This document shows positions 1 through 64,000 of a DNA stretch of 64,000 bases, piece by piece. The notes under the pieces were generated by a model, which saw nothing but the letters and a program-made list of their open reading frames with translations, did no database searches and was not told the origin of the DNA. The position numbers and the translations under genes are program-made. The stretch's first letter is position 1. Every line of letters begins with the position of its first letter. The DNA lies in the IMG/VR virus record IMGVR_UViG_3300028833_000101, positions 1 to 64,000 of that record. One strand, 5' to 3'. The stretch comes from a virus. Its lineage: Duplodnaviria; Caudoviricetes.

Positions 1-444
1 GGTATTTTAACACAGGGCAAACTTACTAATATTGCTAATGGTTATTATGTATATTGGATTGGTGGAGAATTTACTAATCCAGGAAAAACTCAACCAAAAT
101 TACATGTTAAACCTCAATATGGTAAAACACCATTAAAAGTTGATTTTGGTAGCGGCCAAGGATATAATGACTGTATTTTATACTTTGCCTCAGAGCAAGC
201 TGCAAAAAACTTTATGGGTATTGCTGATGCAAAGAAACCAAGCAAAGTTAAATCTCTACAAATTAAAAAAATTGGTGAAGATAAAAATGGTTATGTAGAA
301 GTTTCTACTGAATTTGGTAATGCATATATTAAAGCTTCTAAACTCCATGAAGAAGTTGAAGAAGATTTAGAAAATAAAGAAGAAAAAACATATAATTATA
401 AAGAAGTAGCCGAAGCTTATTTTGATGGCTTCTTTAAAGATTAA
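1..444 (+). CDS. 5'-truncated hypothetical protein, paralog of the 9867 and 10746 N-terminal domains
   Basis: Frame 1 is open from base 1 to TAA at 444. Shares YFASEQAAKNF and VEVSTEFGNAY motifs with YFATEQEARNF/VLVQTDCGPAY (9867 gene) and LFKTINEAKMF/VQVNTMCGKAY (10746 gene). Confidence 0.75.
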   Translation, partial: GILTQGKLTNIANGYYVYWIGGEFTNPGKTQPKLHVKPQYGKTPLKVDFGSGQGYNDCILYFASEQAAKNFMGIADAKKPSKVKSLQIKKIGEDKNGYVEVSTEFGNAYIKASKLHEEVEEDLENKEEKTYNYKEVAEAYFDGFFKD

Positions 445-455
445 GGAGAAATAAA

Positions 456-1943
456 ATGAAGATTAAGAAATTAGTTGAATCCAAATTAATTGAAGCTGAA
501 GATAAGATTGATGCTACAGGTTCAGTTCAAGAAATTGCTGATGATATTCAAGACCAAGTTGATGATTTAACTAACGGTGAACTTGAAATTTCTGATGAAG
601 CGGCTAAAAAAGCTGCCGAAGATACTTCTGTTGTTGCGGATGTTGTAAATGCAGATGAAGCAGTTATTGTTATCGATGACAATGACTGGAGTGATGTTAA
701 AATTACAAATAGACTTTATAGAACACTAGATAGAGCTTTTGCTGCTGCCAGCACAAATATGGGCAAGCACAAGATTAAAGCTGGTGCTAACGTTCTTGTT
801 GAAGGTCTTCCAGGTTCAGGTAAAACTGCTATTGTTGAAGCTTGGTGTAAAATGAATGGCTTAACGCTTGTTGCCTTAAATGCTACTGACCCAAAGATTG
901 AGTCTGCTATTAATGGTATTCCACTTCGTAATATGTCTGTTGAAGATTCTACAGAACTTACATATGCATATGCAGTTGATGATAAAAATTTAGGCTTGTT
1001 AATCAATGAAAAACATCCAGAATTAGCAGGAAAATGTGTTTTATTCGTCGATGAATTAAACAGACAAAAAACAGAACAATTGAGACGTCCATTTATGTCT
1101 CTCTTTAATGAAAAAAGAAATGCAAGTGGCACGCTAGATTTTTCTAAAAACTTATTGTTCTGTGTTGTTGCTATTAACCCATTTGGTAATGACTTCCATG
1201 ATAAAGGCGTTAGTGAATTAAATGCTGCTGAAAAAGACAGATTTGCCCGCCAACAATACAGCTTTGACTCAAACATTGATGACGCTCTTCAATTCTGGAA
1301 TTGGTACAGATCAAAAGAATTATTAGAGTTAGGCATTATTTCTCCTGGAAGTGCTGCCTCTGCAAATCATGGTGGTTGGGTTGGACCAACAAAAGAATTA
1401 GATGAAGACGATTTAATGCACGCTAAGAGAGTTCTCAAAGGTGCTGCATTAGCTCTTTATATTTTAAATAATGTTCAAAAATCAAGAGAAACTGAAGTAT
1501 TTACTACAAGAAGAGATACTGATAAAGCTTATAGAAGTGGTGATTACCGCTATACTACAAGCAGAGGCTTATTTGATGGTATTTTTGATAGCACATTTGG
1601 TGATGATAAATCACCTGTTAAAGACTTCTTAGACTGGGTTGATGAAGAAAGCCATTATACTCCAGAAAAAGTTAGAATGTTCCATGACATTTTAGATTCT
1701 TATGTTATGGACGTTAAGGGATTATTTGCTGCTTATAATCTTGATAAAACTCCAAAAGAAATTAAAGCAGAGTTAGATGGAACTGCTGCTCCAAAAGCTG
1801 ATACTACTGTTGATAGCACTGACGATGAAATTGAGGATGATGATGTCATGTTTGGTGCTGATGATATTAGTGGAGTTAGCAAAGCAAGCACAGACGATTT
1901 AAGCAAAGACGATGTTGATTCTATCATGGGTAGCTGGTTATAA
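456..1943 (+). CDS. MoxR-like AAA+ ATPase (AAA_5 type), 495 aa
   Basis: Walker A GLPGSGKT, Walker B LFVDELNR, sensor AINP, Arg finger AEKDRF; RBS AAGGAG; followed by peptidase and vWA genes. Confidence 0.85.
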   Translation: MKIKKLVESKLIEAEDKIDATGSVQEIADDIQDQVDDLTNGELEISDEAAKKAAEDTSVVADVVNADEAVIVIDDNDWSDVKITNRLYRTLDRAFAAASTNMGKHKIKAGANVLVEGLPGSGKTAIVEAWCKMNGLTLVALNATDPKIESAINGIPLRNMSVEDSTELTYAYAVDDKNLGLLINEKHPELAGKCVLFVDELNRQKTEQLRRPFMSLFNEKRNASGTLDFSKNLLFCVVAINPFGNDFHDKGVSELNAAEKDRFARQQYSFDSNIDDALQFWNWYRSKELLELGIISPGSAASANHGGWVGPTKELDEDDLMHAKRVLKGAALALYILNNVQKSRETEVFTTRRDTDKAYRSGDYRYTTSRGLFDGIFDSTFGDDKSPVKDFLDWVDEESHYTPEKVRMFHDILDSYVMDVKGLFAAYNLDKTPKEIKAELDGTAAPKADTTVDSTDDEIEDDDVMFGADDISGVSKASTDDLSKDDVDSIMGSWL

Positions 1944-1946
1944 TCT

Positions 1947-3095
1947 ATGAAAATTCTAAAAGAAGCAGGAAAAGAAATACAAACTGATACTGAAAAAAGG
2001 CTAAAAAAGAAACTTTTAGCCCTTTTGCGTAATGATGGAAAAGGCCATCATCATGCTAAGTATGCAGCAAGATTAGAAGATTTTATTTTAAAAATCGTTC
2101 CAAGATCAGAGGAACCTGGTTTTGTTGCAGCAGTTAGCTGGGAAGATATTACTGTTTATATTAGTGATGGTTTTGTTACTAATGACCCAGATATTTTCTA
2201 TCAGTTAAGTGTTTTAATGCGCCATGAATTAGCTCATTATTTATTACAACATGATATTAGAATGGCTAAGTATATCGCAGATAAATATGGTGATGAATAT
2301 GCTAAGCATTTTAAATTAAGTAACTTACTACATCAAACCTGCAATATTGTTATGGACTTAGAAATTTCTAACCAAGTTTATATGCAAGATGATGATAAGG
2401 ATGTAGTTAGAAATCTTACTGATGGTGTTAGATTTTTGCCTGGTTTAGTTACAGACGATATCGAAGCAAAATGAACAAAAATGACACTTATTGAAATGTA
2501 TGATGCAGTTGAAAAAGAAATAGATAGCATTAAGCAAAGTATTATAGCTAAATGGGATGCTTTAGATATGTCTAAGCTTGTAAATCCATTTGATAAAAAA
2601 TCATTTATTAAAAATCATATTATAAATGAATTAAATGTATATACAGATACAAAACACCCAACTAATTTCTTTGGCACTTTAGCTCAATTTATTAAGGGTA
2701 GAGCACTATACCATTTTGCTCCATTTGACACACAAAATAGTATTTGTATGATTAAATATTCATCTCTTCCAGACTTGTACCAAGATATCATCGTAGATAT
2801 TGCAGAAGAGTTTAATAGACAAAATGGCTATACAAGACAGGAAATTCGTGATAAAGTAACTGAAATTGCTAAAACAAGCCCAGTCGAGACTTATATCCTA
2901 AAGGGCAAAAATGGCAATGAAGTTACTAAGATATATAATCCAGAAGAAAAATTCCTTGCAATTGATGCATTAAAAGCAGTTCTTCCAGAATTAGATGAAT
3001 ATGATGCTTGGTATGCAAAGGTTCAAAAGGTTTTCTCTGATAGTAAGTACACTGACGCCGATAGACAAAAAGTCTTGGATGCGCTTAATAAATAA
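1947..3095 (+). CDS. HExxH zinc metallopeptidase-like protein (DUF2201 N-terminal type), 382 aa, one internal TGA=Trp
   Basis: MRHELAHYLLQH followed by CNIVMDLEISN. ORFs 1947..2474 and 2481..3095 join in frame through TGA at 2472. Confidence 0.75.
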
Positions 3096-3106
3096 GGAGG
3101 CGTCAA

Positions 3107-5320
3107 ATGAAATCAATTAGAGTAAAATCGTATAATAAATTAATAGAAAACATTATTACTGAAGATAGCATTAAATTAGACGGTAATACAAGTGATTTTA
3201 AAGGAAAATTAAAAAAACGTATTACTGATGCAATTAGACTTGCAAAAGAATGTAGAATTGCTGCTAAAAAAGCAAGAGATGCTGGTAATGATGAAGATGC
3301 TGATTGGTTAGAAAAACGTGCAGAAGATTATGAAACCGCTGCTAGAAATTGAAACCAAGATGCTCTTGATGCTGAAGAAGATTCATCAACTGACAGCAAA
3401 CAAGATGATACTAATAAAGAACCAAGCCAATCAGAAGTAGCACAAGATGCTGCGAATGCTGCTAAGCGTGCTGCAAGAGATGCACAAGATGCTGCTAATG
3501 AAGCTCAAAAAGCAGCAGAAAAATTAGCTGATGCTGGACAAGATGCAAGTGCTGCTAAAGCTGCTGCAGATAAAGCTCAAGAAAAAGCTAATGAAGCTAA
3601 ACAAGCCGCACAAGAAGCACAAGAACATGCAGATGAAGCAAGTAAGGCAGAAGCTGCTGGAGATAAAGATAAAGCTAAGGCAGAAGCTCAAGCTGCAGAA
3701 GATGCTCAAAAGAAAGCAGAGCAAGCCGCAAGTGAAGCAGGTAAAGCTGCTGAATCTGTAAATCAAAAGACCGCTTCTGAAAGAGCACAAGATGCTGCTG
3801 ATGCTGCTGAAGAAGCTGCTAAAAATGCTCAAGCAAAAGCTGATGCTGCCCAAAAGAAAGCTGATGACTTAAAGGCCGAAGGTAAGGATGCCAGTGAGGC
3901 TCAAGCTGAAGCGGATAAAGCAAAAGAAAAAGCAGAACAAGCTAAGAAAGCTGCTGAAGAGGCTAAAGACCATGCAGAAAAAGCTGAAAAAGCTGAAAAA
4001 TCTGGTGATACAGATACAGCTAATTCTGAAGCGGATAAAGCAGAAGCTGCTGCTGAAAGTGCTAAACAATCTGCAAGTAGCTCATCAGATAGCAGTGAAA
4101 GTAGCTCTGATAGTTCAGAGGACAGCTCTGACTCTGATAGTGACTCTGATAGCGACTCTGATAGTGATAGTTCTTCAAAATCTAAATCCAAAGGAAAAAG
4201 TAATTCAAGTAGTAAATCAGATGATAAATCTGATGCAAGTGAATCTGAGGGAGATTCTGATGATGATTCAGATGATGAAAGCCAATCTGATGATGCTCCA
4301 ATTAAAGACCCATTTGCAGATGAAGAAGATATTCCAAGTATGCCAAGTATGGGGCAACAAGGACAAGAACCAAGAGACCCAACTGTGGATGAAATTATTA
4401 AACAATTAGGTAAACTTGAAGGTGAAGCAAAACGTGGAGCTATTGCAGGTTTAACTGATTTAATAAATAAAAATAAAAATGAAAGTTTAACTGAAGCTTT
4501 TAGTAAAGGTATTCGTGAGTTCTCTGATGAAGAATGGGACGACCTAAACGATGAAACTATTGATAGAATCAATAAGGTTAAAAAAATTACCACCATTGAT
4601 GATGTTGAAGGAAGAAAAGCAAAGGTTAAAAGTTGAGCAGATAATCAAGCTGCTCGTCAAGAGCTCTCTGACGAAGAAAGCCAAAATGCTCAACACGATG
4701 TATTACAACGCCGTGCCAAAGAACAAGAATTAGATAAATATAATAACTTGTCTGGAATAAAAGACTTTGAAATTGACTTTGAAGGCTGCATAAGAGACCA
4801 AGTTGAAATGGTCATGCAAGATTATCTAACATATGATGAAATTAATCCAGAATATGAATTAGAAGATGTTATTATGAAAGCAGAAGTTCAAAGAATGATC
4901 CCAGATGAAGCTATTCCTACAATTGCTGTGTTCTTTGATAAATCTGGTTCATGCTCTAGGGCTATTCCAACACTTAACAATGCTATTGCAACAGTTAAAC
5001 AAAAATATGTTGATACTGGCATGTGTAAATTGGATTTATATTATTTTGGTGATAGAGTAGCTTATAATGATATTAATGCTCGTGTAGGTGGCTCTACAAT
5101 GGCTTGGCCACACATTATTGAAACTATTAGACGTGGTGATTATAACAATGTTATTGTTATGTCTGATGATGATATTGGAAGCCAAAATAATAATGGTGAA
5201 AGTTATACTGTTACTGGCTGCGTGTGGTGGCTATGAGTTAATGGCAATAGAGCCCCAAAATGCGTAAAAGAATTACGTGGTATGCAACATAACTTTGAAT
5301 GCGAAATTAGCGCATATTAA
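3107..5320 (+). CDS. vWA (MIDAS) domain protein with long Ala/Lys/Glu coiled-coil and Ser/Asp linker, 737 aa
   Basis: One frame through TGAs at 3350, 4634 and 5234 to TAA 5318-5320. MIDAS FFDKSGSC ... GGST ... VMSDDD; RBS AAGGAGG. Confidence 0.8.
4075..4300 (+). repeat. Ser/Asp low-complexity tract (DSDSDSDSDSDS) inside the vWA gene
   Basis: Tandem gac/gat-tct/agt codons, e.g. gactctgatagtgactctgatagcgactctgatagt at about 4130-4170. Confidence 0.8.
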
Positions 5321-5332
5321 GGAGATAAATTT

Positions 5333-6001
5333 ATGGAAATTATGAAAGAAGAAAAATTAGCTGAAGCAAAATTAACAGAATCAAAAGAAAAGTTACCAAT
5401 TTCTTTCTTAACAGATTTTGTTAGTAGAGGCTGGGATGATGTTGGTTATCTAAAAGAAACAATCAAATCAATCAAAGAAACTTTCAGTGGAACTAAAAAA
5501 GTTGAAGATTTGCTCCAAGCTTTAGTTGACGCTTATTTAGTTTGTATTGGTCAATTAGAATTACATCTTCAAGACAAAGATTATTTAGATACTGATTTAA
5601 AAGAATCTGTAGATATTCATGTTGAGGGTAATGAAGTTACAATTGCAGATAATTCCGGTGAAGATGTTGCTATTATCCCAGTTGAACCAGAAGCTGAACA
5701 ACCATGTGAAGGATCAGATTGTAATGTCCCACCAGTAGTTAGCCCAGTTGAGCCTATTGAGGTTCCTGCTGAGGTTCCTGCTGAAATTCCTGCAGATGGT
5801 GAGCCATTTGAAAATGCTTTTGAATTTGATGCACCAGAAGCTGAAGGCGTTAAAAAATTCGAAAAACCAGAAGTTGCTGATTTCTTTGTGGACTTTGATG
5901 ATCCAGTTGGTGAACCTGTCACTGAAAAAGAATTATACGGTGAGGGAGAAGAGCCAATCGAAGGCGAAAAGATTGATGCTGACGTTGAAGAAGAGGAATA
6001 A
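5333..6001 (+). CDS. Acidic hypothetical protein, probable capsid-internal protein, 222 aa
   Basis: RBS AAGGAG; N-terminus KLAEAKLTES; Pro/Glu-rich C-terminal half. Confidence 0.7.
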   Translation: MEIMKEEKLAEAKLTESKEKLPISFLTDFVSRGWDDVGYLKETIKSIKETFSGTKKVEDLLQALVDAYLVCIGQLELHLQDKDYLDTDLKESVDIHVEGNEVTIADNSGEDVAIIPVEPEAEQPCEGSDCNVPPVVSPVEPIEVPAEVPAEIPADGEPFENAFEFDAPEAEGVKKFEKPEVADFFVDFDDPVGEPVTEKELYGEGEEPIEGEKIDADVEEEE

Positions 6002-6020
6002 TTAATAATTTATTATTAAA

Positions 6021-6050
6021 AGAGCGCTTTAAATAAGCGCTTTTTTATTT
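6021..6050 (+). terminator. Intrinsic terminator
   Basis: agcgctt-taaat-aagcgct stem-loop followed by T tract. Confidence 0.8.
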
Positions 6051-6053
6051 TTA

Positions 6054-6070
6054 TTTGCTAAATTATATGA
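6054..6070 (+). promoter_or_regulatory. Putative phage late promoter (TTTGCTAAATTATATGA)
   Basis: One of 11 intergenic copies of GCTAAATTA, directly after a terminator. Confidence 0.7.
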
Positions 6071-6162
6071 TGTTCAAGCAAATGTTCTTATCCTTTCAGC
6101 AAATGCTTGAATATCACTTGATAGAAAATAACTTATTTTATATAAACTAAGGAGACCACAAT

Positions 6163-9100
6163 ATGGCAAAAAAGATTGAAATTAATGAAAATTGGGAACC
6201 AGTTGAAGTAGAAGATTTAGATAATCTATTTATTGTTGTCTTTAAACACGGCAGTTTTGACCAAGGTTATGTTGAAGCTTTTGATACAGACGATGTTTTA
6301 ATGCAATCTGCTTATGACAGCTTAGCAAATCAATATAATGACTGTGGCTGCGATGAACTAACAAAAATCTATTTAATTAAAGTTCCAAATACTGAACAAA
6401 CAGTCAATATGTGTAATACGGGATTATTTAATGGTAATTGCTGCGACCCTCATGTCATTGAAGCAACCAAAGATTTATTCAATAGAGCTGACTGTGAACA
6501 TCTTTCTTGCTGGGAAGGCTGCGGTTTAACTGAGGCTAAAAAGAAGAAAAAACCATATTCTTCTGCTTATTGTGGTTTCACTGATCCTGAATTAAATATC
6601 AAACACTTTAATAAATGTATGGGCACTGATGGTCTCCAAAATCCAGATGCATCACATTTAATCGTTGGCGATACTTTACCAAATGCACCAGTTGCTGATG
6701 CTGGAAGTTCCGATGGAGCAAGTGATGCAAGTAGTTCTGCTGGAGAAGGCGGAGCTATGGGTGAAAGTTTAACTGAAGCCAACGAAGAAAGTTTAGAAGA
6801 TAAAATTAGGGCTGTCATTGCTCATAAAGAAACAGATGATTGGCACGATGGAAAAGCTTATCTTTTTGAAGTTAGTGATGAGTCTAAAAATTCTGATAAT
6901 GGTGATATTGATCCATTTTGAGTTGAAAAATTTGATGATGATGAAGTTGACTTCAGTAAATTAAAAGTATATGATAGAACTCCAGAAGAAAAAGAAGATG
7001 GCAAATATATTGCTACTTTTATGATTTCTGGCGGTAAAAATGGCTCTGGTGAATGGACTGATTATTTAAGTCAATTAGCAGATGCTTTCAAAGCAATTAA
7101 AGAGAAAACAGGTGCTGAACCTTTACTTTATAAATTAGATACAGATATTTGTGATGATGTTTGGACTGGTTATGTTTTCTTATATGATCATGCAGATAAT
7201 GTTAAAGAAAGCTTAAATGAAGATTTAATTGTTGTTGAACCATTTGAAGCCGAAGAAAAAATTGAGGAAATTAAGAAACAAATTGAAGAAGCTAAAGATT
7301 GAAAAGTCCGCAAAAACCTATTAACTTTAATGAATATTTATTTATTCCAAACAGTTTATGATGCTGATCATCAAGATGAGACTGATTGCAATATCAATAA
7401 AGAAGAATGAGATGAATACTCTAAATGGAGTACTGAACAAGGCGAAAAACTTTTAAATGAACATCCAGAGCTTGAAAAAGAAAATGAAGAAAGAGAAGCT
7501 AAAATTGATGCTTCTGTAAAAGATGATGCTTCCGATGAAACCGAAGAACAAGAAGAAATAGAAGAAAATTTGACTGAAGCCCATTTAGATTATTCTACAC
7601 AATTATCTAAAATGAGACAATTAGAAGCAGGCACTCGTGGCTTTAATGCTTCAAATGTTAGCTTAGAAAAACTTCTATTTAATTACGATATTTGTATTTC
7701 TCATAATTTACCAAAAGCTAGAAAAGTAATGGAAGATGCTTTAAGAATGCACGGTTGGGACCAATATATTAAACCAACTAAAAAACAAGTCAAAATTTCA
7801 GACTATGATCGTATTTTAAAACCTGGTTATGTAAACATTGCTGCGGCTAAAACTGTTTTGGCAAATAAAGATAATGCACAACAACTTATTAAAGACTATG
7901 GAAACAACTTAGATGATTTACTTGTTATTTTAGTTATTGCACTTGGAATTAAAGAAGCTGCTTTAGCTGGAACTATTAAAGATCATATTATCAATAACTT
8001 CACAGTTACACTAGCTGAGTTAAAAGATTTCTTAAATAGATACTTTGCTAATCCAGCTGCTATATCATCTTTAAATCAAATTATTCACGATTGTAAAGAA
8101 AGTTTAGTAGAAGATGCTGGCTATTCTCATAAACTTGAAGATAAATTTGAGCTTCCTCCACAAATTAAATTATTAGACCAAAATAAAGTTGAAGATTTTA
8201 TTAAACAATTAGCACCAGAAGAATTATTTAGAGTTGGTTATGCTACTCCATTATATTTCTATTCTGAATTAGATGATAAATTTGATTTAGTTAAAGCTAC
8301 TGAAATGGAAGGCTATACTGGTTTAGATTATCGTGATGCCTCTGTCGATGCCGCAGACCACGATGAAAGAGTTGCTAATGCACAAAGACAAATTGATACA
8401 TATAAAGATGGGGCTTATGGGCATAAATTAAATACAGAAGGTGAAAAATTTAGTACTAACTATAGAGCAACTAATAAACTTGCATTAAACCCTGAAAAAT
8501 CTAATGAATATGTTGAATATGAATTAGATGCAGAAGGAAAACCAGTAAAAGATGCTGCTGGCAAACCAATTATTAAAACTAAAATAGATATGAATAAAAT
8601 TTTATTCTATCCAAGAGTTGGTTCTACTCCTATTACTCATTATTATATTGATTTCCATAATGGTCAAGGATTTAGACCAATTAGACGTGAAGTTTTAGTT
8701 GATACTTTATATAAATTTATCATGGAAGTTGAGAAAGCTAATGCTATGGGTGTTAGCAAAACCGATCTAATGTGAATACAAAAGAAAGGTTATGGCAATA
8801 TTAAGAAAGACTCTACTGGTGCAATTGAAGCATTCTATAAAGACCACCCAGAAAAATATGCAATTAGTATTTATAGAAAAGCAGAAGAATTAGGCATTCC
8901 TGCTGAAGAATATGCAAAAGAACATCCATTTAGCACACGTTGGTCTATGAGCGACTTTAGAAAGAAAGCCAAATCAATGTTTGATGCTGACGCTGCTACT
9001 ATTATGGCCCAAGATGCCTCAACAGTTAGTGATCAAGAGTTAGCCGCTACAAAAGGTGTTAATAGAACTGTAACAGGAATTGAGAATAAACCGCAAGTTA

Positions 9101-9597
9101 GAGCTTTATATTCCAACCAAGTTTATTGGCTTGATGGAAAACCAGGAAAGCTTGGTGCTCAACTTAAAGAGGGATTAGAAGAAAATATTGAACTTGATGA
9201 AGCAAAGCGTTATGTTAAACGTTATTATGTTAGACCTCTAAATATTTTCTGTGGAAATAAAGAAGATATTATTCAAGCTTTAATTAGAGCTGGAGATCAA
9301 AACTGCTCTGTCTATTCATTAAAGAATTTAACAAACCATGAAGATGTTCACTTATTACAACCAAGTGATATCATCTATTACTGAGATGACCATGTTTTAT
9401 ATGATAAGAATCATGTTCAAGTTATGGACTATGATTTATTTGTTAAACATGAAGAAGACCGTAAAAAAGTTGGTAACATTGATGCTGTTCCAGATGCAAC
9501 ATTTAGCGATATATATGACGATAGAGCTACAGAAGACGATTTAAAAGATAAAGATGTAATTGCTAACTATAAAGCATTAAATAAAATTACTAGATAA
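6163..9597 (+). CDS. 1144-aa multi-domain protein with domains separated by E-S/N-L-x-E linkers (candidate processed internal-head polyprotein)
   Basis: Track ORFs 6163, 7021, 7570 and 8947 share one frame, are joined only by TGA codons and end at TAA 9595-9597; RBS AAGGAG. Confidence 0.75.
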
Positions 9598-9610
9598 AAG
9601 GAGATCTAAT

Positions 9611-9859
9611 ATGGAAGATAAGAAACTTGTATTAGAAGAAATTGACAACCCATTTACATTAGAATTTGAATCTTACAATGCATATGGTGAAAAGCTAACT
9701 GAAGCAAAAGAAGAAGTTTGCTGCATTTGTGGTGAACCACTTGAAGGTTATGGAAACAATCCTGAACCATACAAACATGAAGGCAGATGCTGTGATGCTT
9801 GCAATTTAAAATTTGTAATTCCAGCAAGATTAGCCGAACTAAATAAACCAGAGGAATAA
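9611..9859 (+). CDS. Small zinc-finger protein (CxxC...CCxxC), 82 aa
   Basis: CCICGEPLEGYGNNPEP...RCCDAC; RBS AAGGAG. Confidence 0.75.
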   Translation: MEDKKLVLEEIDNPFTLEFESYNAYGEKLTEAKEEVCCICGEPLEGYGNNPEPYKHEGRCCDACNLKFVIPARLAELNKPEE

Positions 9860-9866
9860 ATATAAT

Positions 9867-10745
9867 ATGGCTTTACCAGATAATTATGATATAAGAGAAT
9901 ATTTGCCAAAAGAAGAAGATTTTGCGGCTGTTTTTGCTGCAAAGCAAAATGGTAATTATTATAATTTACCATACTATCCTCTTGGTAAAGATGAACCATA
10001 TTGTTACCCAACTGTTAGAATTTACTTGGCTGCTATCTTGCTAAAATGAGAAGAGCTTGGAAAACTAGTTGAAAAATACTTGCTTGACGGCAAATATATG
10101 TATATTAGTGGTGTTAGACAACTAGTGCCTTATTATACTCCACAAGACTTAGCAATTATTAGATCATTTGCAGTTAAGTATAAACAATATTACATCAGCG
10201 GTTATATGAAATATAAAGATGCTGGACAAGGACTTGAATCTCCTGAAAAGCTTAGACAAGCAGCAAGAGATGCTAGAAAAGGTGAAATTGAGACAAAAAT
10301 AAAGGGAACTGGTAATTTAATTCGCCTTATTCCTTATAGTATGAAATATGGCGATGATGACCCAAATAAAAGACAAGCTGGTGCTAAAATGCACTTATTC
10401 TTTGGTAAAGATGTTGGGGGTAAATATAGTATAGTAGTTAGAGGCAGCAATTTATATGGTGCTGGAAAAAATGCTATTGATGATGCTCCATATTTTGCAA
10501 CAGAACAAGAAGCTAGAAATTTTATTACAAATGTAGATCATAACCATATTAATACAAAAGTTACAATTGAAGACTGACGATATGTAATTACTGATAAACC
10601 TATAGATAATGGCTACATCAGAAATGAAGCTGGAGATTATGTTAAAGATTGATATTCTCCAAAAATTGATGACGCTGTATTAGTTCAAACTGATTGTGGA
10701 CCAGCATATATGCTAAAAGATTGTGAATTATTAACGGGGAAATAA
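9867..10745 (+). CDS. Hypothetical protein, paralog of the 10746 N-terminal domain, 292 aa
   Basis: Read through TGAs to TAA 10743-10745. N-terminus YDIREYLPKEEDF...LLKW parallels FDIKNCIPTEEDF...LLKW of the next gene. Confidence 0.75.
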
Positions 10746-13076
10746 ATGGCTGGATTTGATATCAAAAACTGTATTCCAACTGAAGAAGACTTTAGAGAAG
10801 TAGCTGAAGCAAAAGTCACTAATGATAAGAGCAGAGCTCTTGGTGGTTTTTCTTGTTTAGATGATGCTAATGCTCCTTATTATTATTTATTAGTTCGCAG
10901 ATTTTTTGCTTGTATGCTTTTAAAATGAACTGAGGCAGCAAAAGCCTGTGAAAGCCTATTAATTAATACAAAAGATAGCACTTATGATGCTGCTGCAATT
11001 AAACAACTTATTTCTTTAGTACAAGCAAATAAAGCTGATTTTATTGATAATTATAATAAATATAAAGGCTCGCAGGAAATTCAAGCACCAACTGTAACTT
11101 TTGGTAAAAAGAAAAATCATGAAATTACGCCAGCCGATCAAATAAGTTCTCGTGCTGGTGAAGTAAAAGTAATTACTCATGGTAAAACAAAAGATTTTTA
11201 TCGAATTGTTGCTTATGATATGCGCTATGGTGGTAGTGGAGCTAGACGCGGTTTAGTGTTTGGTAAAAAAGATGGCAACTTATATACTATTAAAATTCTT
11301 GGAAGCGACCAAATGACTGGCCTTCGTTTATATGATTCAGTATTATTTAAAACAATAAATGAAGCTAAAATGTTTATTGCAAATATTAATCACAGTAATA
11401 TAAATACTTCTTATGAAATTGATAGCCTTAGATATTGTATTTCAGATGAACCAATTAATACACAACATTATAATTGACAAACTCGTAGCTATGAAAATGT
11501 TGAAATTAATAGTCTAGATGAGGCAGTTCAAGTAAATACTATGTGCGGAAAGGCTTATATATTAAAAAAGAGTGAACAATGTAAAGAATCTTTGGAGATA
11601 GATAATATGAATGAAGCGATTGAAAAACATGATACACTAAATCCAAAATTATTCGAAAACAATTCTTTAAAGCCAGAAATTAGAAAAAAGGCTGAAGAAG
11701 TTGTTAATGAATTTTTGAGAATTTTAGCTGAAGATGAAGTTAGATTAGATGTTAGAGATGTTATTTTAACAGGCTCAAATGCAAGCTATAATTACACAGC
11801 TGACAGTGATGTTGATTTACATATCTTAGCTAATACAACTCAATTTGACGACCCAGAACAACTTCATAAAAAACTTTATAATTGTTATCGCAGAATTTTT
11901 GAAAGCAAATTTGATATTAGTTTCTACGGAATTCCAGTAGAAGTTTATGTTGAAACTGAAGATAACCCAGTTGTTAGTAATGGTATTTATTCTGTCATGT
12001 ATGACAAATGGGTAAAAGAACCAACTAAAGATTATGTTAAAGAAGTTGATCAAGAAGAAATTGCAAAATTTGCTAAACCATGAATTGCTAGAGCAAATGA
12101 AGTAATTAAAAAAGTTGATGATAACATGCCAGATGGTGAAGAAGAAATTGATAAATATTTAGAAGATATTTATGAAATGAGGCAACAAGGTATTTATAAT
12201 ACTGATGGCAGTGAATTCTCATCAGAAAATCTTGCATTTAAAGAAGTTAGAAATGCTGGTTTATTAGATAAATTAAAAGAGCTTAAAAATAAAGTTATTG
12301 AAAAACGTTTGTCTTTAGAAGAGGGCATTAAATACTTAGACGATGATCACGAATTTAAAGATTATGGAACTAGTGAAGCACATGAAACAGATGTAATTGA
12401 TATTCATAAAGCTAGCACATTCTCAACACAAGATTTATTAGATGGTTCAGTAGACGCTGCTTATGATGGCGTTGTATACGATATCGTTGAAATGACACCA
12501 ACCCAATACTTTGAATTATGCTCTAAAATTCAAGGCATGAAACCAGATGAAATTATCGATTTTATTGGTGCTGATGAAAGACAAATCACACATATTAAAG
12601 ATGTTATTCTAAAATATGGTAAGAAACTTCCACTTCCATATGTTAGCTTCAGTGACAATGCTGAAGTTAGTGGCCAAGAAGGCAGACACAGAATGTATGC
12701 TCTTGGTGAAATGTTTGGTTGGGATGAGGATTTCCCAGTAATGCTTATCCAAGATGCAAGCTCTAAGAAAACTCTTGGTGAATTATTGCATGAGTCTATT
12801 ACAGAGGATTTCTATTTAGATGAAAAAACAAGACGTGATTATGTAGTAAAAATTGCACAAATTGCGCATGATCAACCAATTGTTCATCCAAATGGTATAT
12901 TTGAGCTTCACAATATAAGTGAACAAGATGCAAACTTCATAATTCCAAATTTAAGACGTATGCCTTGAATTGAATATGTTTCTAAATCTGGTGGAAGATA
13001 TGATTATAGTAAAATGTCTTATCAAGGTATTCCTGCATTAAAACTTAATATAACTGGAAAAATTAAATTTAACTAA
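10746..13076 (+). CDS. 776-aa fusion: paralog domain + Pol-beta-superfamily nucleotidyltransferase + ParB/Srx-like domain
   Basis: Single frame through TGAs to TAA 13074-13076. NTase motif LTGSNASYNYTADSDVDLHI and PVEVYVE; ParB-like GQEGRHRMYAL. Possible internal start GGAG-N9-ATG at 11607. Confidence 0.75.
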
Positions 13077-13093
13077 ATAAATATTAATTAAAT

Positions 13094-13120
13094 AAAGCCC
13101 TTAAATGGGCTTTTTCTTTT
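13094..13120 (+). terminator. Intrinsic terminator
   Basis: aaagccc-ttaaat-gggcttt plus T tract. Confidence 0.8.
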
Positions 13121-13136
13121 ATTTTTATTAAATCTA

Positions 13137-13154
13137 TTTGCTAAATTATACTGA
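13137..13154 (+). promoter_or_regulatory. Putative late promoter (TTTGCTAAATTATACTGA)
   Basis: GCTAAATTA at 13140-13148 after a terminator, upstream of RBS AAGGAG and ATG 13180. Confidence 0.7.
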
Positions 13155-13179
13155 GAATTGTTTTAAAAGGAGTGGTTAT

Positions 13180-14499
13180 ATGGCAACTATTTGATATCAT
13201 GGCACAACTGATAATATCGATAATTTTGATCATGTTTTAAATTGATTTACAACTAACCTAGACTACGCAAAAAAATTTGGACCAATTATCTATAATTGCA
13301 CTATAGCCGCACAAAAACCATATATAATCAATTCTACCGATGGCAAAATATTTGAGCTAATTCCGCTTCTTCCTCCATTTAAATTTACACCAACAGCTTT
13401 AAAAATTATAAAAGACTTAAATTTAGATGAAGCAGAAGTAAGAGAAGAGCTTAAAAAAATAGCAGCTGAATATGATTACTCTACTGAGTATGTATTAAAA
13501 TTATATACATTTGTACGTTCAAATTATTTTGCAAATAAACTAATGGAAAATGGATATGATTCTATTTTAACAAAAGAATTTGGAAATCCTACTATTGGAG
13601 TTATTAAGCCAGAAATTATTAATATTAAAAAAAGAGTTTTAACAGAAGACACAAGAAATATGCTTGTTTCTAAATCAAGATCTGTTGGACCATATAGTAA
13701 TCAACTTCGTGGCAAAAATAGATTTGAAAGAAAAAAGTATTCTCATATTGCTAAAACAGTTAAACAATATAATCAAATTGATATGAATAAACTTTTTAAG
13801 CAAGATATTCTTGAGCTTAAAGTTCCAGTCGTTGGAGAAACAGATGAATACAGTGTTTCAATTAGACTTGAAGGTGTAGTTGCTGAAATTGCTAAAAATG
13901 TTAAGAATAATAAAAATAAATTTGAGTATCGCACAGTTATTCAAGCTCTTACAAAAGTTTTTAATACTGGCAATGTTTATATTAAGTGCACATGTGATGA
14001 CTATAAATATAGATTTGCTCACTGAAATATTGTAAATAACGTTTCTTTTGATGATAGTGCTAGTGATCCAGGCCCAGGAAAAGGTATTAGAAATCCTGCT
14101 GACGACAAAGGTCGCGGCTGCAAGCATATTTTATTAGTTCTTGCTAATGGTGACTGGGTTTTAAAAGTTGCCTCTGTTATTAATAACTATGTTCATTATG
14201 CAGAAGAACATTTACAAAAACCATTCTTAAAAGTTATTTTTCCAAAAATTTATGGAATTCCAGCTGAGGAAATGGTTGAACAAGACTTAATTGATACAGA
14301 TGAATATTTAGATTCATCTGCTGGATTAATTGATGCAATCAATGAATATGGTAAAAACCGTGGTAAGTATAAACCTGGAACTAATAAAAATCCTATTACT
14401 GGAACTGGTGGCAGACCTAAGAAGGAAGAAGAACCTGCTGAAACACCTGAAGAAACTTCAGAAGAAACTGAAGAAAATGATGAAAATGAGGAAAAATAA
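13180..14499 (+). CDS. ADP-ribosyltransferase (ART-PolyVal-like) fused to a SWIM zinc-finger domain, 439 aa
   Basis: MATIWYHGT...WFTTNLDYAKKF...LMENGYDSI (first two W are TGA); linker RVLTED; SWIM-like IKCTCDD...GCKHILLVL. Frame continuous to TAA 14499. Confidence 0.7.
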
Positions 14500-14537
14500 T
14501 ATAATATTAAAAATATTGTATTATATATTGTATAATT

Positions 14538-16631
14538 ATGTCAGAAAAATTAGATATAAATATTCCAGAAGTTAATGTACCGGAAGCTAAATTGCCAGAT
14601 ATTGATTTATCTGTACTAGACAATTTATCACCAGAAGAGCGTAAGCTAGCTTTTGATATGCTAAAGGAAATTGCGGCTACTGGTAAATCTGAAACATTAG
14701 ACAAATTAAAATATGGTGATTTTGAAGAAATTCCAGTAGATATACATACCTTCCTTCATGATAAAAAATATCTTGGAAACGGCTTATATGACCAAGATGG
14801 TCGATTTACACTCTTCCCATATTGAGAAGAAACTCTAAAAAAGATATTCCCAGATAATATAACAACTGCCTACAATACATTGATATTGACTGGCTCTATC
14901 GGTATTGGTAAATCAACATGTGCTGTTATATGTCAATTATATATGTTATATAGATTATTGTGTCTTAAAGACCCTTATCTATATTATGGCATGCAGCCTA
15001 TTGATAAAATCACAATTTCATTAATGAATATTACCATTGAAAACGCAAAGGGCGTTGCTCTTGATAAGATTAACCAATTATTGTTATCAAGTGAATGATT
15101 TATGAGCCACGGTGAAATGCATGGTACAACTAATATGATTTATGTTCCAGAAAAGCATATCGAATTCGTATGTGCTTCTAGTAACAATCAAATCATAGGT
15201 CGTGCGTTATTCTGCAATTTCTCAGATGAAGTTAACTTTGATGCCAGAAGTGCAAATGTAGAAAGACAAAAAGCAAGATTAAAACAAATCATCTCTCAAG
15301 TCGATTCTCGTATGGCATCAAGATTTTTAAGAGGCGACTTCCTCCCAACATTAAATATTATTGCTTCTTCTAAAGCTTCTGATCAATCATTCTTAGATGA
15401 TTATATTGAAACTAAAAGAAAAAATGAATCTAAAACAACTTTAGTTATTGATGAGCCACAATGGGTTGTTGATAGCAGAAAACAAACAGGTAAATGATTC
15501 CAAGTCGCAGTTGGTGATAGATACTTGCCAAATGAGCTTATCCCAGAAGGAGCTGATATAGAATCATATAGAGAAAAAGGCTATACCAGAATCATAGATG
15601 TTCCAAGCGGCTATCTTGAAAAATTCCGTGATAATATTGAACTTGCCTTAACTGATATTGCTGGTATCTCTACAGCTTCTGCCATTAAATATATTTCAGG
15701 TATTTCATGGAATGCAATTAAAACAGACTATGAAAACCCATTTGTTAAAGAAATTATTGAAGTTGGTAATAACCCAGATGATCATGCTCAATATGCAAAT
15801 TTCTTCGATTTGAGTAAAATACCAGATGCATGAAAAGCTAGACCAATGTGGATACACTTAGATATGTCTTCAGGTGCTTTAGGAAAGGGCGACAAAACTG
15901 GTATTGCAGGTGTTTGAATTGAAGGTAAGCGCCCATCAGTAGAAGGTGAAGATATTTCAAGAGAAATGTATTATCGTGTTGCATTCTCAGTTTCTATCAA
16001 AGCACCAAAAGGCTATTCAATTAGCTTTGCAAAACATAGAAACTTTATTAGATGACTTAGAGACCAAGGCTTTAGCATTAAAGGCATCTCATGCGATACT
16101 TGGGGTGGACCAATGATGCAACAAGAGCTTAAAGCAGACGGCTTTGAAGTTTCAACTATTTCAGTTGACCGTGTTGATAGCAAAACACATCAACAAAATC
16201 AATATGCATATTTTAAGACAACAATGACTGATAGACGATTAAAAGTCTATAAAAAATGTGACTTCTTAACAGAAGAAGTTCTTGGTCTTGAGAGATTATC
16301 AGATGGACATATTGAACACCCTGACGCTGGTAAATCTGGTTCTAAGGACCAAATCGATGCTGTTGTTGGTGCATTATGGAATGCCTCACTAAATGCAGAA
16401 GAATATGCTATAAATTATGGTGATAACATTGATGCTGCATTAAATATAAATATAAATACTAATGTTGAAAAAGATAGACAACAATTAATTCTTGACTATC
16501 AAGAAGAATTAAAAAAGATCTATATGGATACTTATATGGAGATTGATGAAGCTGATCAAGAAAAGCGACGTCAACAAAAAAATGATTATGAGTATCTTAA
16601 AGATATATCAGATGGATTATTCTATCTATAG
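14538..16631 (+). CDS. terL: Terminase large subunit, 697 aa
   Basis: Five track fragments in one frame joined by TGAs. Walker A GSIGIGKS, Walker B NFSDE, RNase H-like IHLDMS...CDT...KDQIDA; lies just upstream of portal. Confidence 0.88.
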
Positions 16632-16648
16632 ATTAAGGAGATTAAATT

Positions 16649-18637
16649 ATGGCTGAAGAAACAAAAACTACAAAAAAGCCTAGATCAAAAAGCTCCCTGA
16701 TTGGTAATCAGGCAAAACCAGTGGTACTGGATTCCACAACCAAACTTGATATTGATACTAATAAAGTATTAATTGACAACATTATTGAAGCTGGCTTACA
16801 AAGCAAACTTGATATCGGAGCCATTGATAGATTTACATCTATTTCAAATGCAAGAGATCAAGTTTATCAATTAATTGATACAATGTGTAATGACTCTGCA
16901 GTTTCTGCAATTGTTAGAACTTACACAGATGATGTTTGTGAACTAGCTGATAATGGTCACATTGTATGATGTGAATCATCTGATCCAAATATTAGTAAAT
17001 TTGTTAACTATTTATTAAATATTATGAATGTTGACAAAAATATTGGTAAATGGGTTTATTGTTTAATTAAATATGGTGATGTATATTTAAGACTTTATCG
17101 TGAATCAGATTATCATGATGTATTATTTAACAAAGTTGATAGAACTAAACAGGCTCTAAATGAAGCAGTTAACCTTTCAATTCACAGCGCAGATGATCAA
17201 TATAGCTATTATATTGAAATGGTTCCAGACCCAAGCACCATGTTTGAATTAACTAGACATGGCCAAACATTTGGATATATTGAAACTCCAAATCAACCAA
17301 ATAACTTTGATGCAACTTCCTATGTAGGTGGCACAACTGGTATGATGAGCGGAAATAGTAATGGTGCATATACATTTGCTTGAAAAACAAGCGATGTTAA
17401 TGTCTATCAAGCTGATGACTTTGTTCATGCTGCTCTTGAAGATAATATTAGTCGTTTTCCAGAAACTGTTGATTTGTTCTATGGAGACACTGAAAATGAC
17501 GCTAAGACTACTAAAAGAAAAACAGGAAGTAATACTGGTGTTGGTAGTCAATCTTATACTGTTAGACGTGGTAAATCATTACTTTATGACTCCTATAAGA
17601 TTTGAAGAGAAAAAGCATTACTTGAAGCTGCTGTATTATTAAGCCGTATCACTCGTTCTGGTATTGTTAGAAAAGTTGCTGTTGAAGTTGGCGATATGCC
17701 AAAAGAACAAGTCCAACAAACATTAAGACGTGTTAAAGAATTATTCGAGCAACGCTCATCATATAATACGGATAAGTCATTCTCAGAGTATACTAATCCA
17801 AGTCCAGTTGAAAACTTCATCTATTATGCAACACATAATGGACAAGGTAATATTACTGTTGAATCTGTTGGTGGCGATTTTGACCCAAAACAATTAACAG
17901 ACTTAGATTGGTGGAATAATAAATTCTATTCATCTTATGGTATTCCAAAACAATACTTTGGTTGGACAGAAGATGGTGCAGGATTTAATGGCGGTAGTTC
18001 ATTAACTATTATTTCTAGTGTTTATTCTAAAGGTGTTAAGAGAATTCAAAATACTATTTTACAAGCTATTACAGACGCCATTAACCTTATATTATTAAAT
18101 AAAGGTTGTAAAGCATACTTAAATAACTTTGTATTAAAAATGAGAGCCCCAATTACTCAAGAAGAAGTTGACTTTAGAGCCCACTTTGCTGATAAAGTTA
18201 CTGCTATTAGTAATGTTAACAGCTTATTCTCTGATGTTGAAGACAAAGCAAGAAGATTAACTATCTTAAAAGCTCTTGTTACAGGATTACATCTTGGTGA
18301 TGAAGTTAATGCTGAAATTGATAAAGAAATTGCTGCTGCTAAAGAAGCTGCTAAAAAGGCTGCTGAACAAGAAAAAGCTGAAGCAGATGCTGCTGCTAAT
18401 GGAGGCGGTGAAGAAGAACTTGACCTTGATATTGGTAATAAAGCAGAAGAAGCTAGTAATGAAGGCAATGAAGAAGAGCTAGATCTTTCACCAATGCCAG
18501 ACTCTGAGCTAGCCGAAGAAAACTTTAAACCAGAACCTGGTTCAACACCATTAGCAGAAGACATTATCAATGAAGATGATGATCTTCCTACGCCGGAAGA
18601 AGCTAATGCAGATATTGACTTCACAGAAAATAAATAA
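16649..18637 (+). CDS. Portal protein (T4 gp20-like), 662 aa
   Basis: KYGDVY, RGKSLLYDSYKIW(TGA)REKALLEAAVLLSRITRS...VEVGDMP, YGIPKQYFG; acidic C-terminal tail; position after terL. Confidence 0.85.
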
Positions 18638-18661
18638 TTATAATTTGAAAGGAAACTTATT

Positions 18662-19135
18662 ATGATTACAAAAAACGATTGTTTATCTATATTAACTAAA
18701 TTAGATGAAAGTGGTGTTAGTGGTGTAAATCCATATGTTCGCAAACTTGTTGTTGCTCGTGATATTCCACTTGAAGTCTTAAAATTCATCTCAGATAATC
18801 GTGGCTTAGAAGTCAGTAAATTCTATGAAATGCTTCGTCAAAGTCACAATAAGAAGAAATCACCTCTTTATACTAATATCTTAAAAGAAATTAATGACCC
18901 TCAAGAAGTTGTTACTACATTATCTTGCTTACTCACACAAATACTATTGTATGGTAAAAAGCTTGATAATAGAGACCAATTCTTTAGAGAAGTCCGTGCA
19001 GAGGAATTAACACGTGTTTTAAATAATTATTTTAAAACTGGTTTATATGAAGAATGCTTAAGCTTAATTAAGCTACTTAAGTCAGACTTACTTGTATTAG
19101 AATATATTGCTGGAAGACGTGAATTAACTGCTTAA
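18662..19135 (+). CDS. Hypothetical helical protein between portal and protease, 157 aa
   Basis: Clean ORF with RBS AAAGGA. Confidence 0.7.
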   Translation: MITKNDCLSILTKLDESGVSGVNPYVRKLVVARDIPLEVLKFISDNRGLEVSKFYEMLRQSHNKKKSPLYTNILKEINDPQEVVTTLSCLLTQILLYGKKLDNRDQFFREVRAEELTRVLNNYFKTGLYEECLSLIKLLKSDLLVLEYIAGRRELTA

Positions 19136-19158
19136 TTTATTATAATATAAATTAAAAT

Positions 19159-19183
19159 AAAGCTCCTATGAGGAGCTTTTTAT
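19159..19183 (+). terminator. Intrinsic terminator
   Basis: aaagctcct-atg-aggagcttt plus T tract. Confidence 0.8.
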
Positions 19184-19189
19184 TATTTT

Positions 19190-19313
19190 ATTAAACTGTT
19201 TTATTTTTATTCGCTAAATTAATTGATAATCGAGAACAAAGTTAAAAAGATAGTTTTTTAATAAATTAATAAATTATTAAAACTGTTATTTAACTTTCTG
19301 CTAAATTAATTAG
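19190..19313 (+). promoter_or_regulatory. Tandem pair of putative late promoters upstream of the protease-capsid operon
   Basis: GCTAAATTAATT at 19213 and 19300, each preceded by TTAAA(A)CTGTT. Confidence 0.65.
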
Positions 19314-19351
19314 ACTGTTGTGTCTAATAGATTAAATAAGGAGACTGAGAA

Positions 19352-21154
19352 ATGGACGCTAAAAACAGACAAGTGTTAGAAGCTTTACAAATGCAACCAT
19401 TATCTGAAGAAGAAAAAACCTCCCGTCATATTCTTGGTAGACTTTATGGACCTATTGCGACCTGTAAAGAAAAAACAAGAAATGGTCGTGGCTATAATAA
19501 AGAACTTTGGGAAAGAGCCCTTAGTGATGAAATCTTCAAAGAAAAACTTGCAACTAAAAGTTTATTCTTAGAATTAGGCCACCCAGCTGATAGAGAAGAA
19601 ACAGACATGACTTGTGTTTGTGCCTGTATCCCAGAAATGCCTAAAATTGTCAATGATGATTTATATGCTTATGTTGACATATTAGACACACCAAATGGCA
19701 AATTATTAAAAACACTTTGTGATTATGGCTTTGTTCCTGGTATCTCTTCAAGAGGTTCCGGTGATATTATGGCTAATGATGAAGTTGACCCTGAAACATT
19801 CTTCTTAGAAACATGGGACATCGTTCAACTTCCCGCTGTTAAAAAAGCAAGACTTGCAATGTGTGAAGGTTTTGATGGTAAAAAACCATTAAAAGCAGTA
19901 TTACAAGAAAGTTATGATGCTGCAGATGACAAAGATAAGAATGCCATTAAAGAAGCATTAGACAACTTAGATATTAAATTAACTGAAGATGTTGTTGAAG
20001 ACAATATTCCAGTTGAAGACCCAGAAGCTCCAATTGAAGAAACATTAGTTGAAGCTGAAGAATCTTCAGTAGAAGAAATTCCTGAAGAAGAAGTTGTTGA
20101 AGAACAACCAGCTGAAGATGAACCAAAAGCTGAAGAAGTTGAAGAAGCTCCTGAAGCACTAACAGTTGGTGCATTCGTTGATGAATTAAAAGATTATGAT
20201 AAAGAGCTTTCCTTAGAATGGAAACCAATTATAATTAATGATGTTGAATATCCAGTTGAAGCTGTTGTATTTGATAACAGTGAAGATGGAAAAATTATTG
20301 CTACAGTTAGTTATACTCTTCCTGAAGAAGAGAATACTATAAATGATGAAGAAGTTAGTTCTGATGAAGAACCTGCTACAGAAGAACAAGAAGTTCCTGC
20401 AGAAGAAGCTGGCGATGCCGGAGAAGATGAAGTAATTGAAAGTTTGAAAGAAGCAGTTCGTCAAAAAGACTTACTCGAAAATGAAGTCCGCGATCTTAAA
20501 AATCAAAAGACAGTCAGTGATACCGAAGTACAAGGTTTGAAAGAAGAGCTTGAGAAATACAAGAGCGGTTTCATGAGAGTTAGCGAACTTGCCTCAAAAT
20601 CAACAAAGCTTGAAAAAGAGAATCAATCTCTTACAGAGCAATTAAATCTTAAAGATACTGAAATCAAAGATTTAAAGGAAAAAGTTGAAAACCACAACAG
20701 TTTAACAGAAAGTATTAATGCTGATAAAGCAAAAGTTCAAGAGTTATCTGAAAAATTAGTTAAGGTTCAAGCCGAAGCTGAAGAAACAGAGAAATCCTTA
20801 AACGAAGCGCTTACAGAAAGTAGAAAGAAAGCTGCTGACAGAGCAAATCTTGCAAAGTCATACAAAGCTAAATATGATGCTGTTATTGAACGCTACCTTG
20901 CCAATAAAGCAAAAATGCTTGGTGTTAGACCATCAGATATTACTAGCAAACTTGCCGAAAGCTATTCGCTAGACGATATCGACAATGTTTGCAATGATCT
21001 TCTTGATGAAGGTCGCCCACAATTCGGTTTGGTTGGTGGTAATCCAAGAGTAAGAGTCAATGAGTCAGTCAGTAAAACTGAAAAGAAAGTTATTGATCCA
21101 GACAATGGCTACGAAATTGATGATGACTTACTTATCTTAGCCGGATTAAAATAA
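19352..21154 (+). CDS. Prohead protease (T4 gp21-like) fused to an acidic/coiled-coil scaffold region, 600 aa
   Basis: RNGRGY, ELGHP (catalytic His), GISSRGSG (catalytic Ser), WDIVQLPA; C-terminal coiled coil rich in LxE sites and ending ILAGLK. Confidence 0.88.
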   Translation: MDAKNRQVLEALQMQPLSEEEKTSRHILGRLYGPIATCKEKTRNGRGYNKELWERALSDEIFKEKLATKSLFLELGHPADREETDMTCVCACIPEMPKIVNDDLYAYVDILDTPNGKLLKTLCDYGFVPGISSRGSGDIMANDEVDPETFFLETWDIVQLPAVKKARLAMCEGFDGKKPLKAVLQESYDAADDKDKNAIKEALDNLDIKLTEDVVEDNIPVEDPEAPIEETLVEAEESSVEEIPEEEVVEEQPAEDEPKAEEVEEAPEALTVGAFVDELKDYDKELSLEWKPIIINDVEYPVEAVVFDNSEDGKIIATVSYTLPEEENTINDEEVSSDEEPATEEQEVPAEEAGDAGEDEVIESLKEAVRQKDLLENEVRDLKNQKTVSDTEVQGLKEELEKYKSGFMRVSELASKSTKLEKENQSLTEQLNLKDTEIKDLKEKVENHNSLTESINADKAKVQELSEKLVKVQAEAEETEKSLNEALTESRKKAADRANLAKSYKAKYDAVIERYLANKAKMLGVRPSDITSKLAESYSLDDIDNVCNDLLDEGRPQFGLVGGNPRVRVNESVSKTEKKVIDPDNGYEIDDDLLILAGLK

Positions 21155-21191
21155 GCTGATAACTTACTATCATATTTTATAGGAGAAAATA

Positions 21192-22523
21192 ATGAGACAA
21201 AATTTACTTGAGACTTATAGTCGTCAATTAAAGGTCGCAGAAGCCTACGTTGCCAAAAACTTCGATGGCAAACAAATTTCTGCTAATACACAATTAACAA
21301 CTGCTGTCTTATTAGACAACACAAACAGATGGATGACAGAATCCATGAACACCCAAGCTACAGAACGTTCTGACTTAGGTGATTGGAAAAAATTCTGCTT
21401 AAACCTCACAAACATCGCTGTTCCATCATTAATCGCTAATGATTTAGTCATCGTTCACCCAATGACTTCTTACAGCGGCTCTGTTGCTTACTTACGTTAT
21501 GTTTCTAAAACTGACAAAGGCGACATCCACAAAGGATTCGAATTCAATAGTGTCTTCGGTCTTGGTGAACACAGCGAAGCAAGAACTGCTTTCACTTCCC
21601 AAGTTATCGTTGAAACTGCTGGTTCCGATGGTAAAGTTGCTCTTACCCCAATGGCTACAAACCGTTTCGGTAAAGAAGGCGAACACAAAGATGCTAAAGT
21701 CATCAAAGCTGATGGTTCTATCGAATATGTCACTGCTGAAAAATTAAAAGCTGGCGTTGAAGCTGGTGCTAAAGTTGCTTACTTCAGTGAAGAATTCCAA
21801 ATGGAACGCGTTCCTGCTCAAGACATTCCAACCATTGGTCCAAAAATGGAAAGAATCGCTCTTGTTGCTGAACCAAGACGTATCGCTGTCCGTTACGATC
21901 AAATCACTGCTTTCCAAGCAAAAACTGACTACGGCTTCTCACTCGATAAACAAATCGCTGAACAAGCTTGTGGTGAATTAGCATATGAAATCGACACTGA
22001 AATCGTCGACATGTTATACAAAGCCGCTTTTGCTCACAAAGATGCAGAAGGCAAACCAGTCGTTCTTGAATGGTCCAAGACTCTCCCAATCGGCGTTAGC
22101 AAATTCGAGCACTACAATGGCTTCTTAGAAGTTATTGAACAAGCTAAAGCTGTTATCTATAACAGAACAAAGAAATTCCATCCTAACTACATGGTCATCT
22201 CTGCAGACTGCTTACCAGTCTTAAGATTCGTCAATGGCTTCACAGCTGTTAAGAATGCTAAGATGAATGGACCTTACAAAGTTGGTGAATTAGATGGTTT
22301 ATCAATCTATGTCTCCCCAGCTCTTGAATCAGGTGAATTCTTCCTTGGTTTAAACGGTTCTGACATGATGTCCTCTGCTGGTGTCTACGCACCTTACATG
22401 GCAATTGTCCCAACTCAATTACTTGGAACACCTGACGGTGGTTTAGCACAAGGCTTCTCAACTTGGTATGCTAAAGCATTACTCAACGAGAACCTCTTAG
22501 TCGCTGGCCGTATCGTTGCCTAA
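21192..22523 (+). CDS. Major capsid protein (T4 gp23-like), 443 aa
   Basis: LIANDLVIVHPMTSYSG, ELAYEIDTEI, GVYAPYM motifs; follows protease; distinct high-expression codon bias; strong terminator behind it. Confidence 0.92.
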   Translation: MRQNLLETYSRQLKVAEAYVAKNFDGKQISANTQLTTAVLLDNTNRWMTESMNTQATERSDLGDWKKFCLNLTNIAVPSLIANDLVIVHPMTSYSGSVAYLRYVSKTDKGDIHKGFEFNSVFGLGEHSEARTAFTSQVIVETAGSDGKVALTPMATNRFGKEGEHKDAKVIKADGSIEYVTAEKLKAGVEAGAKVAYFSEEFQMERVPAQDIPTIGPKMERIALVAEPRRIAVRYDQITAFQAKTDYGFSLDKQIAEQACGELAYEIDTEIVDMLYKAAFAHKDAEGKPVVLEWSKTLPIGVSKFEHYNGFLEVIEQAKAVIYNRTKKFHPNYMVISADCLPVLRFVNGFTAVKNAKMNGPYKVGELDGLSIYVSPALESGEFFLGLNGSDMMSSAGVYAPYMAIVPTQLLGTPDGGLAQGFSTWYAKALLNENLLVAGRIVA

Positions 22524-22548
22524 TTTAGTTTAGGTTAGAATACAACAA

Positions 22549-22576
22549 AAAGGCTCACTTCGGTGAGTCTTTTTTA
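22549..22576 (+). terminator. Intrinsic terminator after MCP
   Basis: aggctcac-TTCG-gtgagtct plus T tract. Confidence 0.88.
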
Positions 22577-22607
22577 TTGCCTCCTAAGAATAGATTTAAT
22601 AAAAATA

Positions 22608-22625
22608 TTTGCTAAATTATACGAG
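22608..22625 (+). promoter_or_regulatory. Putative late promoter driving the glycosylation cassette
   Basis: TTTGCTAAATTATACGAG immediately before ATG 22626. Confidence 0.65.
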
Positions 22626-23321
22626 ATGATTAAGTTTGAAGATTTACAATTTATGTCAATAGGAAGCAATTGTGTATATCTTGCTTGCTTTGATAAAAAG
22701 TCTAGATTAAAGGGACCGCTTGACAATGTAGCCTTAAAAAGTGTTAATGGATTAAAATTAGCTATTAATAATGAATTATATAATTTTGTAAAAAATAATG
22801 TCCCACAAAAACGTCATAAGAACCCCAATGAATTTCGTATTGGTGACTGCGAATGAGAGTCTCTTTATCCAAATAAAACAATTTGTTTTGTTCATAATAT
22901 TCCAGAAGGTGAAAAATTTTTTACAGAGTTCAAAATTAGATGTGATAGACTATTTAAGTATTTAGTAGATATAAAAGAAAATAATAATAAATGATTAATT
23001 TTTACTTTAAATGGAAACTTTGTAAAGTATAATACCGGAGACTTAATAGATGAAGCTTTAAGTAATATACTTAGCTATCTATCAGAAATAGGACTGTTAT
23101 CAAAAACAATTATTATTGGGTCAAGAGTTTTACAAAGTGACTATAAAGTATTTGATCATCACCTAAATAAGAAGTCTTTTAACAAAATAAAAGAAAAATT
23201 CCCACATTTAAACTATATAGAACTTACTGATGTAAATGCTTGGGAACCAGAAAATACAATTAAACAATTTAAAGAAAAAATGCCTAAGTTTGTTGAAGCT
23301 ATATTAGCAAGAAAGGAATAA
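22626..23321 (+). CDS. Putative papain-like (DUF1796-type) protein, 231 aa
   Basis: FMSIGSNC...GPLDN...FVHN...RCDRLF pattern resembles DUF1796 (SLGxxC, PFD, H, RxxR). Frame open through TGAs to TAA 23319-23321. Confidence 0.5.
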
Positions 23322-23323
23322 TT

Positions 23324-25171
23324 ATGCCAAAACTAACTATTATTGTACCTATTTATAACGTAGAAAAATATTTAACAAAATGTCTTTTATCTATTCAAAA
23401 TCAAACATTTAAAGACTTTGAATGCTTAATGATTGATGATTGCTCACCAGATGACAGCTGAAAAATATGTGAACAATTTGAGCAGTCAGATTCAAGATTT
23501 AAATATATTAAAAGACCACAAAATGGCGGTTTAGGTGCCGCAAGAAACACTGGCCTAGATAATGCAACTGGTAAATATATTTCATTTATTGACTCAGATG
23601 ACTCAATACAGCCAAACTTTTGTGAAATATTATTACCTTATGCAGAAAAATATGGCTGAGTTCGTTCTGGACGTCATGGAGTAAATGAAGCTGGCAAAGA
23701 AACTAAAGTTTTTAATATTGAAGAGGGCTTATATACTACAAGTGATAAGCCATTTAAGATTTTAACAGGTGACCGTAAATATGAAATATCTACAGTATGT
23801 AGCTGTATTTATAAAAAAAGTATTATTAAAAAATTACGTTTCGATACCTGTAAATATGGAGAAGATTATATCTTTTCATTAGAGCTTTTTGCTAAATATG
23901 GCCAAGTATATTTTAAAGAAGTTTATTTATATGACTATTTACAAAGACAAGACAGTTTATCTGGAAGTAAAACTGTGAATAAATTTCAAATTTTAACATT
24001 TTTAAATAGTTTTTGCTCTATGCTAAGACGTATTAAAAAAGTTAAAAATTATGATAAACTAAAAGAAATTTATACTAATAATTTTGAAAATCGTGCCTAT
24101 GTAAAAGAACTTTGCCATAATGGTATTGACTTTGTATTTCCATTTGTAGACAGCACCGATCCAGCATGACAAAAGCAATACTTAGCAGCAAAAGGTGAAA
24201 CGCTTACTAATCAAGAGTCAAACGGTATTACTAGATTTAGACCTAATAATTATTTAAAATATTTATTTAGAGGCTTAGAAAAATACCTACCATGGATTAA
24301 TAAAATTCATCTAATTGTTGCAAGTGAAGCCCAAATACCGAGCTGACTAGATAAAAACAAAATTCATATAGTTTTACATGAAGATATTATTCCAGCTGAA
24401 TTATTACCAACATTCAATAGTTCAACTATAGAGTGTTTCTATCATAATATTATTGGATTAAGTGATAGGTTTATTTATGGTAATGATGATATGTTTGCAT
24501 TAAATTATTGTGCAGAAACTGACTTTTTTGATGGATTTACTCCAAAAATAGAAATGCGTAAAATGACAAATGTAAATGGACAAGAAATTTGGCGTAGAAC
24601 TAATATAAATGCTTTTAGGCTTGCAACTGGTTTAGATGAATTAAAAATTGGTTATTATATGGCACCAGAACATGGATTTGCTGCTTATACAAAAGAGCTA
24701 GTTCATAAATTTAATAAACAGCATTATCAAGAATTATATAAGTCATGTACTCAATTTAGAGAACCATATAACATGAATATCTATTTTTATGCTGATTGAC
24801 TTTGGGCAAATAATAAACTCGAAGACTCACCAATTAAATTTAAGTATATTTGAAATAAATGTCCTACTGAACAGATCAAAGAATTTTTTGCATATGCAAG
24901 AGTTGTATGCTTAAATGATACCGACTTAGAGCAAAATCCAGAAACTATTAAACTAATTAATTCTTTATTTGAACAAAAATTTCCAGAAGCAAGCGTTTAT
25001 GAATTAAATACTACAAAAACAAGACTCACACATCCACAACTCTTTAAATTTGCATCCGCAAGAGTTCAAGAGTCTGCATCAAAAAAACAACAGACTAACG
25101 GATCAGCTACCGGGGCTAAAAAAGTAAATTCAGTGTCTGATGGCAAACCTGGCTGTTATTTATACTTCTAG
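23324..25171 (+). CDS. GT2 glycosyltransferase fused to a Stealth-family hexose-1-phosphate transferase, 615 aa
   Basis: GT2: LTIIVPIYNVEKYL, IDDCSPD, GLGAARNTG, FIDSDD. Stealth: CR1 IDFVFPFVDSTDPAW, CR2 LKYLFRG..KYLPW...LPTFNSSTIE...FIYGNDD, CR4 CLND...FPEASVYE. Confidence 0.88.
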
Positions 25172-25182
25172 GAGGTAGATTT

Positions 25183-25965
25183 ATGAAAAAAGTATTTGGC
25201 ATACCAAGCTGACTTCCTGATAAAGAACCAAATAGAACGCAAAGAAAAGAGCGTATTAATAGATTATTTAAGCAGCTCAATGACCTTTGGCCTAACATTG
25301 ATATTTTAGTTATTGCCCAAAATTGGCAAGATTTTAAGCCAATTAAAACAAAAAACAAGCAGATAATAAAAACTTATGAACCACTTGGAATCTTAAAAGC
25401 CAGACAAATGTTAAGAGAAGAATTCCTAAAGCTAGATTATGATTATATAATTATGTTTGATGATGATGCCATTATAAAATGTGATAATGATCATGCTCAT
25501 TTAGATTTTATGAAAGAGGTAGATAAACATCCACAAGGTTTTTGTTTTATTCATGGCAAAAATAGTAAGTATCACCCATATATTGGTGCACAGCTAAATC
25601 TATGTGCAATTTCTAGATTTATTTATGAAAATGAGCCAATGGTCCCAATTGATCCACAAAAGAATGAAGGATATGAGGATAGCATATTTGCCTGTTTATT
25701 ACATCACAAATGAGGTAAATATGAGTTTAATCCGCCTGCAACCATTAGGCCGATACAGTTTCAAAATTATCAAGAAAAAGTTCCATCTACGTGAGCAGAA
25801 GAAAAAAGACCATTTTATAGAATTACCGACAATACAAACAGAATTCAAGAATATATTGTAAGATATAAAGCATTTCCTAGCAACTATAGAGACTTAATTG
25901 TTATAGATAGAAAGCAACCGGAATATATGGCTGATGGCAGGAAAGACTGCTTCTTATACTTTTAA
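25183..25965 (+). CDS. GT-A fold glycosyltransferase-like protein, 260 aa
   Basis: LGILKARQML...YDYIIMFDDD (DxD), GYEDSIF; RBS AGGAGG; ends TAA 25963-25965. Confidence 0.7.
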
Positions 25966-25982
25966 ATTTAATGAAAAATAAA

Positions 25983-26010
25983 AGAAGCTCAAATAATGAG
26001 CTTTTTATTT
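25983..26010 (+). terminator. Intrinsic terminator
   Basis: aagctc-aaataat-gagctt plus T tract. Confidence 0.75.
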
Positions 26011-26026
26011 ATGTTTAATCTTATTA

Positions 26027-26043
26027 TTTGCTAAATTAATTGA
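26027..26043 (+). promoter_or_regulatory. Putative late promoter (TTTGCTAAATTAATTGA)
   Basis: Motif copy after a terminator, upstream of the neck gene. Confidence 0.7.
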
Positions 26044-26074
26044 TAAGTTGCCAATAAGGAGGAGTTTATAACCA

Positions 26075-26797
26075 ATGACAATACAAGACGTCATAGAAGA
26101 AGTCAAACTCGAACTTACTGGTGTTGTTCTTGAACTTGAAATTGAAGACGAGACAATTAAGCTTGTCGTTAAAAAAGCTTTGCGTGAACTTCAAAGATAT
26201 TGGGATGAAACTACTATTGTTAATATTCCGTATGCTTCATGCATTGATTATACCGGCACGCCACTTGAAAACTCGTCCTCTATTGTTAAGGTCTACAGAA
26301 CTGTTGGAGTAGGAAATTCAGAAGATGCTGGAAATTCTCTAACAATGGACCCTATGTATGCCCAACAATGGATGGTATTCAGTAATGCTGGAACAATGTA
26401 TAATCTTCAAGATTATGTGATGAATTATGCAGCATGGAACACACTAACCCAAGTAAGAAATACCATGTCAACTGATATGGCTTTCAGAGAAGACAAACAC
26501 GCACATAAGTTGTATTTAAATAATAATATGTCAGCCCCTGGCACTGTTGCTGTTGAATATATTCCAAAGCTTACCTCTGTAGAGGATATTAAAAGTGATT
26601 ATTGGCAAGACGTATTAGTAAGAATGTGTTTAGCGTTCACAAAAATAACGTTAGGAAGAATTAGAACAAGATTTAGTCAATCAAATGCTCTTTGGGGCAT
26701 GGATGGTGAAAAACTTCTTGAAGAAGGAAACACCGATTTAAAAGAATTAAGAGAAGTACTTAGAGCGAATAGCAATCTAGTATATCCAATAGATTAA
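26075..26797 (+). CDS. Neck/head-tail adaptor (T4 gp13-like), 240 aa
   Basis: LELEIEDETI..VVKKALREL N-terminus; KITLGRIRTRF...MDGEKLLEEG C-terminus typical of gp13-like proteins; position. Confidence 0.7.
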   Translation: MTIQDVIEEVKLELTGVVLELEIEDETIKLVVKKALRELQRYWDETTIVNIPYASCIDYTGTPLENSSSIVKVYRTVGVGNSEDAGNSLTMDPMYAQQWMVFSNAGTMYNLQDYVMNYAAWNTLTQVRNTMSTDMAFREDKHAHKLYLNNNMSAPGTVAVEYIPKLTSVEDIKSDYWQDVLVRMCLAFTKITLGRIRTRFSQSNALWGMDGEKLLEEGNTDLKELREVLRANSNLVYPID

Positions 26798-26805
26798 GGA
26801 GAAAA

Positions 26806-29562
26806 ATGAAATTTATGGAAAAAGAATCAGTAAAAAAATTTGATCTTGAAGCCGCATTTAAAGCCTTAGATGAAATTGAAATTCCAGTTGCTGAAAAAGG
26901 CATTGCAGCTAATAGAGTAGATCTCAGAGAAAGATTCAATACTAAATCACATACAGAAATCTTAGTTGAAGATTACTATGATGTTAGTAGCTCTGAAGAT
27001 TTGGAAGAAGCTAAAGAAGAACGTGATGGAGAAGTTGCACAAGCTAAATTAGCACGCATTGAAAAAATTGTCGATTTAGATGCTGAAACTGCAGATGACT
27101 TACTTCCTTCATATGTTGGCAAAGTTATTATTCAATGCCCACAATGTATGACACTCTTCTACAAAAATCCTGAAGATATTGAAAAGTCTGAGGAAAACCC
27201 AGATGTTGTTAATATTAATGAAATTTGTCAACACTGTGGCAATTCATCTGGCTATAATTTAATTGGTAAAGTTGATTCAGTTGGTAATGATGAAGCTGAT
27301 AAATATGAAGAAGCTCCAGCAGAAGAAAATGAATTAGACCTAGACTTTGAAGAACCAACTGAAGAAGTCGACGCTGAAGGAACTGGTGATGGTGCTAAAG
27401 TTGATGAAGATGATTTAGATTTAGACCTTGATTTATCAGAAGTTCCAGAAGAAATCCCAGAAGAAACACCAGAAGAAAAGAATGAATCCTTAAATCATTC
27501 TGAAGCTGAAAGAGACGCAGAAGAAGATAGTGAACTTTTTACTGCTCACAAATCTGAAAATTTAACTCTTAATGAAAAAGCTGATACAAAAGCCTATTCA
27601 GTATTTTATAAAGACAAATGTGGCCATCAATTATTTACTGGCACTAAAGAAGAATGTGATACTTATGTAAAAGAGCATTCTGATGATAATATGGTAGTTA
27701 CTCATGGCGGTCTTGAAGTTGTTAACTTAGATGACGCTGGCGTCGATGCACCTGCATTACCAGAGAGCTTAAATAATTCTGAAGCTCAAAAAGATGCTGA
27801 AGAAGGTTCTGAACTTAAAACAGAAAATGAATCAGAAAATCTTACATTAAATGAAGAAGTTGATAAAGATTTAGATAAAAAATTAAAAGCTCATAATGAT
27901 TATATTGCTTATCTACAACAAATGATTAAGCAAGAAGAAGAAGCTTTAAAGAAAACTGATAATGAAGAAGTTAAAGCTGCTATTCAAAGACGTTTAGACG
28001 CATTTAATGCTGATTTAGAAGAAGCATTACCAGATGCAATTAAACCAGTTCCAGAGGTTGCTGAAGCTGGTTTAGCTGATACAGAACCAGCAGAAGAAAT
28101 TCCTGCTGAAGAGCCGACTGAGGTTCAGGCTGAAGAAGAGCCAAAAGAAGATGAAGCTCCTGTTGAAGAAGCTCTAACTGAAGAGACAGGAGAATGCAAA
28201 GTTGTTCTATCTGATAAACCAGAAAAAGAGGTTTTTACTGGAACTAAAGAAGAATGTGAACAAATTGTTGAGAAAAATAAAGAAACCAATACAGCAAAGG
28301 AACATGGCTTAGAAATCATTGAGCCTGCCATTGATGAAAGTTTAAATGCTTCTGATGCACAAAAAGAAGCTGCAGAGGGCTCTGAGCTTAAAACAGAAAA
28401 TGGTTCTGAAAATTTAACTCTCAATGAAGATGTAAATGCTGAAATTGATTCAATCATTGCTTCTTGGGATGTTAATGAAAACTTAAATGAAGAAGGTAAT
28501 TTAGATAAATTACTTGATAGCGATGAATTTAAAACCCCTGTTTCTGAAGAAGAAATTAATGCTGCAAGAGAAGATGCTAAAGAAGAAAGCTTAGAAGAAT
28601 GCGATAAGCAAAAACTTACTGAAGAGCCTGATCCAGAAGTTTCTGCAATCATAGACTCTTGGGAAGAAGCTCCTGTTGAAGAAGGTTATACTGGAAATCC
28701 AGCTGAAAGAACAACTCATTTAGAATATGAAGATAAAGACCCAACTGATGGTAAAGCTGTCCTTCCAGATAATATTGAAAAACAATTAACTGAAGGCGAA
28801 GAATGCAAAGATGGTGAATGCGACAAACCATTAGAAGAATGTGGTGAAAACTGTGAAAAATCTCTTAAAGAAGAAGATGAAGTTCCAGCTGAAGAAGAAA
28901 CTCTAGTAGATGAACCTGTTGAAAAGCCTGTTGAAGGTGAAGAAGCTGTTGAAGAAGAGCCAAAAGAAGAAGTTGAAGAAAAAACACCATTAGATGTTAT
29001 TAAAAATAAAGTTGATATTCATGGAGAAGAAGACACGCTTGTAATTGCTGAAAAAGGTCAATTAGATAATCCAGATGCTCCAAAAATTGAAGTTGAAGCA
29101 ACTGAAGAAGAAAAAGAAATCTTAGAACCTGAATTCCATGAAGAGACATCTGAAGAAACTCCTGTTGAAGAAGTTCCAACTGAAATTGAAGAACCAGAAT
29201 TTAATGAAGATGATATTGATGAATTAGATGAATGTTCTTTAAATAAACACATTGATGAATACTTACATGAGGTTTATTCTAATGTTAAATCTTATGAAAC
29301 AACTGGTTGTGAACTTAAAGAAGGCAAATTAGTTGTTGAAGGTAAAATTTCATTCAATAGTGGTAAAGAAAAATTAACAATGTTTGAATTCTTACCAGCT
29401 TATGGTGAAGGTAAATTATTCTTTGAAGGCTACAATAAAGACTTCTCCGATGAAAAAGCATTCACATTAAACTGCTCAATCAATGAGTCTAAAACACTTA
29501 TTACTGAAAGCTTCGGCTATAAGTATAAAATTAATGAAAACCTTGTTGAAGGCTTAAAATAA
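26806..29562 (+). CDS. Very acidic 918-aa protein with Zn ribbon and internal repeats (probable prohead core/internal protein)
   Basis: CPQC...CQHC; three 31-aa ESLN...ENLTLNE repeats; many LxE sites. Confidence 0.75.
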   Translation: MKFMEKESVKKFDLEAAFKALDEIEIPVAEKGIAANRVDLRERFNTKSHTEILVEDYYDVSSSEDLEEAKEERDGEVAQAKLARIEKIVDLDAETADDLLPSYVGKVIIQCPQCMTLFYKNPEDIEKSEENPDVVNINEICQHCGNSSGYNLIGKVDSVGNDEADKYEEAPAEENELDLDFEEPTEEVDAEGTGDGAKVDEDDLDLDLDLSEVPEEIPEETPEEKNESLNHSEAERDAEEDSELFTAHKSENLTLNEKADTKAYSVFYKDKCGHQLFTGTKEECDTYVKEHSDDNMVVTHGGLEVVNLDDAGVDAPALPESLNNSEAQKDAEEGSELKTENESENLTLNEEVDKDLDKKLKAHNDYIAYLQQMIKQEEEALKKTDNEEVKAAIQRRLDAFNADLEEALPDAIKPVPEVAEAGLADTEPAEEIPAEEPTEVQAEEEPKEDEAPVEEALTEETGECKVVLSDKPEKEVFTGTKEECEQIVEKNKETNTAKEHGLEIIEPAIDESLNASDAQKEAAEGSELKTENGSENLTLNEDVNAEIDSIIASWDVNENLNEEGNLDKLLDSDEFKTPVSEEEINAAREDAKEESLEECDKQKLTEEPDPEVSAIIDSWEEAPVEEGYTGNPAERTTHLEYEDKDPTDGKAVLPDNIEKQLTEGEECKDGECDKPLEECGENCEKSLKEEDEVPAEEETLVDEPVEKPVEGEEAVEEEPKEEVEEKTPLDVIKNKVDIHGEEDTLVIAEKGQLDNPDAPKIEVEATEEEKEILEPEFHEETSEETPVEEVPTEIEEPEFNEDDIDELDECSLNKHIDEYLHEVYSNVKSYETTGCELKEGKLVVEGKISFNSGKEKLTMFEFLPAYGEGKLFFEGYNKDFSDEKAFTLNCSINESKTLITESFGYKYKINENLVEGLK
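27484..28428 (+). repeat. Three dispersed 93-bp repeats (27484-27576, 27763-27855, 28336-28428)
   Basis: ESLNHSEAERDAEEDSELFTAHKSENLTLNE / ESLNNSEAQKDAEEGSELKTENESENLTLNE / ESLNASDAQKEAAEGSELKTENGSENLTLNE. Confidence 0.85.
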
Positions 29563-29636
29563 TAAAATAATTATAATAGGCTGGTTGTAAACAATAATAC
29601 GGCCAGCCTTAATTTCTAAAAAGAAAGGAGCTAATT

Positions 29637-30146
29637 ATGTCTGATAATCCAAATAACTATGGTTTATTATTAAATAAAGATATTAAATTACATAGATTAT
29701 ATTTTAAGCAAATGGTTAAGCTCCTTGGTATCAACTGTATATATAGAGCACCACTACCTGGCAAGACCTATGATGGTCATGGTGATTTAGACACATATTA
29801 TTACAAACCAGAATTAGTTGGATGTATTTTTCAAGAACATCCAGATCAAAAGACATTGAAAAAAATGGGCTGGGTTGCCGAGCTTCAAGAAAGCTCATCA
29901 ATTATTCATGTTCCATATGATCTACCACACATTCAAGTTGGTGCATTATTTATTGTACCAAGCGGTATTGATCAAGCAGAGGGCCGTGTATTTCGTGTAA
30001 TTAGTATGCAAAATATTATGGTATATCCAGCTTCTATTGCTTGTGAAATTGCGCCAGAATACATTGATACCGATGAAAAAACAGTTACAGAAAATTTCAC
30101 TGATACAAACTTTACTGCATTAGTTGATAATGAAGAGGATGACTAA
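29637..30146 (+). CDS. Neck/head-closure protein (T4 gp14-like), 169 aa
   Basis: YFKQMVKLLGINCIYR, TLKKMGW, VGALFIV..FRVI; position in neck module; RBS AAGGAG. Confidence 0.55.
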   Translation: MSDNPNNYGLLLNKDIKLHRLYFKQMVKLLGINCIYRAPLPGKTYDGHGDLDTYYYKPELVGCIFQEHPDQKTLKKMGWVAELQESSSIIHVPYDLPHIQVGALFIVPSGIDQAEGRVFRVISMQNIMVYPASIACEIAPEYIDTDEKTVTENFTDTNFTALVDNEEDD

Positions 30147-30147
30147 T

Positions 30148-31956
30148 ATGGCAAAATTTATTTTACTTGAAAAATATATCTTAAATGAAGATATTTTAGA
30201 AGAAGCAACAGCAACTGATACTGGCACTGCTCTTGTAAGTTCTATTAATAGTGACATCCCAACATTAAAAGCTAATATAGAAGCAATTAAAAATGCAACT
30301 GATGATGCTAAAAGAACAAAAGACTTGACAGATGCACTAAAACAACTTAATAGTGCAGCTGAAGAAATTAATAATACTACTAAACTTCCTGGCGATCATT
30401 CTGTTGAGTTACAATCAGAATTAGCTACTTATAGCACTGCATTGGATAAAGTAGTTACATTAGCTGATAAAATTAATCCGGCTAATAAATACGGCACAGA
30501 AAGACAAAAATTTGATGCTGATATTAAAAAATTTAGAACTGCAGCTGGAAAAACTCCTTGGGGAGAAAAAGAAGTAAATACTGCTATAGCTCGTTGAAGA
30601 ACTATCCATGCAGAAATTGAAGTCACCTTTAAAACTAATGAGTTAACAGCAGATAAATCTGCTATTGTTAAAAAATTAAAAGAAACATGCGATAAAGTAA
30701 TTGCTGAGTGTGATAATGCTAAAGATGCTATTTCATTAGATATTATAACTGAGTTAACAGCTGATGCTGCTACTAAAGCTGCATTAGATTCATATGTTGC
30801 TGTGCTTGATAGCTTATATAAGTCAATTAAACCAATTGTTGACTTAACTGTCCCAACTTCTATAAGATCTGTTAATAATATAAATAAATTACAAAAAGCT
30901 TTAGATTCTATTATAGAAAGCTTTAGTCAATTAATGGCTGATGCTACTGTTGATAGAAGACGTAGAGAAGCCGATAGAGCTGCACATGAACGTGAAGTTA
31001 ATGATGAGCTTGCTAACAGCCAAAAAGCTGATTGGGGAACAATTTATGCTAGACTTCAAAATCCAGATGAACGTAAAGCTTTCTGAGACGGAGATACCTC
31101 TAGAACTGGCCCATTAAAAGATGGTTATTATAAGCTTGAATGAGGAGCTGTAGCAGATCAAGTTAAAGCTCTCGGAGCTAGCTTTACTAATACTTTAATT
31201 GAAGTTGGATGAGATAGTCTTACAAATCCATTTGTTAAATATCTTAAAGATAGAGAATCACTATTAGCCAGCGGTAAAATTAATCTTGAAACCTTTGTGC
31301 CTATTTATAATGCATGGGTAAATCGTATCTTAACACTTAGTGATATTAGAGGCACTGGAACATTTAAAGAATATAATGTTATATTTAATAATGAATTATT
31401 TAATGTAGGCAATGACCTTCAAAATTACTTGAAGCTACAAAATGCAGTAAGACAAAGAGCTAGCGATTTTAATGCTACACTTAAAGGCGAATACAGCAAA
31501 GACCCAGGAAAAATATTAGCCAATTTTATGTATACTGAAGGTGACACTGGTTCTTTGGTAAAAGACCTCGCACCAAAAACTGGCTCATTTAGATCACCAA
31601 CTGCTATTAAGCAGTTATTAGAAATTCATGCTGGTAAGTCTATGGATGATGAAAAACCAGAAATTACATCAGACATCATTGATAGAATGCTTGAAAGAAT
31701 TACCAGTGATGTTACAGCTAAAAAGATGATTTCTTACCTTGTTGATGCTTGAAGATTAAATTATTCTACATATTTGGATGATGTAGAAAAAGCTACTGGC
31801 AATAAATTGTATAGCACTAGAGATTCTGTAAGACCTACTTATTCAGAAACTCGTCAATATGATAAAGATTTAATGCTTGGTAGATATGAATATAGTGGCA
31901 AATCTGTTAAAAAACTTTTATTGGGATTAGCTAAAAAAGCTAATTTAGTTGCATAG
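30148..31956 (+). CDS. Helical hypothetical protein, 602 aa, N-terminus MAKFILLEKYILNEDILEE
   Basis: Four track fragments in one frame joined by TGAs; ends TAG 31954-31956. Confidence 0.7.
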
Positions 31957-31958
31957 TT

Positions 31959-32309
31959 ATGTTTTTTACACAAAAAATCAATAATACAACTATTTTTGGA
32001 CCAGATTTACCTTCTATTACCAGCAGAGCTAAATGAATTGCTCGTCGTAGAATTCTATTATATAAACAAAACGCGCAAGAAAAATTATTAGATAAAACAT
32101 TAAAAAATAAATATAATTCTAATTTAGTTCAAATGTGTCTTCGTATCATCTCAAATGCTAAATTTATGACGAATACAACAGATACTTCTGAATTAGTAAT
32201 TGTTATACCAGACAACTTTTTAGATAAAATTGCAAGTTTTATCACTTATGGAAATGGTAAAATTGCAGGAAGTAATATATTAAAAATTGCACTTGAAAAG
32301 GAGGACTAA
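31959..32309 (+). CDS. Hypothetical protein, 116 aa (missed by track, one TGA)
   Basis: ATG 31959 to TAA 32307-32309, filling the gap exactly; C-terminal FITYGNGKIAGS. Confidence 0.6.
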
Positions 32310-32311
32310 TT

Positions 32312-33094
32312 ATGGCCTGTAGATACTATGATGATCTAATTGTAGCAAAATTACAAAAATGATTGCCAACAAACACTCCATTAAGGGTGTTACGTCCAGA
32401 TGAGTCTAAAAAACTTTTTGAGCTTACTGCAGATGACCTAAATGACAATCCATTTAAATTACCAATTATTGCTCTTTCCAGAAATAATGACATAGAATTA
32501 CTTTCTACAGTAAAATCTCCAAAGTCATATGATGGACTACGATACTATAAAACTGCAGTTCCAAATACTGATCTTACAGGTTTAAAAGGAGAGGAACTAA
32601 AACAAGCAGTTAAAGAAATACCTCAAGGAGCTTATCAATTTAATGTTTTGCCAATTAAACTTGTTTATCAATTAGATATTTTTACAAAAACAGATGAGGA
32701 AAGCGATGAATATGTAAGAAATTTCCTCTTTAAATTGATCAATAACCCTGTTATTAAAATTATAATTCCTTATCAAGACTTAAATATTGAACATATTGCT
32801 AATATTAGAGTCTTGAATACAGTGTCTGATACAAGTGCTATTAGTGAAAGAATATTTAGCGGACAATTTCATAGATGAACGATACAAATGGAATTACAAG
32901 ATGCGTTCTTATTCAGTGTTCCATATAGAAAAAATTGGCGTCTATTTATTGATGGTGTTGATGAGATACCAGCCGGAGCTGATGGTTATCTTGAAATTTC
33001 AGAAAAAATTAGCAAATCTGGTGAAGTGGAAAAATTAGATGTTCCATTTGGTCGTATGGATGAACCAGTACCAGATATTGTAATTAAAAAATAG
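32312..33094 (+). CDS. Tail terminator/sheath stabiliser (T4 gp15-like), 260 aa
   Basis: KLPIIALSR, PIKLVYQLDIFTK; immediately before sheath; RBS AAGGAGG; two TGA=Trp. Confidence 0.6.
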
Positions 33095-33112
33095 CATAAT
33101 ATTATTAATTTA

Positions 33113-33130
33113 TTTGCTAAATTAAATGAA
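33113..33130 (+). promoter_or_regulatory. Putative late promoter upstream of sheath/tube
   Basis: TTTGCTAAATTAAATGA. Confidence 0.7.
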
Positions 33131-33188
33131 GTTCATGGAACTTACACTAAATTAATTAGTCACAAAATTAAAAGGAGACAACAAAAGT

Positions 33189-34787
33189 ATGCCAAAAATT
33201 ATTATTAGCGAATATGATAATACCAGAGCAGGTCGTACTCCATATACTAATTTTGCTGTCGTCGTCCCAGGTTTCGTCAAAGAACGTGCCAAAGGTGAAG
33301 ATGGTAAATATCACTATGGTGGCATGGTTGTTAGCGAAAGTGCAGAAGCTGAAAGTGTTTTTGACGAAAATGATGTATACGAATGTACTAGTCGTGAAGA
33401 ATTTATCAATGTAATTGGTAAAGTCCCAGCTACAAAAAGTATCGTTATAGCTAAAAAATTTGCACAACCTGAAGAAGCTCCAAAAGCATTAACGCAAGAA
33501 GAATTTAATGCTGCCATTGCAAGAACAGATGGAAAGCTCTATGAGGCAGTTCAAGTTACATCAGAAACAAAGCCTACTGATGATAAAGGTGAAAATTATG
33601 ATGAAGGATATGTACATCATTTTGTATTAGTTGATGAAAGAACCGTCTGAGATATTGAAAAACGTTATGCCTTTATCAAGTATGGTAATAATGGTCAAGA
33701 TTTAAAATTAGGCCACCAATATGGTAACCAAATTGCTTATGAATTATTAGGATTAGGTTATACTATTTTATACAAAAAACTTACAATTGCAGGTGATATG
33801 AATGAAGCAAGCTATTGGTCTTGCTTAAAAGACAAAGGCGTTTATGACTTCAGATATATTCTTACTGGTTTATTAGAAGATAATACTACAGCAAATAATT
33901 TAATTATTAGCTTAGCTACACATACTCCTAAAGCTACAGAAACTGGTCGTGGTGATTGTATTGCTCTTGTTGATTTACCGGCTGATTCTTATGAAACTAG
34001 TGGATCACCAATGAGTCAAGCAGATGCAATTACATCTATGACTACTGCCTTAAGTCAAATCGATGCCTCTCAATATGCAGCAATCTTTGCACCATATGTT
34101 AAATATGCAATGTCCAAAGAATATATTGCTACTTGGAAAGGCGAAGATGAAACAGATACACTTGGTTGTGGCTGTGTCTTCCCTGCATCCTTCCATTATT
34201 TAGCTTGTGCTGCTAAAGCTGCCGAAACTTATAATGAATGGTATGCTGTTGCTGGATTTACAAGAGGTATTAGTAATTATACTATTGAAAGTCTTGGTTG
34301 TAAATTAGGTGAAGCTGCTGTTGACATCTTAGAACCACGTTATGCTACTGCAAATATTACAAAAGCTATTAACTTAGTTGTTAAAATTAAAAATAGCTAT
34401 TATTTATGGGGCAATAGAACAGCTTATGCTTTAGGCGCCAAAGAAGGTAATGAAGGTGATTTAAGAGCAAGCCATTTCTTAAATATTAGACAATTATGCA
34501 CTACTATTAAGAAAGATGTTTATGTTGCTTGCAGACGATTCACATTTGATCCAAATAGCGATTTATTATGGGTTAACTTCTGTAATGCTATTAGACCTAC
34601 ATTAGAAAAAATGAAGTCAGATCAAGGTATCTCTGATTATAAATTTGTTAAGGTTAAGAGTTCTCAAAAAGCTCTATTAACTGCTAAGATTAGAATTGTT
34701 CCAATTGAAGCTGTTGAAGACTTTGATATTAAATTATACCTTGAAGATTCTATCGGTGGTATCACAACTGATATTGAAGAAGAATAA
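33189..34787 (+). CDS. Tail sheath protein, 532 aa
   Basis: MPKIIISEYD; RGDCIALVD, WYAVAGFTRG, YLWGNRT, FLNIRQL, FDPN motifs; one TGA at 33648. Confidence 0.9.
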
Positions 34788-34805
34788 TAAAGGAGAATAT
34801 AGAAT

Positions 34806-35408
34806 ATGTCACAATTTGATGAAAGCTTAAATACTAGACACATTAGTTCTAACTTAGCAAATTATGAAGCAGCTAGAAATGCGTTCTTCACATTAATTGT
34901 TGATGACCTTTCTAACTTACTTAGCCCAGCCTATACTGGTGACCCTGAGGCTGCTGCTGAATCAGATAGACTTAATGATAGTCAAAATATTCTTAGATTA
35001 AACGTTACTAAAGCATTTGTTCCACACTTCAGTGTTGGTACAGAAGAATATAGACGTGGTAATGACGTTGTTAAATTTGCAACAGTTCCTACTTGGGATG
35101 GTGGAACTATTGAAGTTGATGACGTTGTTGGATTAGATACTAAATCTATCTTAATGTCTTGGTTATATCTTGCATATAATCCACATACACGTAAAGGTGG
35201 ACGTATGAAAGATTATAAGAAAACTTGTACTCTTTGTGAATATACACAAGATTATGAGTTAATTAGAACTTGGACTCTTGAAGGTGTATTTGTTACTAAA
35301 ATTACTGAAGCTGAATTTGACAGAGAAAATGACGGTAAACGTAAATTACAAGTTGAATTATCTTACGATAGAGCTTTAGTTGACCTTCCAGTTGTTGAAG
35401 AAAACTAA
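34806..35408 (+). CDS. Tail tube protein (gp19-like), 200 aa
   Basis: Follows sheath; KDYKK...RTWTLEGVF...LSYDRA. Confidence 0.85.
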   Translation: MSQFDESLNTRHISSNLANYEAARNAFFTLIVDDLSNLLSPAYTGDPEAAAESDRLNDSQNILRLNVTKAFVPHFSVGTEEYRRGNDVVKFATVPTWDGGTIEVDDVVGLDTKSILMSWLYLAYNPHTRKGGRMKDYKKTCTLCEYTQDYELIRTWTLEGVFVTKITEAEFDRENDGKRKLQVELSYDRALVDLPVVEEN

Positions 35409-35430
35409 TTAAAAAATAATTAAAAATATT

Positions 35431-35460
35431 AAGCAAACTTCGGTTTGCTTTTTATTTTTT
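35431..35460 (+). terminator. Intrinsic terminator
   Basis: aagcaaac-TTCG-gtttgctt plus T tract. Confidence 0.88.
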
Positions 35461-35494
35461 TAAAAATAAATTTATTAAATCTATTTTGTTTTTA

Positions 35495-35511
35495 TTTGCT
35501 AAATTATATGA
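35495..35511 (+). promoter_or_regulatory. Putative late promoter (TTTGCTAAATTATATGA)
   Basis: Motif copy after a terminator, before the RHH gene. Confidence 0.7.
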
Positions 35512-35548
35512 ACGTTTGAGCAATGTTTTAAGAAAGGAATAGCTTAAA

Positions 35549-35710
35549 ATGGGAAGAAAGAAAGTTGATAGAAGTGACAAAATAATGCAAACCTTTGAGA
35601 CTACACGACCATTAAAGGCTCGTTTAGAGGCACAAGCTAAAAAAAGAAACATGACAGTCTCTGCTTTAATCAGGGAGATTTTGGAAAAACATTTTGAAGA
35701 AAGATTTTAG
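35549..35710 (+). CDS. Ribbon-helix-helix (CopG/Arc-like) DNA-binding protein, 53 aa (below track cutoff)
   Basis: MGRKKVDRSDKIMQTFETTRPLKARLEAQAKKRNMTVSALIREILEKHFEERF; RBS AAAGGA. Confidence 0.75.
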   Translation: MGRKKVDRSDKIMQTFETTRPLKARLEAQAKKRNMTVSALIREILEKHFEERF

Positions 35711-35725
35711 AAAGGGATATTTAAA

Positions 35726-36493
35726 ATGGAAGAAAGACAAACAAATTACACTATTGGAGAAGGAATGGAATTACCATCAAAAGGTCTTATTTATGGTAAA
35801 CAAGTAAATTCCCACGTAGAACTCCGCAGTATGACAGCTAGAGATGAGATGAAACGTTTATCTCCAAGCACCACGCAATTTAAGACTTTAGCAGATATTA
35901 TTGAAGGTTGTATGATTGAAAAACCAGCAATTCATGTCTATGATATGGCTTTAGGTGACTATGAATACTTACTTCATAGATTAAGAATTGTTACCTATGG
36001 TGATGAATATAAAATGCAACTCAGATGTCCATTCTGTGGTGAAGTATTTGAAACTATTGCACACTTAGAAGACCTTGTAGTTAAAGACTTTGATTATGAA
36101 GCTTTTGAGAAAGCTAGAACAATTGTTTTACCAAAAAGTGGTAATACTGTAGTTTTAAAATTTCAAACACCAAGAATGCTTGATGAGATGGAAAATAGAA
36201 CTAAAGAACTTAAAAGAAAATTTAAATCCGCAGACATTTCATTTGAAGTTATGGTATTATTAACTAGCGTTATTGATACTGTAGATGGTATGCCAATGGA
36301 TCAAACTAAACTAGAGGCTTTTATTGATAAGCTTCCAGCTCTTGATATGGCTAAAATTATTAATAGTATTGATGCTTTAAATGATATGGTAGGATTGGAC
36401 AACAAATTAATTGTTGACTGTACAAAGTGTGGAGGAGAGGTACCTACATCCTTTCGCTTTGGGACCGAATTTTTTAGACCCACAACTATCTAG
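35726..36493 (+). CDS. Tail assembly chaperone / baseplate hub assembly protein (T4 gp26-like), 255 aa
   Basis: ELPSKG, LRSMTARDE, LRIVTYG, two CxxC pairs, C-terminal EFFRP; between tube and tape measure. Confidence 0.75.
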   Translation: MEERQTNYTIGEGMELPSKGLIYGKQVNSHVELRSMTARDEMKRLSPSTTQFKTLADIIEGCMIEKPAIHVYDMALGDYEYLLHRLRIVTYGDEYKMQLRCPFCGEVFETIAHLEDLVVKDFDYEAFEKARTIVLPKSGNTVVLKFQTPRMLDEMENRTKELKRKFKSADISFEVMVLLTSVIDTVDGMPMDQTKLEAFIDKLPALDMAKIINSIDALNDMVGLDNKLIVDCTKCGGEVPTSFRFGTEFFRPTTI

Positions 36494-36698
36494 TGATGGT
36501 AAGGCCTATGGACCAAAAAGATATAAAGAAATAGTTAAAGAATGTTGGTATATTAGTGATAACTTGCACACTAGCTATACTGACGTGTTAGATTTAAGCT
36601 TTCAGGAGAGATTTTATTTAATAGAATATATTAATGCTAAACAAGAGGCCACGAAACAAGCCATTGAGAAAGCAAAAACTAACAAAAATAATAAATAG
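36471..36698 (+). CDS. Chaperone second-frame ORF (gp51/GT-like), no convincing own start; possibly reached by frameshift
   Basis: SYTDVLDLSFQERFYLIEYI resembles hub-assembly-catalyst peptides; no ATG in the ORF; overlaps the TTTTTT run at 36470-36475. Confidence 0.6.
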   Translation, partial: FLDPQLSSDGKAYGPKRYKEIVKECWYISDNLHTSYTDVLDLSFQERFYLIEYINAKQEATKQAIEKAKTNKNNK

Positions 36699-36711
36699 GG
36701 AGTTATAAAGC

Positions 36712-38907
36712 ATGGCAGATGAAGTTTTTACCGAAGCACAGCTAAATAAAATGCTGGATAGAATTCGCTCCTTTTCAAAAGAGGAGTCTGAATTCGAGCA
36801 ACAAGAAGCTAATAGACTTTTAAGGCTACGCATTAATAATGCGGAGGAACTTTATGATTTGCAAGTAAAATTAGCTCAAAACGCTACTACTGAAAAGCTC
36901 AGACAAGAACAAGCGCTTAATAAGCGTTTAATTCAAATGGGCTATGATGCAGCTGCAGTTGTTGAACAACGCACTTTAGCAGAACGTCGAAAAGCAATCG
37001 ATGAAGAAGAAAAAATAGCCTTAAAAGGTAAAAGTGGCGCAGAAGCTGCTGCAATAAAAAATGAATATAATAAAAAGCGTGCTTATCAAACAGCTTTTCA
37101 AAAAGAAATTGATAAGGTGCAAGCAGCACGTTTAAAAGAAGAAGAAAAGCAAAATAAAAAGAAAATTAAAGATCTAAAAAATCTAGCTTCTAGTGAATTT
37201 AGTACCCTAGGTGATGTGCTCTTCAAAAATAAAGAAGAAGCTATTCAAAACTTAATGGCAGAAAAGGGCATCTCAAGAGATGAAGCCGAACAAGCTGTTA
37301 AGGGTCAAAGAATGCAAGTTGTTGCAGAGCAAGGTCAAAAACTTATTGAAGATTTTGCAAAGCAATTACAAGGACGTATCGATGAAATTGCCCAAGCACA
37401 AAGCACTATTGATACTCGTTTACAAGGACTAAAAGGACAAAGAACATTCTTAGGTTCCTACTGGAAAGCAATGAGCCAAGATATTATTTCATATGTTGGC
37501 ATGTCTCCAGTAGTTAAGCAAGCAGATGTTGTTAATAGCTTAAAAACATTAGTTGGAAAAGGTATTGCATTTAATGTTGAACAAAGAGCTTTCTTAGATA
37601 CAGTAAGTGCTAAAATCGCAAATACATTTGATGCTACAGATGCTACTTTGCTTAAATTAGTTCGTATTCAACAAGCAGATACTACAGCAGCTCGTTTAGG
37701 CATGGAATCTGCTTTAACAGCATTCTTAAACAACATGTATCAAACTACTGAATACATGACAGAAGCTGCATCTGAAATTAGACAAAATTTATATGAAGCA
37801 AGTGCTTTAATGGGCGCTAAAGATGCAACTGCATTTGAATATCAAGTTCAAAAATGGATGGGCTCATTATATTCAGTAGGTTTTTCTAATACTGGCGGTT
37901 TATCTAGCGCTCTTGGTAAGTTAGCTGCTGGTGATGTAAGCGCTATTACAGAAGGTGGTTATGGAAACTTACTAGTCATGGCTGCCAATAGAGCAAATCT
38001 TTCTATTGCAGAGATTTTAGCAGAAGGACTTGATGATTCAGAAACTAATCAATTAATGAGAGCAATGGTTGGTTATTTAGGAGATATCTATAAAGAAACT
38101 AAAAATAGTAAAATTGTTGCACAACAATTTGCAAATGTTTATGGATTAACTGCTTCTGATTTAAAAGCTGCGGCAAACCTTGCTTCTTCTGTAAATAACA
38201 TTTCTACTACAAACCTAAATTATAGTGGCATGATTACCCAACTACAAACAATGGCAGGAACAATGTATCAAAGAACAAGCTCAGGTGAATTAATGACTAA
38301 CCTATTTGATAACTTGAAATATGCTACGGCTAATACTATGGCAAATAGCCCAACTTTATATGCAATTTATACAATTGCTAGTATGCTAGATAGCACTGTT
38401 GGTGGTATTAATATTCCAGCATTTAGCGTCATGGGCAACATGGTTGACTTAGAAACAACTGTAGCTAACTTAATGCGTGTTGGAGCTTTAAGTGCTGGTA
38501 TTTTAGGTGGCATTGGAAATATGATGGCCGGACTTGGTAACGGCATTGGTAGTGGTGCAATGTTAAAAAACTTTGGTATTACATCTGGATTAAATACTGT
38601 TACAAGAGGCAATGGTTCTGGCTTGCTTACTACATCACTACAAGGAACATCTGAATCAGGCTATGTTGGTAATAGTGAAGGCAGTGATGTTCAAAGTAAA
38701 ACTATGGGCGATGCACAAAGTGAGGCTAATGATCAACTTGCCGAAGCTGTTGATGATAGCAATGAAACAAAATTAAGTGAAGTTGATGCTCACATCGTTG
38801 ATATTATTAATATTTTAACTGATGTTGTCAGTGGTGGTGAAAGCTTCCACGTTAAATTTGATTCATCATATGTGTTCCCAGGTGGATATGGTGGACTAGG
38901 TAACTAG
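36712..38907 (+). CDS. Tape measure protein, 731 aa
   Basis: Helical Ala/Gln/Gly-rich protein with a Gly-rich hydrophobic C-terminal part, directly after the chaperone pair. Confidence 0.7.
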   Translation: MADEVFTEAQLNKMLDRIRSFSKEESEFEQQEANRLLRLRINNAEELYDLQVKLAQNATTEKLRQEQALNKRLIQMGYDAAAVVEQRTLAERRKAIDEEEKIALKGKSGAEAAAIKNEYNKKRAYQTAFQKEIDKVQAARLKEEEKQNKKKIKDLKNLASSEFSTLGDVLFKNKEEAIQNLMAEKGISRDEAEQAVKGQRMQVVAEQGQKLIEDFAKQLQGRIDEIAQAQSTIDTRLQGLKGQRTFLGSYWKAMSQDIISYVGMSPVVKQADVVNSLKTLVGKGIAFNVEQRAFLDTVSAKIANTFDATDATLLKLVRIQQADTTAARLGMESALTAFLNNMYQTTEYMTEAASEIRQNLYEASALMGAKDATAFEYQVQKWMGSLYSVGFSNTGGLSSALGKLAAGDVSAITEGGYGNLLVMAANRANLSIAEILAEGLDDSETNQLMRAMVGYLGDIYKETKNSKIVAQQFANVYGLTASDLKAAANLASSVNNISTTNLNYSGMITQLQTMAGTMYQRTSSGELMTNLFDNLKYATANTMANSPTLYAIYTIASMLDSTVGGINIPAFSVMGNMVDLETTVANLMRVGALSAGILGGIGNMMAGLGNGIGSGAMLKNFGITSGLNTVTRGNGSGLLTTSLQGTSESGYVGNSEGSDVQSKTMGDAQSEANDQLAEAVDDSNETKLSEVDAHIVDIINILTDVVSGGESFHVKFDSSYVFPGGYGGLGN

Positions 38908-38922
38908 TTAGGAGGATAAATA

Positions 38923-40980
38923 ATGAAAAAGTTTAATAATACAGATATCTTTACTGGCTACTTAAAACAATTATTACATAATTTTAACTTACCAAAGCTT
39001 CGTATTTATACCTATGAACAACAAGAATATAAAGCTAAAACTGGCAGAGAACGTTATGATGTTTTAGAAACAGTTACTAGTTATAAAAATGCAGAAGATA
39101 ACTCAACTATTTATCCAGAACACTTAAGATATATTCCATACATTAAAGACAATAAGATTCAAGAATTTATTGATAATGCTTGAGTTGAAGTTGGTGATAG
39201 AAACACAAAAGTTGGAAGCCATATGCATGTTTACAATTATGGCAATAAACTTTTAAATTATACAAAAAATTTAAAAATTAAAGATAATATATATGATTCA
39301 TATACTCATGAGTATCTTGGTGATTATTTAAGATTCCAACGTGATTATTCTGGTTTAGATTTAATGCCTTTGTATAATTGCTTTAGTAATAGAGCTTGTA
39401 CTAGACTTAAATTATCTGCAAAATATGTAGCTAAACCGGCTGCATATATTCCGCTAAAAGACTTTGATAAAGCTGAAGTTTTTATGACCTTTATGAGCAC
39501 AAGTGATTATATTGGTTATTGGGTAATTCATGATTTTGACTATGTAGAAGTGACAGAAGAAAATCATGATAACCTTGGAATTATTGACTATCCACACTCT
39601 TCACGAGACGATAAGACAAAACCACAAACTGTTCCTTATAGATATTCTCCAGAAATTTCTGGAAAGTTTGCTTTTGATACAAGTGATAAGGACTATAAAA
39701 TATACATGGTCCCAGTCAAGTTATTTAAAACCTATACTATTGCTTTAGACTGTGATACACAAGTAGAAATGTGTTGTGGTATTTATGGAAACTATCAAGA
39801 TAGTCGTAAAAAATTTAATGATATATATGGGTTAACATATAAAAAATTATCTCACTGTGCTTTTGCTAGCCCAGTATTATATACAGAGTTACTAAATTTA
39901 AATCAATTTACTCTTGGAAATTCTTTAGTAGAGCTTGCACAGTCTGAATGTGATTTAAAATTATTTATTAAATTACCAGTAAATAATACCTCTACCATTG
40001 TTATTTTAGAGGGCGATTATTTAAATTGAACAAATTATACATATAAAAGACCTGAACTACAAATATTAAATATTGATGATTGAGGTGCTAATAGACCATC
40101 TTTGGACCCAGGCGGTGCTCCAATTCCACCAGCTGGAAAAGAGTATTTAATTTATTTAGATACTACACATTATAATATTTATAAAACATTTAAAGAAGCT
40201 GACAATAGCTATACATGAAAAAATCAAGGATTAATTTGAAAAGAAGCATGTATCGAAAATACTGATAAGAGTTTAAATACTCTTATTATTGATGATCAGC
40301 CGTACTATAGACAATATATTGCACAAGAAATAATAGATGAATACGAATATGATATAGAACATGGCATTGAGCCATCTGAAGAATTAAAAGCAAAAATATT
40401 TGTTGATTTAGATAAGTATTTTGAAGCTTATCGTGCAAATAAACCAAGCGTCTCAGTTGATAGTAAAACTGCTTATTTTAATACTTATATTAAAAAGTTA
40501 TTTATTAACTGTGTAAGCGATTGGGAAAAAAGAACAAATCATGCAGTAATTGATATTGAAAATGTTACAAATGAAAAGCATTTTGACTTAATCACTCCAT
40601 TACAATTATTAAGAATGAATACAAATGAGCAACACCCATTTGCAGACAGACTTATAGAATATTTACTCGAAAATAGTATTACTAATAGAGAAGATGAAAT
40701 TACAGATAATATTAAACGTGTGCAAAAAGCTCTTAGTTTAAATTATGATTCAAACAATTATTTTGCAAAGTATCCTGGTATTTGAGAGTATAGAATTAAT
40801 CAAATTATTTATGATTATATTAATTTGCACAAAAATACTTATGGCGTTAATCATGATATCTTAGGGTATGTTGATAAAGATGCTGAAAAATATTATGCAC
40901 ATATTGATACAGACAAGCGTACAGGCAAAAAGGTTGCTACCAGTATTGCTAATATTGAATTAACTGAGGAGGAAAAATAA
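38923..40980 (+). CDS. Baseplate-region hypothetical protein, 685 aa
   Basis: Single frame through several TGAs to TAA 40978-40980; RBS AGGAGG. Confidence 0.7.
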
Positions 40981-40982
40981 TT

Positions 40983-41579
40983 ATGGCAAAAATGGCAAAT
41001 AAATATATTCTTCCTGAAAATTATATTTATATCTCCCACTTAGATGAGGACTTTCAATTTTGAAGATTGCCAAGCTGTCCTGAGACAATTAATGACCAAA
41101 TGCAATCAACATTTGGTGAAACAAGTGCTCTTGGACGTTCTGCTCCTGTATATACTTATAGTAAGTCAGGTCCAAGAACCGTGCAAATTGAATTAAAGTT
41201 ACACAGAGATATGATGGATGACGTCAATCTCGGAGTAAGTAATTCTGTATTACAGGCTGGTGAAGACTATATTGATAATCTTATTAAAGCTTTACAAGCA
41301 ATATCATTACCAAAGTATAATCTATCAAATAAAGCTGTAGAACCACCAGTTGTTGCATTAAGACTTAGTAATCAAGTATTTATAAAAGGTATTGTAAATG
41401 GCCCAATTGCGCTTACATATAAGCTTCCATTATTGGCAAATGGTAAATATGCACAAGTAAGTTTAAGTATTACAGTAAGCGAAGTTGACCCATATGATGC
41501 AACAACGGTATTTAAAAATGGTTCATTCCGAGGTGTTGTACAAACACTTAAAAAGGGCATGAACATTGGTGACGATTAA
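40983..41579 (+). CDS. Tube initiator / baseplate-tube junction protein (gp48/54-like), 198 aa
   Basis: PETINDQ...ALGRSAPVYTYSKSGPRTVQIEL, PPVVALRL; one TGA. Confidence 0.7.
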
Positions 41580-41595
41580 TTAGGAGGAGACTAGT

Positions 41596-41922
41596 GTGGA
41601 AAAATTAAAAAATAAAAGATATGCTAACTATAATTACACAAGCAGATATACTGGCGTTCCATATTATTATGACTCTAAAAAAGATCGTGATGTATACGGT
41701 ATTGGAGAGCAATTAAATAAAATTAATTCTTATATATCTCATAAAGTTAAACCAGATGATACTCTAGATGGTTTAGCATTAACTTATTATAATAATCCAA
41801 CTTATTGGTGGATTATTGCATATTTTAATAGAATTACAGATCCATTTATTCAATTAAGCACAAAATTTAGTGTGATTAAAATTCCAAGTTTATCAAGCAT
41901 TGAATTTAAAAACGAAAGATAA
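41596..41922 (+). CDS. LysM-like baseplate wedge protein (gp53/P2 X-like), 108 aa
   Basis: HKVKPDDTLDGLALTYYNNPTYWWIIAYFNRI.DP...IKIP. Confidence 0.85.
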   Translation: MEKLKNKRYANYNYTSRYTGVPYYYDSKKDRDVYGIGEQLNKINSYISHKVKPDDTLDGLALTYYNNPTYWWIIAYFNRITDPFIQLSTKFSVIKIPSLSSIEFKNER

Positions 41923-41930
41923 GGTAAATT

Positions 41931-43214
41931 ATGGCCATAGTCCCAAAAGAAAAAAGAAGTTTATTATCTAGTCAAGCTAGAATACAAGCACCATGAATTA
42001 AAGTAACAATTGGTACATATACTTTTGGTGTTTTTTCAAAAACTCGTATTCAAGCTAAAGAGAAAACGAGTGACAATTTTTATTCTGCTTATGATGTTCA
42101 ATATCCAAGCTATGTTCAAAGATTAAATATTATAAAAATAAATGGCCAAGTTAACCAATACACACTGTCTATTTCTTATCCAATAAAACCAACAGATGAC
42201 CCAAACTTTTTTGAAAAAGTATTTAGTAGTGTATCTAAAACCCGTAAAATTATTTTTAGTTATGGTGATGCTTCTATGCCTACCTATGTCTATAAAGATG
42301 AAGAAGCAATTATTACTGGCATTACTCAACAGTTTGATCTAGAAAATTGTAGAATAAATTATACAGTTAAAGCTGTTTCTGGTTCTGTTGTAGGAAAAAC
42401 AGGCACGTTTACTTTTCCAAAATCTGGTTATGTAAAACCAAGTGATGAGATTAAATCAGTATTTAGAAACAAAAAATATGGTTTACAAAGCTTATTTACA
42501 GGAATGAATGAACGAAACTTAGCAAAGTTAATTGCAGGTGACGATAAAATTGTTCAAATTAAACCAAAAACAAATATCTCACCATTAGATTATATTATGT
42601 ATCTAACCAGCTGTATGATTCCTGCTGGCTCAACAAATAATAATTTAAGTAATGATATTTATATTTTAACAATTCATGATGATACTGTCTATGATAAACT
42701 ATATAGTGATACTGATTCATTGGGCGGACCTTACTTTAAAATAAGTAAAACTCCAACAAATGTTGAACAAGCTGACGCTTATGAAGTTGATATTGGGTTC
42801 AATACTTCAACAATTGTTCTTGGTTTTAGTGTAGACAAGGATGAAAATTATTCTATCTACTATGACTACAACTCACAGCTTAGCCCAGAAAAATACACTA
42901 GAAGAATTAATAATAAAGGCCAATGAGAAGATGTTTATTCACCTATGTTTACATCTGGAAATGATCGCTTTCAAACAAGACCAGAAGACATTACCTGATT
43001 TACTAAAATGACTAAATATCCAATTTCAGCAACACTAAAAATTCAAGGGTTATTGCGCCCAGCACAATTAATGCAATATTTAAGATTAAATGTTGTATTT
43101 CCAGGCGGACACAAACATATTAGTTCTGGACTGTATATTATAACGAAGCAAGTTGATGATATTAGTGAAAGTGGTTATGTTACTACACTTTCTTTAACAA
43201 GAATTTCAAATTAA
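41931..43214 (+). CDS. Baseplate hub protein (gp27/GPD-like), 427 aa
   Basis: Joined by TGAs; C-terminal ATLKIQG...SGLYIITKQVDDISESGYVTTLSLTR; position between LysM protein and spike. Confidence 0.7.
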
Positions 43215-43225
43215 GGAGAATTTAA

Positions 43226-46200
43226 ATGATTACAAAAGGTATAATTAAATCTATTGACTTTACAACAAATACCTGTGTTGTTCGTATGCCTTTATTTGAA
43301 AATGCTGGCAATACTACAGAAATGGTTGCCGAAGCTACTTTTGCTATTCAACCAGGAATTTATAATGGATATAGAGAAGGCGATGTTGTTGAACTTGCCT
43401 TTGACAATAATGAACTTGATTCACCAGTTGTTATTGGAAAGTTATTTTTAGGAACAGCTGAAGAAAATAAAGACCAAAGAGGCACTATTAATTGCCAAGA
43501 TTTAACTGTAACTAAAACAGCAACATTACCATTAGATACAAAATTATCATATGGCAGTGAAGATAAATCTATTGCACAAGTTCAAGGTGGTTATAGTTCT
43601 TTTAAAACTCTTGGAAACGTTATCGAAGCAATTCAAGAAACTAATAAACAAATTACTGCACAAGAAATTAAAAATGGTGATTTCATATTAAAAGAGCAAG
43701 ATGCAAGAATGACTGGTCTTGGTTGGCAGGTTGATGAAAACGCCTGAAGAATTCAAGCATATGATAGCACACATACTTTATACCCTATTTTAGACTTATT
43801 TAGAGTAGATAGAAGTGGTGTCACAATTGCAGGAGAATTAAAGCTAGTAGGCTACCCAAAAGAGACAGTTGTAAGATATGCTAGAGTTTTAGCAGATAAT
43901 TATGAACCAGATAGTGAAGGTCACTATAATCCTACATGAGTTAAAGAAAATAATGGTGAATTAATTGCACTTCCACCAGCCTATGGAACAAAAGAAGAAA
44001 TAGATGCTAACTGAACATATTCAGAAAAACCTGCACATAATGATGATTACTATATATTTCAACTTACTTATAATGTTACTTATGTTTATAATAAAGATAA
44101 CGATCAACTAGATGAAACATATATGAGTCAAATCTGAGAGCTTGTTGATTGGCCAGAAGAAGAAACAACAGGAAATGCTCAGCCTGGAACAATAACTAGA
44201 AACCCAAACCATCGTCCTGGTGGTACCTCTGCGGCAAGCAGAGCCTTAGCAATAGCTCGTGGAAAATCAACTTGTTTTTATTCAGATAAAGAACCATATA
44301 AAAACGATATATTACCCGATGAAGATCTATATGTATATCAGCCAGAATTAAGTATTGGTGACACATGATTTAATACTAGTTATAAAGCTGACTCTATACC
44401 AACAAAATTAACTGATTATATTGGAAAATGAATTATGACAGCACCGGCTCCATTTGGCGGTTTTCCAACTTATGCTCAAGTAACACCAGATAATATCAGT
44501 ACACTCTCAATTAACCCCGGAGTTACTCAAGCATACACACATGGCGAATTATATCAATGCAAAGCCATTAATAATGATGGAAAAGCCACTTGGGAGCCAA
44601 TTGGCAGCGAGTTAGTTGCAAATAAAATTACTACTAATTATATTAATGCTTTAGATATTGTTGCTAAAAAAATTGAAATTTTTGATGCAAATAATAATAC
44701 ACTCTTTAAAGCAGATGGTTTAGCTGATGTCCACGAAGTTAAGATTGCTAATTTTACTGTTGCAAATAATAAAATCTACAGCGATAACAAATCATCATTA
44801 GATTCTAATGTTGATGGTGTTTATATTGGCAATGATGGCATTGCACTTGGTAAGGGAAACTTTGTCGTCACAAAAAATGGCCAAGTAACAATTAAAGGCT
44901 ATGTTAAATCTGTGCTAAAAAAATACAGAAAAATTGAGTATGATAACGAAGCTGAAGCAAGCGCACATTATGCTGATTGGAATAACTGGGAATCAGCTGC
45001 TTGAGGCAGTTCTGTCCCACCTAGAGAAGATGAAAAATATATCTGGGAATGAACACAAGAAGAGCAGGGCGATGGAACGCTTGTCGATAAGGGCAAAGTA
45101 TGTGTTACTGGAACAGCTGGTGATTCCGCACACACTCTTAAAATTAGTAATCCATTCGTTGGTGCCCCTTATAGTAGTGATGGAACAACATCTGAATGAA
45201 ATACTACAACTTTTAGATCGAAGACACTTCACAAATTAACAGCATATTATGGTAATTCTCAAATTACTGATACAATAGCTATTAGAACAACTTCACAAGG
45301 ACCAACAAATACTGGATATTCTATTGTTTATTCTGGCAATAGTGTTACAATAACGAGCGGAAAACCAAGTTATAATTCAACTGATAAACTAGTTGAATCT
45401 TCTATTGACAGTCTTAGCGCGGATAATGGTAGTATAGAATATATTTTATACTATAATGCCGCAGTAGTTGCTTATGCAACTTTTGAAGTAGTTAAAAATA
45501 AAGCTGGTGAAAATGCAGTATCTTATTGAATTGTTGCATCTCCAGATACTGTGACAGCAACTGTGAATGAAAGTGGAACAATTACAGCTAAGTCACCTAC
45601 ATCTGTTTCTGTTGAATTCGATAAACAAATTGGAACTGATGCTGCGGCAAAAATAGTAGCTGCAGACAACCTTTATTATACAACAAAATATGATAATGGT
45701 AATGAAAGTTCAAAAACTAAAATTTCTACAAATCCAATCAGTATTAACACAAGTAGTTTTGATAGTAGAGCAATTATTACTATCTATAGCAATAATACAA
45801 CTAGTGCAGTAAAATGTGCATCTAATACTATTCAAGTAATTAAAGATGGTAAACCAGGTGGTAAAGGCGCTGATGGTAATAGCGTTATAGAAAATAAAAC
45901 ATATTATTCTTTAAGTAATACATCATCTTCTACTGGACCAGCTACTGGAGACTCTAATATTGTTGCAACTCCAACAGTAGACAAATGAAGCACTGCCCCT
46001 CAAGCATTTAATAAAGATGTTCATACTGGTTACCAATATTGGACAGTTGAACGCATTGTTTATTCTGATGCCCCTACAGTTGGTGTTTGGGGTACACCAG
46101 TGCTAGCTTCTATGCTAAGTGTTGATTTTATTAATTCGCTTGCAATTCAAGCTAAAAAATTACTTGTTACAGATAGTAGCTCAAATACCCTATTAGATGC

Positions 46201-47791
46201 TGGCTGAACTAATGATCATGAAGTTACAATTGGCGGCTTTAAAGTAGCTAAAACTACCTTATCTGCTGGCACACAGGGCTCAAATAGTAGTATTTATATG
46301 TCTACTGAAATGCCAGCAAGTAGTGATACTCCAACAACTTTATTTAGTATTGGCTCAGCTTTTAAAATTGACAGCTCAGGTAGTGCAAAACTTAATGGTA
46401 CACTGGATGCCTATGCAGGAAATATTGGGGAGTTTAGTATACATGGTGGCACCCTTGCCAATAGTAATGTTAAGTTAGGATGAAGCGGCATTCAAATGAC
46501 CAATGGCGGCAAACTATCTATTTCAAATAGTAATGATAGTAACACATTTACTATGGGTCTTACAAGAAAGGAGCAACCAGCGCTTTTATCTGAAGGTGAT
46601 TTTTATCTAACTTCTAATAAGTATGATACTGGTTTTATGATATCCCCCACTGGAAGTGCTGGAAGTTCAACTATTGAATGCACAGTTAAAGTTACTGGTA
46701 CTGCTTGGGGAGGCGGGTCATCAAATAAGGTTAAAATTACTGCTAATAAACCGTTTTTAAAAACAAAAACATTTACTATTAGCTATACTGGTTATGATTT
46801 TGGAACAGTAACACGTACTACATATCTAACGATATATGCTAATGCAACTGAAGGTGAAGTTAGTTTTGGTGGTTTATGGTACCTAACTTCTGCTACAGTA
46901 AGTGGGTATACTAGCGCAATTAATCGTGATGGTACTGCTACTTTTAACTTAACTCAATCATTTGAAACTGGCGCAACATGTTATGCATTGGGCAGCATAA
47001 TTCCAAAGCCATACCCAAGACGTACTTTACATGTTTTTAAATCTGGAGAAGGTGAGATTCATATAACACCACCTGATTATGCAAGCCCAACATATGGCAC
47101 AGACTGTCATATGAGAGTTGGAAGATATGGTGAGGAGTTTGACGGATATTCTTGAGGCGATAGTAGCACTTGGGGCACCAACTCTATGTATATTACTAAA
47201 CTAGATTGGTTTGGTGATACATCTTGAGTAGGTGCAACTGTTTGGTTAGCCGATAAAGGCTCCGGTTGGGGAAGTGAATGAGGAAATGTTTCAGCTGTCA
47301 CAGAAGCTAATACTGTAACATATCTTGGTACATCTAGTAATAGATGAACATATATTTATGGAACAAATATAAACTGAACTAATGCTTATGGCACAAATGC
47401 TGCAACTATATCTGATCGTCGTGTAAAAACAAACATAGATTATGATATATCTAAGTATGATATACTTTTTGATAACTTAAAGCCAGTTAAATATAAATAC
47501 AAAGATGGCGATTCAAATAGAACTCATCTTGGTCTTATTGCTCAAGATGTTGAACAAAGTATGCTAGAAAATGGTATATCTAGAAAAGACTTTGCAGGAT
47601 TAATTATTAGAGATGATACTGGACTAGGATTTGATAGTAAAACTGATACTATTAAAGATGAAGATAAAATAGAATATGGTATACGCTATGGTGAGTTGCA
47701 TGCATTAGAAATTAGACAAATTCAAATGCTAAAACAAGAAATAGCTGAATTAAAAGCAGCATTAGCTGAATTACAAAATAAAAATGTATAA
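43226..47791 (+). CDS. Central spike (gp5/gpV OB-fold) fused to a long fibre ending in a peptidase S74 intramolecular chaperone, 1521 aa
   Basis: N-terminal GIIKSID...CVVRMP...GDVVELAF...PVVIG; C-terminal SDRRVKTNI...LKPVKYKY...HLGLIAQDVE plus coiled coil. One frame with only TGA interruptions. Confidence 0.8.
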
Positions 47792-47797
47792 TATAAT

Positions 47798-48682
47798 ATG
47801 AGATTAATCCATGCATTTACAATACAAAGAACCTATAAAGCTGATGGCGTTTCTGGTATTTTAGATTGACTATTAACACCTTATTATATAAAAAAAGCAT
47901 ATCCAAACAGCACTTTAGTGTTATATACAAATATGCAAAGTGCACAAATACTGGGAGAGCTGTGATCACATATTAAAAGTGCCTATGATGAAGTTTATGT
48001 TGATTTGCAGAAAAATAATAAAGAAATTTTTAGTTATCCAAAATTTGAAGCCATGTCAAAAGAGCTTTGGTCTCATGGTACCGATTTTATAATGTTAGAC
48101 AATGATTTATATATATTTCCAGGTTTTTTAGAAACAATTAAATCTAATTATTGTATCTATTATGCAGAACCGTCACATTATATTGCTTGGTATCATTCAA
48201 TTATTAATAATGAATACGCTTGCCTTCATGCCCCAGATTGATTTACATGAGATATTACCCCATATAACTGTGCAACAATTAGAATTAATGATAAAGCTTT
48301 ATTATTAGAATACTTAAAAGTTTATAATACTGTACAAGCAGAAAATTTAAGTGAATCTAAAGGACATAAAGCAATGATTAAAGAGCAATGGAGTCTTGGT
48401 GAACTACTAAATAAACATCAAATAACACCACAAAGTTTGTTTAATAAAAAATATTCTTTTCATAAAGGTTGTATAAAACCACTAAAAAAGCCAGTAGAGT
48501 TAATACAATTACAAGAATTATTGTTAGCAAAACTTCGTCCAAATACATTTAAAGTTTTTATTAAACTGTTTAATCATGATGACTATTTTAAGTCAGATCT
48601 TAGTGTAGATAATTGCTTTAAAAATATTGATCAAGAATATAAAGATGGATTGCTTGCCCCAATATTAGAGCAATCAAAATAA
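47798..48682 (+). CDS. DxD nucleotide-sugar transferase-like protein (DUF6734-like), 294 aa
   Basis: MRLIHAF...LVLYTN...YDEV...YPKFEA...FIMLDNDL...YNCA...EQW; joined through TGAs. Confidence 0.55.
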
Positions 48683-48687
48683 AAATT

Positions 48688-48714
48688 AAAAGAAGACAGT
48701 GGTCTTCTTTTTTA
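48688..48714 (+). terminator. Intrinsic terminator
   Basis: aaagaagac-agtg-gtcttcttt plus T tract. Confidence 0.85.
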
Positions 48715-48735
48715 TTTAATAAATTTATTAAATTA

Positions 48736-48752
48736 ATTGCTAAATTATATGA
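48736..48752 (+). promoter_or_regulatory. Putative late promoter (ATTGCTAAATTATATGA)
   Basis: Motif copy after a terminator, before the gp25-like gene. Confidence 0.7.
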
Positions 48753-48766
48753 TTGCGAGGCAAAAT

Positions 48767-49150
48767 ATGAGGTCTATTAAATTTCCAAAAATGTTTAATA
48801 CTAATAGCACAAATGTCTGAAAGTCTTCAGAGTATTTGGATGCTACCAAACAAAATACAATTCTTCTCTTACATACTGAAAGAGGTGAACTTTTTGGTGA
48901 TCCATATTTTGGCTTATTATTAAAACATTATTTATTTGATCAAAATAATTACATTTTACGTGATGCTATTATAGATATTATTTATACACAATTAGCAATC
49001 TTTATTCCTCAAGTTAAAGTTCGTAGAGAAGATATTTCTATTGTTCAAGATAAGCAAAAGGGAAAACTATACTGTGAATTTTCTGGAATAAATCAAATCG
49101 ATTATACACATAATACTTTTAATTTAGTATTATTAAATGAAAACGAGTAA
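48767..49150 (+). CDS. Baseplate wedge gp25-like protein, 127 aa
   Basis: ILLLHTERGELFGDPYFG..LKHYLFD; ATG 48767 with one TGA. Confidence 0.85.
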
Positions 49151-49165
49151 GGAGTATTATAAGCA

Positions 49166-52100
49166 ATGATTACACAACAAGAATTAACCGCTGTAGAATT
49201 ATCTCCAACTAAAAAAGATTTTTATCAAATCTGAAATGAGTTATTAGAAACAGCTGCAAAACTTAGCGAACGCTGAGATCCAGCCAGCACAAATGAATCT
49301 GATCCTGGTATAGTATTACTTAAAGTCTTAACTGCCGTTGCAGATAAGCTTAATTTTACTATTGATGCAAATACATTAGAAGCATTTATGCCAAGTGCTG
49401 CTCAAGAAGAGTCTATGCGTAAGCTTACAGAAATGCTTGGTTATGATATGAAATACTATCAATCAGCAACTGTTGATGTTAAAATTTCTTATAATGGCAC
49501 AAATAAAGATGCTATTCCTAATATGCTTTTAATTGATAAGTTTACTAATATTAAAGATATTGATGATAGCATTAATTATGTAACATTATCTGATGTATAT
49601 TTAAGCACACATGGTTCATCTAAGGTTGTTAGCTGTATAGAAGGTGAACTAGTTGAGTGCGAAACAGATGATAATAATATTATCTCTATGATGCAATTAG
49701 ATGACAACCACCGTTATTATCTTCCAGAAACACAAATTGCAGAGAATGGTATTTTTATTATTAATGTTACTGATGGCGTTGAAAGCGACCCATGGAAAAA
49801 AGTAACAAATTTAAATGTACAAAATATTGGGTCAAAAGTATATAAATTTGGCTATGATTCAAAAGAAGGCTTGCCATATATTCAATTTCCAGAAGATATT
49901 AGCACAATTATTGAAGATGGCTTAAAAATTAAATATCTCAGAACAAAGGGTATTAATGGTAATGTATCAGTCAATACCCTCTGTAAGATGGAACAACCAG
50001 CCAGCTGGTCTGCTGCTAAATCTGCTGAAGGCTCAGCTGAGAATGATAAAGACTATTATAATGTTGATAATTATACAGTTACCAACATCTCAGCAAGTTC
50101 TAATGGAACTGACATTGAATCTATTAATGATGCCTACAATAGTTATAAAAAAACGATCGGTACATTTGACACATTAATTACTTGCAGAGATTATATGAAC
50201 AAAATCTATCAGATGACTACTGATGATGTTTCTACTACCCCACTTGTTAGTAATGTTATTGTTTCAGACATTAGAGATGACATTAATAAAGCAATGACTC
50301 TTTGCACTTTTACTGAACGCGGCATTGAGTATAAAGCAATGGCTAAGCCAATTGACACACATGATGCAATAACTATTACTGAAAGCCGCTATAGCGAATT
50401 ACAACCAACTGAAGAGCTATTAGGCAATCTTTATAAGGTTGTTGATAATACAGATCTAACAAGAATTAGGTTCTATGCTCGTTGTATTTTTAACGGTAAC
50501 TTATTCATGCTGGTTAAAGTTAATGACACTGAGCTAACTCACTTTGATTTAGTTTTATATCCATTTAGAAATACTTATGGTTTAAATAGTCGTGTTGAAT
50601 ACGTTAAATCTTTTAAATACGATGATTCAAATTTATTAGAGATTAAGGATAACCTTGAAACTAATAAAACACTTTCACATAATTTTATTGATCCAAATCT
50701 TGATGATATTGCTTGTATTAAAAACTATTTAAAACTTAAAGCAAAAATTACTACTGTTAGAAAAGTTGGGGCTTTGGAACAAGCTGAAATTTTAGGTAAG
50801 GTTTACACTGAAGTTTATAAAAATTTTAATCTTAGAAAGCTAGACTTTGGAGAAGAAATCCCTTATGAAAGTATTTTAGATGTTATTACAAATGCAGACC
50901 CAAGAATTAAAAATGTCAGCTTAGAAGAACCAGAATTAGCTACTAAGTTCTGCACTGTTGGTGGTGGTGAATATGAAACATCAACTAATAGCAATAAGTC
51001 TGACCCAGCATCAATTGCTTTTGCAACTGCTGGTGATAAATACTTTAATAAATTAGTATTAAATAATGTTCTTGCTGGACGTGTGCCACTATTTAACTAT
51101 GATGAAAATTTTAAACCAGATTATAATGAAGTACAATATCCAGGTTGGCAAGAAGGCAGTGGTTCATCAGCAACTACAAAAACATACTCATTAATTTATC
51201 CAGCTGCTGAAGATAGCGGAAGAAGCGCTGCAGAACAAAGACCAATTTATAGTCTATCATCTGAATTTTTAATTAAAGCTGGTGCCAAAAATATTAAATT
51301 AAATGATAATGAAGTTGTTCAATTTAGATTACCAAATCTTAAAACAGTCAAAACATATCCAGCATATGTTAATTATTACATCAGTCTAAATGATAATGCC
51401 AAGAGCATTCCAGCAATTCCTGCTACTTTCCAAACATTATTACGTTTTATGGAAGATGGCTATCCAGATGATGACCACAAAAAAACAAGTTGGGAAAGAT
51501 ATATTAATTCTGGCTTGGGCTCTGTTATGACTGAATTTGCACCAGGTGAAATTACCTCTGACAACTTTGGTGATAAAAAGAGCAAATATCATGCTATCTT
51601 TACTTATAGTAATAATAGATATACTTATTTAAAAGAATTTACAACTGCTACTAAATATTATTATGCGAAACTTGATGCTACTACTGTGTTTACTTGGGAC
51701 AGCTGGATTAGAAGTTTAATAAATACTGAAACAGCAACTAATTTAGTTACTTCTGATGCTCTCGATACAAATGAATCTGGGGTAGCTACTCCACGTACTC
51801 CTTTAAATGGTATTTCAAGAAATGGCTTATATGTTAAAATTTCTACATCAAAGTCAAATAAATTTGGTGCATTAGTTGACAATCAACATACTAAATATAA
51901 GCTTTTTGATAGACCTCTTTCTGCTGCAAGTGATGTTGATTTATTTACCACTGGATATTATGTACAAAGACTTTGATCTGTAAGAAAATATGATTCAGCT
52001 GAAACTGAATTACCACCAGAAACTACTAACCATACAACTGACGGCTTGGGCCAAAATAGCGAATATGTTGGTATTACAGCAAATGAAGAATATACTCTTA

Positions 52101-54559
52101 AAGCTGGTGAGTATTTGTTAATCAACTATACACAATCATCAAATGAAGATGGCACCGAACAAAAAACAAAAATTAATAAATTCTATGGCCCAACAACTAT
52201 CATTAAACCAAATTTTGAGCTAATTGATAGTAAAAAATATAGTAAATCCCATAATTATACGAAAAAAGATGGCTACAGCTTCTTAGAGTACGACAAATCT
52301 CCAGATGGTTTATTTACATTAGGTGCAAATGAGCAAATTGAAATTAGAGATTTTGTGCAAGTAAACTTAGATGAAATAAGCACAAATATTTATTGGGAAA
52401 GAAATGATGAAATCCCAGACTATCGTAATAGAATTATCTTTGAATTTACTGAAGAGCCAGTTTATTTTACAGATAATACATATAAAACAAAATCTGATAC
52501 TCCTACAGAGTATGTTATATATACTGCCTATACATTAAAAGATGGTGAATATTTCTATTACACCGACCAAAATAAAAATGATATTGCATATTATGGCTCT
52601 GGAACCAAAATTAAGAAAACAGTATATACTCCAACTATTTATAAATTTGCTAGCGATAATGATATTAGCACCGATGAGATTGCTTCAAATGGCTTAAATG
52701 CAGCAATTCCTTGGAGAGCATTTGACTTCAGCAAATCTGGCACTCAAGATAAAAAATTAGTCATAACAGAATATCAATATATTAATTTAACAAAAGGAAA
52801 TATCTTAAATTCTATTACTGCATTAAATTCAACTTCTAATGAAGAAGAACAAATTGAACGTGCTCTTGATAATGAATTTAGAGATATTAAATCAGCCACT
52901 TATACTATTTTAACTGATCCAGAAGATGAAGACTCTGGCAAATCATCCTCTTTACCTGTTGTAAACTTTGATACTAATACTCACTGGCAAGTAAGAACAA
53001 AACTTGAATTCAATGCAAGCCAAACAACAGTTCAAACATTACACAGCACAGAAGATACTCAAGATAGTATTACACTTTGACACAAAAATGATACAGATCC
53101 TATCGTATTAACACCACATAATAATGTGCCTCTTTCAATTAAATTAAATAAGCTTATTCAGAGCTCTCGTGATAAAGTTGATGTTACAACCAAAAAGTTT
53201 GCAGAAGATGGACATTTAGAAGAAGAAATTCCAGATTTACAATTAAAAGTCTTGCAAATCGCAGATATTCGTGATGATAATGGAAATGCTGTAAGCTTAA
53301 ATAACTTTGGTGACTCCTTTACTAAATTATCATTCAATGATGTAATTAATAATGGCGATGCAGCTATGACTACTTTAAATGCGGTCATACCAAGCGACTG
53401 CTATGGTTTAGTAATGTTCTATAATGTTAAAGTAAATGCAAGTACTGATGCTGCAGCTATTAGATTCATTAAGAGCAACCCAGCTGATGCTACAATTCCT
53501 CAAGTTAAAATCTTTAATCACTGGAATCCTAATAACACAGTACCAAGCGGTGTTCCAGTCTCTGCAGACGCTGCAAAAGGCTGGTGGGGAACTGCTGATA
53601 CTGGAAAAATAAATCCAGATAACTATGGAAAAATTTATACTAAAAAGACATGAGCAGTTCGTGCACAACCATTTGCTCCAGTAACTGAAGACGAATATAA
53701 TAGAATGAAAAATGAAGGCAACTTATATCGTGAAACTGAAATTTCTGTTTCACCAACAGCTAAGCCTTTATATCGCTATGATTCAACAAATAAAAAATAT
53801 TACAAATATACTAAGGTTGAACAAGATACTGTTTGGTCAGAAAGCGCTATTTATGGTCATTTAACCAGTGCTACTGCTGCACCAGCCGTTGAAAGTGATG
53901 AATTTGAAATCTTAGATAAAGTTACCTTTGAAAGTTTGCGTAATACTGATTTATATCGTAGAGTAGAAGCAGATGTATCTGCTGATATTGAAATTCGTGC
54001 AGATGAACGTTATGACTATGATACTCACAGATTATATCAATATTCATCATATGTGAACACGGCTTGGAGTAGCAGCTTTAGTGATTATTCATTTGGTCAA
54101 TTATTAGACCATGGTGGAGATACTGTGCTTTACCAATTAAGAGAAGGTATTAATATTGTTCAATTAGATAGTTCTTGTAAAATTGAAATCTATCCAGACA
54201 ACTTAATTGCTGACACTGTTATTCTAAGCTCATTAGATATTATTAAAAAGGCTAATGCACTAACAGGCGTAAGTGCTATTAATAAAAAATTAGCTTATAA
54301 GAAAATTGATAAAGCAACTGTAGATGAACAAATTCTAAGTGATATTAATTATTTAGACATTTATCAACAATTCTATTATAATAATGTTATTTCTAATTCA
54401 TCTAGTATTGATATGAATATTAAAGATGATGAAGACACCATGGAGTATCCAATTAACTGGTACGACCGCAATAACATTAATAATAAATTTGTAGTCTCAG
54501 AAATTGATGCTGAAGAGATGATTAAAAATGTTGTTATTTCAAAAGCTTCAAGGAGTTAG
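49166..54559 (+). CDS. Giant baseplate wedge protein (T4 gp6 / baseplate J-like), 1797 aa
   Basis: KDFYQIW...ERW(TGA)DPASTNESDPGIVLLKVL..VADKLNF...EAFMPSA...LTEMLGY; YLRTKG..GN; LITCRDY. Four track fragments in one frame. Confidence 0.85.
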
Positions 54560-54565
54560 TTTACA

Positions 54566-55312
54566 ATGATAAAACTACAAGACTATACACCAGACATTTA
54601 TTATAAGGAGTCAAGGGACTTCCAATTTATTGGACGTCTCTTTGACCTTGTTTTAAACTCAGTTAAAACAGAAGCAGATTTGCTTTATAATATTCCTGTT
54701 AGTGATAATTCAAATGATAAGCTTTTAGATTTACTTGCACTTACATTAGGATTTAAAGCAAACCATCATTATAATACAAATCAACTACGTGCAATCTGCA
54801 GAGTTTTTCCTGAAATTTTAAGAAACAAAGGAAGTATTCAAGCAGTAATTGTAGCTTGTAATGCACTATTTAGGGCTGAGGGTTTAGAGCAAGCCTTAGA
54901 TTATGATTTTACTAAAAATCCTAACAATGATAAAACTGAGCTAAATTTATATATCCCACAAGAATTTGGAGATATTACATTAATTAATGATTTACTTACT
55001 TATATATTACCGGCTGGAATGAGCTGTAATTTAGTTAAAGAGTTAAGAATTAATGAGCAATCTATGACTGAAATTGCTGTAGAACATATATTTAAAATTT
55101 ATAAACATACTGATCCTACAAGTTCAGAAGAACAAACAATTTTCTACGACAATAACTTGCTTGCTAAGATACCACGCCTTGTCAATGATCCATCTGATAT
55201 TGATGAATCAACCGGTATTGTTACTTTAAATACAGGTGAAGTTATTAGAAACTTAGTAAAAGATAATGTTGGCTTTATTGCTAATGGCATTATTTATAAA
55301 CCAAAACAATAG
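54566..55312 (+). CDS. Baseplate wedge protein (P2 gpI / gp7-like), 248 aa
   Basis: LLDLLALTLG...ILRNKGS...YILPAG. Confidence 0.75.
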   Translation: MIKLQDYTPDIYYKESRDFQFIGRLFDLVLNSVKTEADLLYNIPVSDNSNDKLLDLLALTLGFKANHHYNTNQLRAICRVFPEILRNKGSIQAVIVACNALFRAEGLEQALDYDFTKNPNNDKTELNLYIPQEFGDITLINDLLTYILPAGMSCNLVKELRINEQSMTEIAVEHIFKIYKHTDPTSSEEQTIFYDNNLLAKIPRLVNDPSDIDESTGIVTLNTGEVIRNLVKDNVGFIANGIIYKPKQ

Positions 55313-55326
55313 GAGAATAGCTAGAT

Positions 55327-56010
55327 ATGGGAAGAAAGAAAAAAAGTACTATTGAGACACCCGTTATACCGCCTCAGCAAGATATAAAAGCTATTGGTAC
55401 TCAACCAATTGGTTATCAAGGAAAAGTCTCTATTAAAATTCAACATGGTAATAAAACTATTTCTACTAGAACTTATCATAACAGCGGAATGCCATTGTTA
55501 TTTAAGTTTTTATGTTCTGCCTTGTCTGGTGATTTTTTAGATGGCATTAGACCATGTAAAATTAAACTCTTCTATTATCCAGAGGCTGAAAAAGGAGTTA
55601 CTCCAGAAGAATTTAATTGGGCCTATGCCTTTGAAGCTGATGCTGAAAATAAACCTAAAGGAATTACTCCATTTATTACTTATGAAACTACGCCAATTGT
55701 AAAGCGCGTTGCAGATGTAGTAACAAAAAATAGTAATAATGGATTAACATATCATTATGAAACAACTTTCCACTTCAGGGTTCCATTTGCATTAATTTCT
55801 GATACTACCGTACATATGATTGGTATTTATCCAAATAATGCTTATTATGGTGCAGAGGAAGATGTTTCCGCCTATTATTTATTTGTTGATGAAGAAACTG
55901 GTAAATTATGGGAACCACTTGAATTAAAAGACGTTGCTGGTAATTTTAGTATTATTGTTGATTGAACAATGGCATTAATGAACAAGCCAGTCACAACTGT
56001 AGATGCTTAA
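55327..56010 (+). CDS. Baseplate/tail-fibre attachment protein, 227 aa
   Basis: Extends through TGA 55963 (SIIVDW) to TAA 56008-56010; position between gpI-like gene and fibre. Confidence 0.55.
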
Positions 56011-56032
56011 TATAATATAAAGGAGTTAATTT

Positions 56033-59000
56033 ATGGCAGACTATTTAATTAAAAACCAATATGTTCCAAGTAAATATATTAAAGTATTTCCTTGTAGCTA
56101 TAGAGGTCTATATGAAAATGCACTAACAGGCCAAAAGTATGCATTCGACCCAGAATCAAGACTATTGTCTGAAGCTAACCTAAGAAATCTTCCTGGTAAT
56201 GTTGGTGGCAGAGATAGTTATATTATAGACTATACCTCAGATAAAACTTTAAAATGTGTTATTGGTGGATATTATTTTGAAATTTATCAGATTGAATTAA
56301 GTGATTTAGTTCAGGGCGATAATCCAAGATTTCTTTATATTAAGACTGTTAATGTTCCACTTAAAGAAAATGATGATGGTGCCATCAATATTGATAGTGA
56401 TAGAAAAACTACTAGATTAGCAAGCTTTTCTTCAGATAGTGCAGACTTAGATGATAATGATGGTGGTCAAAGTGACTATTACTTTACTGGATTAGTCTGT
56501 CGTTTAGCATCACAAGCTCCTGAATATACTGCAATGCTTCAACCAGTGATTATTAAAGATGGTGAACCAGTTTTAAATAAAGATGCCCGTTTACCAATTT
56601 TATACTCTGGTAACGGAACACCATCAGTAAGAATAAATAATACTGTCAGTGCTGATGGTCAATATAGCTTAGCTCAAGGCATTAGCACAAAAGCATCAGG
56701 AGTTGGCGCCCATGCTGAAGGCCAATTAGCTAATGCTAAAGCAGATTATTCTCACGCAGAAGGTTATGATACTACAGCAAATGGTAAATGGTCTCATACA
56801 GAAGGCCTTAATGCTACAACAACTGCTAATGGTGAATATGCTCATGCAGAAGGTGAAAAAACAGAGGCACAAAAGAAAGCCTCCCACGCTGAAGGTTATA
56901 TTACAAAAGCAAGAGGTGATTATGCGCACACTGAAGGTTTTAGAACAGAAGCTACTGCTGAAGCTGCTCATGCTGAAGGCCTAGGATTAGATGATGCTAC
57001 TAAAACAATTGCATCTGGCAGAGGCGCACATGCTGAAGGTGAAAGTACTCGTGCAAATGCTGTTGCTTCTCATACTGAGGGTAAGAATACTCAGGTTGAT
57101 GCAAATTATGCTCATACTGAAGGTATAGATACATTAGCTACTGGTGAAGGTGCTCATGCTGAAGGTCACTATACTGAAGCAAGAGGTGCATATTCTCATG
57201 CTGAAGGTGAAGGCACAAACCAAAATCCAAGAAAAAGAGTTATTGCATCTGGACATGGTGCACATGCTGAAGGTAAATGAACTGAGGCCAGTGGTGCAAA
57301 TTCACATGCTGAAGGTAATGGCACAACTGCTAGTAATGATGCTGCACACTCTGAAGGTTTAAATACAACTGCCTCTGGCAAATATTCACATGCTGAAGGT
57401 AAAGAAACAGTTGCTTCTGGTGATTATTCACATGCAGGTGGTATTGGCACAAAAGCAAGTAGAGAAGGTCAAACTACTGTTGGTAAATATAATAAAGAAG
57501 ACGATGGTGAATTTATTGTTGGTATTGGTACTGGCAATGCTGCAAATTCTAGAAAAAATGCAGTTGTTGTGAATGGGGCCACTACTAAAATTTGTAATAC
57601 ATTAGAAGTTAAGAATGATAGTGGAACTACTACATTTACTACAAGCCCAGATCAAACAAATATTACTACAGCAACCAACAATATTTCTGGTGCTACAAAT
57701 ACAATTGATGGAACTGCAAGCACATCAATTAATGTTAATAAAGTTGAGAAAGTAAAAGTAGAAGCAACTACAACTACTCTTAAAAATACTGCTTTAAATA
57801 CTTCTGCTACAACTACTTCTATTAAGTGTGGAGACACTGAAAAAATAGGCATTACTACGGATACAACAACAATTAGTGGCACAACAGTTGCAGTTAAGAA
57901 TTCTGAAGACCATAAAATTGAAATAAATAATACTGCAACTAATATTTATGGAAAGGTAAATATTTTGGGCAATGCTGTTACAACTGGAAGTATTACCAGC
58001 AGAGATGGTAATATTATTATCGGAGACGGCACAGGCAAAAATTGTGCAATCACTTATGCTGATAAATTTGAGTCAAAACAAGTATTAGCTCTCAGAACAT
58101 CTGCTCTAGACCCAGATGGAAATCCAGCAAATGGTGCAACAACCACTGCTAACTGAGGCTGTGGACTTATCCTTGGTGGAGATGGTACAACTGTAATTAA
58201 AGGGGGAGAAGCTGGTACTACTAATGATTATTTTACAAATACTATTACTAATTGAAATAATGAAAAAATTTATCTTGTTGCTGATGGTGGTATCGAGCTC
58301 AAATCTAATACTCAAGAAGGCGCAAGTAAGGCTAAAACTTGATATTTTAATAATGATGGAACATTAGTTTGCCCAGGCCCAATTAATGGTAGAATTGCTT
58401 ATACTGTTACTAATGGTGATGCCTCTGATGTTGTTAATATTACTATGGGTAATAATGATGTCTTTAGAATTAGAGGCTATGGCAAAGATGACGTATCATA
58501 TTTAGAAATTGCGACAGCAGACAATGGTAATGAAGCTATTCACTTCCGTCAATATCAATATAAAGAAAATGAAAGTCCTTGGGCAGTTGTTGCACATGAA
58601 TTTACTGCATTAGATACTGATGGTAAAACTAAGGCAAATGACTTAGTAGTTAATGAAAGCTTTAATTTTGCTAATAATAAAGTATACTTTAATAAAACAA
58701 ATACTAGTGCTAGTGGCACATTTAATGTTAATAATAAAATGTGTATTCATGATACTGGCTATATCTATACTCAAGATTCTATTAAAGCTGATGAAAACAT
58801 TGAAGCTTTAAAAACTATTAAAGCAAAAACATTTAATGCTACTTCTGATGCAAGATTAAAAGAAAATATTAAAAAGTTCGAACCATCTAAATCAATCTTA
58901 GACCTTCCAGTTTATAAATATGATTTTATTGATGGACCAAAAAATCAAATAGGATGTTTAGCTCAAGACCTTGAAGAAATCTGTCCTGAAATTGTTGATA

Positions 59001-59107
59001 AAGATAAAGATGGTTATCTAACAATTCAAGAAAGTAAGCTTGTTTATCTATTACTTGAAGAAGTTAAAGCTCTTAAAGCTGAAATTAAAGAATTAAAAAA
59101 TAAATAA
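56033..59107 (+). CDS. Tail fibre with YadA-like head repeats and C-terminal peptidase S74 chaperone, 1024 aa
   Basis: About 16 H(A/T/S)EG repeats; SDARLKENI...IGCLAQDLEEICPEIV; joined by TGAs. Confidence 0.85.
56660..57445 (+). repeat. Approx. 14-aa xxH(A/T)EGxxTxAxG tandem repeats (catgctgaagg core)
   Basis: 16 H-x-E-G units plus degenerate ends in the fibre. Confidence 0.85.
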
Positions 59108-59124
59108 ATCGTATAATATAATAT

Positions 59125-59469
59125 ATGAATTTTGATAAATTATTAGAAGATTTTTTACGCTTACCACAAACTTTAGAAGAAGCTATTGAATATGTAAAAA
59201 ATAATCCAGTAATGAATGCCACAATTGAAGACCTTGCTTTTAAACAAACTGTTATCAATGTGTTAATTCTTGCTGGGCTTGTTTCTGAAAATGATTTTAA
59301 TGCTTCTGTTGAGCATTTTAAAAATCAACTTTATGAAGACTTTGGAAAAGAACTATTACGTGAATCAGTTGAAGTCGAAGCAAAAGAAAAGCAACTTGAA
59401 GAAGAATCTGATATAGATACTGATTGGGATGATGAGCTTCCTCCTGGTAAAAAATACTACGATGCTTAA
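59125..59469 (+). CDS. Hypothetical protein, 114 aa, probably leaderless
   Basis: TATAAT at 59112-59117, 7 nt before ATG; no SD. Confidence 0.65.
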   Translation: MNFDKLLEDFLRLPQTLEEAIEYVKNNPVMNATIEDLAFKQTVINVLILAGLVSENDFNASVEHFKNQLYEDFGKELLRESVEVEAKEKQLEEESDIDTDWDDELPPGKKYYDA

Positions 59470-59493
59470 AGAACCTTATAGGTTCTTTTTTTA
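59468..59493 (+). terminator. Intrinsic terminator
   Basis: aaagaacct-tat-aggttcttt plus T tract. Confidence 0.8.
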
Positions 59494-59506
59494 TTGCTTT
59501 ATTATA

Positions 59507-59523
59507 TTTGCTAAATTATTTGA
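59507..59523 (+). promoter_or_regulatory. Putative late promoter (TTTGCTAAATTATTTGA)
   Basis: Motif copy after a terminator. Confidence 0.7.
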
Positions 59524-59551
59524 TGATCTGATTTAAAGGAGAATAAATCAA

Positions 59552-62404
59552 ATGACCGAATTTAAATATTGTGTATATTGTGAAGAAGAGCCAGCCATCT
59601 GTTTTGAAAGTGAGGCCGAAGCTATGAAATTTGCTCGTGAGGATACAAGTATGTATAATAGTGTTAGAGTTGAAAAATCTGAAATAGACGAAGATGGTGA
59701 TGTCTTAAATACTGAAGTTCTTTGAACTGCTAGTGGTAATAATGTTCCAGAAAAAGAAATAGTTCCTGAGAATGAATTTGAGACAGAATTTCCAGAATCT
59801 GATATTGCTAATATTGACACTTCAGATGATGTAGATTATGATGAACTTGCAAGACAGTATGCAGAAGACCCAGCTGATTGAATTGATGATAATAAATTAA
59901 TTAAAGAAGCTGTTGATGTTCTAGAAGAAAATGAAGATGAAGTTGAATGCAAAGTTTGTTTTGAGCTTGGTCCTAAAGCTGAAATGAAAAAATTAGATAT
60001 TGGTTATGTTTGTCCAAAATGTGCACAAGAATTACAATCACATCAAGGCACAAATTTAGATTTACTTGATAATGACCCATTTAGTCTAGATTATGAAGAC
60101 CCAAGAGACTTTGATGAACCTGAAGAGGAAGAAGTCAAAGAAGAACCTGTCAATGGCACTGAGATGAGAAAACATGAAAAAGCAATCGAAGAAGAGCTAA
60201 AAGTTATTATAGATTTTAGTGAATATAAACCTTGGTCTGGTGCTGTTGATACTTATGAATTAATAAAAGATGCTGATAAATTAGATGAACTTGAAGCTTA
60301 TCTTGAAGAATGTTACCCAGAGGGAGTTACCGCCGGAACAATTAATGATATTCTTTGGTTTGACAGTGAAGAAATTTTAAAATATCTTGGACTTGGCGAC
60401 GTTGAAGAAGATGAAGAAGAAGTTGATGAATCATTAAATGAAGAAGAAACTTTTAAGCAAGGTTTTGATTCTTATAATGCTTATGGAGAAAAAGTCGAAG
60501 AAAATTTAGAAGAAAAAGTTGACTTACCAGCATTTGATAGTGATGTAAAAGTTGGTGATAAAATTAGAATTATTCATTTAGAAGGTGAAGATAATTCTTA
60601 TGATGGAAAAGAAGGTGAAGTCACTAATATCGATTCTATTGGACAACTTCATGGAACTTGAGGCGGATTAGCTGTTATCCCAGGTGTTGATCAATTTGAA
60701 GCTGTTATTGAAGAGCATGTTAATGATAGACCAGCTGATATTGAAAGCGACCAAGTTTTACAAGGTGCTGATAATGCAGTAGTTGATTGCGATGTTGCAA
60801 AAGTAATTGCACATAGTGAAGATGAAAAACCATTAGACTGCAAAATGGAAAAGCCTGCTTTAGAAGAACCATTAGCTGGTGAAGAAGTTAAACCTGACCT
60901 AGTTGAAGCTAAAAAAGATGATGAGTTACCTGTTGACCCAGAAGCTGCTAAACTTGAAGTTCATACAATGTTAAATGATTTGGTGGCAGATGAAATCGAA
61001 GCTATCAATGGTTATGAAGAAGCTAAGAAAGAAATTCTTGATACTCCAATTGCTCATAAAGATAATATTTTAGATACTATCGACCACGTTGAAGATGAAG
61101 AAAAAGAACATGTTGATGAATTAATTAGCGCAACAACTGAAATTCCATTTGATAAAGAAGAAGCTCCAGCTCCAGTAGTTGAAGAACCTGTAGTTAAAGA
61201 AGAACCACTTGATCAAGAATTTCCAGAAGTTGATGAAAACTTAGAAGAAGAAGTATCGGAAGATAAATTTGCTGAGGTAGAAGCCTATTTAAAAAATGCA
61301 GATAGAGGCTCTATCGATTTTGAATGGGAGACCGATGAAGATATCTGTAATGGCTCAATTCTTTGAAATGAAAAGAAAGAAAGATTTGAAGCTGGCTTAA
61401 GCATTTATCATGCCAGTGAAGATAATAATGCAGAATACCCAGAAATGCACACTGATGAAGAAGATGCATCTGCTAAAACTATTAAAGAGCTATATAAATT
61501 ATTAGTCGATGATTATGGTGAAGAATTTAAAAACGCTTTTGAAGATGCAATAAATCATAAAGAGTTAACTGAAGAAAAAGCCAAACCAGAAGGCAACAAA
61601 GTTCTTAGCTATAATAAAGCATTGGCTATCGCAAATTCTGAAGGAAAACCTGTTATTTATGGTTATACAAACACTTCTTATAATGGAAAATACTTTGAAG
61701 TAGACCCAATTGTTTGTAATAGTGTAAGTGATGAAACTAAAAAATTTAAACAACAATATAAGAGCGCTGGAACAGTCTATGTAGCATACCCAGGCAAAAG
61801 CTTTATTGAAAGCTTAAGAGAAGCTGCCAATGTAGACTATGTTGAATATATGCATTCTTATTGCAATGCTCTTGAACCACATATGGACGAGCTTAAAAAA
61901 ATTGAAGATGTCGAAGAACTTAAAAAAGCAATCTTAGATATTGTCAATAAAGACCCAGATGTTAATACTACTGAAAAGAAAAATAAATTTGTCTGGCTAA
62001 TTAAGAATAAAAAATGGGGTTCTACTAAGAGTATTATGAAATACCTAGAAAAAGCAATGAATAAAGCTAAAGGTATTGAAGTTAAAGTTGATGACAATGG
62101 TGAGCTTATTAAAGAAGATATTGAAGAAGCTGACCCAAAAGAAACACAATTTGTTTTCACACCAGAAGAACAAGCAGAATATAATTGTGACGAAGATGGT
62201 AACTGTGAAGATGGCTATGACCAATTATGCCATTGTGGTTGGTGTGGTGAAGTATTCCCTACAAGTGAAATGCGCCATGAAGTTGACTTTGGCTGAATTT
62301 GTTCTAGATGTGAAGACGAATTAAAATCACATGGTGGTCCACTTACATTTATTGAAGAAGCAGTCGAAAAGAAAGACCCTAAAGATGCTACTAAAGAAGC
62401 TTAA
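59552..62404 (+). CDS. 950-aa multi-domain acidic protein: two Zn ribbons, DUF4314-like domain and ferritin-like helical pair, separated by LxE linkers
   Basis: RBS AAGGAG and ATG 59552; track ORFs 59984, 60845 and 61445 in the same frame, joined by TGAs; ends TAA 62402-62404. Confidence 0.75.
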
Positions 62405-62415
62405 GGAGCTGTAAA

Positions 62416-63012
62416 ATGATTAAGACAGACTTTATTAATTTATATGAAGAATTAAATCAACTTAATGAAACATACTGCTTAGAACTTGATGGATATAAAG
62501 TTGGTGATTTAGTTGAATATAAACGTATTAATCCTGAGCACAAAATCGGAGAAGATGATTATAAATTAGCCCATGGTATGATATTAGATGTCTGGCCAGA
62601 AGATGAAAATCATAATCATACTATTGGCATATTTCAATTAGATAGTTGGGGTGCATATGACACTCCATCAAAAAATATTACTAAAAAAATAAGTATAACA
62701 GATTTAACATCTGAAGAAAAAAATATTTATAATAAAGCTAAAAAATTTGCAGATGATAGAATTAAAGAATTGGGCGGAAACAGCACTGCAGTAAAAGATG
62801 AAAATAAATCTGATACTAAACAAAAAGCTGCTCAGTTATCTAAAAAGATTATAAAAGCTTTTAAAGATGCTGGACTTGCAACCGATGAGCTAATTGTTAA
62901 AAATGGTGTTGGCAAAACTAAAGCTTCTGCAAAGCTAAAAAAATTAAAACAAAGTTTATTTGGTGAAAGCCTTGAAGAAGACTTTGAAGAAGAAATAGAT
63001 TTAGACGAATAA
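62416..63012 (+). CDS. Hypothetical protein with KOW/SH3-like domain, 198 aa
   Basis: YKVGDLVEYK...GMILDV; N-terminus FINLYEELNQLNE and C-terminal ESLEE. Confidence 0.65.
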   Translation: MIKTDFINLYEELNQLNETYCLELDGYKVGDLVEYKRINPEHKIGEDDYKLAHGMILDVWPEDENHNHTIGIFQLDSWGAYDTPSKNITKKISITDLTSEEKNIYNKAKKFADDRIKELGGNSTAVKDENKSDTKQKAAQLSKKIIKAFKDAGLATDELIVKNGVGKTKASAKLKKLKQSLFGESLEEDFEEEIDLDE

Positions 63013-63165
63013 ATATTGTATATTATAACGAGCGAACATAAAGCATTAAGGAGATAAGCCCCAGCTTAATACCTAATGCGAACTCATTTTAATAGAAGTG
63101 CTCAAGAGCCTGATAGAACTGGTGGAGAGTGCTGAGCAACTAAATAGAATTAGGAGATATTAATA

Positions 63166-63642
63166 ATGAAGTATTACTCAGAAGTACTCGATAAAGTTTT
63201 CGAGACAGAAAAAGAATTAAAAGCTGCTGAAAAAGCAGATGCCGATGAAAAGGCAAAAAAAGAAGAAGCTAAAGCTTTAGTTAAGAAAGAATCAACAGAA
63301 GTTGAAGACTCCTTCAAAGCAAGAAATGCTGCAAGACATGCTTATAACGAAAAACTCGTTGAGGCAAGAAAAATCTACAATGAAGCTTTAAGAAAAGCTA
63401 AAGATGAATTTGAGGCTAGCTTAAAAGAATCAACAGAAGCTTTAGAAAAAGCTGAAGCTGATTATGACACTAGACTTAAAGCTTTCCAAAAAGCCCATCC
63501 AGAAGGTTATCACATTACGCTTAAAGATGGTGATAATGTTGTAACTTATACAAACAATCCAGGCGATTATCAAGTTAGAAATATAGAGAAAGAATTTGAC
63601 GATATGTTAAATATGTTCTCTAACTTACTTAGACGCTGGTAA
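63166..63642 (+). CDS. Coiled-coil hypothetical protein, 158 aa
   Basis: MKYYSEVLDKVFETEKEL..AE; RBS AGGAG. Confidence 0.75.
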   Translation: MKYYSEVLDKVFETEKELKAAEKADADEKAKKEEAKALVKKESTEVEDSFKARNAARHAYNEKLVEARKIYNEALRKAKDEFEASLKESTEALEKAEADYDTRLKAFQKAHPEGYHITLKDGDNVVTYTNNPGDYQVRNIEKEFDDMLNMFSNLLRRW

Positions 63643-63877
63643 TTAGCTTCTAAATTCTGGGGCTTAACTAAATAAAATTATTATTCGCCCGAGCAGTACG
63701 ACTTATTGCCAAAGTATCCGTGTTCGTAATGTTAACTAAAATAGCGCGAGAAACAGCAATAAGCAAAAAGGGTAGAAACTATACTTATTTCTAAAGACTT
63801 ATTTATTCTAAACAAAGAGAATAATTGGCTGCGCTATTAGTTAGTTCGAATAAATATAAAAATATTGTATAATATTA

Positions 63878-63990
63878 TGTGAGCGTAATAGCTCATGAAG
63901 TTCATAGTAGCGCTAAGGTAAAACTTAGCATCCTCCCTTCAACAGCAGCTTATCACAATTCCTCCTGGTATGTTGCTGTTTTTCTTTTTT
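63878..63990 (+). ncRNA. Candidate ~110-nt small RNA with three hairpins and two anti-SD motifs
   Basis: TTGTATAAT -10 box at 63865-63873; hairpins tgagc/gctca and gctaag/cttagc; terminator aacagcagc/gttgctgtt + T tract; TCCTCCC and TTCCTCCT unpaired. Confidence 0.45.
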
Positions 63991-64000
63991 GCTAAATTAA
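63988..64000 (+). promoter_or_regulatory. Putative late promoter at window edge (TTTGCTAAATTAA)
   Basis: 11th copy, again right after a terminator hairpin. Confidence 0.65.

Follow-up and report, generated by a model that had tools for sequence, protein, structure and literature searches.

MoxR-class ATPases that work with a metallopeptidase-vWA co-chaperone are known from the T4-like (group 2.2) jumbo phages, for which Iyer et al. (2021) proposed a virion-assembly function that involves peptidolytic processing (PMC7824862). The pairing of MoxR with a peptidase-vWA protein is itself already in print, and a head-maturation chaperone is the published reading of its fused form. In the Acidianus two-tailed virus (ATV), the MoxR ATPase p618 is described as a major virion component that binds the vWA protein p892 (PMC4124505). 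In the Staphylococcus jumbo phage vB_SauM-UFV_DC4, LC-MS of purified virions detected the AAA ATPase UFVDC4_00011, which adjoins the 'metallopeptidase' UFVDC4_00012; the authors discuss this ATPase as MoxR-like and asked for confirmation of its packaging (PMC10638138). As to entry into the head, T4 uses a capsid targeting sequence, a propeptide 10-20 residues long that can bring unrelated proteins inside, and T4-family proteases cleave after Glu, 'LIE-9' being in agreement with the gp21 logo (PMC9026906, PMC5694885).

The window studied here (the whole stretch of 64,000 nucleotides that was analysed) comes from a large, uncultured gut phage that reads TGA as tryptophan and carries T4-type head genes. 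It encodes on the + strand a MoxR-class AAA+ ATPase (495 aa, 456..1943), a zincin (HExxH) protein (382 aa, 1947..3095) and a vWA protein (737 aa, 3107..5320). All the features that the original prediction had described in these three genes are found where it placed them, but only when TGA is decoded as tryptophan. The in-frame stops, one in the zincin gene (2472) and three in the vWA gene (3350, 4634, 5234), are TGA in four cases out of four, and two of them encode residues (W176 of the peptidase and W710 of the vWA protein) at columns with an invariant tryptophan in homologues. Long + strand ORFs cover the entire window under code 4. Upstream, the 3' part of a neighbour gene truncated by the contig start (1..444, + strand) ends 12 nt before the ATPase gene; it has no family match in Pfam or PHROG, and 16 of 17 related loci have a homologue directly 5' of their ATPase gene. 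Downstream, a fourth gene (5333..6001, + strand) encodes an acidic protein of 222 aa with the N-terminus MEIMKEEKLAEAKLTES, which has no match in Pfam or PHROG; of the 16 loci with DNA at that place, 15 have this gene after the vWA gene. The intergenic gaps are 3-12 nt, and a terminator-like hairpin (6017..6047, + strand; stem of 13 pairs, then a T run) stands after gene four. The ATPase, zincin, vWA and small acidic genes form one tightly packed late operon in the head-morphogenesis block.

The ATPase consists of a conserved leader (aa 1-13), a variable acidic stretch, the AAA+ core (~aa 85-270), a helical C-terminal part and an acidic tail. Its Walker A (GLPGSGKT) and Walker B (D199, E200) motifs are invariant in the family alignment. 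It had been called an AAA_5-type ATPase; the AAA+ part of this assignment is supported by Pfam AAA (25.2 bits, cut-off 21.2), but the AAA_5 part is a near miss (21.4 bits for a cut-off of 22), and AAA_3 reaches 21.3 bits (cut-off 27). Across the 33 family members, AAA is matched by 33, AAA_3 by 22 and AAA_5 by 16, while the top PDB match by sequence is 2r44_A (E 0.0019). The best PHROG name, 'porphyrin biosynthesis' (phrog_249, E 7e-07), would favour an auxiliary metabolic pair of metal-chelatase type, akin to CobS/CobT, and the same holds for two BFVD matches of the vWA model, among those listed, that are named cobalamin or CobT-like, and an acidic linker ahead of the vWA domain that we take to be reminiscent of CobT/BchD. 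Nevertheless, the PHROG match spans residues 23-149 only, the partner is a DUF2201-type peptidase-vWA, the genes are located in the head module, and no large chelatase subunit was found among the scanned ORFs of the window, all of which makes a chelatase function highly improbable.

The product of the second gene has a zincin fold according to its AF2 model (pLDDT 87.3), and its earlier designation as an HExxH peptidase agrees with both this fold and its metal site. An N-terminal minigluzincin-like/DUF2201_N-like domain (~aa 13-215) is followed by a further C-terminal domain, and residues ~13-165 of the model match abylysin, jannalysin and selecase with VIA-align Z scores of 7.0, 6.6 and 5.9, respectively. 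The metal-binding motif HELAH (residues 93-97; 2223..2237, + strand) is kept in 30 of 30 aligned relatives, where H93, E94, H97, H102, D137 and E139 are all invariant. The third protein belongs to a family of 130 metagenomic proteins and is more composite. Its stretch rich in Ala, Lys, Glu, Asp and Gln (aa 86-320; 3362..4066, + strand) contains 81 A, 34 K, 33 E, 26 D and 19 Q, and the following acidic Ser/Asp-rich linker (aa 321-400; 4067..4306, + strand) has 37 S and 21 D among 80 residues, counts that bear out the composition first ascribed to both segments. The length of the former is hypervariable between relatives, with large indels in the alignment. None of 24 family members has a Pfam match; despite this, the C-terminal ~135 residues are predicted to form a vWA fold (aa 601-737; 4907..5317, + strand), with VIA-align Z scores of 8.4-11.3 over the best 50 matches listed, which include complement factor B/C2, integrin I, vWF A, ArnB and BatB. 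The MIDAS (DKSGS at 4937-4951) is complete as DxSxS...T...D, and D611, S613, S615, T664, D687 and D689 are invariant in the 24 members, in support of the name originally given to this protein.

Judged from profile matches, a DUF2201-type peptidase-vWA protein has been split in this clade, the zincin being one half and the vWA domain the other. The zincin-family profile search matched 401 proteins, and 12 of the 13 long relatives (at least 480 aa, among the matches listed) contain both halves in one chain, i.e. a zincin-profile match together with a match to an HMM of the C-terminal part of the vWA protein (E 5.9e-29 to 1.8e-60 in the 12). The Pfam DUF2201_N cut-off is reached by 11 of the 13, and 12 BFVD phage proteins are common to the best-50 structure lists of the zincin and vWA models. 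In the metagenomic relatives, each of 22 loci has the ATPase gene next to the fused one. Both the idea of a split DUF2201-type fusion and the logic of a MoxR-vWA partnership, as put forward in the original prediction, are thus upheld.

The trio begins with short leaders that were initially noticed for their likeness to capsid-targeting peptides, and all three are present as quoted: MKIKKLVESKLIE in the ATPase (456..494, + strand), with two L-x-E motifs, MKILKE in the zincin and MKSIRVKSYNKLIENIITE in the vWA protein (3107..3163, + strand). N-terminal L-x-E motifs are conserved in the three families. In the ATPase leader, M1, K2 and K5 are invariant and I3, E8 and E13 reach at least 90%; within the first 35 aa, all 33 relatives have one or more [LIM]xE, and 30 of them two or more. 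In the vWA relatives, [LI]xE is found at residues 10-17 in 20 of 24, the exceptions being the four most distant homologues. The proteome is rich in Lys, Glu, Ile and Leu, the loose [LIM]xE is common in it, and 48 of the 112 ORFs of the contig have this motif within their first 22 residues; its occurrence in a single genome therefore means little, and the weight of the signal comes from conservation across families and from the enrichment of LTEA (6 observed for 0.82 expected, five of the six within genes 3107-9859). The strict [LI]xE[AS] lies near the N-terminus of 7 of 112 ORFs, three of them in the four-gene operon, in a count made post hoc.

In the vWA protein, ESLTEA (4481..4498, + strand) is a candidate prohead-protease site with the cut expected after E463. 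ESLTE, reported ahead of the vWA domain, is indeed present at residues 459-463; S460, L461 and E463 are invariant, E459 and A464 reach at least 90%, and L-x-E-[AD] is found at this position in 16 of 16 related loci. The pLDDT of the model is below 50 around this site, and the same hexapeptide recurs in a neighbouring polyprotein as its linker. In the major capsid protein, MTES (aa 48-51; 21333..21344, + strand) corresponds by alignment to the site at which T4-type gp23 is matured: at 25% identity it pairs with FLTE|A in the gp23 of the T4-like phage Moon, and [LIM][TS/R]E[SA] occupies this position in 25 of 26 distinct capsid protein N-termini of relatives. The cut of T4 gp23 itself is, we assume, exactly at LTE|A. 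At the level of aligned residues, the conserved ESLxE of the vWA protein matches this capsid maturation site. Together with the conserved leaders, this match lends the idea of capsid targeting genuine though indirect support, and with a gp21-type protease encoded by the phage such targeting of the trio is plausible. The presumed cutter is the T4 gp21-like prohead protease of family S77 (19352..21154, + strand), which has a long C-terminal extension and matches Pfam Peptidase_S77 (42 bits, cut-off 27) and phrog_207 (7e-31). Alternatively, the operon zincin could cut ESLxE and the leaders, in a self-contained activation that would free the vWA domain from the N-terminal part. Its metal site is invariant, its gene is translationally coupled to the ATPase gene and adjoins the vWA gene, and its minigluzincin relatives are zymogens, judging by entry titles. 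We regard such self-activation as improbable, since the motif is also found at the aligned capsid maturation site, which a serine protease cuts in T4-type phages (PMC5694885), and the fused relatives retain the zincin without the motif.

The position of the operon links it to head genes. The ATPase-zincin order is kept in 17 of 17 related loci, the vWA gene comes next in 16 of the 16 with DNA there, and the terminase lies downstream of the trio in all 13 that extend that far. In the 17 related contigs, the trio is upstream of the terminase, portal, S77 (T4 gp21-like) protease and gp23-like capsid genes, and S77, gp23 and gp20 homologues are encoded in the window. Synteny across related phages, proposed at the outset as a check, is therefore kept for both the order of the trio and its place ahead of the head genes. 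Against head linkage counts Vibrio phage phiKT1024, in which a MoxR-like gene stands amid non-structural genes. The search for cultured relatives was negative: by tblastn against phage records, neither the zincin nor a fused form has a match, and the ATPase has a 28% match in three Vibrio phages only. As regards timing, a published model of recoded phages holds that genes with TGA as tryptophan can be translated late only (10.1101/2021.08.26.457843), under which the zincin and vWA genes would be translated late. The ATPase gene has no TGA among its seven Trp codons, like the capsid and protease genes, and so might be translated early.

We favour, with a probability of about 0.55, a split MoxR/zincin/vWA trio that is expressed from a late head operon, recruited to the prohead core and trimmed there by the S77 protease. 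The leaders ending in L-x-E and the ESLxE immediately ahead of the conserved C-terminal part of the vWA protein would together constitute a gp21-type protease signal; as these motifs agree with the cleavage signal of the phage's S77 protease, the trio is probably loaded into the young capsid. Trimming would release a ~274-residue vWA fragment from ~460 residues of charged, scaffold-like sequence. We infer that the ATPase ring would perform ATP-driven remodelling, the vWA domain would bind the client through its metal-ion site and the zincin would cleave it, the clients being head proteins.

A second, appreciably less probable scenario is a late cytoplasmic assembly chaperone that acts on proheads or virion parts from outside and is never packaged, with L-x-E as docking or structural elements. 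The virion-assembly function published for the fused form of group 2.2 (PMC7824862) speaks for it, the head-module synteny suits it just as well, and it would be favoured by the chance frequency of [LIM]xE. Moreover, the fused relatives start with M-x-M-T-x-E-E, and L-x-E-[AS] is missing from the distinct ORFs examined, apart from one site (residue 60) in an incomplete ORF of 85 aa; the signal is consequently no general property of the MoxR/peptidase-vWA system. What a purely cytoplasmic role leaves unexplained is that conservation within a predicted flexible loop is highest at ESLxE, that this element is identical to the polyprotein linker and the aligned capsid maturation site, and that leaders of variable length all terminate in L-x-E-A. 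Recruitment to the prohead core could also serve injection, the trio leaving with the DNA and reassembling in the host, whose complexes (e.g. defence systems) it would remodel or degrade. All the packaging evidence is common to both readings, T4 ejects proteins loaded by its targeting sequence, among them Alt and the internal proteins (PMC9026906), and the conserved catalytic residues imply active mature proteins. However, no result points to a host target, a hexameric AAA+ ring and its partners would have to unfold, traverse the tail and reassemble, and both the published reading and the ATV precedent concern virion assembly (PMC7824862, PMC4124505), which renders an injected machine unlikely. 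Should the trio be packaged, our guess, at about two to one, is that the mature proteins act only in head maturation rather than staying in the head and exiting with the DNA.

With cultured phages, the trio shares nil or marginal sequence similarity. Its leaders recall those of T4 IPI-III, Alt, gp24 and gp23, described as short N-terminal propeptides ending in L/I-x-E and cut after Glu by an S77 protease, although they have no sequence homology to them. To our knowledge, no T4 cargo is an AAA+ ATPase, a zincin or a vWA protein. In bacterial RavA-ViaA, as proposed for the window, a MoxR-class ATPase works with a vWA partner (PMC3893208), but the bacterial systems of this type are cellular, without peptidase or virion context. 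ATV p618/p892 likewise is a viral MoxR-vWA pair linked to virion morphogenesis, and the structural matches of the vWA model include ATV ORF892 (E 1.5e-4); unlike the trio, this pair of an archaeal spindle virus acts in extracellular tail growth and comes without peptidase, prohead protease or leader motifs. Phage DC4 resembles the window, by description, in that an acidic AAA ATPase of 516 aa is encoded beside a metallopeptidase of 643 aa, while belonging to another phage group (virion RNA polymerase type). The group 2.2 pair, finally, has the same three domains, adjacent genes and gp20/gp21/gp23-type head genes. The window departs from it in encoding peptidase and vWA protein as separate genes, in the extra C-terminal domain of the zincin and the ~460 extra N-terminal residues of the vWA protein, in the conserved L-x-E leaders and the ESLxE site, and in the fixed place of its operon 5' of the terminase.

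The genes for the probable MoxR-class ATPase (456-1943), the zincin, or HExxH peptidase (1947-3095), and the vWA protein (3107-5320) make up, together with a fourth gene for an acidic protein of 222 aa (5333-6001), a single operon within the head module. The spacing between its genes is 3 to 12 nt, strong Shine-Dalgarno sequences lie upstream of 456, 3107 and 5333, and a hairpin of 13 pairs with a T run is found 3' of the fourth gene. No Shine-Dalgarno sequence precedes the start at 1947, which lies 3 nt past the ATPase stop codon. An Atlas search with the fourth gene was uninformative. The original prediction had proposed synteny across related phages as a check, and the order of the trio is indeed kept at all IMG/VR loci with DNA there. 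At the 17 related loci, found with the zincin alignment, the ATPase gene precedes the zincin gene in 17/17 cases and the vWA gene, recognized by HMM, comes right after the zincin gene in 16/16. The order runs from an upstream neighbour through the ATPase, the zincin, the vWA protein and the acidic 222-aa protein to a polyprotein, a small protein, a nucleotidyltransferase-like protein and a 453-aa protein, followed by terminase and portal, and persists to identities as low as about 28%.

The window covers the initial 64 kb of one incomplete contig of 104,702 bases and carries a myovirus structural module with terminase, portal (Portal_T4, 114 bits in Pfam), protease, capsid, sheath, tube, baseplate and fibres. 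The prohead protease (19352-21154, 600 aa) has a Peptidase_S77 domain at aa 42-144 (42 bits in Pfam versus a cut-off of 27), and the capsid protein (21192-22523) is of gp23 type (Pfam Gp23, 108 bits). After its S77 domain, the protease continues with an acidic Glu/Pro-rich stretch and ends in a part that weakly matches Pfam models of coiled-coil type. It also holds eight [LI]xE[AS] motifs (13.3 per 1000 aa), a density reached elsewhere in the window only by small proteins, and the gene looks like a protease-scaffold fusion. Between the capsid and neck genes, two glycosyltransferase-like genes (23324-25171 and 25183-25965) lie within the structural module. Upstream, the adjacent genes 9867-10745 and 10746-13076 have a paralogous N-terminal domain in common (about 31% identity in cross-hits), the second of them with weak nucleotidyltransferase matches and a match to phrog_36119; judged by eye, the truncated gene 1-444 may contain a related domain. 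The cultured capsid proteins closest to that of 21192-22523, at 24-30% identity, come from Bacillus, Listeria and Streptococcus phages, a hint from sequence at a host in the Bacillota. Capsid gene matches are split into pieces in a metagenomic relative (L087:1601-4405), and the capsid gene of Bacillus phage SP-15 (KT624200.1, 25518-27987) is annotated as two parts around an endonuclease, which suggests mobile insertions in the capsid genes of this group.

Reading TGA as Trp turns the entire 64-kb window into a row of long plus-strand genes. The in-frame stops within the trio genes are exclusively TGA, and two of the four fall on invariant-Trp columns of homologues (W176 of the zincin and W710 of the vWA protein). 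A tRNA search of the contig found none, and the contig is therefore without a suppressor tRNA. That late phage genes may be recoded at stop codons is described in 10.1101/2021.08.26.457843. Across the contig, the share of TGA among Trp codons is uneven between late genes, from 18/32 in the fibre gene (43226-47791) to 0/7 in the ATPase gene, 0/4 in the capsid gene and 0/3 in the protease gene, and such codons are nearly missing past about 77 kb. As a timing clue, TGA use is informative for the genes of the zincin and the vWA protein and not for the ATPase gene.

On sequence grounds, the 495-aa product of 456-1943 is identified as an AAA+ ATPase. It scores 25.2 bits against Pfam AAA (cut-off 21.2) and lies below the curated cut-offs of AAA_5 (21.4 vs 22) and AAA_3 (21.3 vs 27), while its 33 relatives, taken at E up to 0.01, match AAA in all cases, AAA_3 in 22 and AAA_5 in 16. 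Invariant in the 33 aligned sequences are Walker A (GLPGSGKT), Walker B (D199-E200), R203, R210 and R262, and the best match among PDB sequences is 2r44_A (E 0.0019). The name of phrog_249, which the ATPase matches, suggests a CobS/CobT-type chelatase pair; this assignment is unlikely, since the match covers residues 23-149 only and no large chelatase subunit was found among the scanned ORFs of the incomplete contig. When the ATPase was searched by tblastn against 50,697 phage records, only three Vibrio phages matched, at 28% identity, and the gene adjoining the Vibrio phage ATPase had no DUF2201 match in Pfam. Towards its C-terminus (window 1830-1940), the ATPase carries an acidic E-D-D patch (E460, D462) that is invariant in the family, which also keeps a near-terminal Trp after a variable tail. 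The patch and the near-terminal Trp may serve in docking or as a further processing element.

The product of 1947-3095 (382 aa) is, according to its predicted fold, a zincin closest to the minimal zincins. This call combines the structural comparison with the invariant motif: over residues ~13-165 of the model (pLDDT 87.3), VIA-align retrieved abylysin (Z 7.0), jannalysin (Z 6.6) and selecase (Z 5.9), values in the range that the tool calls middling, and HELAH, H102, D137 and E139 are invariant in the family. Next in the same comparison came BlaR1, SprT-type and Ste24 peptidases. The usable structure rows come from VIA-align and BFVD only; Foldseek of the model against the PDB gave nothing within the E threshold of 0.001 (its best row was selecase, at 0.045), and the family profile gave nothing meaningful against PDB sequences (best E 0.2). 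The zincin itself matches no known family, be it Pfam DUF2201_N or any other in Pfam or PHROGs, and has no tblastn match in the 50,697 phage records. It has 112 metagenomic relatives, and 3 of 30 relatives match DUF2201_N weakly (best E 0.046). About 55 residues ahead of the HExxH, the stretch G-K-G-H-H-H-A-K-Y (aa 31-39, window 2040-2060), in which H34 and H36 are invariant, might serve as another metal site or as an element of zymogen type.

The C-terminal part of the 737-aa product of 3107-5320 is predicted to be a vWA fold with a MIDAS. Its final 135 residues are modelled at pLDDT 78-90, all 50 rows listed by VIA-align for the domain model are vWA domains (Z 8.4-11.3), and the MIDAS residues D611, S613, S615, T664, D687 and D689 are invariant in the family. 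None of the 24 family members has a Pfam match, and PHROGs holds no family for the protein. Its N-terminal part comprises a region rich in Ala, Lys, Glu, Asp and Gln (residues 86-320) and a Ser- and Asp-rich one (321-400), both highly variable in length among relatives. Prediction of a complex between the zincin and the vWA part, run on close homologues, gave scores of 0.00, 0.47 and 0.00 against a mark of 0.32, which point neither way.

The original prediction held that the DUF2201-type metallopeptidase-vWA architecture (PF13203 plus PF09967), elsewhere a fusion, is split here into two genes. This proved correct on the basis of transitive homology through intermediates, without a direct Pfam match, because long relatives hold both halves. 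A search of 1.84 billion representatives with the zincin family profile gave 401 matches, 150 of which were listed, and among the latter at least 13 are at least 480 aa long and matched only by their first ~190 residues (E 1e-25 to 1e-42). Twelve of these 13 are also recognized by an HMM of the vWA protein's C-terminal part (E 5.9e-29 to 1.8e-60), and they have HExxH around residues 70-90 and DxSGS close to the C-terminus. The Pfam cut-off of DUF2201_N is reached by 11/13, and PF09967, the DUF2201 VWA-like model, is touched below its cut-off by 3/13 (best 25.6 vs 26.4). Likewise, at least 12 BFVD phage proteins are common to the structure lists of the zincin and vWA models, several of them named 'VWA-like domain-containing' or 'metallopeptidase domain'. 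In the window, a TAA and 11 nt separate the two genes, the vWA gene having its own Shine-Dalgarno sequence, and the split is kept in 16/16 related loci. An ATPase homologue adjoins the fused gene in 22/22 loci (upstream in 20, downstream in 2), and a tblastn search with a fused relative found no match in the 50,697 phage records. Head genes lie inside 8 kb in 4/22 fused-form loci, so that head linkage is firm for the present clade and weaker beyond it. In Bacillus phage HSE3, the closest cultured capsid relative examined, no gene annotated as MoxR or vWA lies within 20 kb of the capsid gene. The split form amounts to a natural dissection of the DUF2201 architecture, in which the roles of peptidase and vWA are separately testable.

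Besides its position, the operon is marked by motifs of prohead-protease type. The T4 prohead protease cleaves after Glu, capsid targeting in T4 relies on N-terminal propeptides 10-20 residues long, and 'LIE-9' of gp21 agrees with its own protease logo, as set out in PMC9026906 and PMC5694885. In the clade studied here, 25/26 distinct capsid N-termini carry NTNR-[WFY]-[LIM]-T-E-[SA], ahead of a length-variable stretch that leads into the conserved body. The T-E of this motif aligns with FLTE|A of the T4-like Moon gp23, cleavage in the present phage being predicted only, and the aligned Glu is residue 63 of Moon gp23 by our own count. The T4 capsid protein is presumably cut exactly at the site aligned with FLTE|A. 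The T4 propeptide is given as 65 residues in the same papers (PMC9026906/PMC5694885).

As far as sequence can tell, the motif of the trio is that of the phage's own aligned capsid cleavage site. In the vWA family, S460, L461 and E463 never vary and E459 and A464 hardly do, within a stretch modelled at pLDDT below 50; the four loci missed by a strict pattern have KLQEA, RLTEA or SLTEA at that position. LTEA occurs six times in the 32,385 residues of the contig, where shuffles give 0.82 (at most 4 in 300 shuffles). Genes 3107-9859 contain five of the six, and the two copies of ESLTEA are in the vWA protein and the polyprotein. The ATPase leader follows the pattern MKIKK-L-x-E-S-x-K-L-x-E, with at least one [LIM]xE in 33/33 relatives and two or more in 30/33. 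Zincin leaders vary in length and end in L-x-E-A, at the aligned column in 27/30, and an N-terminal L/I-x-E is present in 20/24 relatives of the vWA protein. Against such a signal, the loose [LIM]xE motif is found in 48/112 N-termini of the contig and the stricter [LI]xE[AS] near the N-terminus of 7/112 ORFs, three of them in the operon, a count made after the fact. The same ATPase leader type occurs beside fused genes too (at least 7/18 distinct ORFs). That the fused peptidase-vWA proteins are without the L-x-E motifs likewise speaks against the signal.

A substrate of the prohead protease must be within the prohead, so that the trio would be head-internal if the L-x-E sites are used, a placement to which we assign a probability of roughly 55%. 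The main rival is that the trio acts in the cytoplasm as an assembly chaperone, which we hold to be possible though clearly less probable; unpackaged, the trio would add one more case to an assembly chaperone pair proposed in print, and be of modest interest. Were the trio to enter the prohead, the known cargo of T4-type capsid targeting, so far Alt and small internal proteins, would come to include an energy-dependent chaperone along with its adaptor and a further protease, and the widespread and unexplained phage pair of MoxR and peptidase-vWA would gain a concrete site of action. The invariant ESLxE site offers a simple biochemical read-out. Finally, T4-type targeting and processing might load the MoxR ATPase, the vWA adaptor and the zincin, as a full set for ATP-driven remodelling, into the head for exit with the DNA and work in the new host cell. 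This is improbable in our estimation; if true, bacteriophages would have their first known case of an AAA+ chaperone-protease machine delivered by the virion.

To conclude, both the domain trio and its likely connection with virion assembly are already known. In the papers that literature searches for packaged or head-targeted phage MoxR brought up, supplementary files aside, no split form is described, nor a long charged N-terminal vWA part, a fixed place in the head module or conserved protease-type signals. For a packaged trio, a role in head maturation would be favoured over ejection into the host, by analogy, because a role in virion assembly has been proposed for the fused MoxR and peptidase-vWA pair (PMC7824862), and the MoxR-vWA pair of ATV offers a virion-assembly precedent (PMC4124505). 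According to PMC10638138, an AAA ATPase encoded beside a metallopeptidase was detected in virions of the Staphylococcus jumbo phage DC4, which, by this described gene pair, may tentatively be regarded as an experimental parallel for the trio.

Follow-up and report, generated by a model that had tools for sequence, protein, structure and literature searches.

In bacteriophage T4, the prohead protease gp21 cuts after L/I-X-E, and a 10-residue capsid-targeting sequence (CTS) loads cargo (PMC9026906). That the CTS allows T4-like phages to load diverse proteins is a published idea (PMC9026906, PMC9958956). In the giant phages phiKZ, 201phi2-1 and SPN3US, ejection and inner-body proteins are cut after x-x-Glu by a gp21-related protease (PMC10052503, PMC5694885). 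Polyvalent proteins carry two to fifteen unrelated domains per polypeptide in mosaic arrangement (Iyer, Burroughs, Anand, de Souza, Aravind 2017, PMC5512222).

The gene considered here lies in a window of 64,000 nucleotides, the whole stretch of DNA that was analyzed (positions 1 to 64,000 of IMG/VR record IMGVR_UViG_3300028833_000101). A sequence-only reading had proposed that its product is a string of segments joined by near-identical linkers, which the prohead protease of the phage would cut into packaged effector enzymes. The T4 precedents that it invoked, the gp21 site and the targeting peptide, are correctly stated (PMC9026906). As judged from sequence, the product is probably a precursor of head-internal proteins that is cut at the linkers. 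Since the linker matches the cutting signal of the head-maturation protease, loading into the capsid and cutting there into separate proteins are probable.

Results

Reading frame and genetic code

The precursor gene (Table 1) forms a single open reading frame only if TGA is read as tryptophan. With translation table 11, it contains five in-frame stops, all TGA, at residues 253, 380, 416, 871 and 1074. The tryptophan reading is supported by the exchange of TGA and TGG in relatives at residues 253, 298, 871 and 1074. The table-11 reading was ruled out by the five TGA codons, by this exchange, and by the dense long plus-strand reading frames that appear only in code 4. One chain of joined segments was thus borne out, but only with a TGA assignment that had been overlooked. 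The TGA codons were also considered as segment boundaries and rejected, as all five lie inside confident domains and none at linkers. A suppressor tRNA was found neither in the window nor in the 104.7-kb contig. The use of TGA for tryptophan in the precursor gene resembles that of the late virion block; genes past about 77 kb almost never use it. The phage itself is T4-like, large and uncultured, with TGA as a tryptophan codon. The gene is located 5 kb upstream of those of the large terminase (terL) and portal, a position kept in relatives, and the major capsid protein (MCP) gene starts at 21192, 11.6 kb downstream.

Table 1. Features of the precursor gene and of related genes in the window
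Feature	Position	Strand	Description	Basis or remark
Precursor gene	6163..9597	+	1144 aa with TGA=Trp	
Module A	6163..6522	+	aa 1-120, confident alpha/beta domain	AlphaFold
GLTE site	6523..6534	+	aa 121-124, followed by AKKKKK	Kept in full-length homologs
Leader element a	6535..6762	+	aa 125-200, candidate capsid-targeting element	
Linker 1	6763..6777	+	ESLTE, aa 201-205	Within low-pLDDT stretch 156-207
Module B	6778..7206	+	aa 206-348, confident alpha/beta domain	AlphaFold
Linker 2	7207..7221	+	ESLNE, aa 349-353	Within low-pLDDT stretch 346-355
Module C	7222..7563	+	aa 354-467, helical bundle	AlphaFold
Linker 3	7564..7578	+	ENLTE, aa 468-472	Within low-pLDDT stretch 455-473
Module D	7579..8097	+	aa 473-645, all-alpha domain	AlphaFold
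Linker 4	8098..8112	+	ESLVE, aa 646-650	Low-pLDDT boundary, both models
Module E	8113..9168	+	aa 651-1002, large mixed domain	AlphaFold
Linker 5	9169..9201	+	EGLEE-NI-ELDE, aa 1003-1013	Overlaps low-pLDDT stretch 1005-1016
Module F	9202..9594	+	aa 1014-1144, most widespread cassette	Relatives
Zinc-ribbon cassette	9611..9859	+	82 aa, Cys-rich, preceded by YGEKLTE, then A	
ESLTE site (aa 459)	4481..4495	+	737-aa vWA-neighbour protein, gene 3107-5320	
Prohead protease	19352..21154	+	S77 (T4 gp21-type), with Glu-rich scaffold-like tail	PF03420
MCP propeptide junction	21333..21341	+	M-T-E, aa 48-50, then Ser	Position, conservation
918-aa protein	26806..29562	+	21% Glu, no TGA, 3 strict motifs	
Second multi-linker protein	59552..62404	+	950 aa, 4 motifs	

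Modules and linkers in the predicted structure

According to the AlphaFold models, the precursor has at least six modules that fold independently, together with a conserved basic leader. The linker positions given in the sequence-only reading were all correct. The five strict linkers and the GLTE site lie in, or at the edge of, the sole long stretches of low pLDDT between domains with pLDDT above 90, and ELDE is likewise in or at the edge of a low-pLDDT coil between domains. Every linker therefore coincides with a domain boundary, in line with the initial proposal. Module E has one further soft spot, at residues 924-941, a domain boundary without motif, which speaks against the proposal.

Hydrophobic-x-Glu sites are concentrated in the linkers, with 10 of 23 in residues that make up 13.5% of the chain (p = 4e-4). 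This distribution bears on whether the protein could be a scaffold or core-type assembly factor, degraded at many sites and expelled at maturation like T4 gp22, gp67 and gp68. T4 core proteins are indeed cut into several fragments that leave the head (PMC9026906), and the linkers are acid-rich, as is the scaffold region of the 19352 protein. Clustering of the sites in linkers, and not across domains, does not fit such a role. Compact and confidently folded, the modules also vary greatly between relatives, with a fast turnover of cassettes that is atypical of an essential scaffold and typical of accessory or conflict-related cargo. An assembly factor of this kind is thus considered very unlikely.

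The identity of the modules was searched by sequence and by fold. The precursor had no match in Pfam or PHROGs, and thus no detectable homology to the T4 internal proteins (IPs) or Alt in these searches, and none by tblastn against cultured phages. Foldseek against the PDB returned nothing at E <= 0.001 for either half of the chain. Sequence and profile searches of the PDB were uninformative, and the module F profile had no match there. A wide VIA-align search gave only small beta-barrels with Z of about 6 and generic three-helix bundles with Z of about 9, within the stated noise of the tool. In BFVD, two uncharacterised phage proteins were retrieved at E of about 1e-4, uninformative on function, and a protein atlas search with the relative P0120 gave no usable match. 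The hallmark domains of polyvalent proteins (MPTase, ART, ParB, helicase, methylase and others) were not found in the reading frame by sequence, profile or half-chain fold searches, and the neighbouring genes gave only a sub-threshold NTase match. As the modules match no known enzyme or fold in these searches, the view that the precursor carries effector enzymes found no support.

The linker motif and its distribution

The precursor contains five E[SNG]LxE motifs for 0.12 expected, a number reached in none of 2000 shuffles. The motif is also in excess in the 43 window proteins (16 versus 2.3 expected) and in 72 homologs (178 versus 7.5). When 205 family proteins were scanned blind, ESL.E and ENL.E ranked as the two most over-represented gapped pentamers. 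Within the window, 6 motifs were observed in the pre-terminase block for 0.48 expected, 5 in the post-tail block for 0.30, and 3 in the adaptor plus the 918-aa protein for 0.52, all three being in the latter. The neck, tail, baseplate and fibre proteins (about 9,650 residues) contain 1 for 0.67 expected, which is background. With composition accounted for, the strict motif is enriched in head and cargo proteins and not in tail proteins, in line with what had been noticed, whereas the bare [LI]xE tripeptide shows a mild overall enrichment only (296 versus 250).

Outside the precursor, the motifs previously noticed in the vWA-neighbour protein and the 59552 protein were confirmed, those of the 59552 protein flanking phrog_5149 and DUF4314 domains. 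No strict motif was found in the 10746 fusion and the ART-SWIM protein, where linkers had also been reported. The 918-aa protein has 50 hydrophobic-x-Glu sites for 37 expected and is possibly a core or scaffold-like substrate.

A profile was drawn from 114 non-redundant contexts. Position P7 is V, L, I or M in 64 of them, P4 is Ser, P3 is Leu, P1 is Glu, and P1' is Ala, Asp, Gly or Ser. The linker thus reads hydrophobic-x-Glu-Ser-Leu-x-Glu followed by a small residue, that is, two T4-type hydrophobic-x-Glu units in tandem. The tandem nature of the site was absent from the sequence-only reading. The P1' profile is similar to that of the gp21-type protease of SPN3US, which prefers a small residue at this position (PMC10052503).

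The prohead protease and its putative sites

The window encodes T4-type head proteins: portal (PF07230), protease (PF03420) and MCP (PF07068). The 19352 product, previously taken for the prohead protease, is of the S77/gp21 type, with a PF03420 match at E = 9.4e-11 (42 bits for a cut-off of 27). It aligns to T4 gp21 (5JBL) with the GHP and SSRG motifs in register, which presumably carry the catalytic His and Ser. The protein also contains one ESLKE. Its N-terminus reads QVLE followed by Ala (nucleotides 19373-19381), a parallel to the self-cleavage of T4 gp21 that removes nine residues (PMC9958956). The MCP propeptide junction is [M/L/I]-x-E followed by Ser or Ala in all relatives examined, and the residues after the junction vary. 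By sequence, hydrophobic-x-Glu with a small residue is common to the linkers, the MCP junction and the protease N-terminus. From homology and from the MCP junction, we infer that the 19352 protease is specific for hydrophobic-x-Glu.

The linkers could instead be cut by another protease or outside the capsid, by a neighbouring protein of 382 residues or by a host enzyme. The neighbour, encoded by the 1947-3095 gene two genes upstream of the precursor, contains an HExxH motif (HELAH, residue 93), and zincin-type peptidases embedded in or associated with polyvalent proteins have been proposed as their processors (Iyer et al. 2017, PMC5512222). The 1947 protein, however, matches neither a peptidase family nor a solved structure, and on these grounds it was rejected as the processing enzyme. 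Moreover, it is gp21-type prohead proteases that have a documented signature of cutting after the Glu of hydrophobic-x-Glu, and the MCP junction bears the same site. Processing by another protease, or outside the capsid, is highly improbable.

Shuffling of cassettes at the linkers

Cassette insertions, deletions, permutations and splits in related phages fall exactly at the linkers, as the sequence-only reading would have it, and give at least 45 module architectures. Among internal homology breakpoints, 109 of 186 are within 12 residues of a linker, for 11% expected. Linker 2 is kept in homologs with 50-94% identity. Linker 3 is the site of cassette insertion in the relatives P0002 and P0018; inserted cassettes carry the motif on both flanks, and one cassette occupies different linkers in these two proteins. 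Of the 66 family proteins with module A, 65 have it at the N-terminus; module B is present also within otherwise unrelated proteins, and module F is found at any position in other proteins. The zinc-ribbon cassette, which is separate here, is fused behind module F in relatives, indicating gene fission or fusion at a linker.

L/I-x-E directly precedes the AKRY start of module F in all 33 related loci with a locatable module start, as verified on the DNA. When module F comes first, the gene begins with M-AKRY or with a minimal leader ending in L-x-E. Because gene calling with code 11 can break genes at TGA, short apparently free-standing homologs were handled cautiously and only module F starts were counted as evidence. 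Of module starts mapped by BLAST, only 54% have E-x-L-x-E within -35 to +8 residues.

The codons of the motif were compared with background usage. AGY codons specify the Ser at P4 at 20 of the 24 sites taken from the window plus loci L001-L004; a further locus set gave 22 of 28, and the background is 43%. This bias points to shared descent of the linkers, the conservation of which could be partly historical or serve recombination. The motif Leu codons (TTA, CTT, TTG, CTA) occur at background ratios and the P2 codon is free, which indicates selection on the protein and not on DNA alone.

These observations bear on the alternative that the linkers are uncleaved joints between the domains of one long polyvalent protein, packaged or not. 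In this unlikely reading, the linkers persist because they spread with the cassettes, a shared GAA-AGY-TTA-NNN-GAA favouring recombination. Shuffling exactly at the linkers agrees with uncut joints, as does the preference for AGY at P4, the alternatives Asn (AAY) and Gly (GGY) being one transition away, as expected from common descent. Delivery without cleavage is known for the N4 vRNAP and some polyvalent proteins (PMC5512222). However, as the P2 codon is free and the Leu codons follow the background, no more than 9 nt of DNA are identical without interruption. This is too short a stretch for homologous recombination, and the codon pattern is that of selection at the amino-acid level. Recombination has no bearing on the MCP junction or the protease N-terminus, yet both carry the same tripeptide with a small P1'. 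Genes that start with module F begin exactly at the predicted P1' residue, and the motif does not rise above background in multi-domain tail proteins. A pure recombination joint is disfavoured by the codon analysis. The linker probably doubles as a protease site and as a standard joint for the acquisition of cassettes.

The leader element and N-terminal peptides

Leader element a consists of a Lys patch, a short helix (NIKHFNKCMGT) and a disordered Ser/Gly/Asp stretch. It is shared by 54 of the 205 family proteins. In 30 of these it lies at the very N-terminus, preceded only by a short peptide that ends in hydrophobic-x-Glu and resembles the T4 CTS. This shared element did not figure in the sequence-only reading. 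The precursor itself has no clear T4-like CTS at its N-terminus: MAKKIEINE contains a possible hydrophobic-x-Glu site, but on predicted beta strands. Among the candidate cargo proteins of the window, 11 of 15 have an N-terminal hydrophobic-x-Glu leader for 4.4 expected, which agrees with the earlier remark that many of these genes begin in this way.

Discussion

The following scheme is proposed for a head-internal precursor cut at its linkers. The gene would be expressed late and encode a cassette-built precursor that co-assembles into the prohead core. The likely address is leader a, through its Lys patch and short helix, and possibly module A, which would bind the very acidic scaffold. Once active, the S77 prohead protease would cut after the Glu of each exposed linker, and in the same way at the MCP junction and its own N-terminus. 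About seven pieces would result (A, 14 kDa; a, 8 kDa; B, 17 kDa; C, 14 kDa; D, 20 kDa; E, 41 kDa; F, 16 kDa). The folded products would remain with the DNA and probably exit with it at infection.

More tentatively, T4-like jumbo phages of the gut and rumen may possess a plug-and-play capsid loading system, with a portable leader (Lys patch and NI..FNK.MGT helix) and a tandem-site linker that is both cut signal and splice joint, so that one precursor delivers a changing set of proteins into the host. This broader reading is plausible but somewhat doubtful.

If cleavage of the precursor takes place as proposed, the capsid-maturation protease would serve a second function, that of freeing several cargo proteins from a modular precursor. 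The occurrence of hydrophobic-x-Glu-Ser-Leu-x-Glu with a small residue between domains would then be a rule to find packaged proteins, exposing those of uncultured phages that are otherwise invisible. The fast-turnover domains of unknown fold would be candidates for early host-takeover or anti-defence factors, and the arrangement would be a natural design to load several foreign proteins into T4-type capsids.

A polyprotein strategy for the cargo of double-stranded DNA phages was not found described in the searchable literature. Eukaryotic RNA-virus polyproteins are likewise concatenated units freed at short conserved sites by a viral protease. Unlike RNA viruses, the present phage has a double-stranded DNA genome with ordinary gene-by-gene expression. 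The cutting enzyme would be its capsid-maturation protease, working in trans within the prohead, and the concatenation would serve to load cargo and not to economise on expression.

In the giant phages, substrates are cut several times each with a preference for a small P1' (PMC10052503, PMC5694885), as proposed here, and the propeptides of 111-254 residues are comparable to module A plus leader a (205 residues). Their cleavage motif is A-x-E or S/A/G-x-E, and cutting removes or fragments a single propeptide so that one mature protein is left. In the precursor, by contrast, the sites lie between several folded modules of equal rank, and the architecture varies among close relatives.

Polyvalent proteins (PMC5512222) are virion-associated, multi-domain and extremely mosaic, like the precursor with its six or more modules and at least 45 architectures, and their genes are also among late or virion genes. 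Release of their domains by proteolysis was proposed by analogy with RNA-virus polyproteins, and the same idea is put forward here. Their hallmark domains (MPTase, ART, ParB and others) were not detected in the precursor. Processing was assigned there to an embedded zincin peptidase, whereas the precursor has none and its linker matches the prohead protease site. The text of that paper does not contain the word "linker", and those of its passages with "cleav", "processed" or "prohead protease" that were examined describe no conserved cleavage-site linkers.

The T4 proteins IPI, IPII, IPIII and Alt (PMC9026906, PMC9958956) share with the present system an S77 protease in a T4-type head module, hydrophobic-x-Glu sites with a small residue after them, and late expression beside the head genes. 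Some family members here likewise begin with short peptides that end in such a site. Pfam and PHROGs searches showed no sequence similarity of the precursor to these proteins. T4 cargo proteins are encoded by separate small genes with their own propeptides of 7-19 residues, whereas here many modules share one chain and one leader, with a standardised tandem site at which modules are shuffled. The system is a variant on the known CTS/gp21 cargo of T4 and on polyvalent proteins.

Reading frame and gene neighbourhood

The window has a G+C content of 32.5% and carries its genes on the plus strand. With translation table 11, the frame of the cassette ORF is interrupted by five stops, every one TGA. 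When TGA is read as tryptophan, the plus strand resolves into close-packed long ORFs and this frame becomes a single one. Residues 253, 298, 871 and 1074 are encoded by TGA in one phage and TGG in a relative, and are Tyr in more distant ones; the TGA/TGG exchange argues that TGA is a sense codon for Trp here. The five TGA codons all fall within confidently modelled domains and none at module borders. With nine TGG codons besides, Trp codon usage is like that of the late virion block. On the 104.7-kb contig that holds the window, TGA is almost never used in genes past about 77 kb, and ARAGORN found neither a suppressor tRNA nor any other tRNA gene. The TGA suppressor must be supplied either by the host or by the part of the genome that the contig lacks.

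By its domain matches, the head module is of T4 type. The closest cultured major capsid proteins (MCPs), at about 30% identity, are those of Bacillus phages HSE3 and SP-15 and Listeria phage LIS04. The relatives are uncultured phages of 200–235 kb, in which the homologous gene again lies about 10–12 kb upstream of the MCP gene. The three genes at 456–5320, upstream of the ORF, all begin with MK...hydrophobic-x-Glu peptides, an arrangement also found in two related loci (L001 and L002).

Features of the ORF and its surroundings (AlphaFold stretches in residues)
Feature	Window position	Residues	Remarks
AAA+ (MoxR-like) ATPase; 382-aa protein; 737-aa protein	456–5320		382-aa: HELAH at aa 93, no family match; 737-aa: ESLTE at aa 459
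Cassette ORF	6163–9597 (+)	1144 aa	
Module A		1–120	confident 21–120
GLTE site		121–124	
Leader element		125–200	low confidence 124–144
ESLTE		201–205	low confidence 156–207
Module B		206–348	confident 208–345
ESLNE		349–353	low confidence 346–355
Module C		354–467	confident 356–455
ENLTE		468–472	low confidence 455–473
Module D		473–645	confident 474–645
ESLVE		646–650	low confidence 641–650
Module E		651–1002	confident ~651–923
Boundary inside E	8932–8985	924–941	low confidence 924–941
EGLEE-NI-ELDE		1003–1013	low confidence 1005–1016
Module F		1014–1144	confident ~1017–1087
Conserved end of F	about 9517–9534		Y-x-D-R-(L/M/A)-T-(E/D)
Zinc-ribbon gene	9611–9859	82 aa	
TerL	14538		
Portal			PF07230, E = 1e-32
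Prohead protease	19352–21154		S77 domain plus Glu-rich tail; PF03420, E = 9e-11
MCP, gp23-type	21192 (start)		PF07068, E = 7e-31
918-aa protein	26806–29562	918 aa	between adaptor and neck genes
Tail block			adaptor, sheath, two fibres with S74 chaperone domains
950-aa protein	59552–62404	950 aa	after tail fibre genes, outside head block

The linker motif

The sequence-only reading had described segments joined by near-identical linkers. Each motif is present where it had been placed, and the ORF contains five copies of E-[S/N/G]-L-x-E, where 0.12 would be expected from 2000 shuffles. The 43 window proteins contain 16 (2.3 expected) and 72 homologs contain 178 (7.5 expected). A blind count of gapped pentamers in 205 family proteins ranked ESL.E first, with 59 non-redundant contexts against 4 expected, and ENL.E second. 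The block comparison that had been proposed, normalised for composition, gave 12.5-fold enrichment in the pre-terminase block and 16-fold in the post-tail block, whereas neck, tail, baseplate and fibre proteins (9,653 residues) stood at background (one observed, 0.67 expected). Enrichment was 5.8-fold in the category of adaptor plus 918-aa protein, all three motifs belonging to the latter. The bare hydrophobic-x-Glu tripeptide was just mildly enriched; the signal resides in the extended motif.

Among 114 non-redundant linker contexts, in which Glu at P5, Leu at P3 and Glu at P1 are set by the search pattern, P7 is V, L, I or M in 64, Ser predominates at P4, and Ala, Asp, Gly or Ser occupies P1'. 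By this profile, the linker consists of two hydrophobic-x-Glu units in tandem, each followed by a small residue. The sequence upstream is frequently acidic or Gly/Ser-rich.

Leu at the motif is encoded by TTA, CTT, TTG and CTA in roughly the background proportions, and the P2 codon is unconstrained; it is the amino-acid pattern that is retained. For Ser at P4 the codon is AGY at 20 of the 24 sites taken from the window plus four related loci (L001–L004) and at 22 of 28 in a further, partly overlapping locus set; over the window and loci L001–L109 the share is about 80%, against 43% genome-wide. Both Asn (AAY) and Gly (GGY), which can replace this Ser, are a single transition away from AGY. The bias and these substitutes argue that linkers are related by descent and move together with their cassettes, and suggest that all derive from one ancestral joint. 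The best-fitting reading is that the linker serves both as protease site and as recombination joint.

Domain borders and cassette shuffling

AlphaFold models of residues 1–650 (mean pLDDT 78.7) and 641–1144 (81.0) place every linker within or at the edge of a low-confidence stretch, in agreement with the proposal that domain boundaries coincide with linkers. Ten of the 23 hydrophobic-x-Glu sites of the ORF lie in linker residues, which make up 13.5% of the chain (p = 4e-4). The boundary inside module E is the sole low-confidence stretch without a motif. Homology blocks of several relatives start there (query residues 924–950), so that residues 943–1003 and module F often move as a unit.

The proposed shuffling of domains at linkers was also recovered. 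In BLAST comparisons with 72 homologs, the ORF showed 186 internal breakpoints, 109 of them at most 12 residues from a linker (11% expected). In full-length homologs of 50–94% identity, the motif is kept where its flanks have diverged, and entire additional cassettes occur precisely at linkers with the motif on either side. A cassette beginning GCWGMP occupies the 468 linker of one homolog (P0018) and the 1003 linker of another (P0002). The 203 family proteins show at least 45 architectures, some of them with modules in permuted order (A-x-F-x-D, for instance). Of 66 proteins with module A, 65 have it at the N-terminus, whereas module F can begin at any point between 0 and 91% of the protein's length. 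On DNA, the start of module F could be located in 33 related loci, and in every one it directly follows [L/I]-x-E. Genes starting with module F begin with M-AKRY, exactly the predicted new N-terminus, or with a minimal leader (for instance MTNLTE or MKNLNE). The ORF is almost certainly a linker-delimited, cassette-shuffled modular protein.

The conserved end of module F, seen in alignment A3, may be a C-terminal cleavage site. Several relatives carry Asp instead of Glu at its end; in T4, Asp at the Glu position of the site prevents processing. A zinc-ribbon cassette is a separate gene here, preceded by YGEKLTE|A; relatives have it fused behind F, and in many relatives it forms the C-terminal end of multi-cassette proteins. 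Its product is Cys-rich (CCICGE...GYGNNP...CCDACN...KFVI). The preceding element F-x-S-Y-N-A-Y-G-E-K recurs in the 950-aa protein at about residues 305–315. Of the four strict linkers in this protein, ESLNE-293 shares residues with the end of a phrog_5149 domain (221–300), and ENLEE-317 lies ahead of DUF4314 (333–385).

The prohead protease and its candidate substrates

T4 gp21 cleaves after L/I-X-E and cuts core proteins into several pieces (PMC9026906). Its activation is the loss of nine N-terminal residues (PMC9958956), and its SPN3US homolog cleaves after A-x-E, with P4 Val and P1' Ser preferred (PMC10052503). The S77 protease of the present phage aligns with T4 gp21 (5JBL), with GHP and SSRG in register, and residues 7–11 of its N-terminus read QVLE|A. 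Right before the Gp23 domain of the MCP, 19 distinct relatives have N-R-W-[M/L]-T-E followed by S or A, and the most distant ones S-M-R-E|S or W-I-S-E|S; the next ten residues are variable, with indels. By this pattern, the linker core equals the site where the clade's protease is expected to mature the capsid protein. A neighbouring protein, that with the HELAH motif, might process the chain instead, but is a weak candidate; the moderately favoured reading is that the S77 protease cleaves the linkers within the prohead.

The protease is fused to a Glu-rich region of about 450 residues (15% Glu) that contains 34 hydrophobic-x-Glu sites, where 21 would be expected; the product resembles a protease–scaffold fusion that would digest itself. 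The 918-aa protein (21% Glu, without TGA codons) has three strict linkers, one of them three residues from the C-terminus (ENLVE-GLK), and is a possible substrate of core or scaffold type.

Leader element and N-terminal peptides

The leader element consists of AKKKKK, a short helix NIKHFNKCMGT and a disordered Ser/Gly/Asp tract ending in GESLTE. It is found in 54 of 205 family proteins, and in 30 of these it stands at the extreme N-terminus after a tiny peptide ending in hydrophobic-x-Glu (for instance MILDE, MIINE, MDNFLTE or MMIE), which is the format of the T4 capsid-targeting sequence (CTS). Such a 10-residue CTS, ending in the L/I-X-E site, loads cargo in T4 (PMC9026906). The leader element is likely an address for the acidic prohead core. 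Among 15 candidate cargo genes of the window, 11 have hydrophobic-x-Glu in their first 16 residues (4.4 expected, p = 5e-4); among 19 tail genes, 4 do (3.35 expected). Because the cargo set was chosen by genome position, the test falls short of full independence.

Comparison with known systems

The sequence-only reading had proposed a precursor of effector enzymes. Its structural part holds, in motif enrichment, linkers at domain borders and shuffling; for this ORF the effector enzymes are unsupported, as its modules matched no known family or fold in Pfam, PHROGs, PDB, Foldseek, VIA-align or BFVD. Of the enzymes claimed in neighbouring genes, a nucleotidyltransferase gave a sub-threshold match, and otherwise just an AAA+ domain was recovered. 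Literature searches returned no account of a cargo precursor in which a standard prohead-protease site separates shuffled cassettes. On the T4 precedent, the precursor would be packaged, cleaved and injected. The closest known systems are the CTS-bearing, gp21-processed internal proteins of T4, the ejection proteins of giant phages, whose propeptides are long and multiply cut, and the polyvalent proteins, for whose domains Iyer et al. (2017) propose release by an embedded zincin peptidase (PMC5512222).
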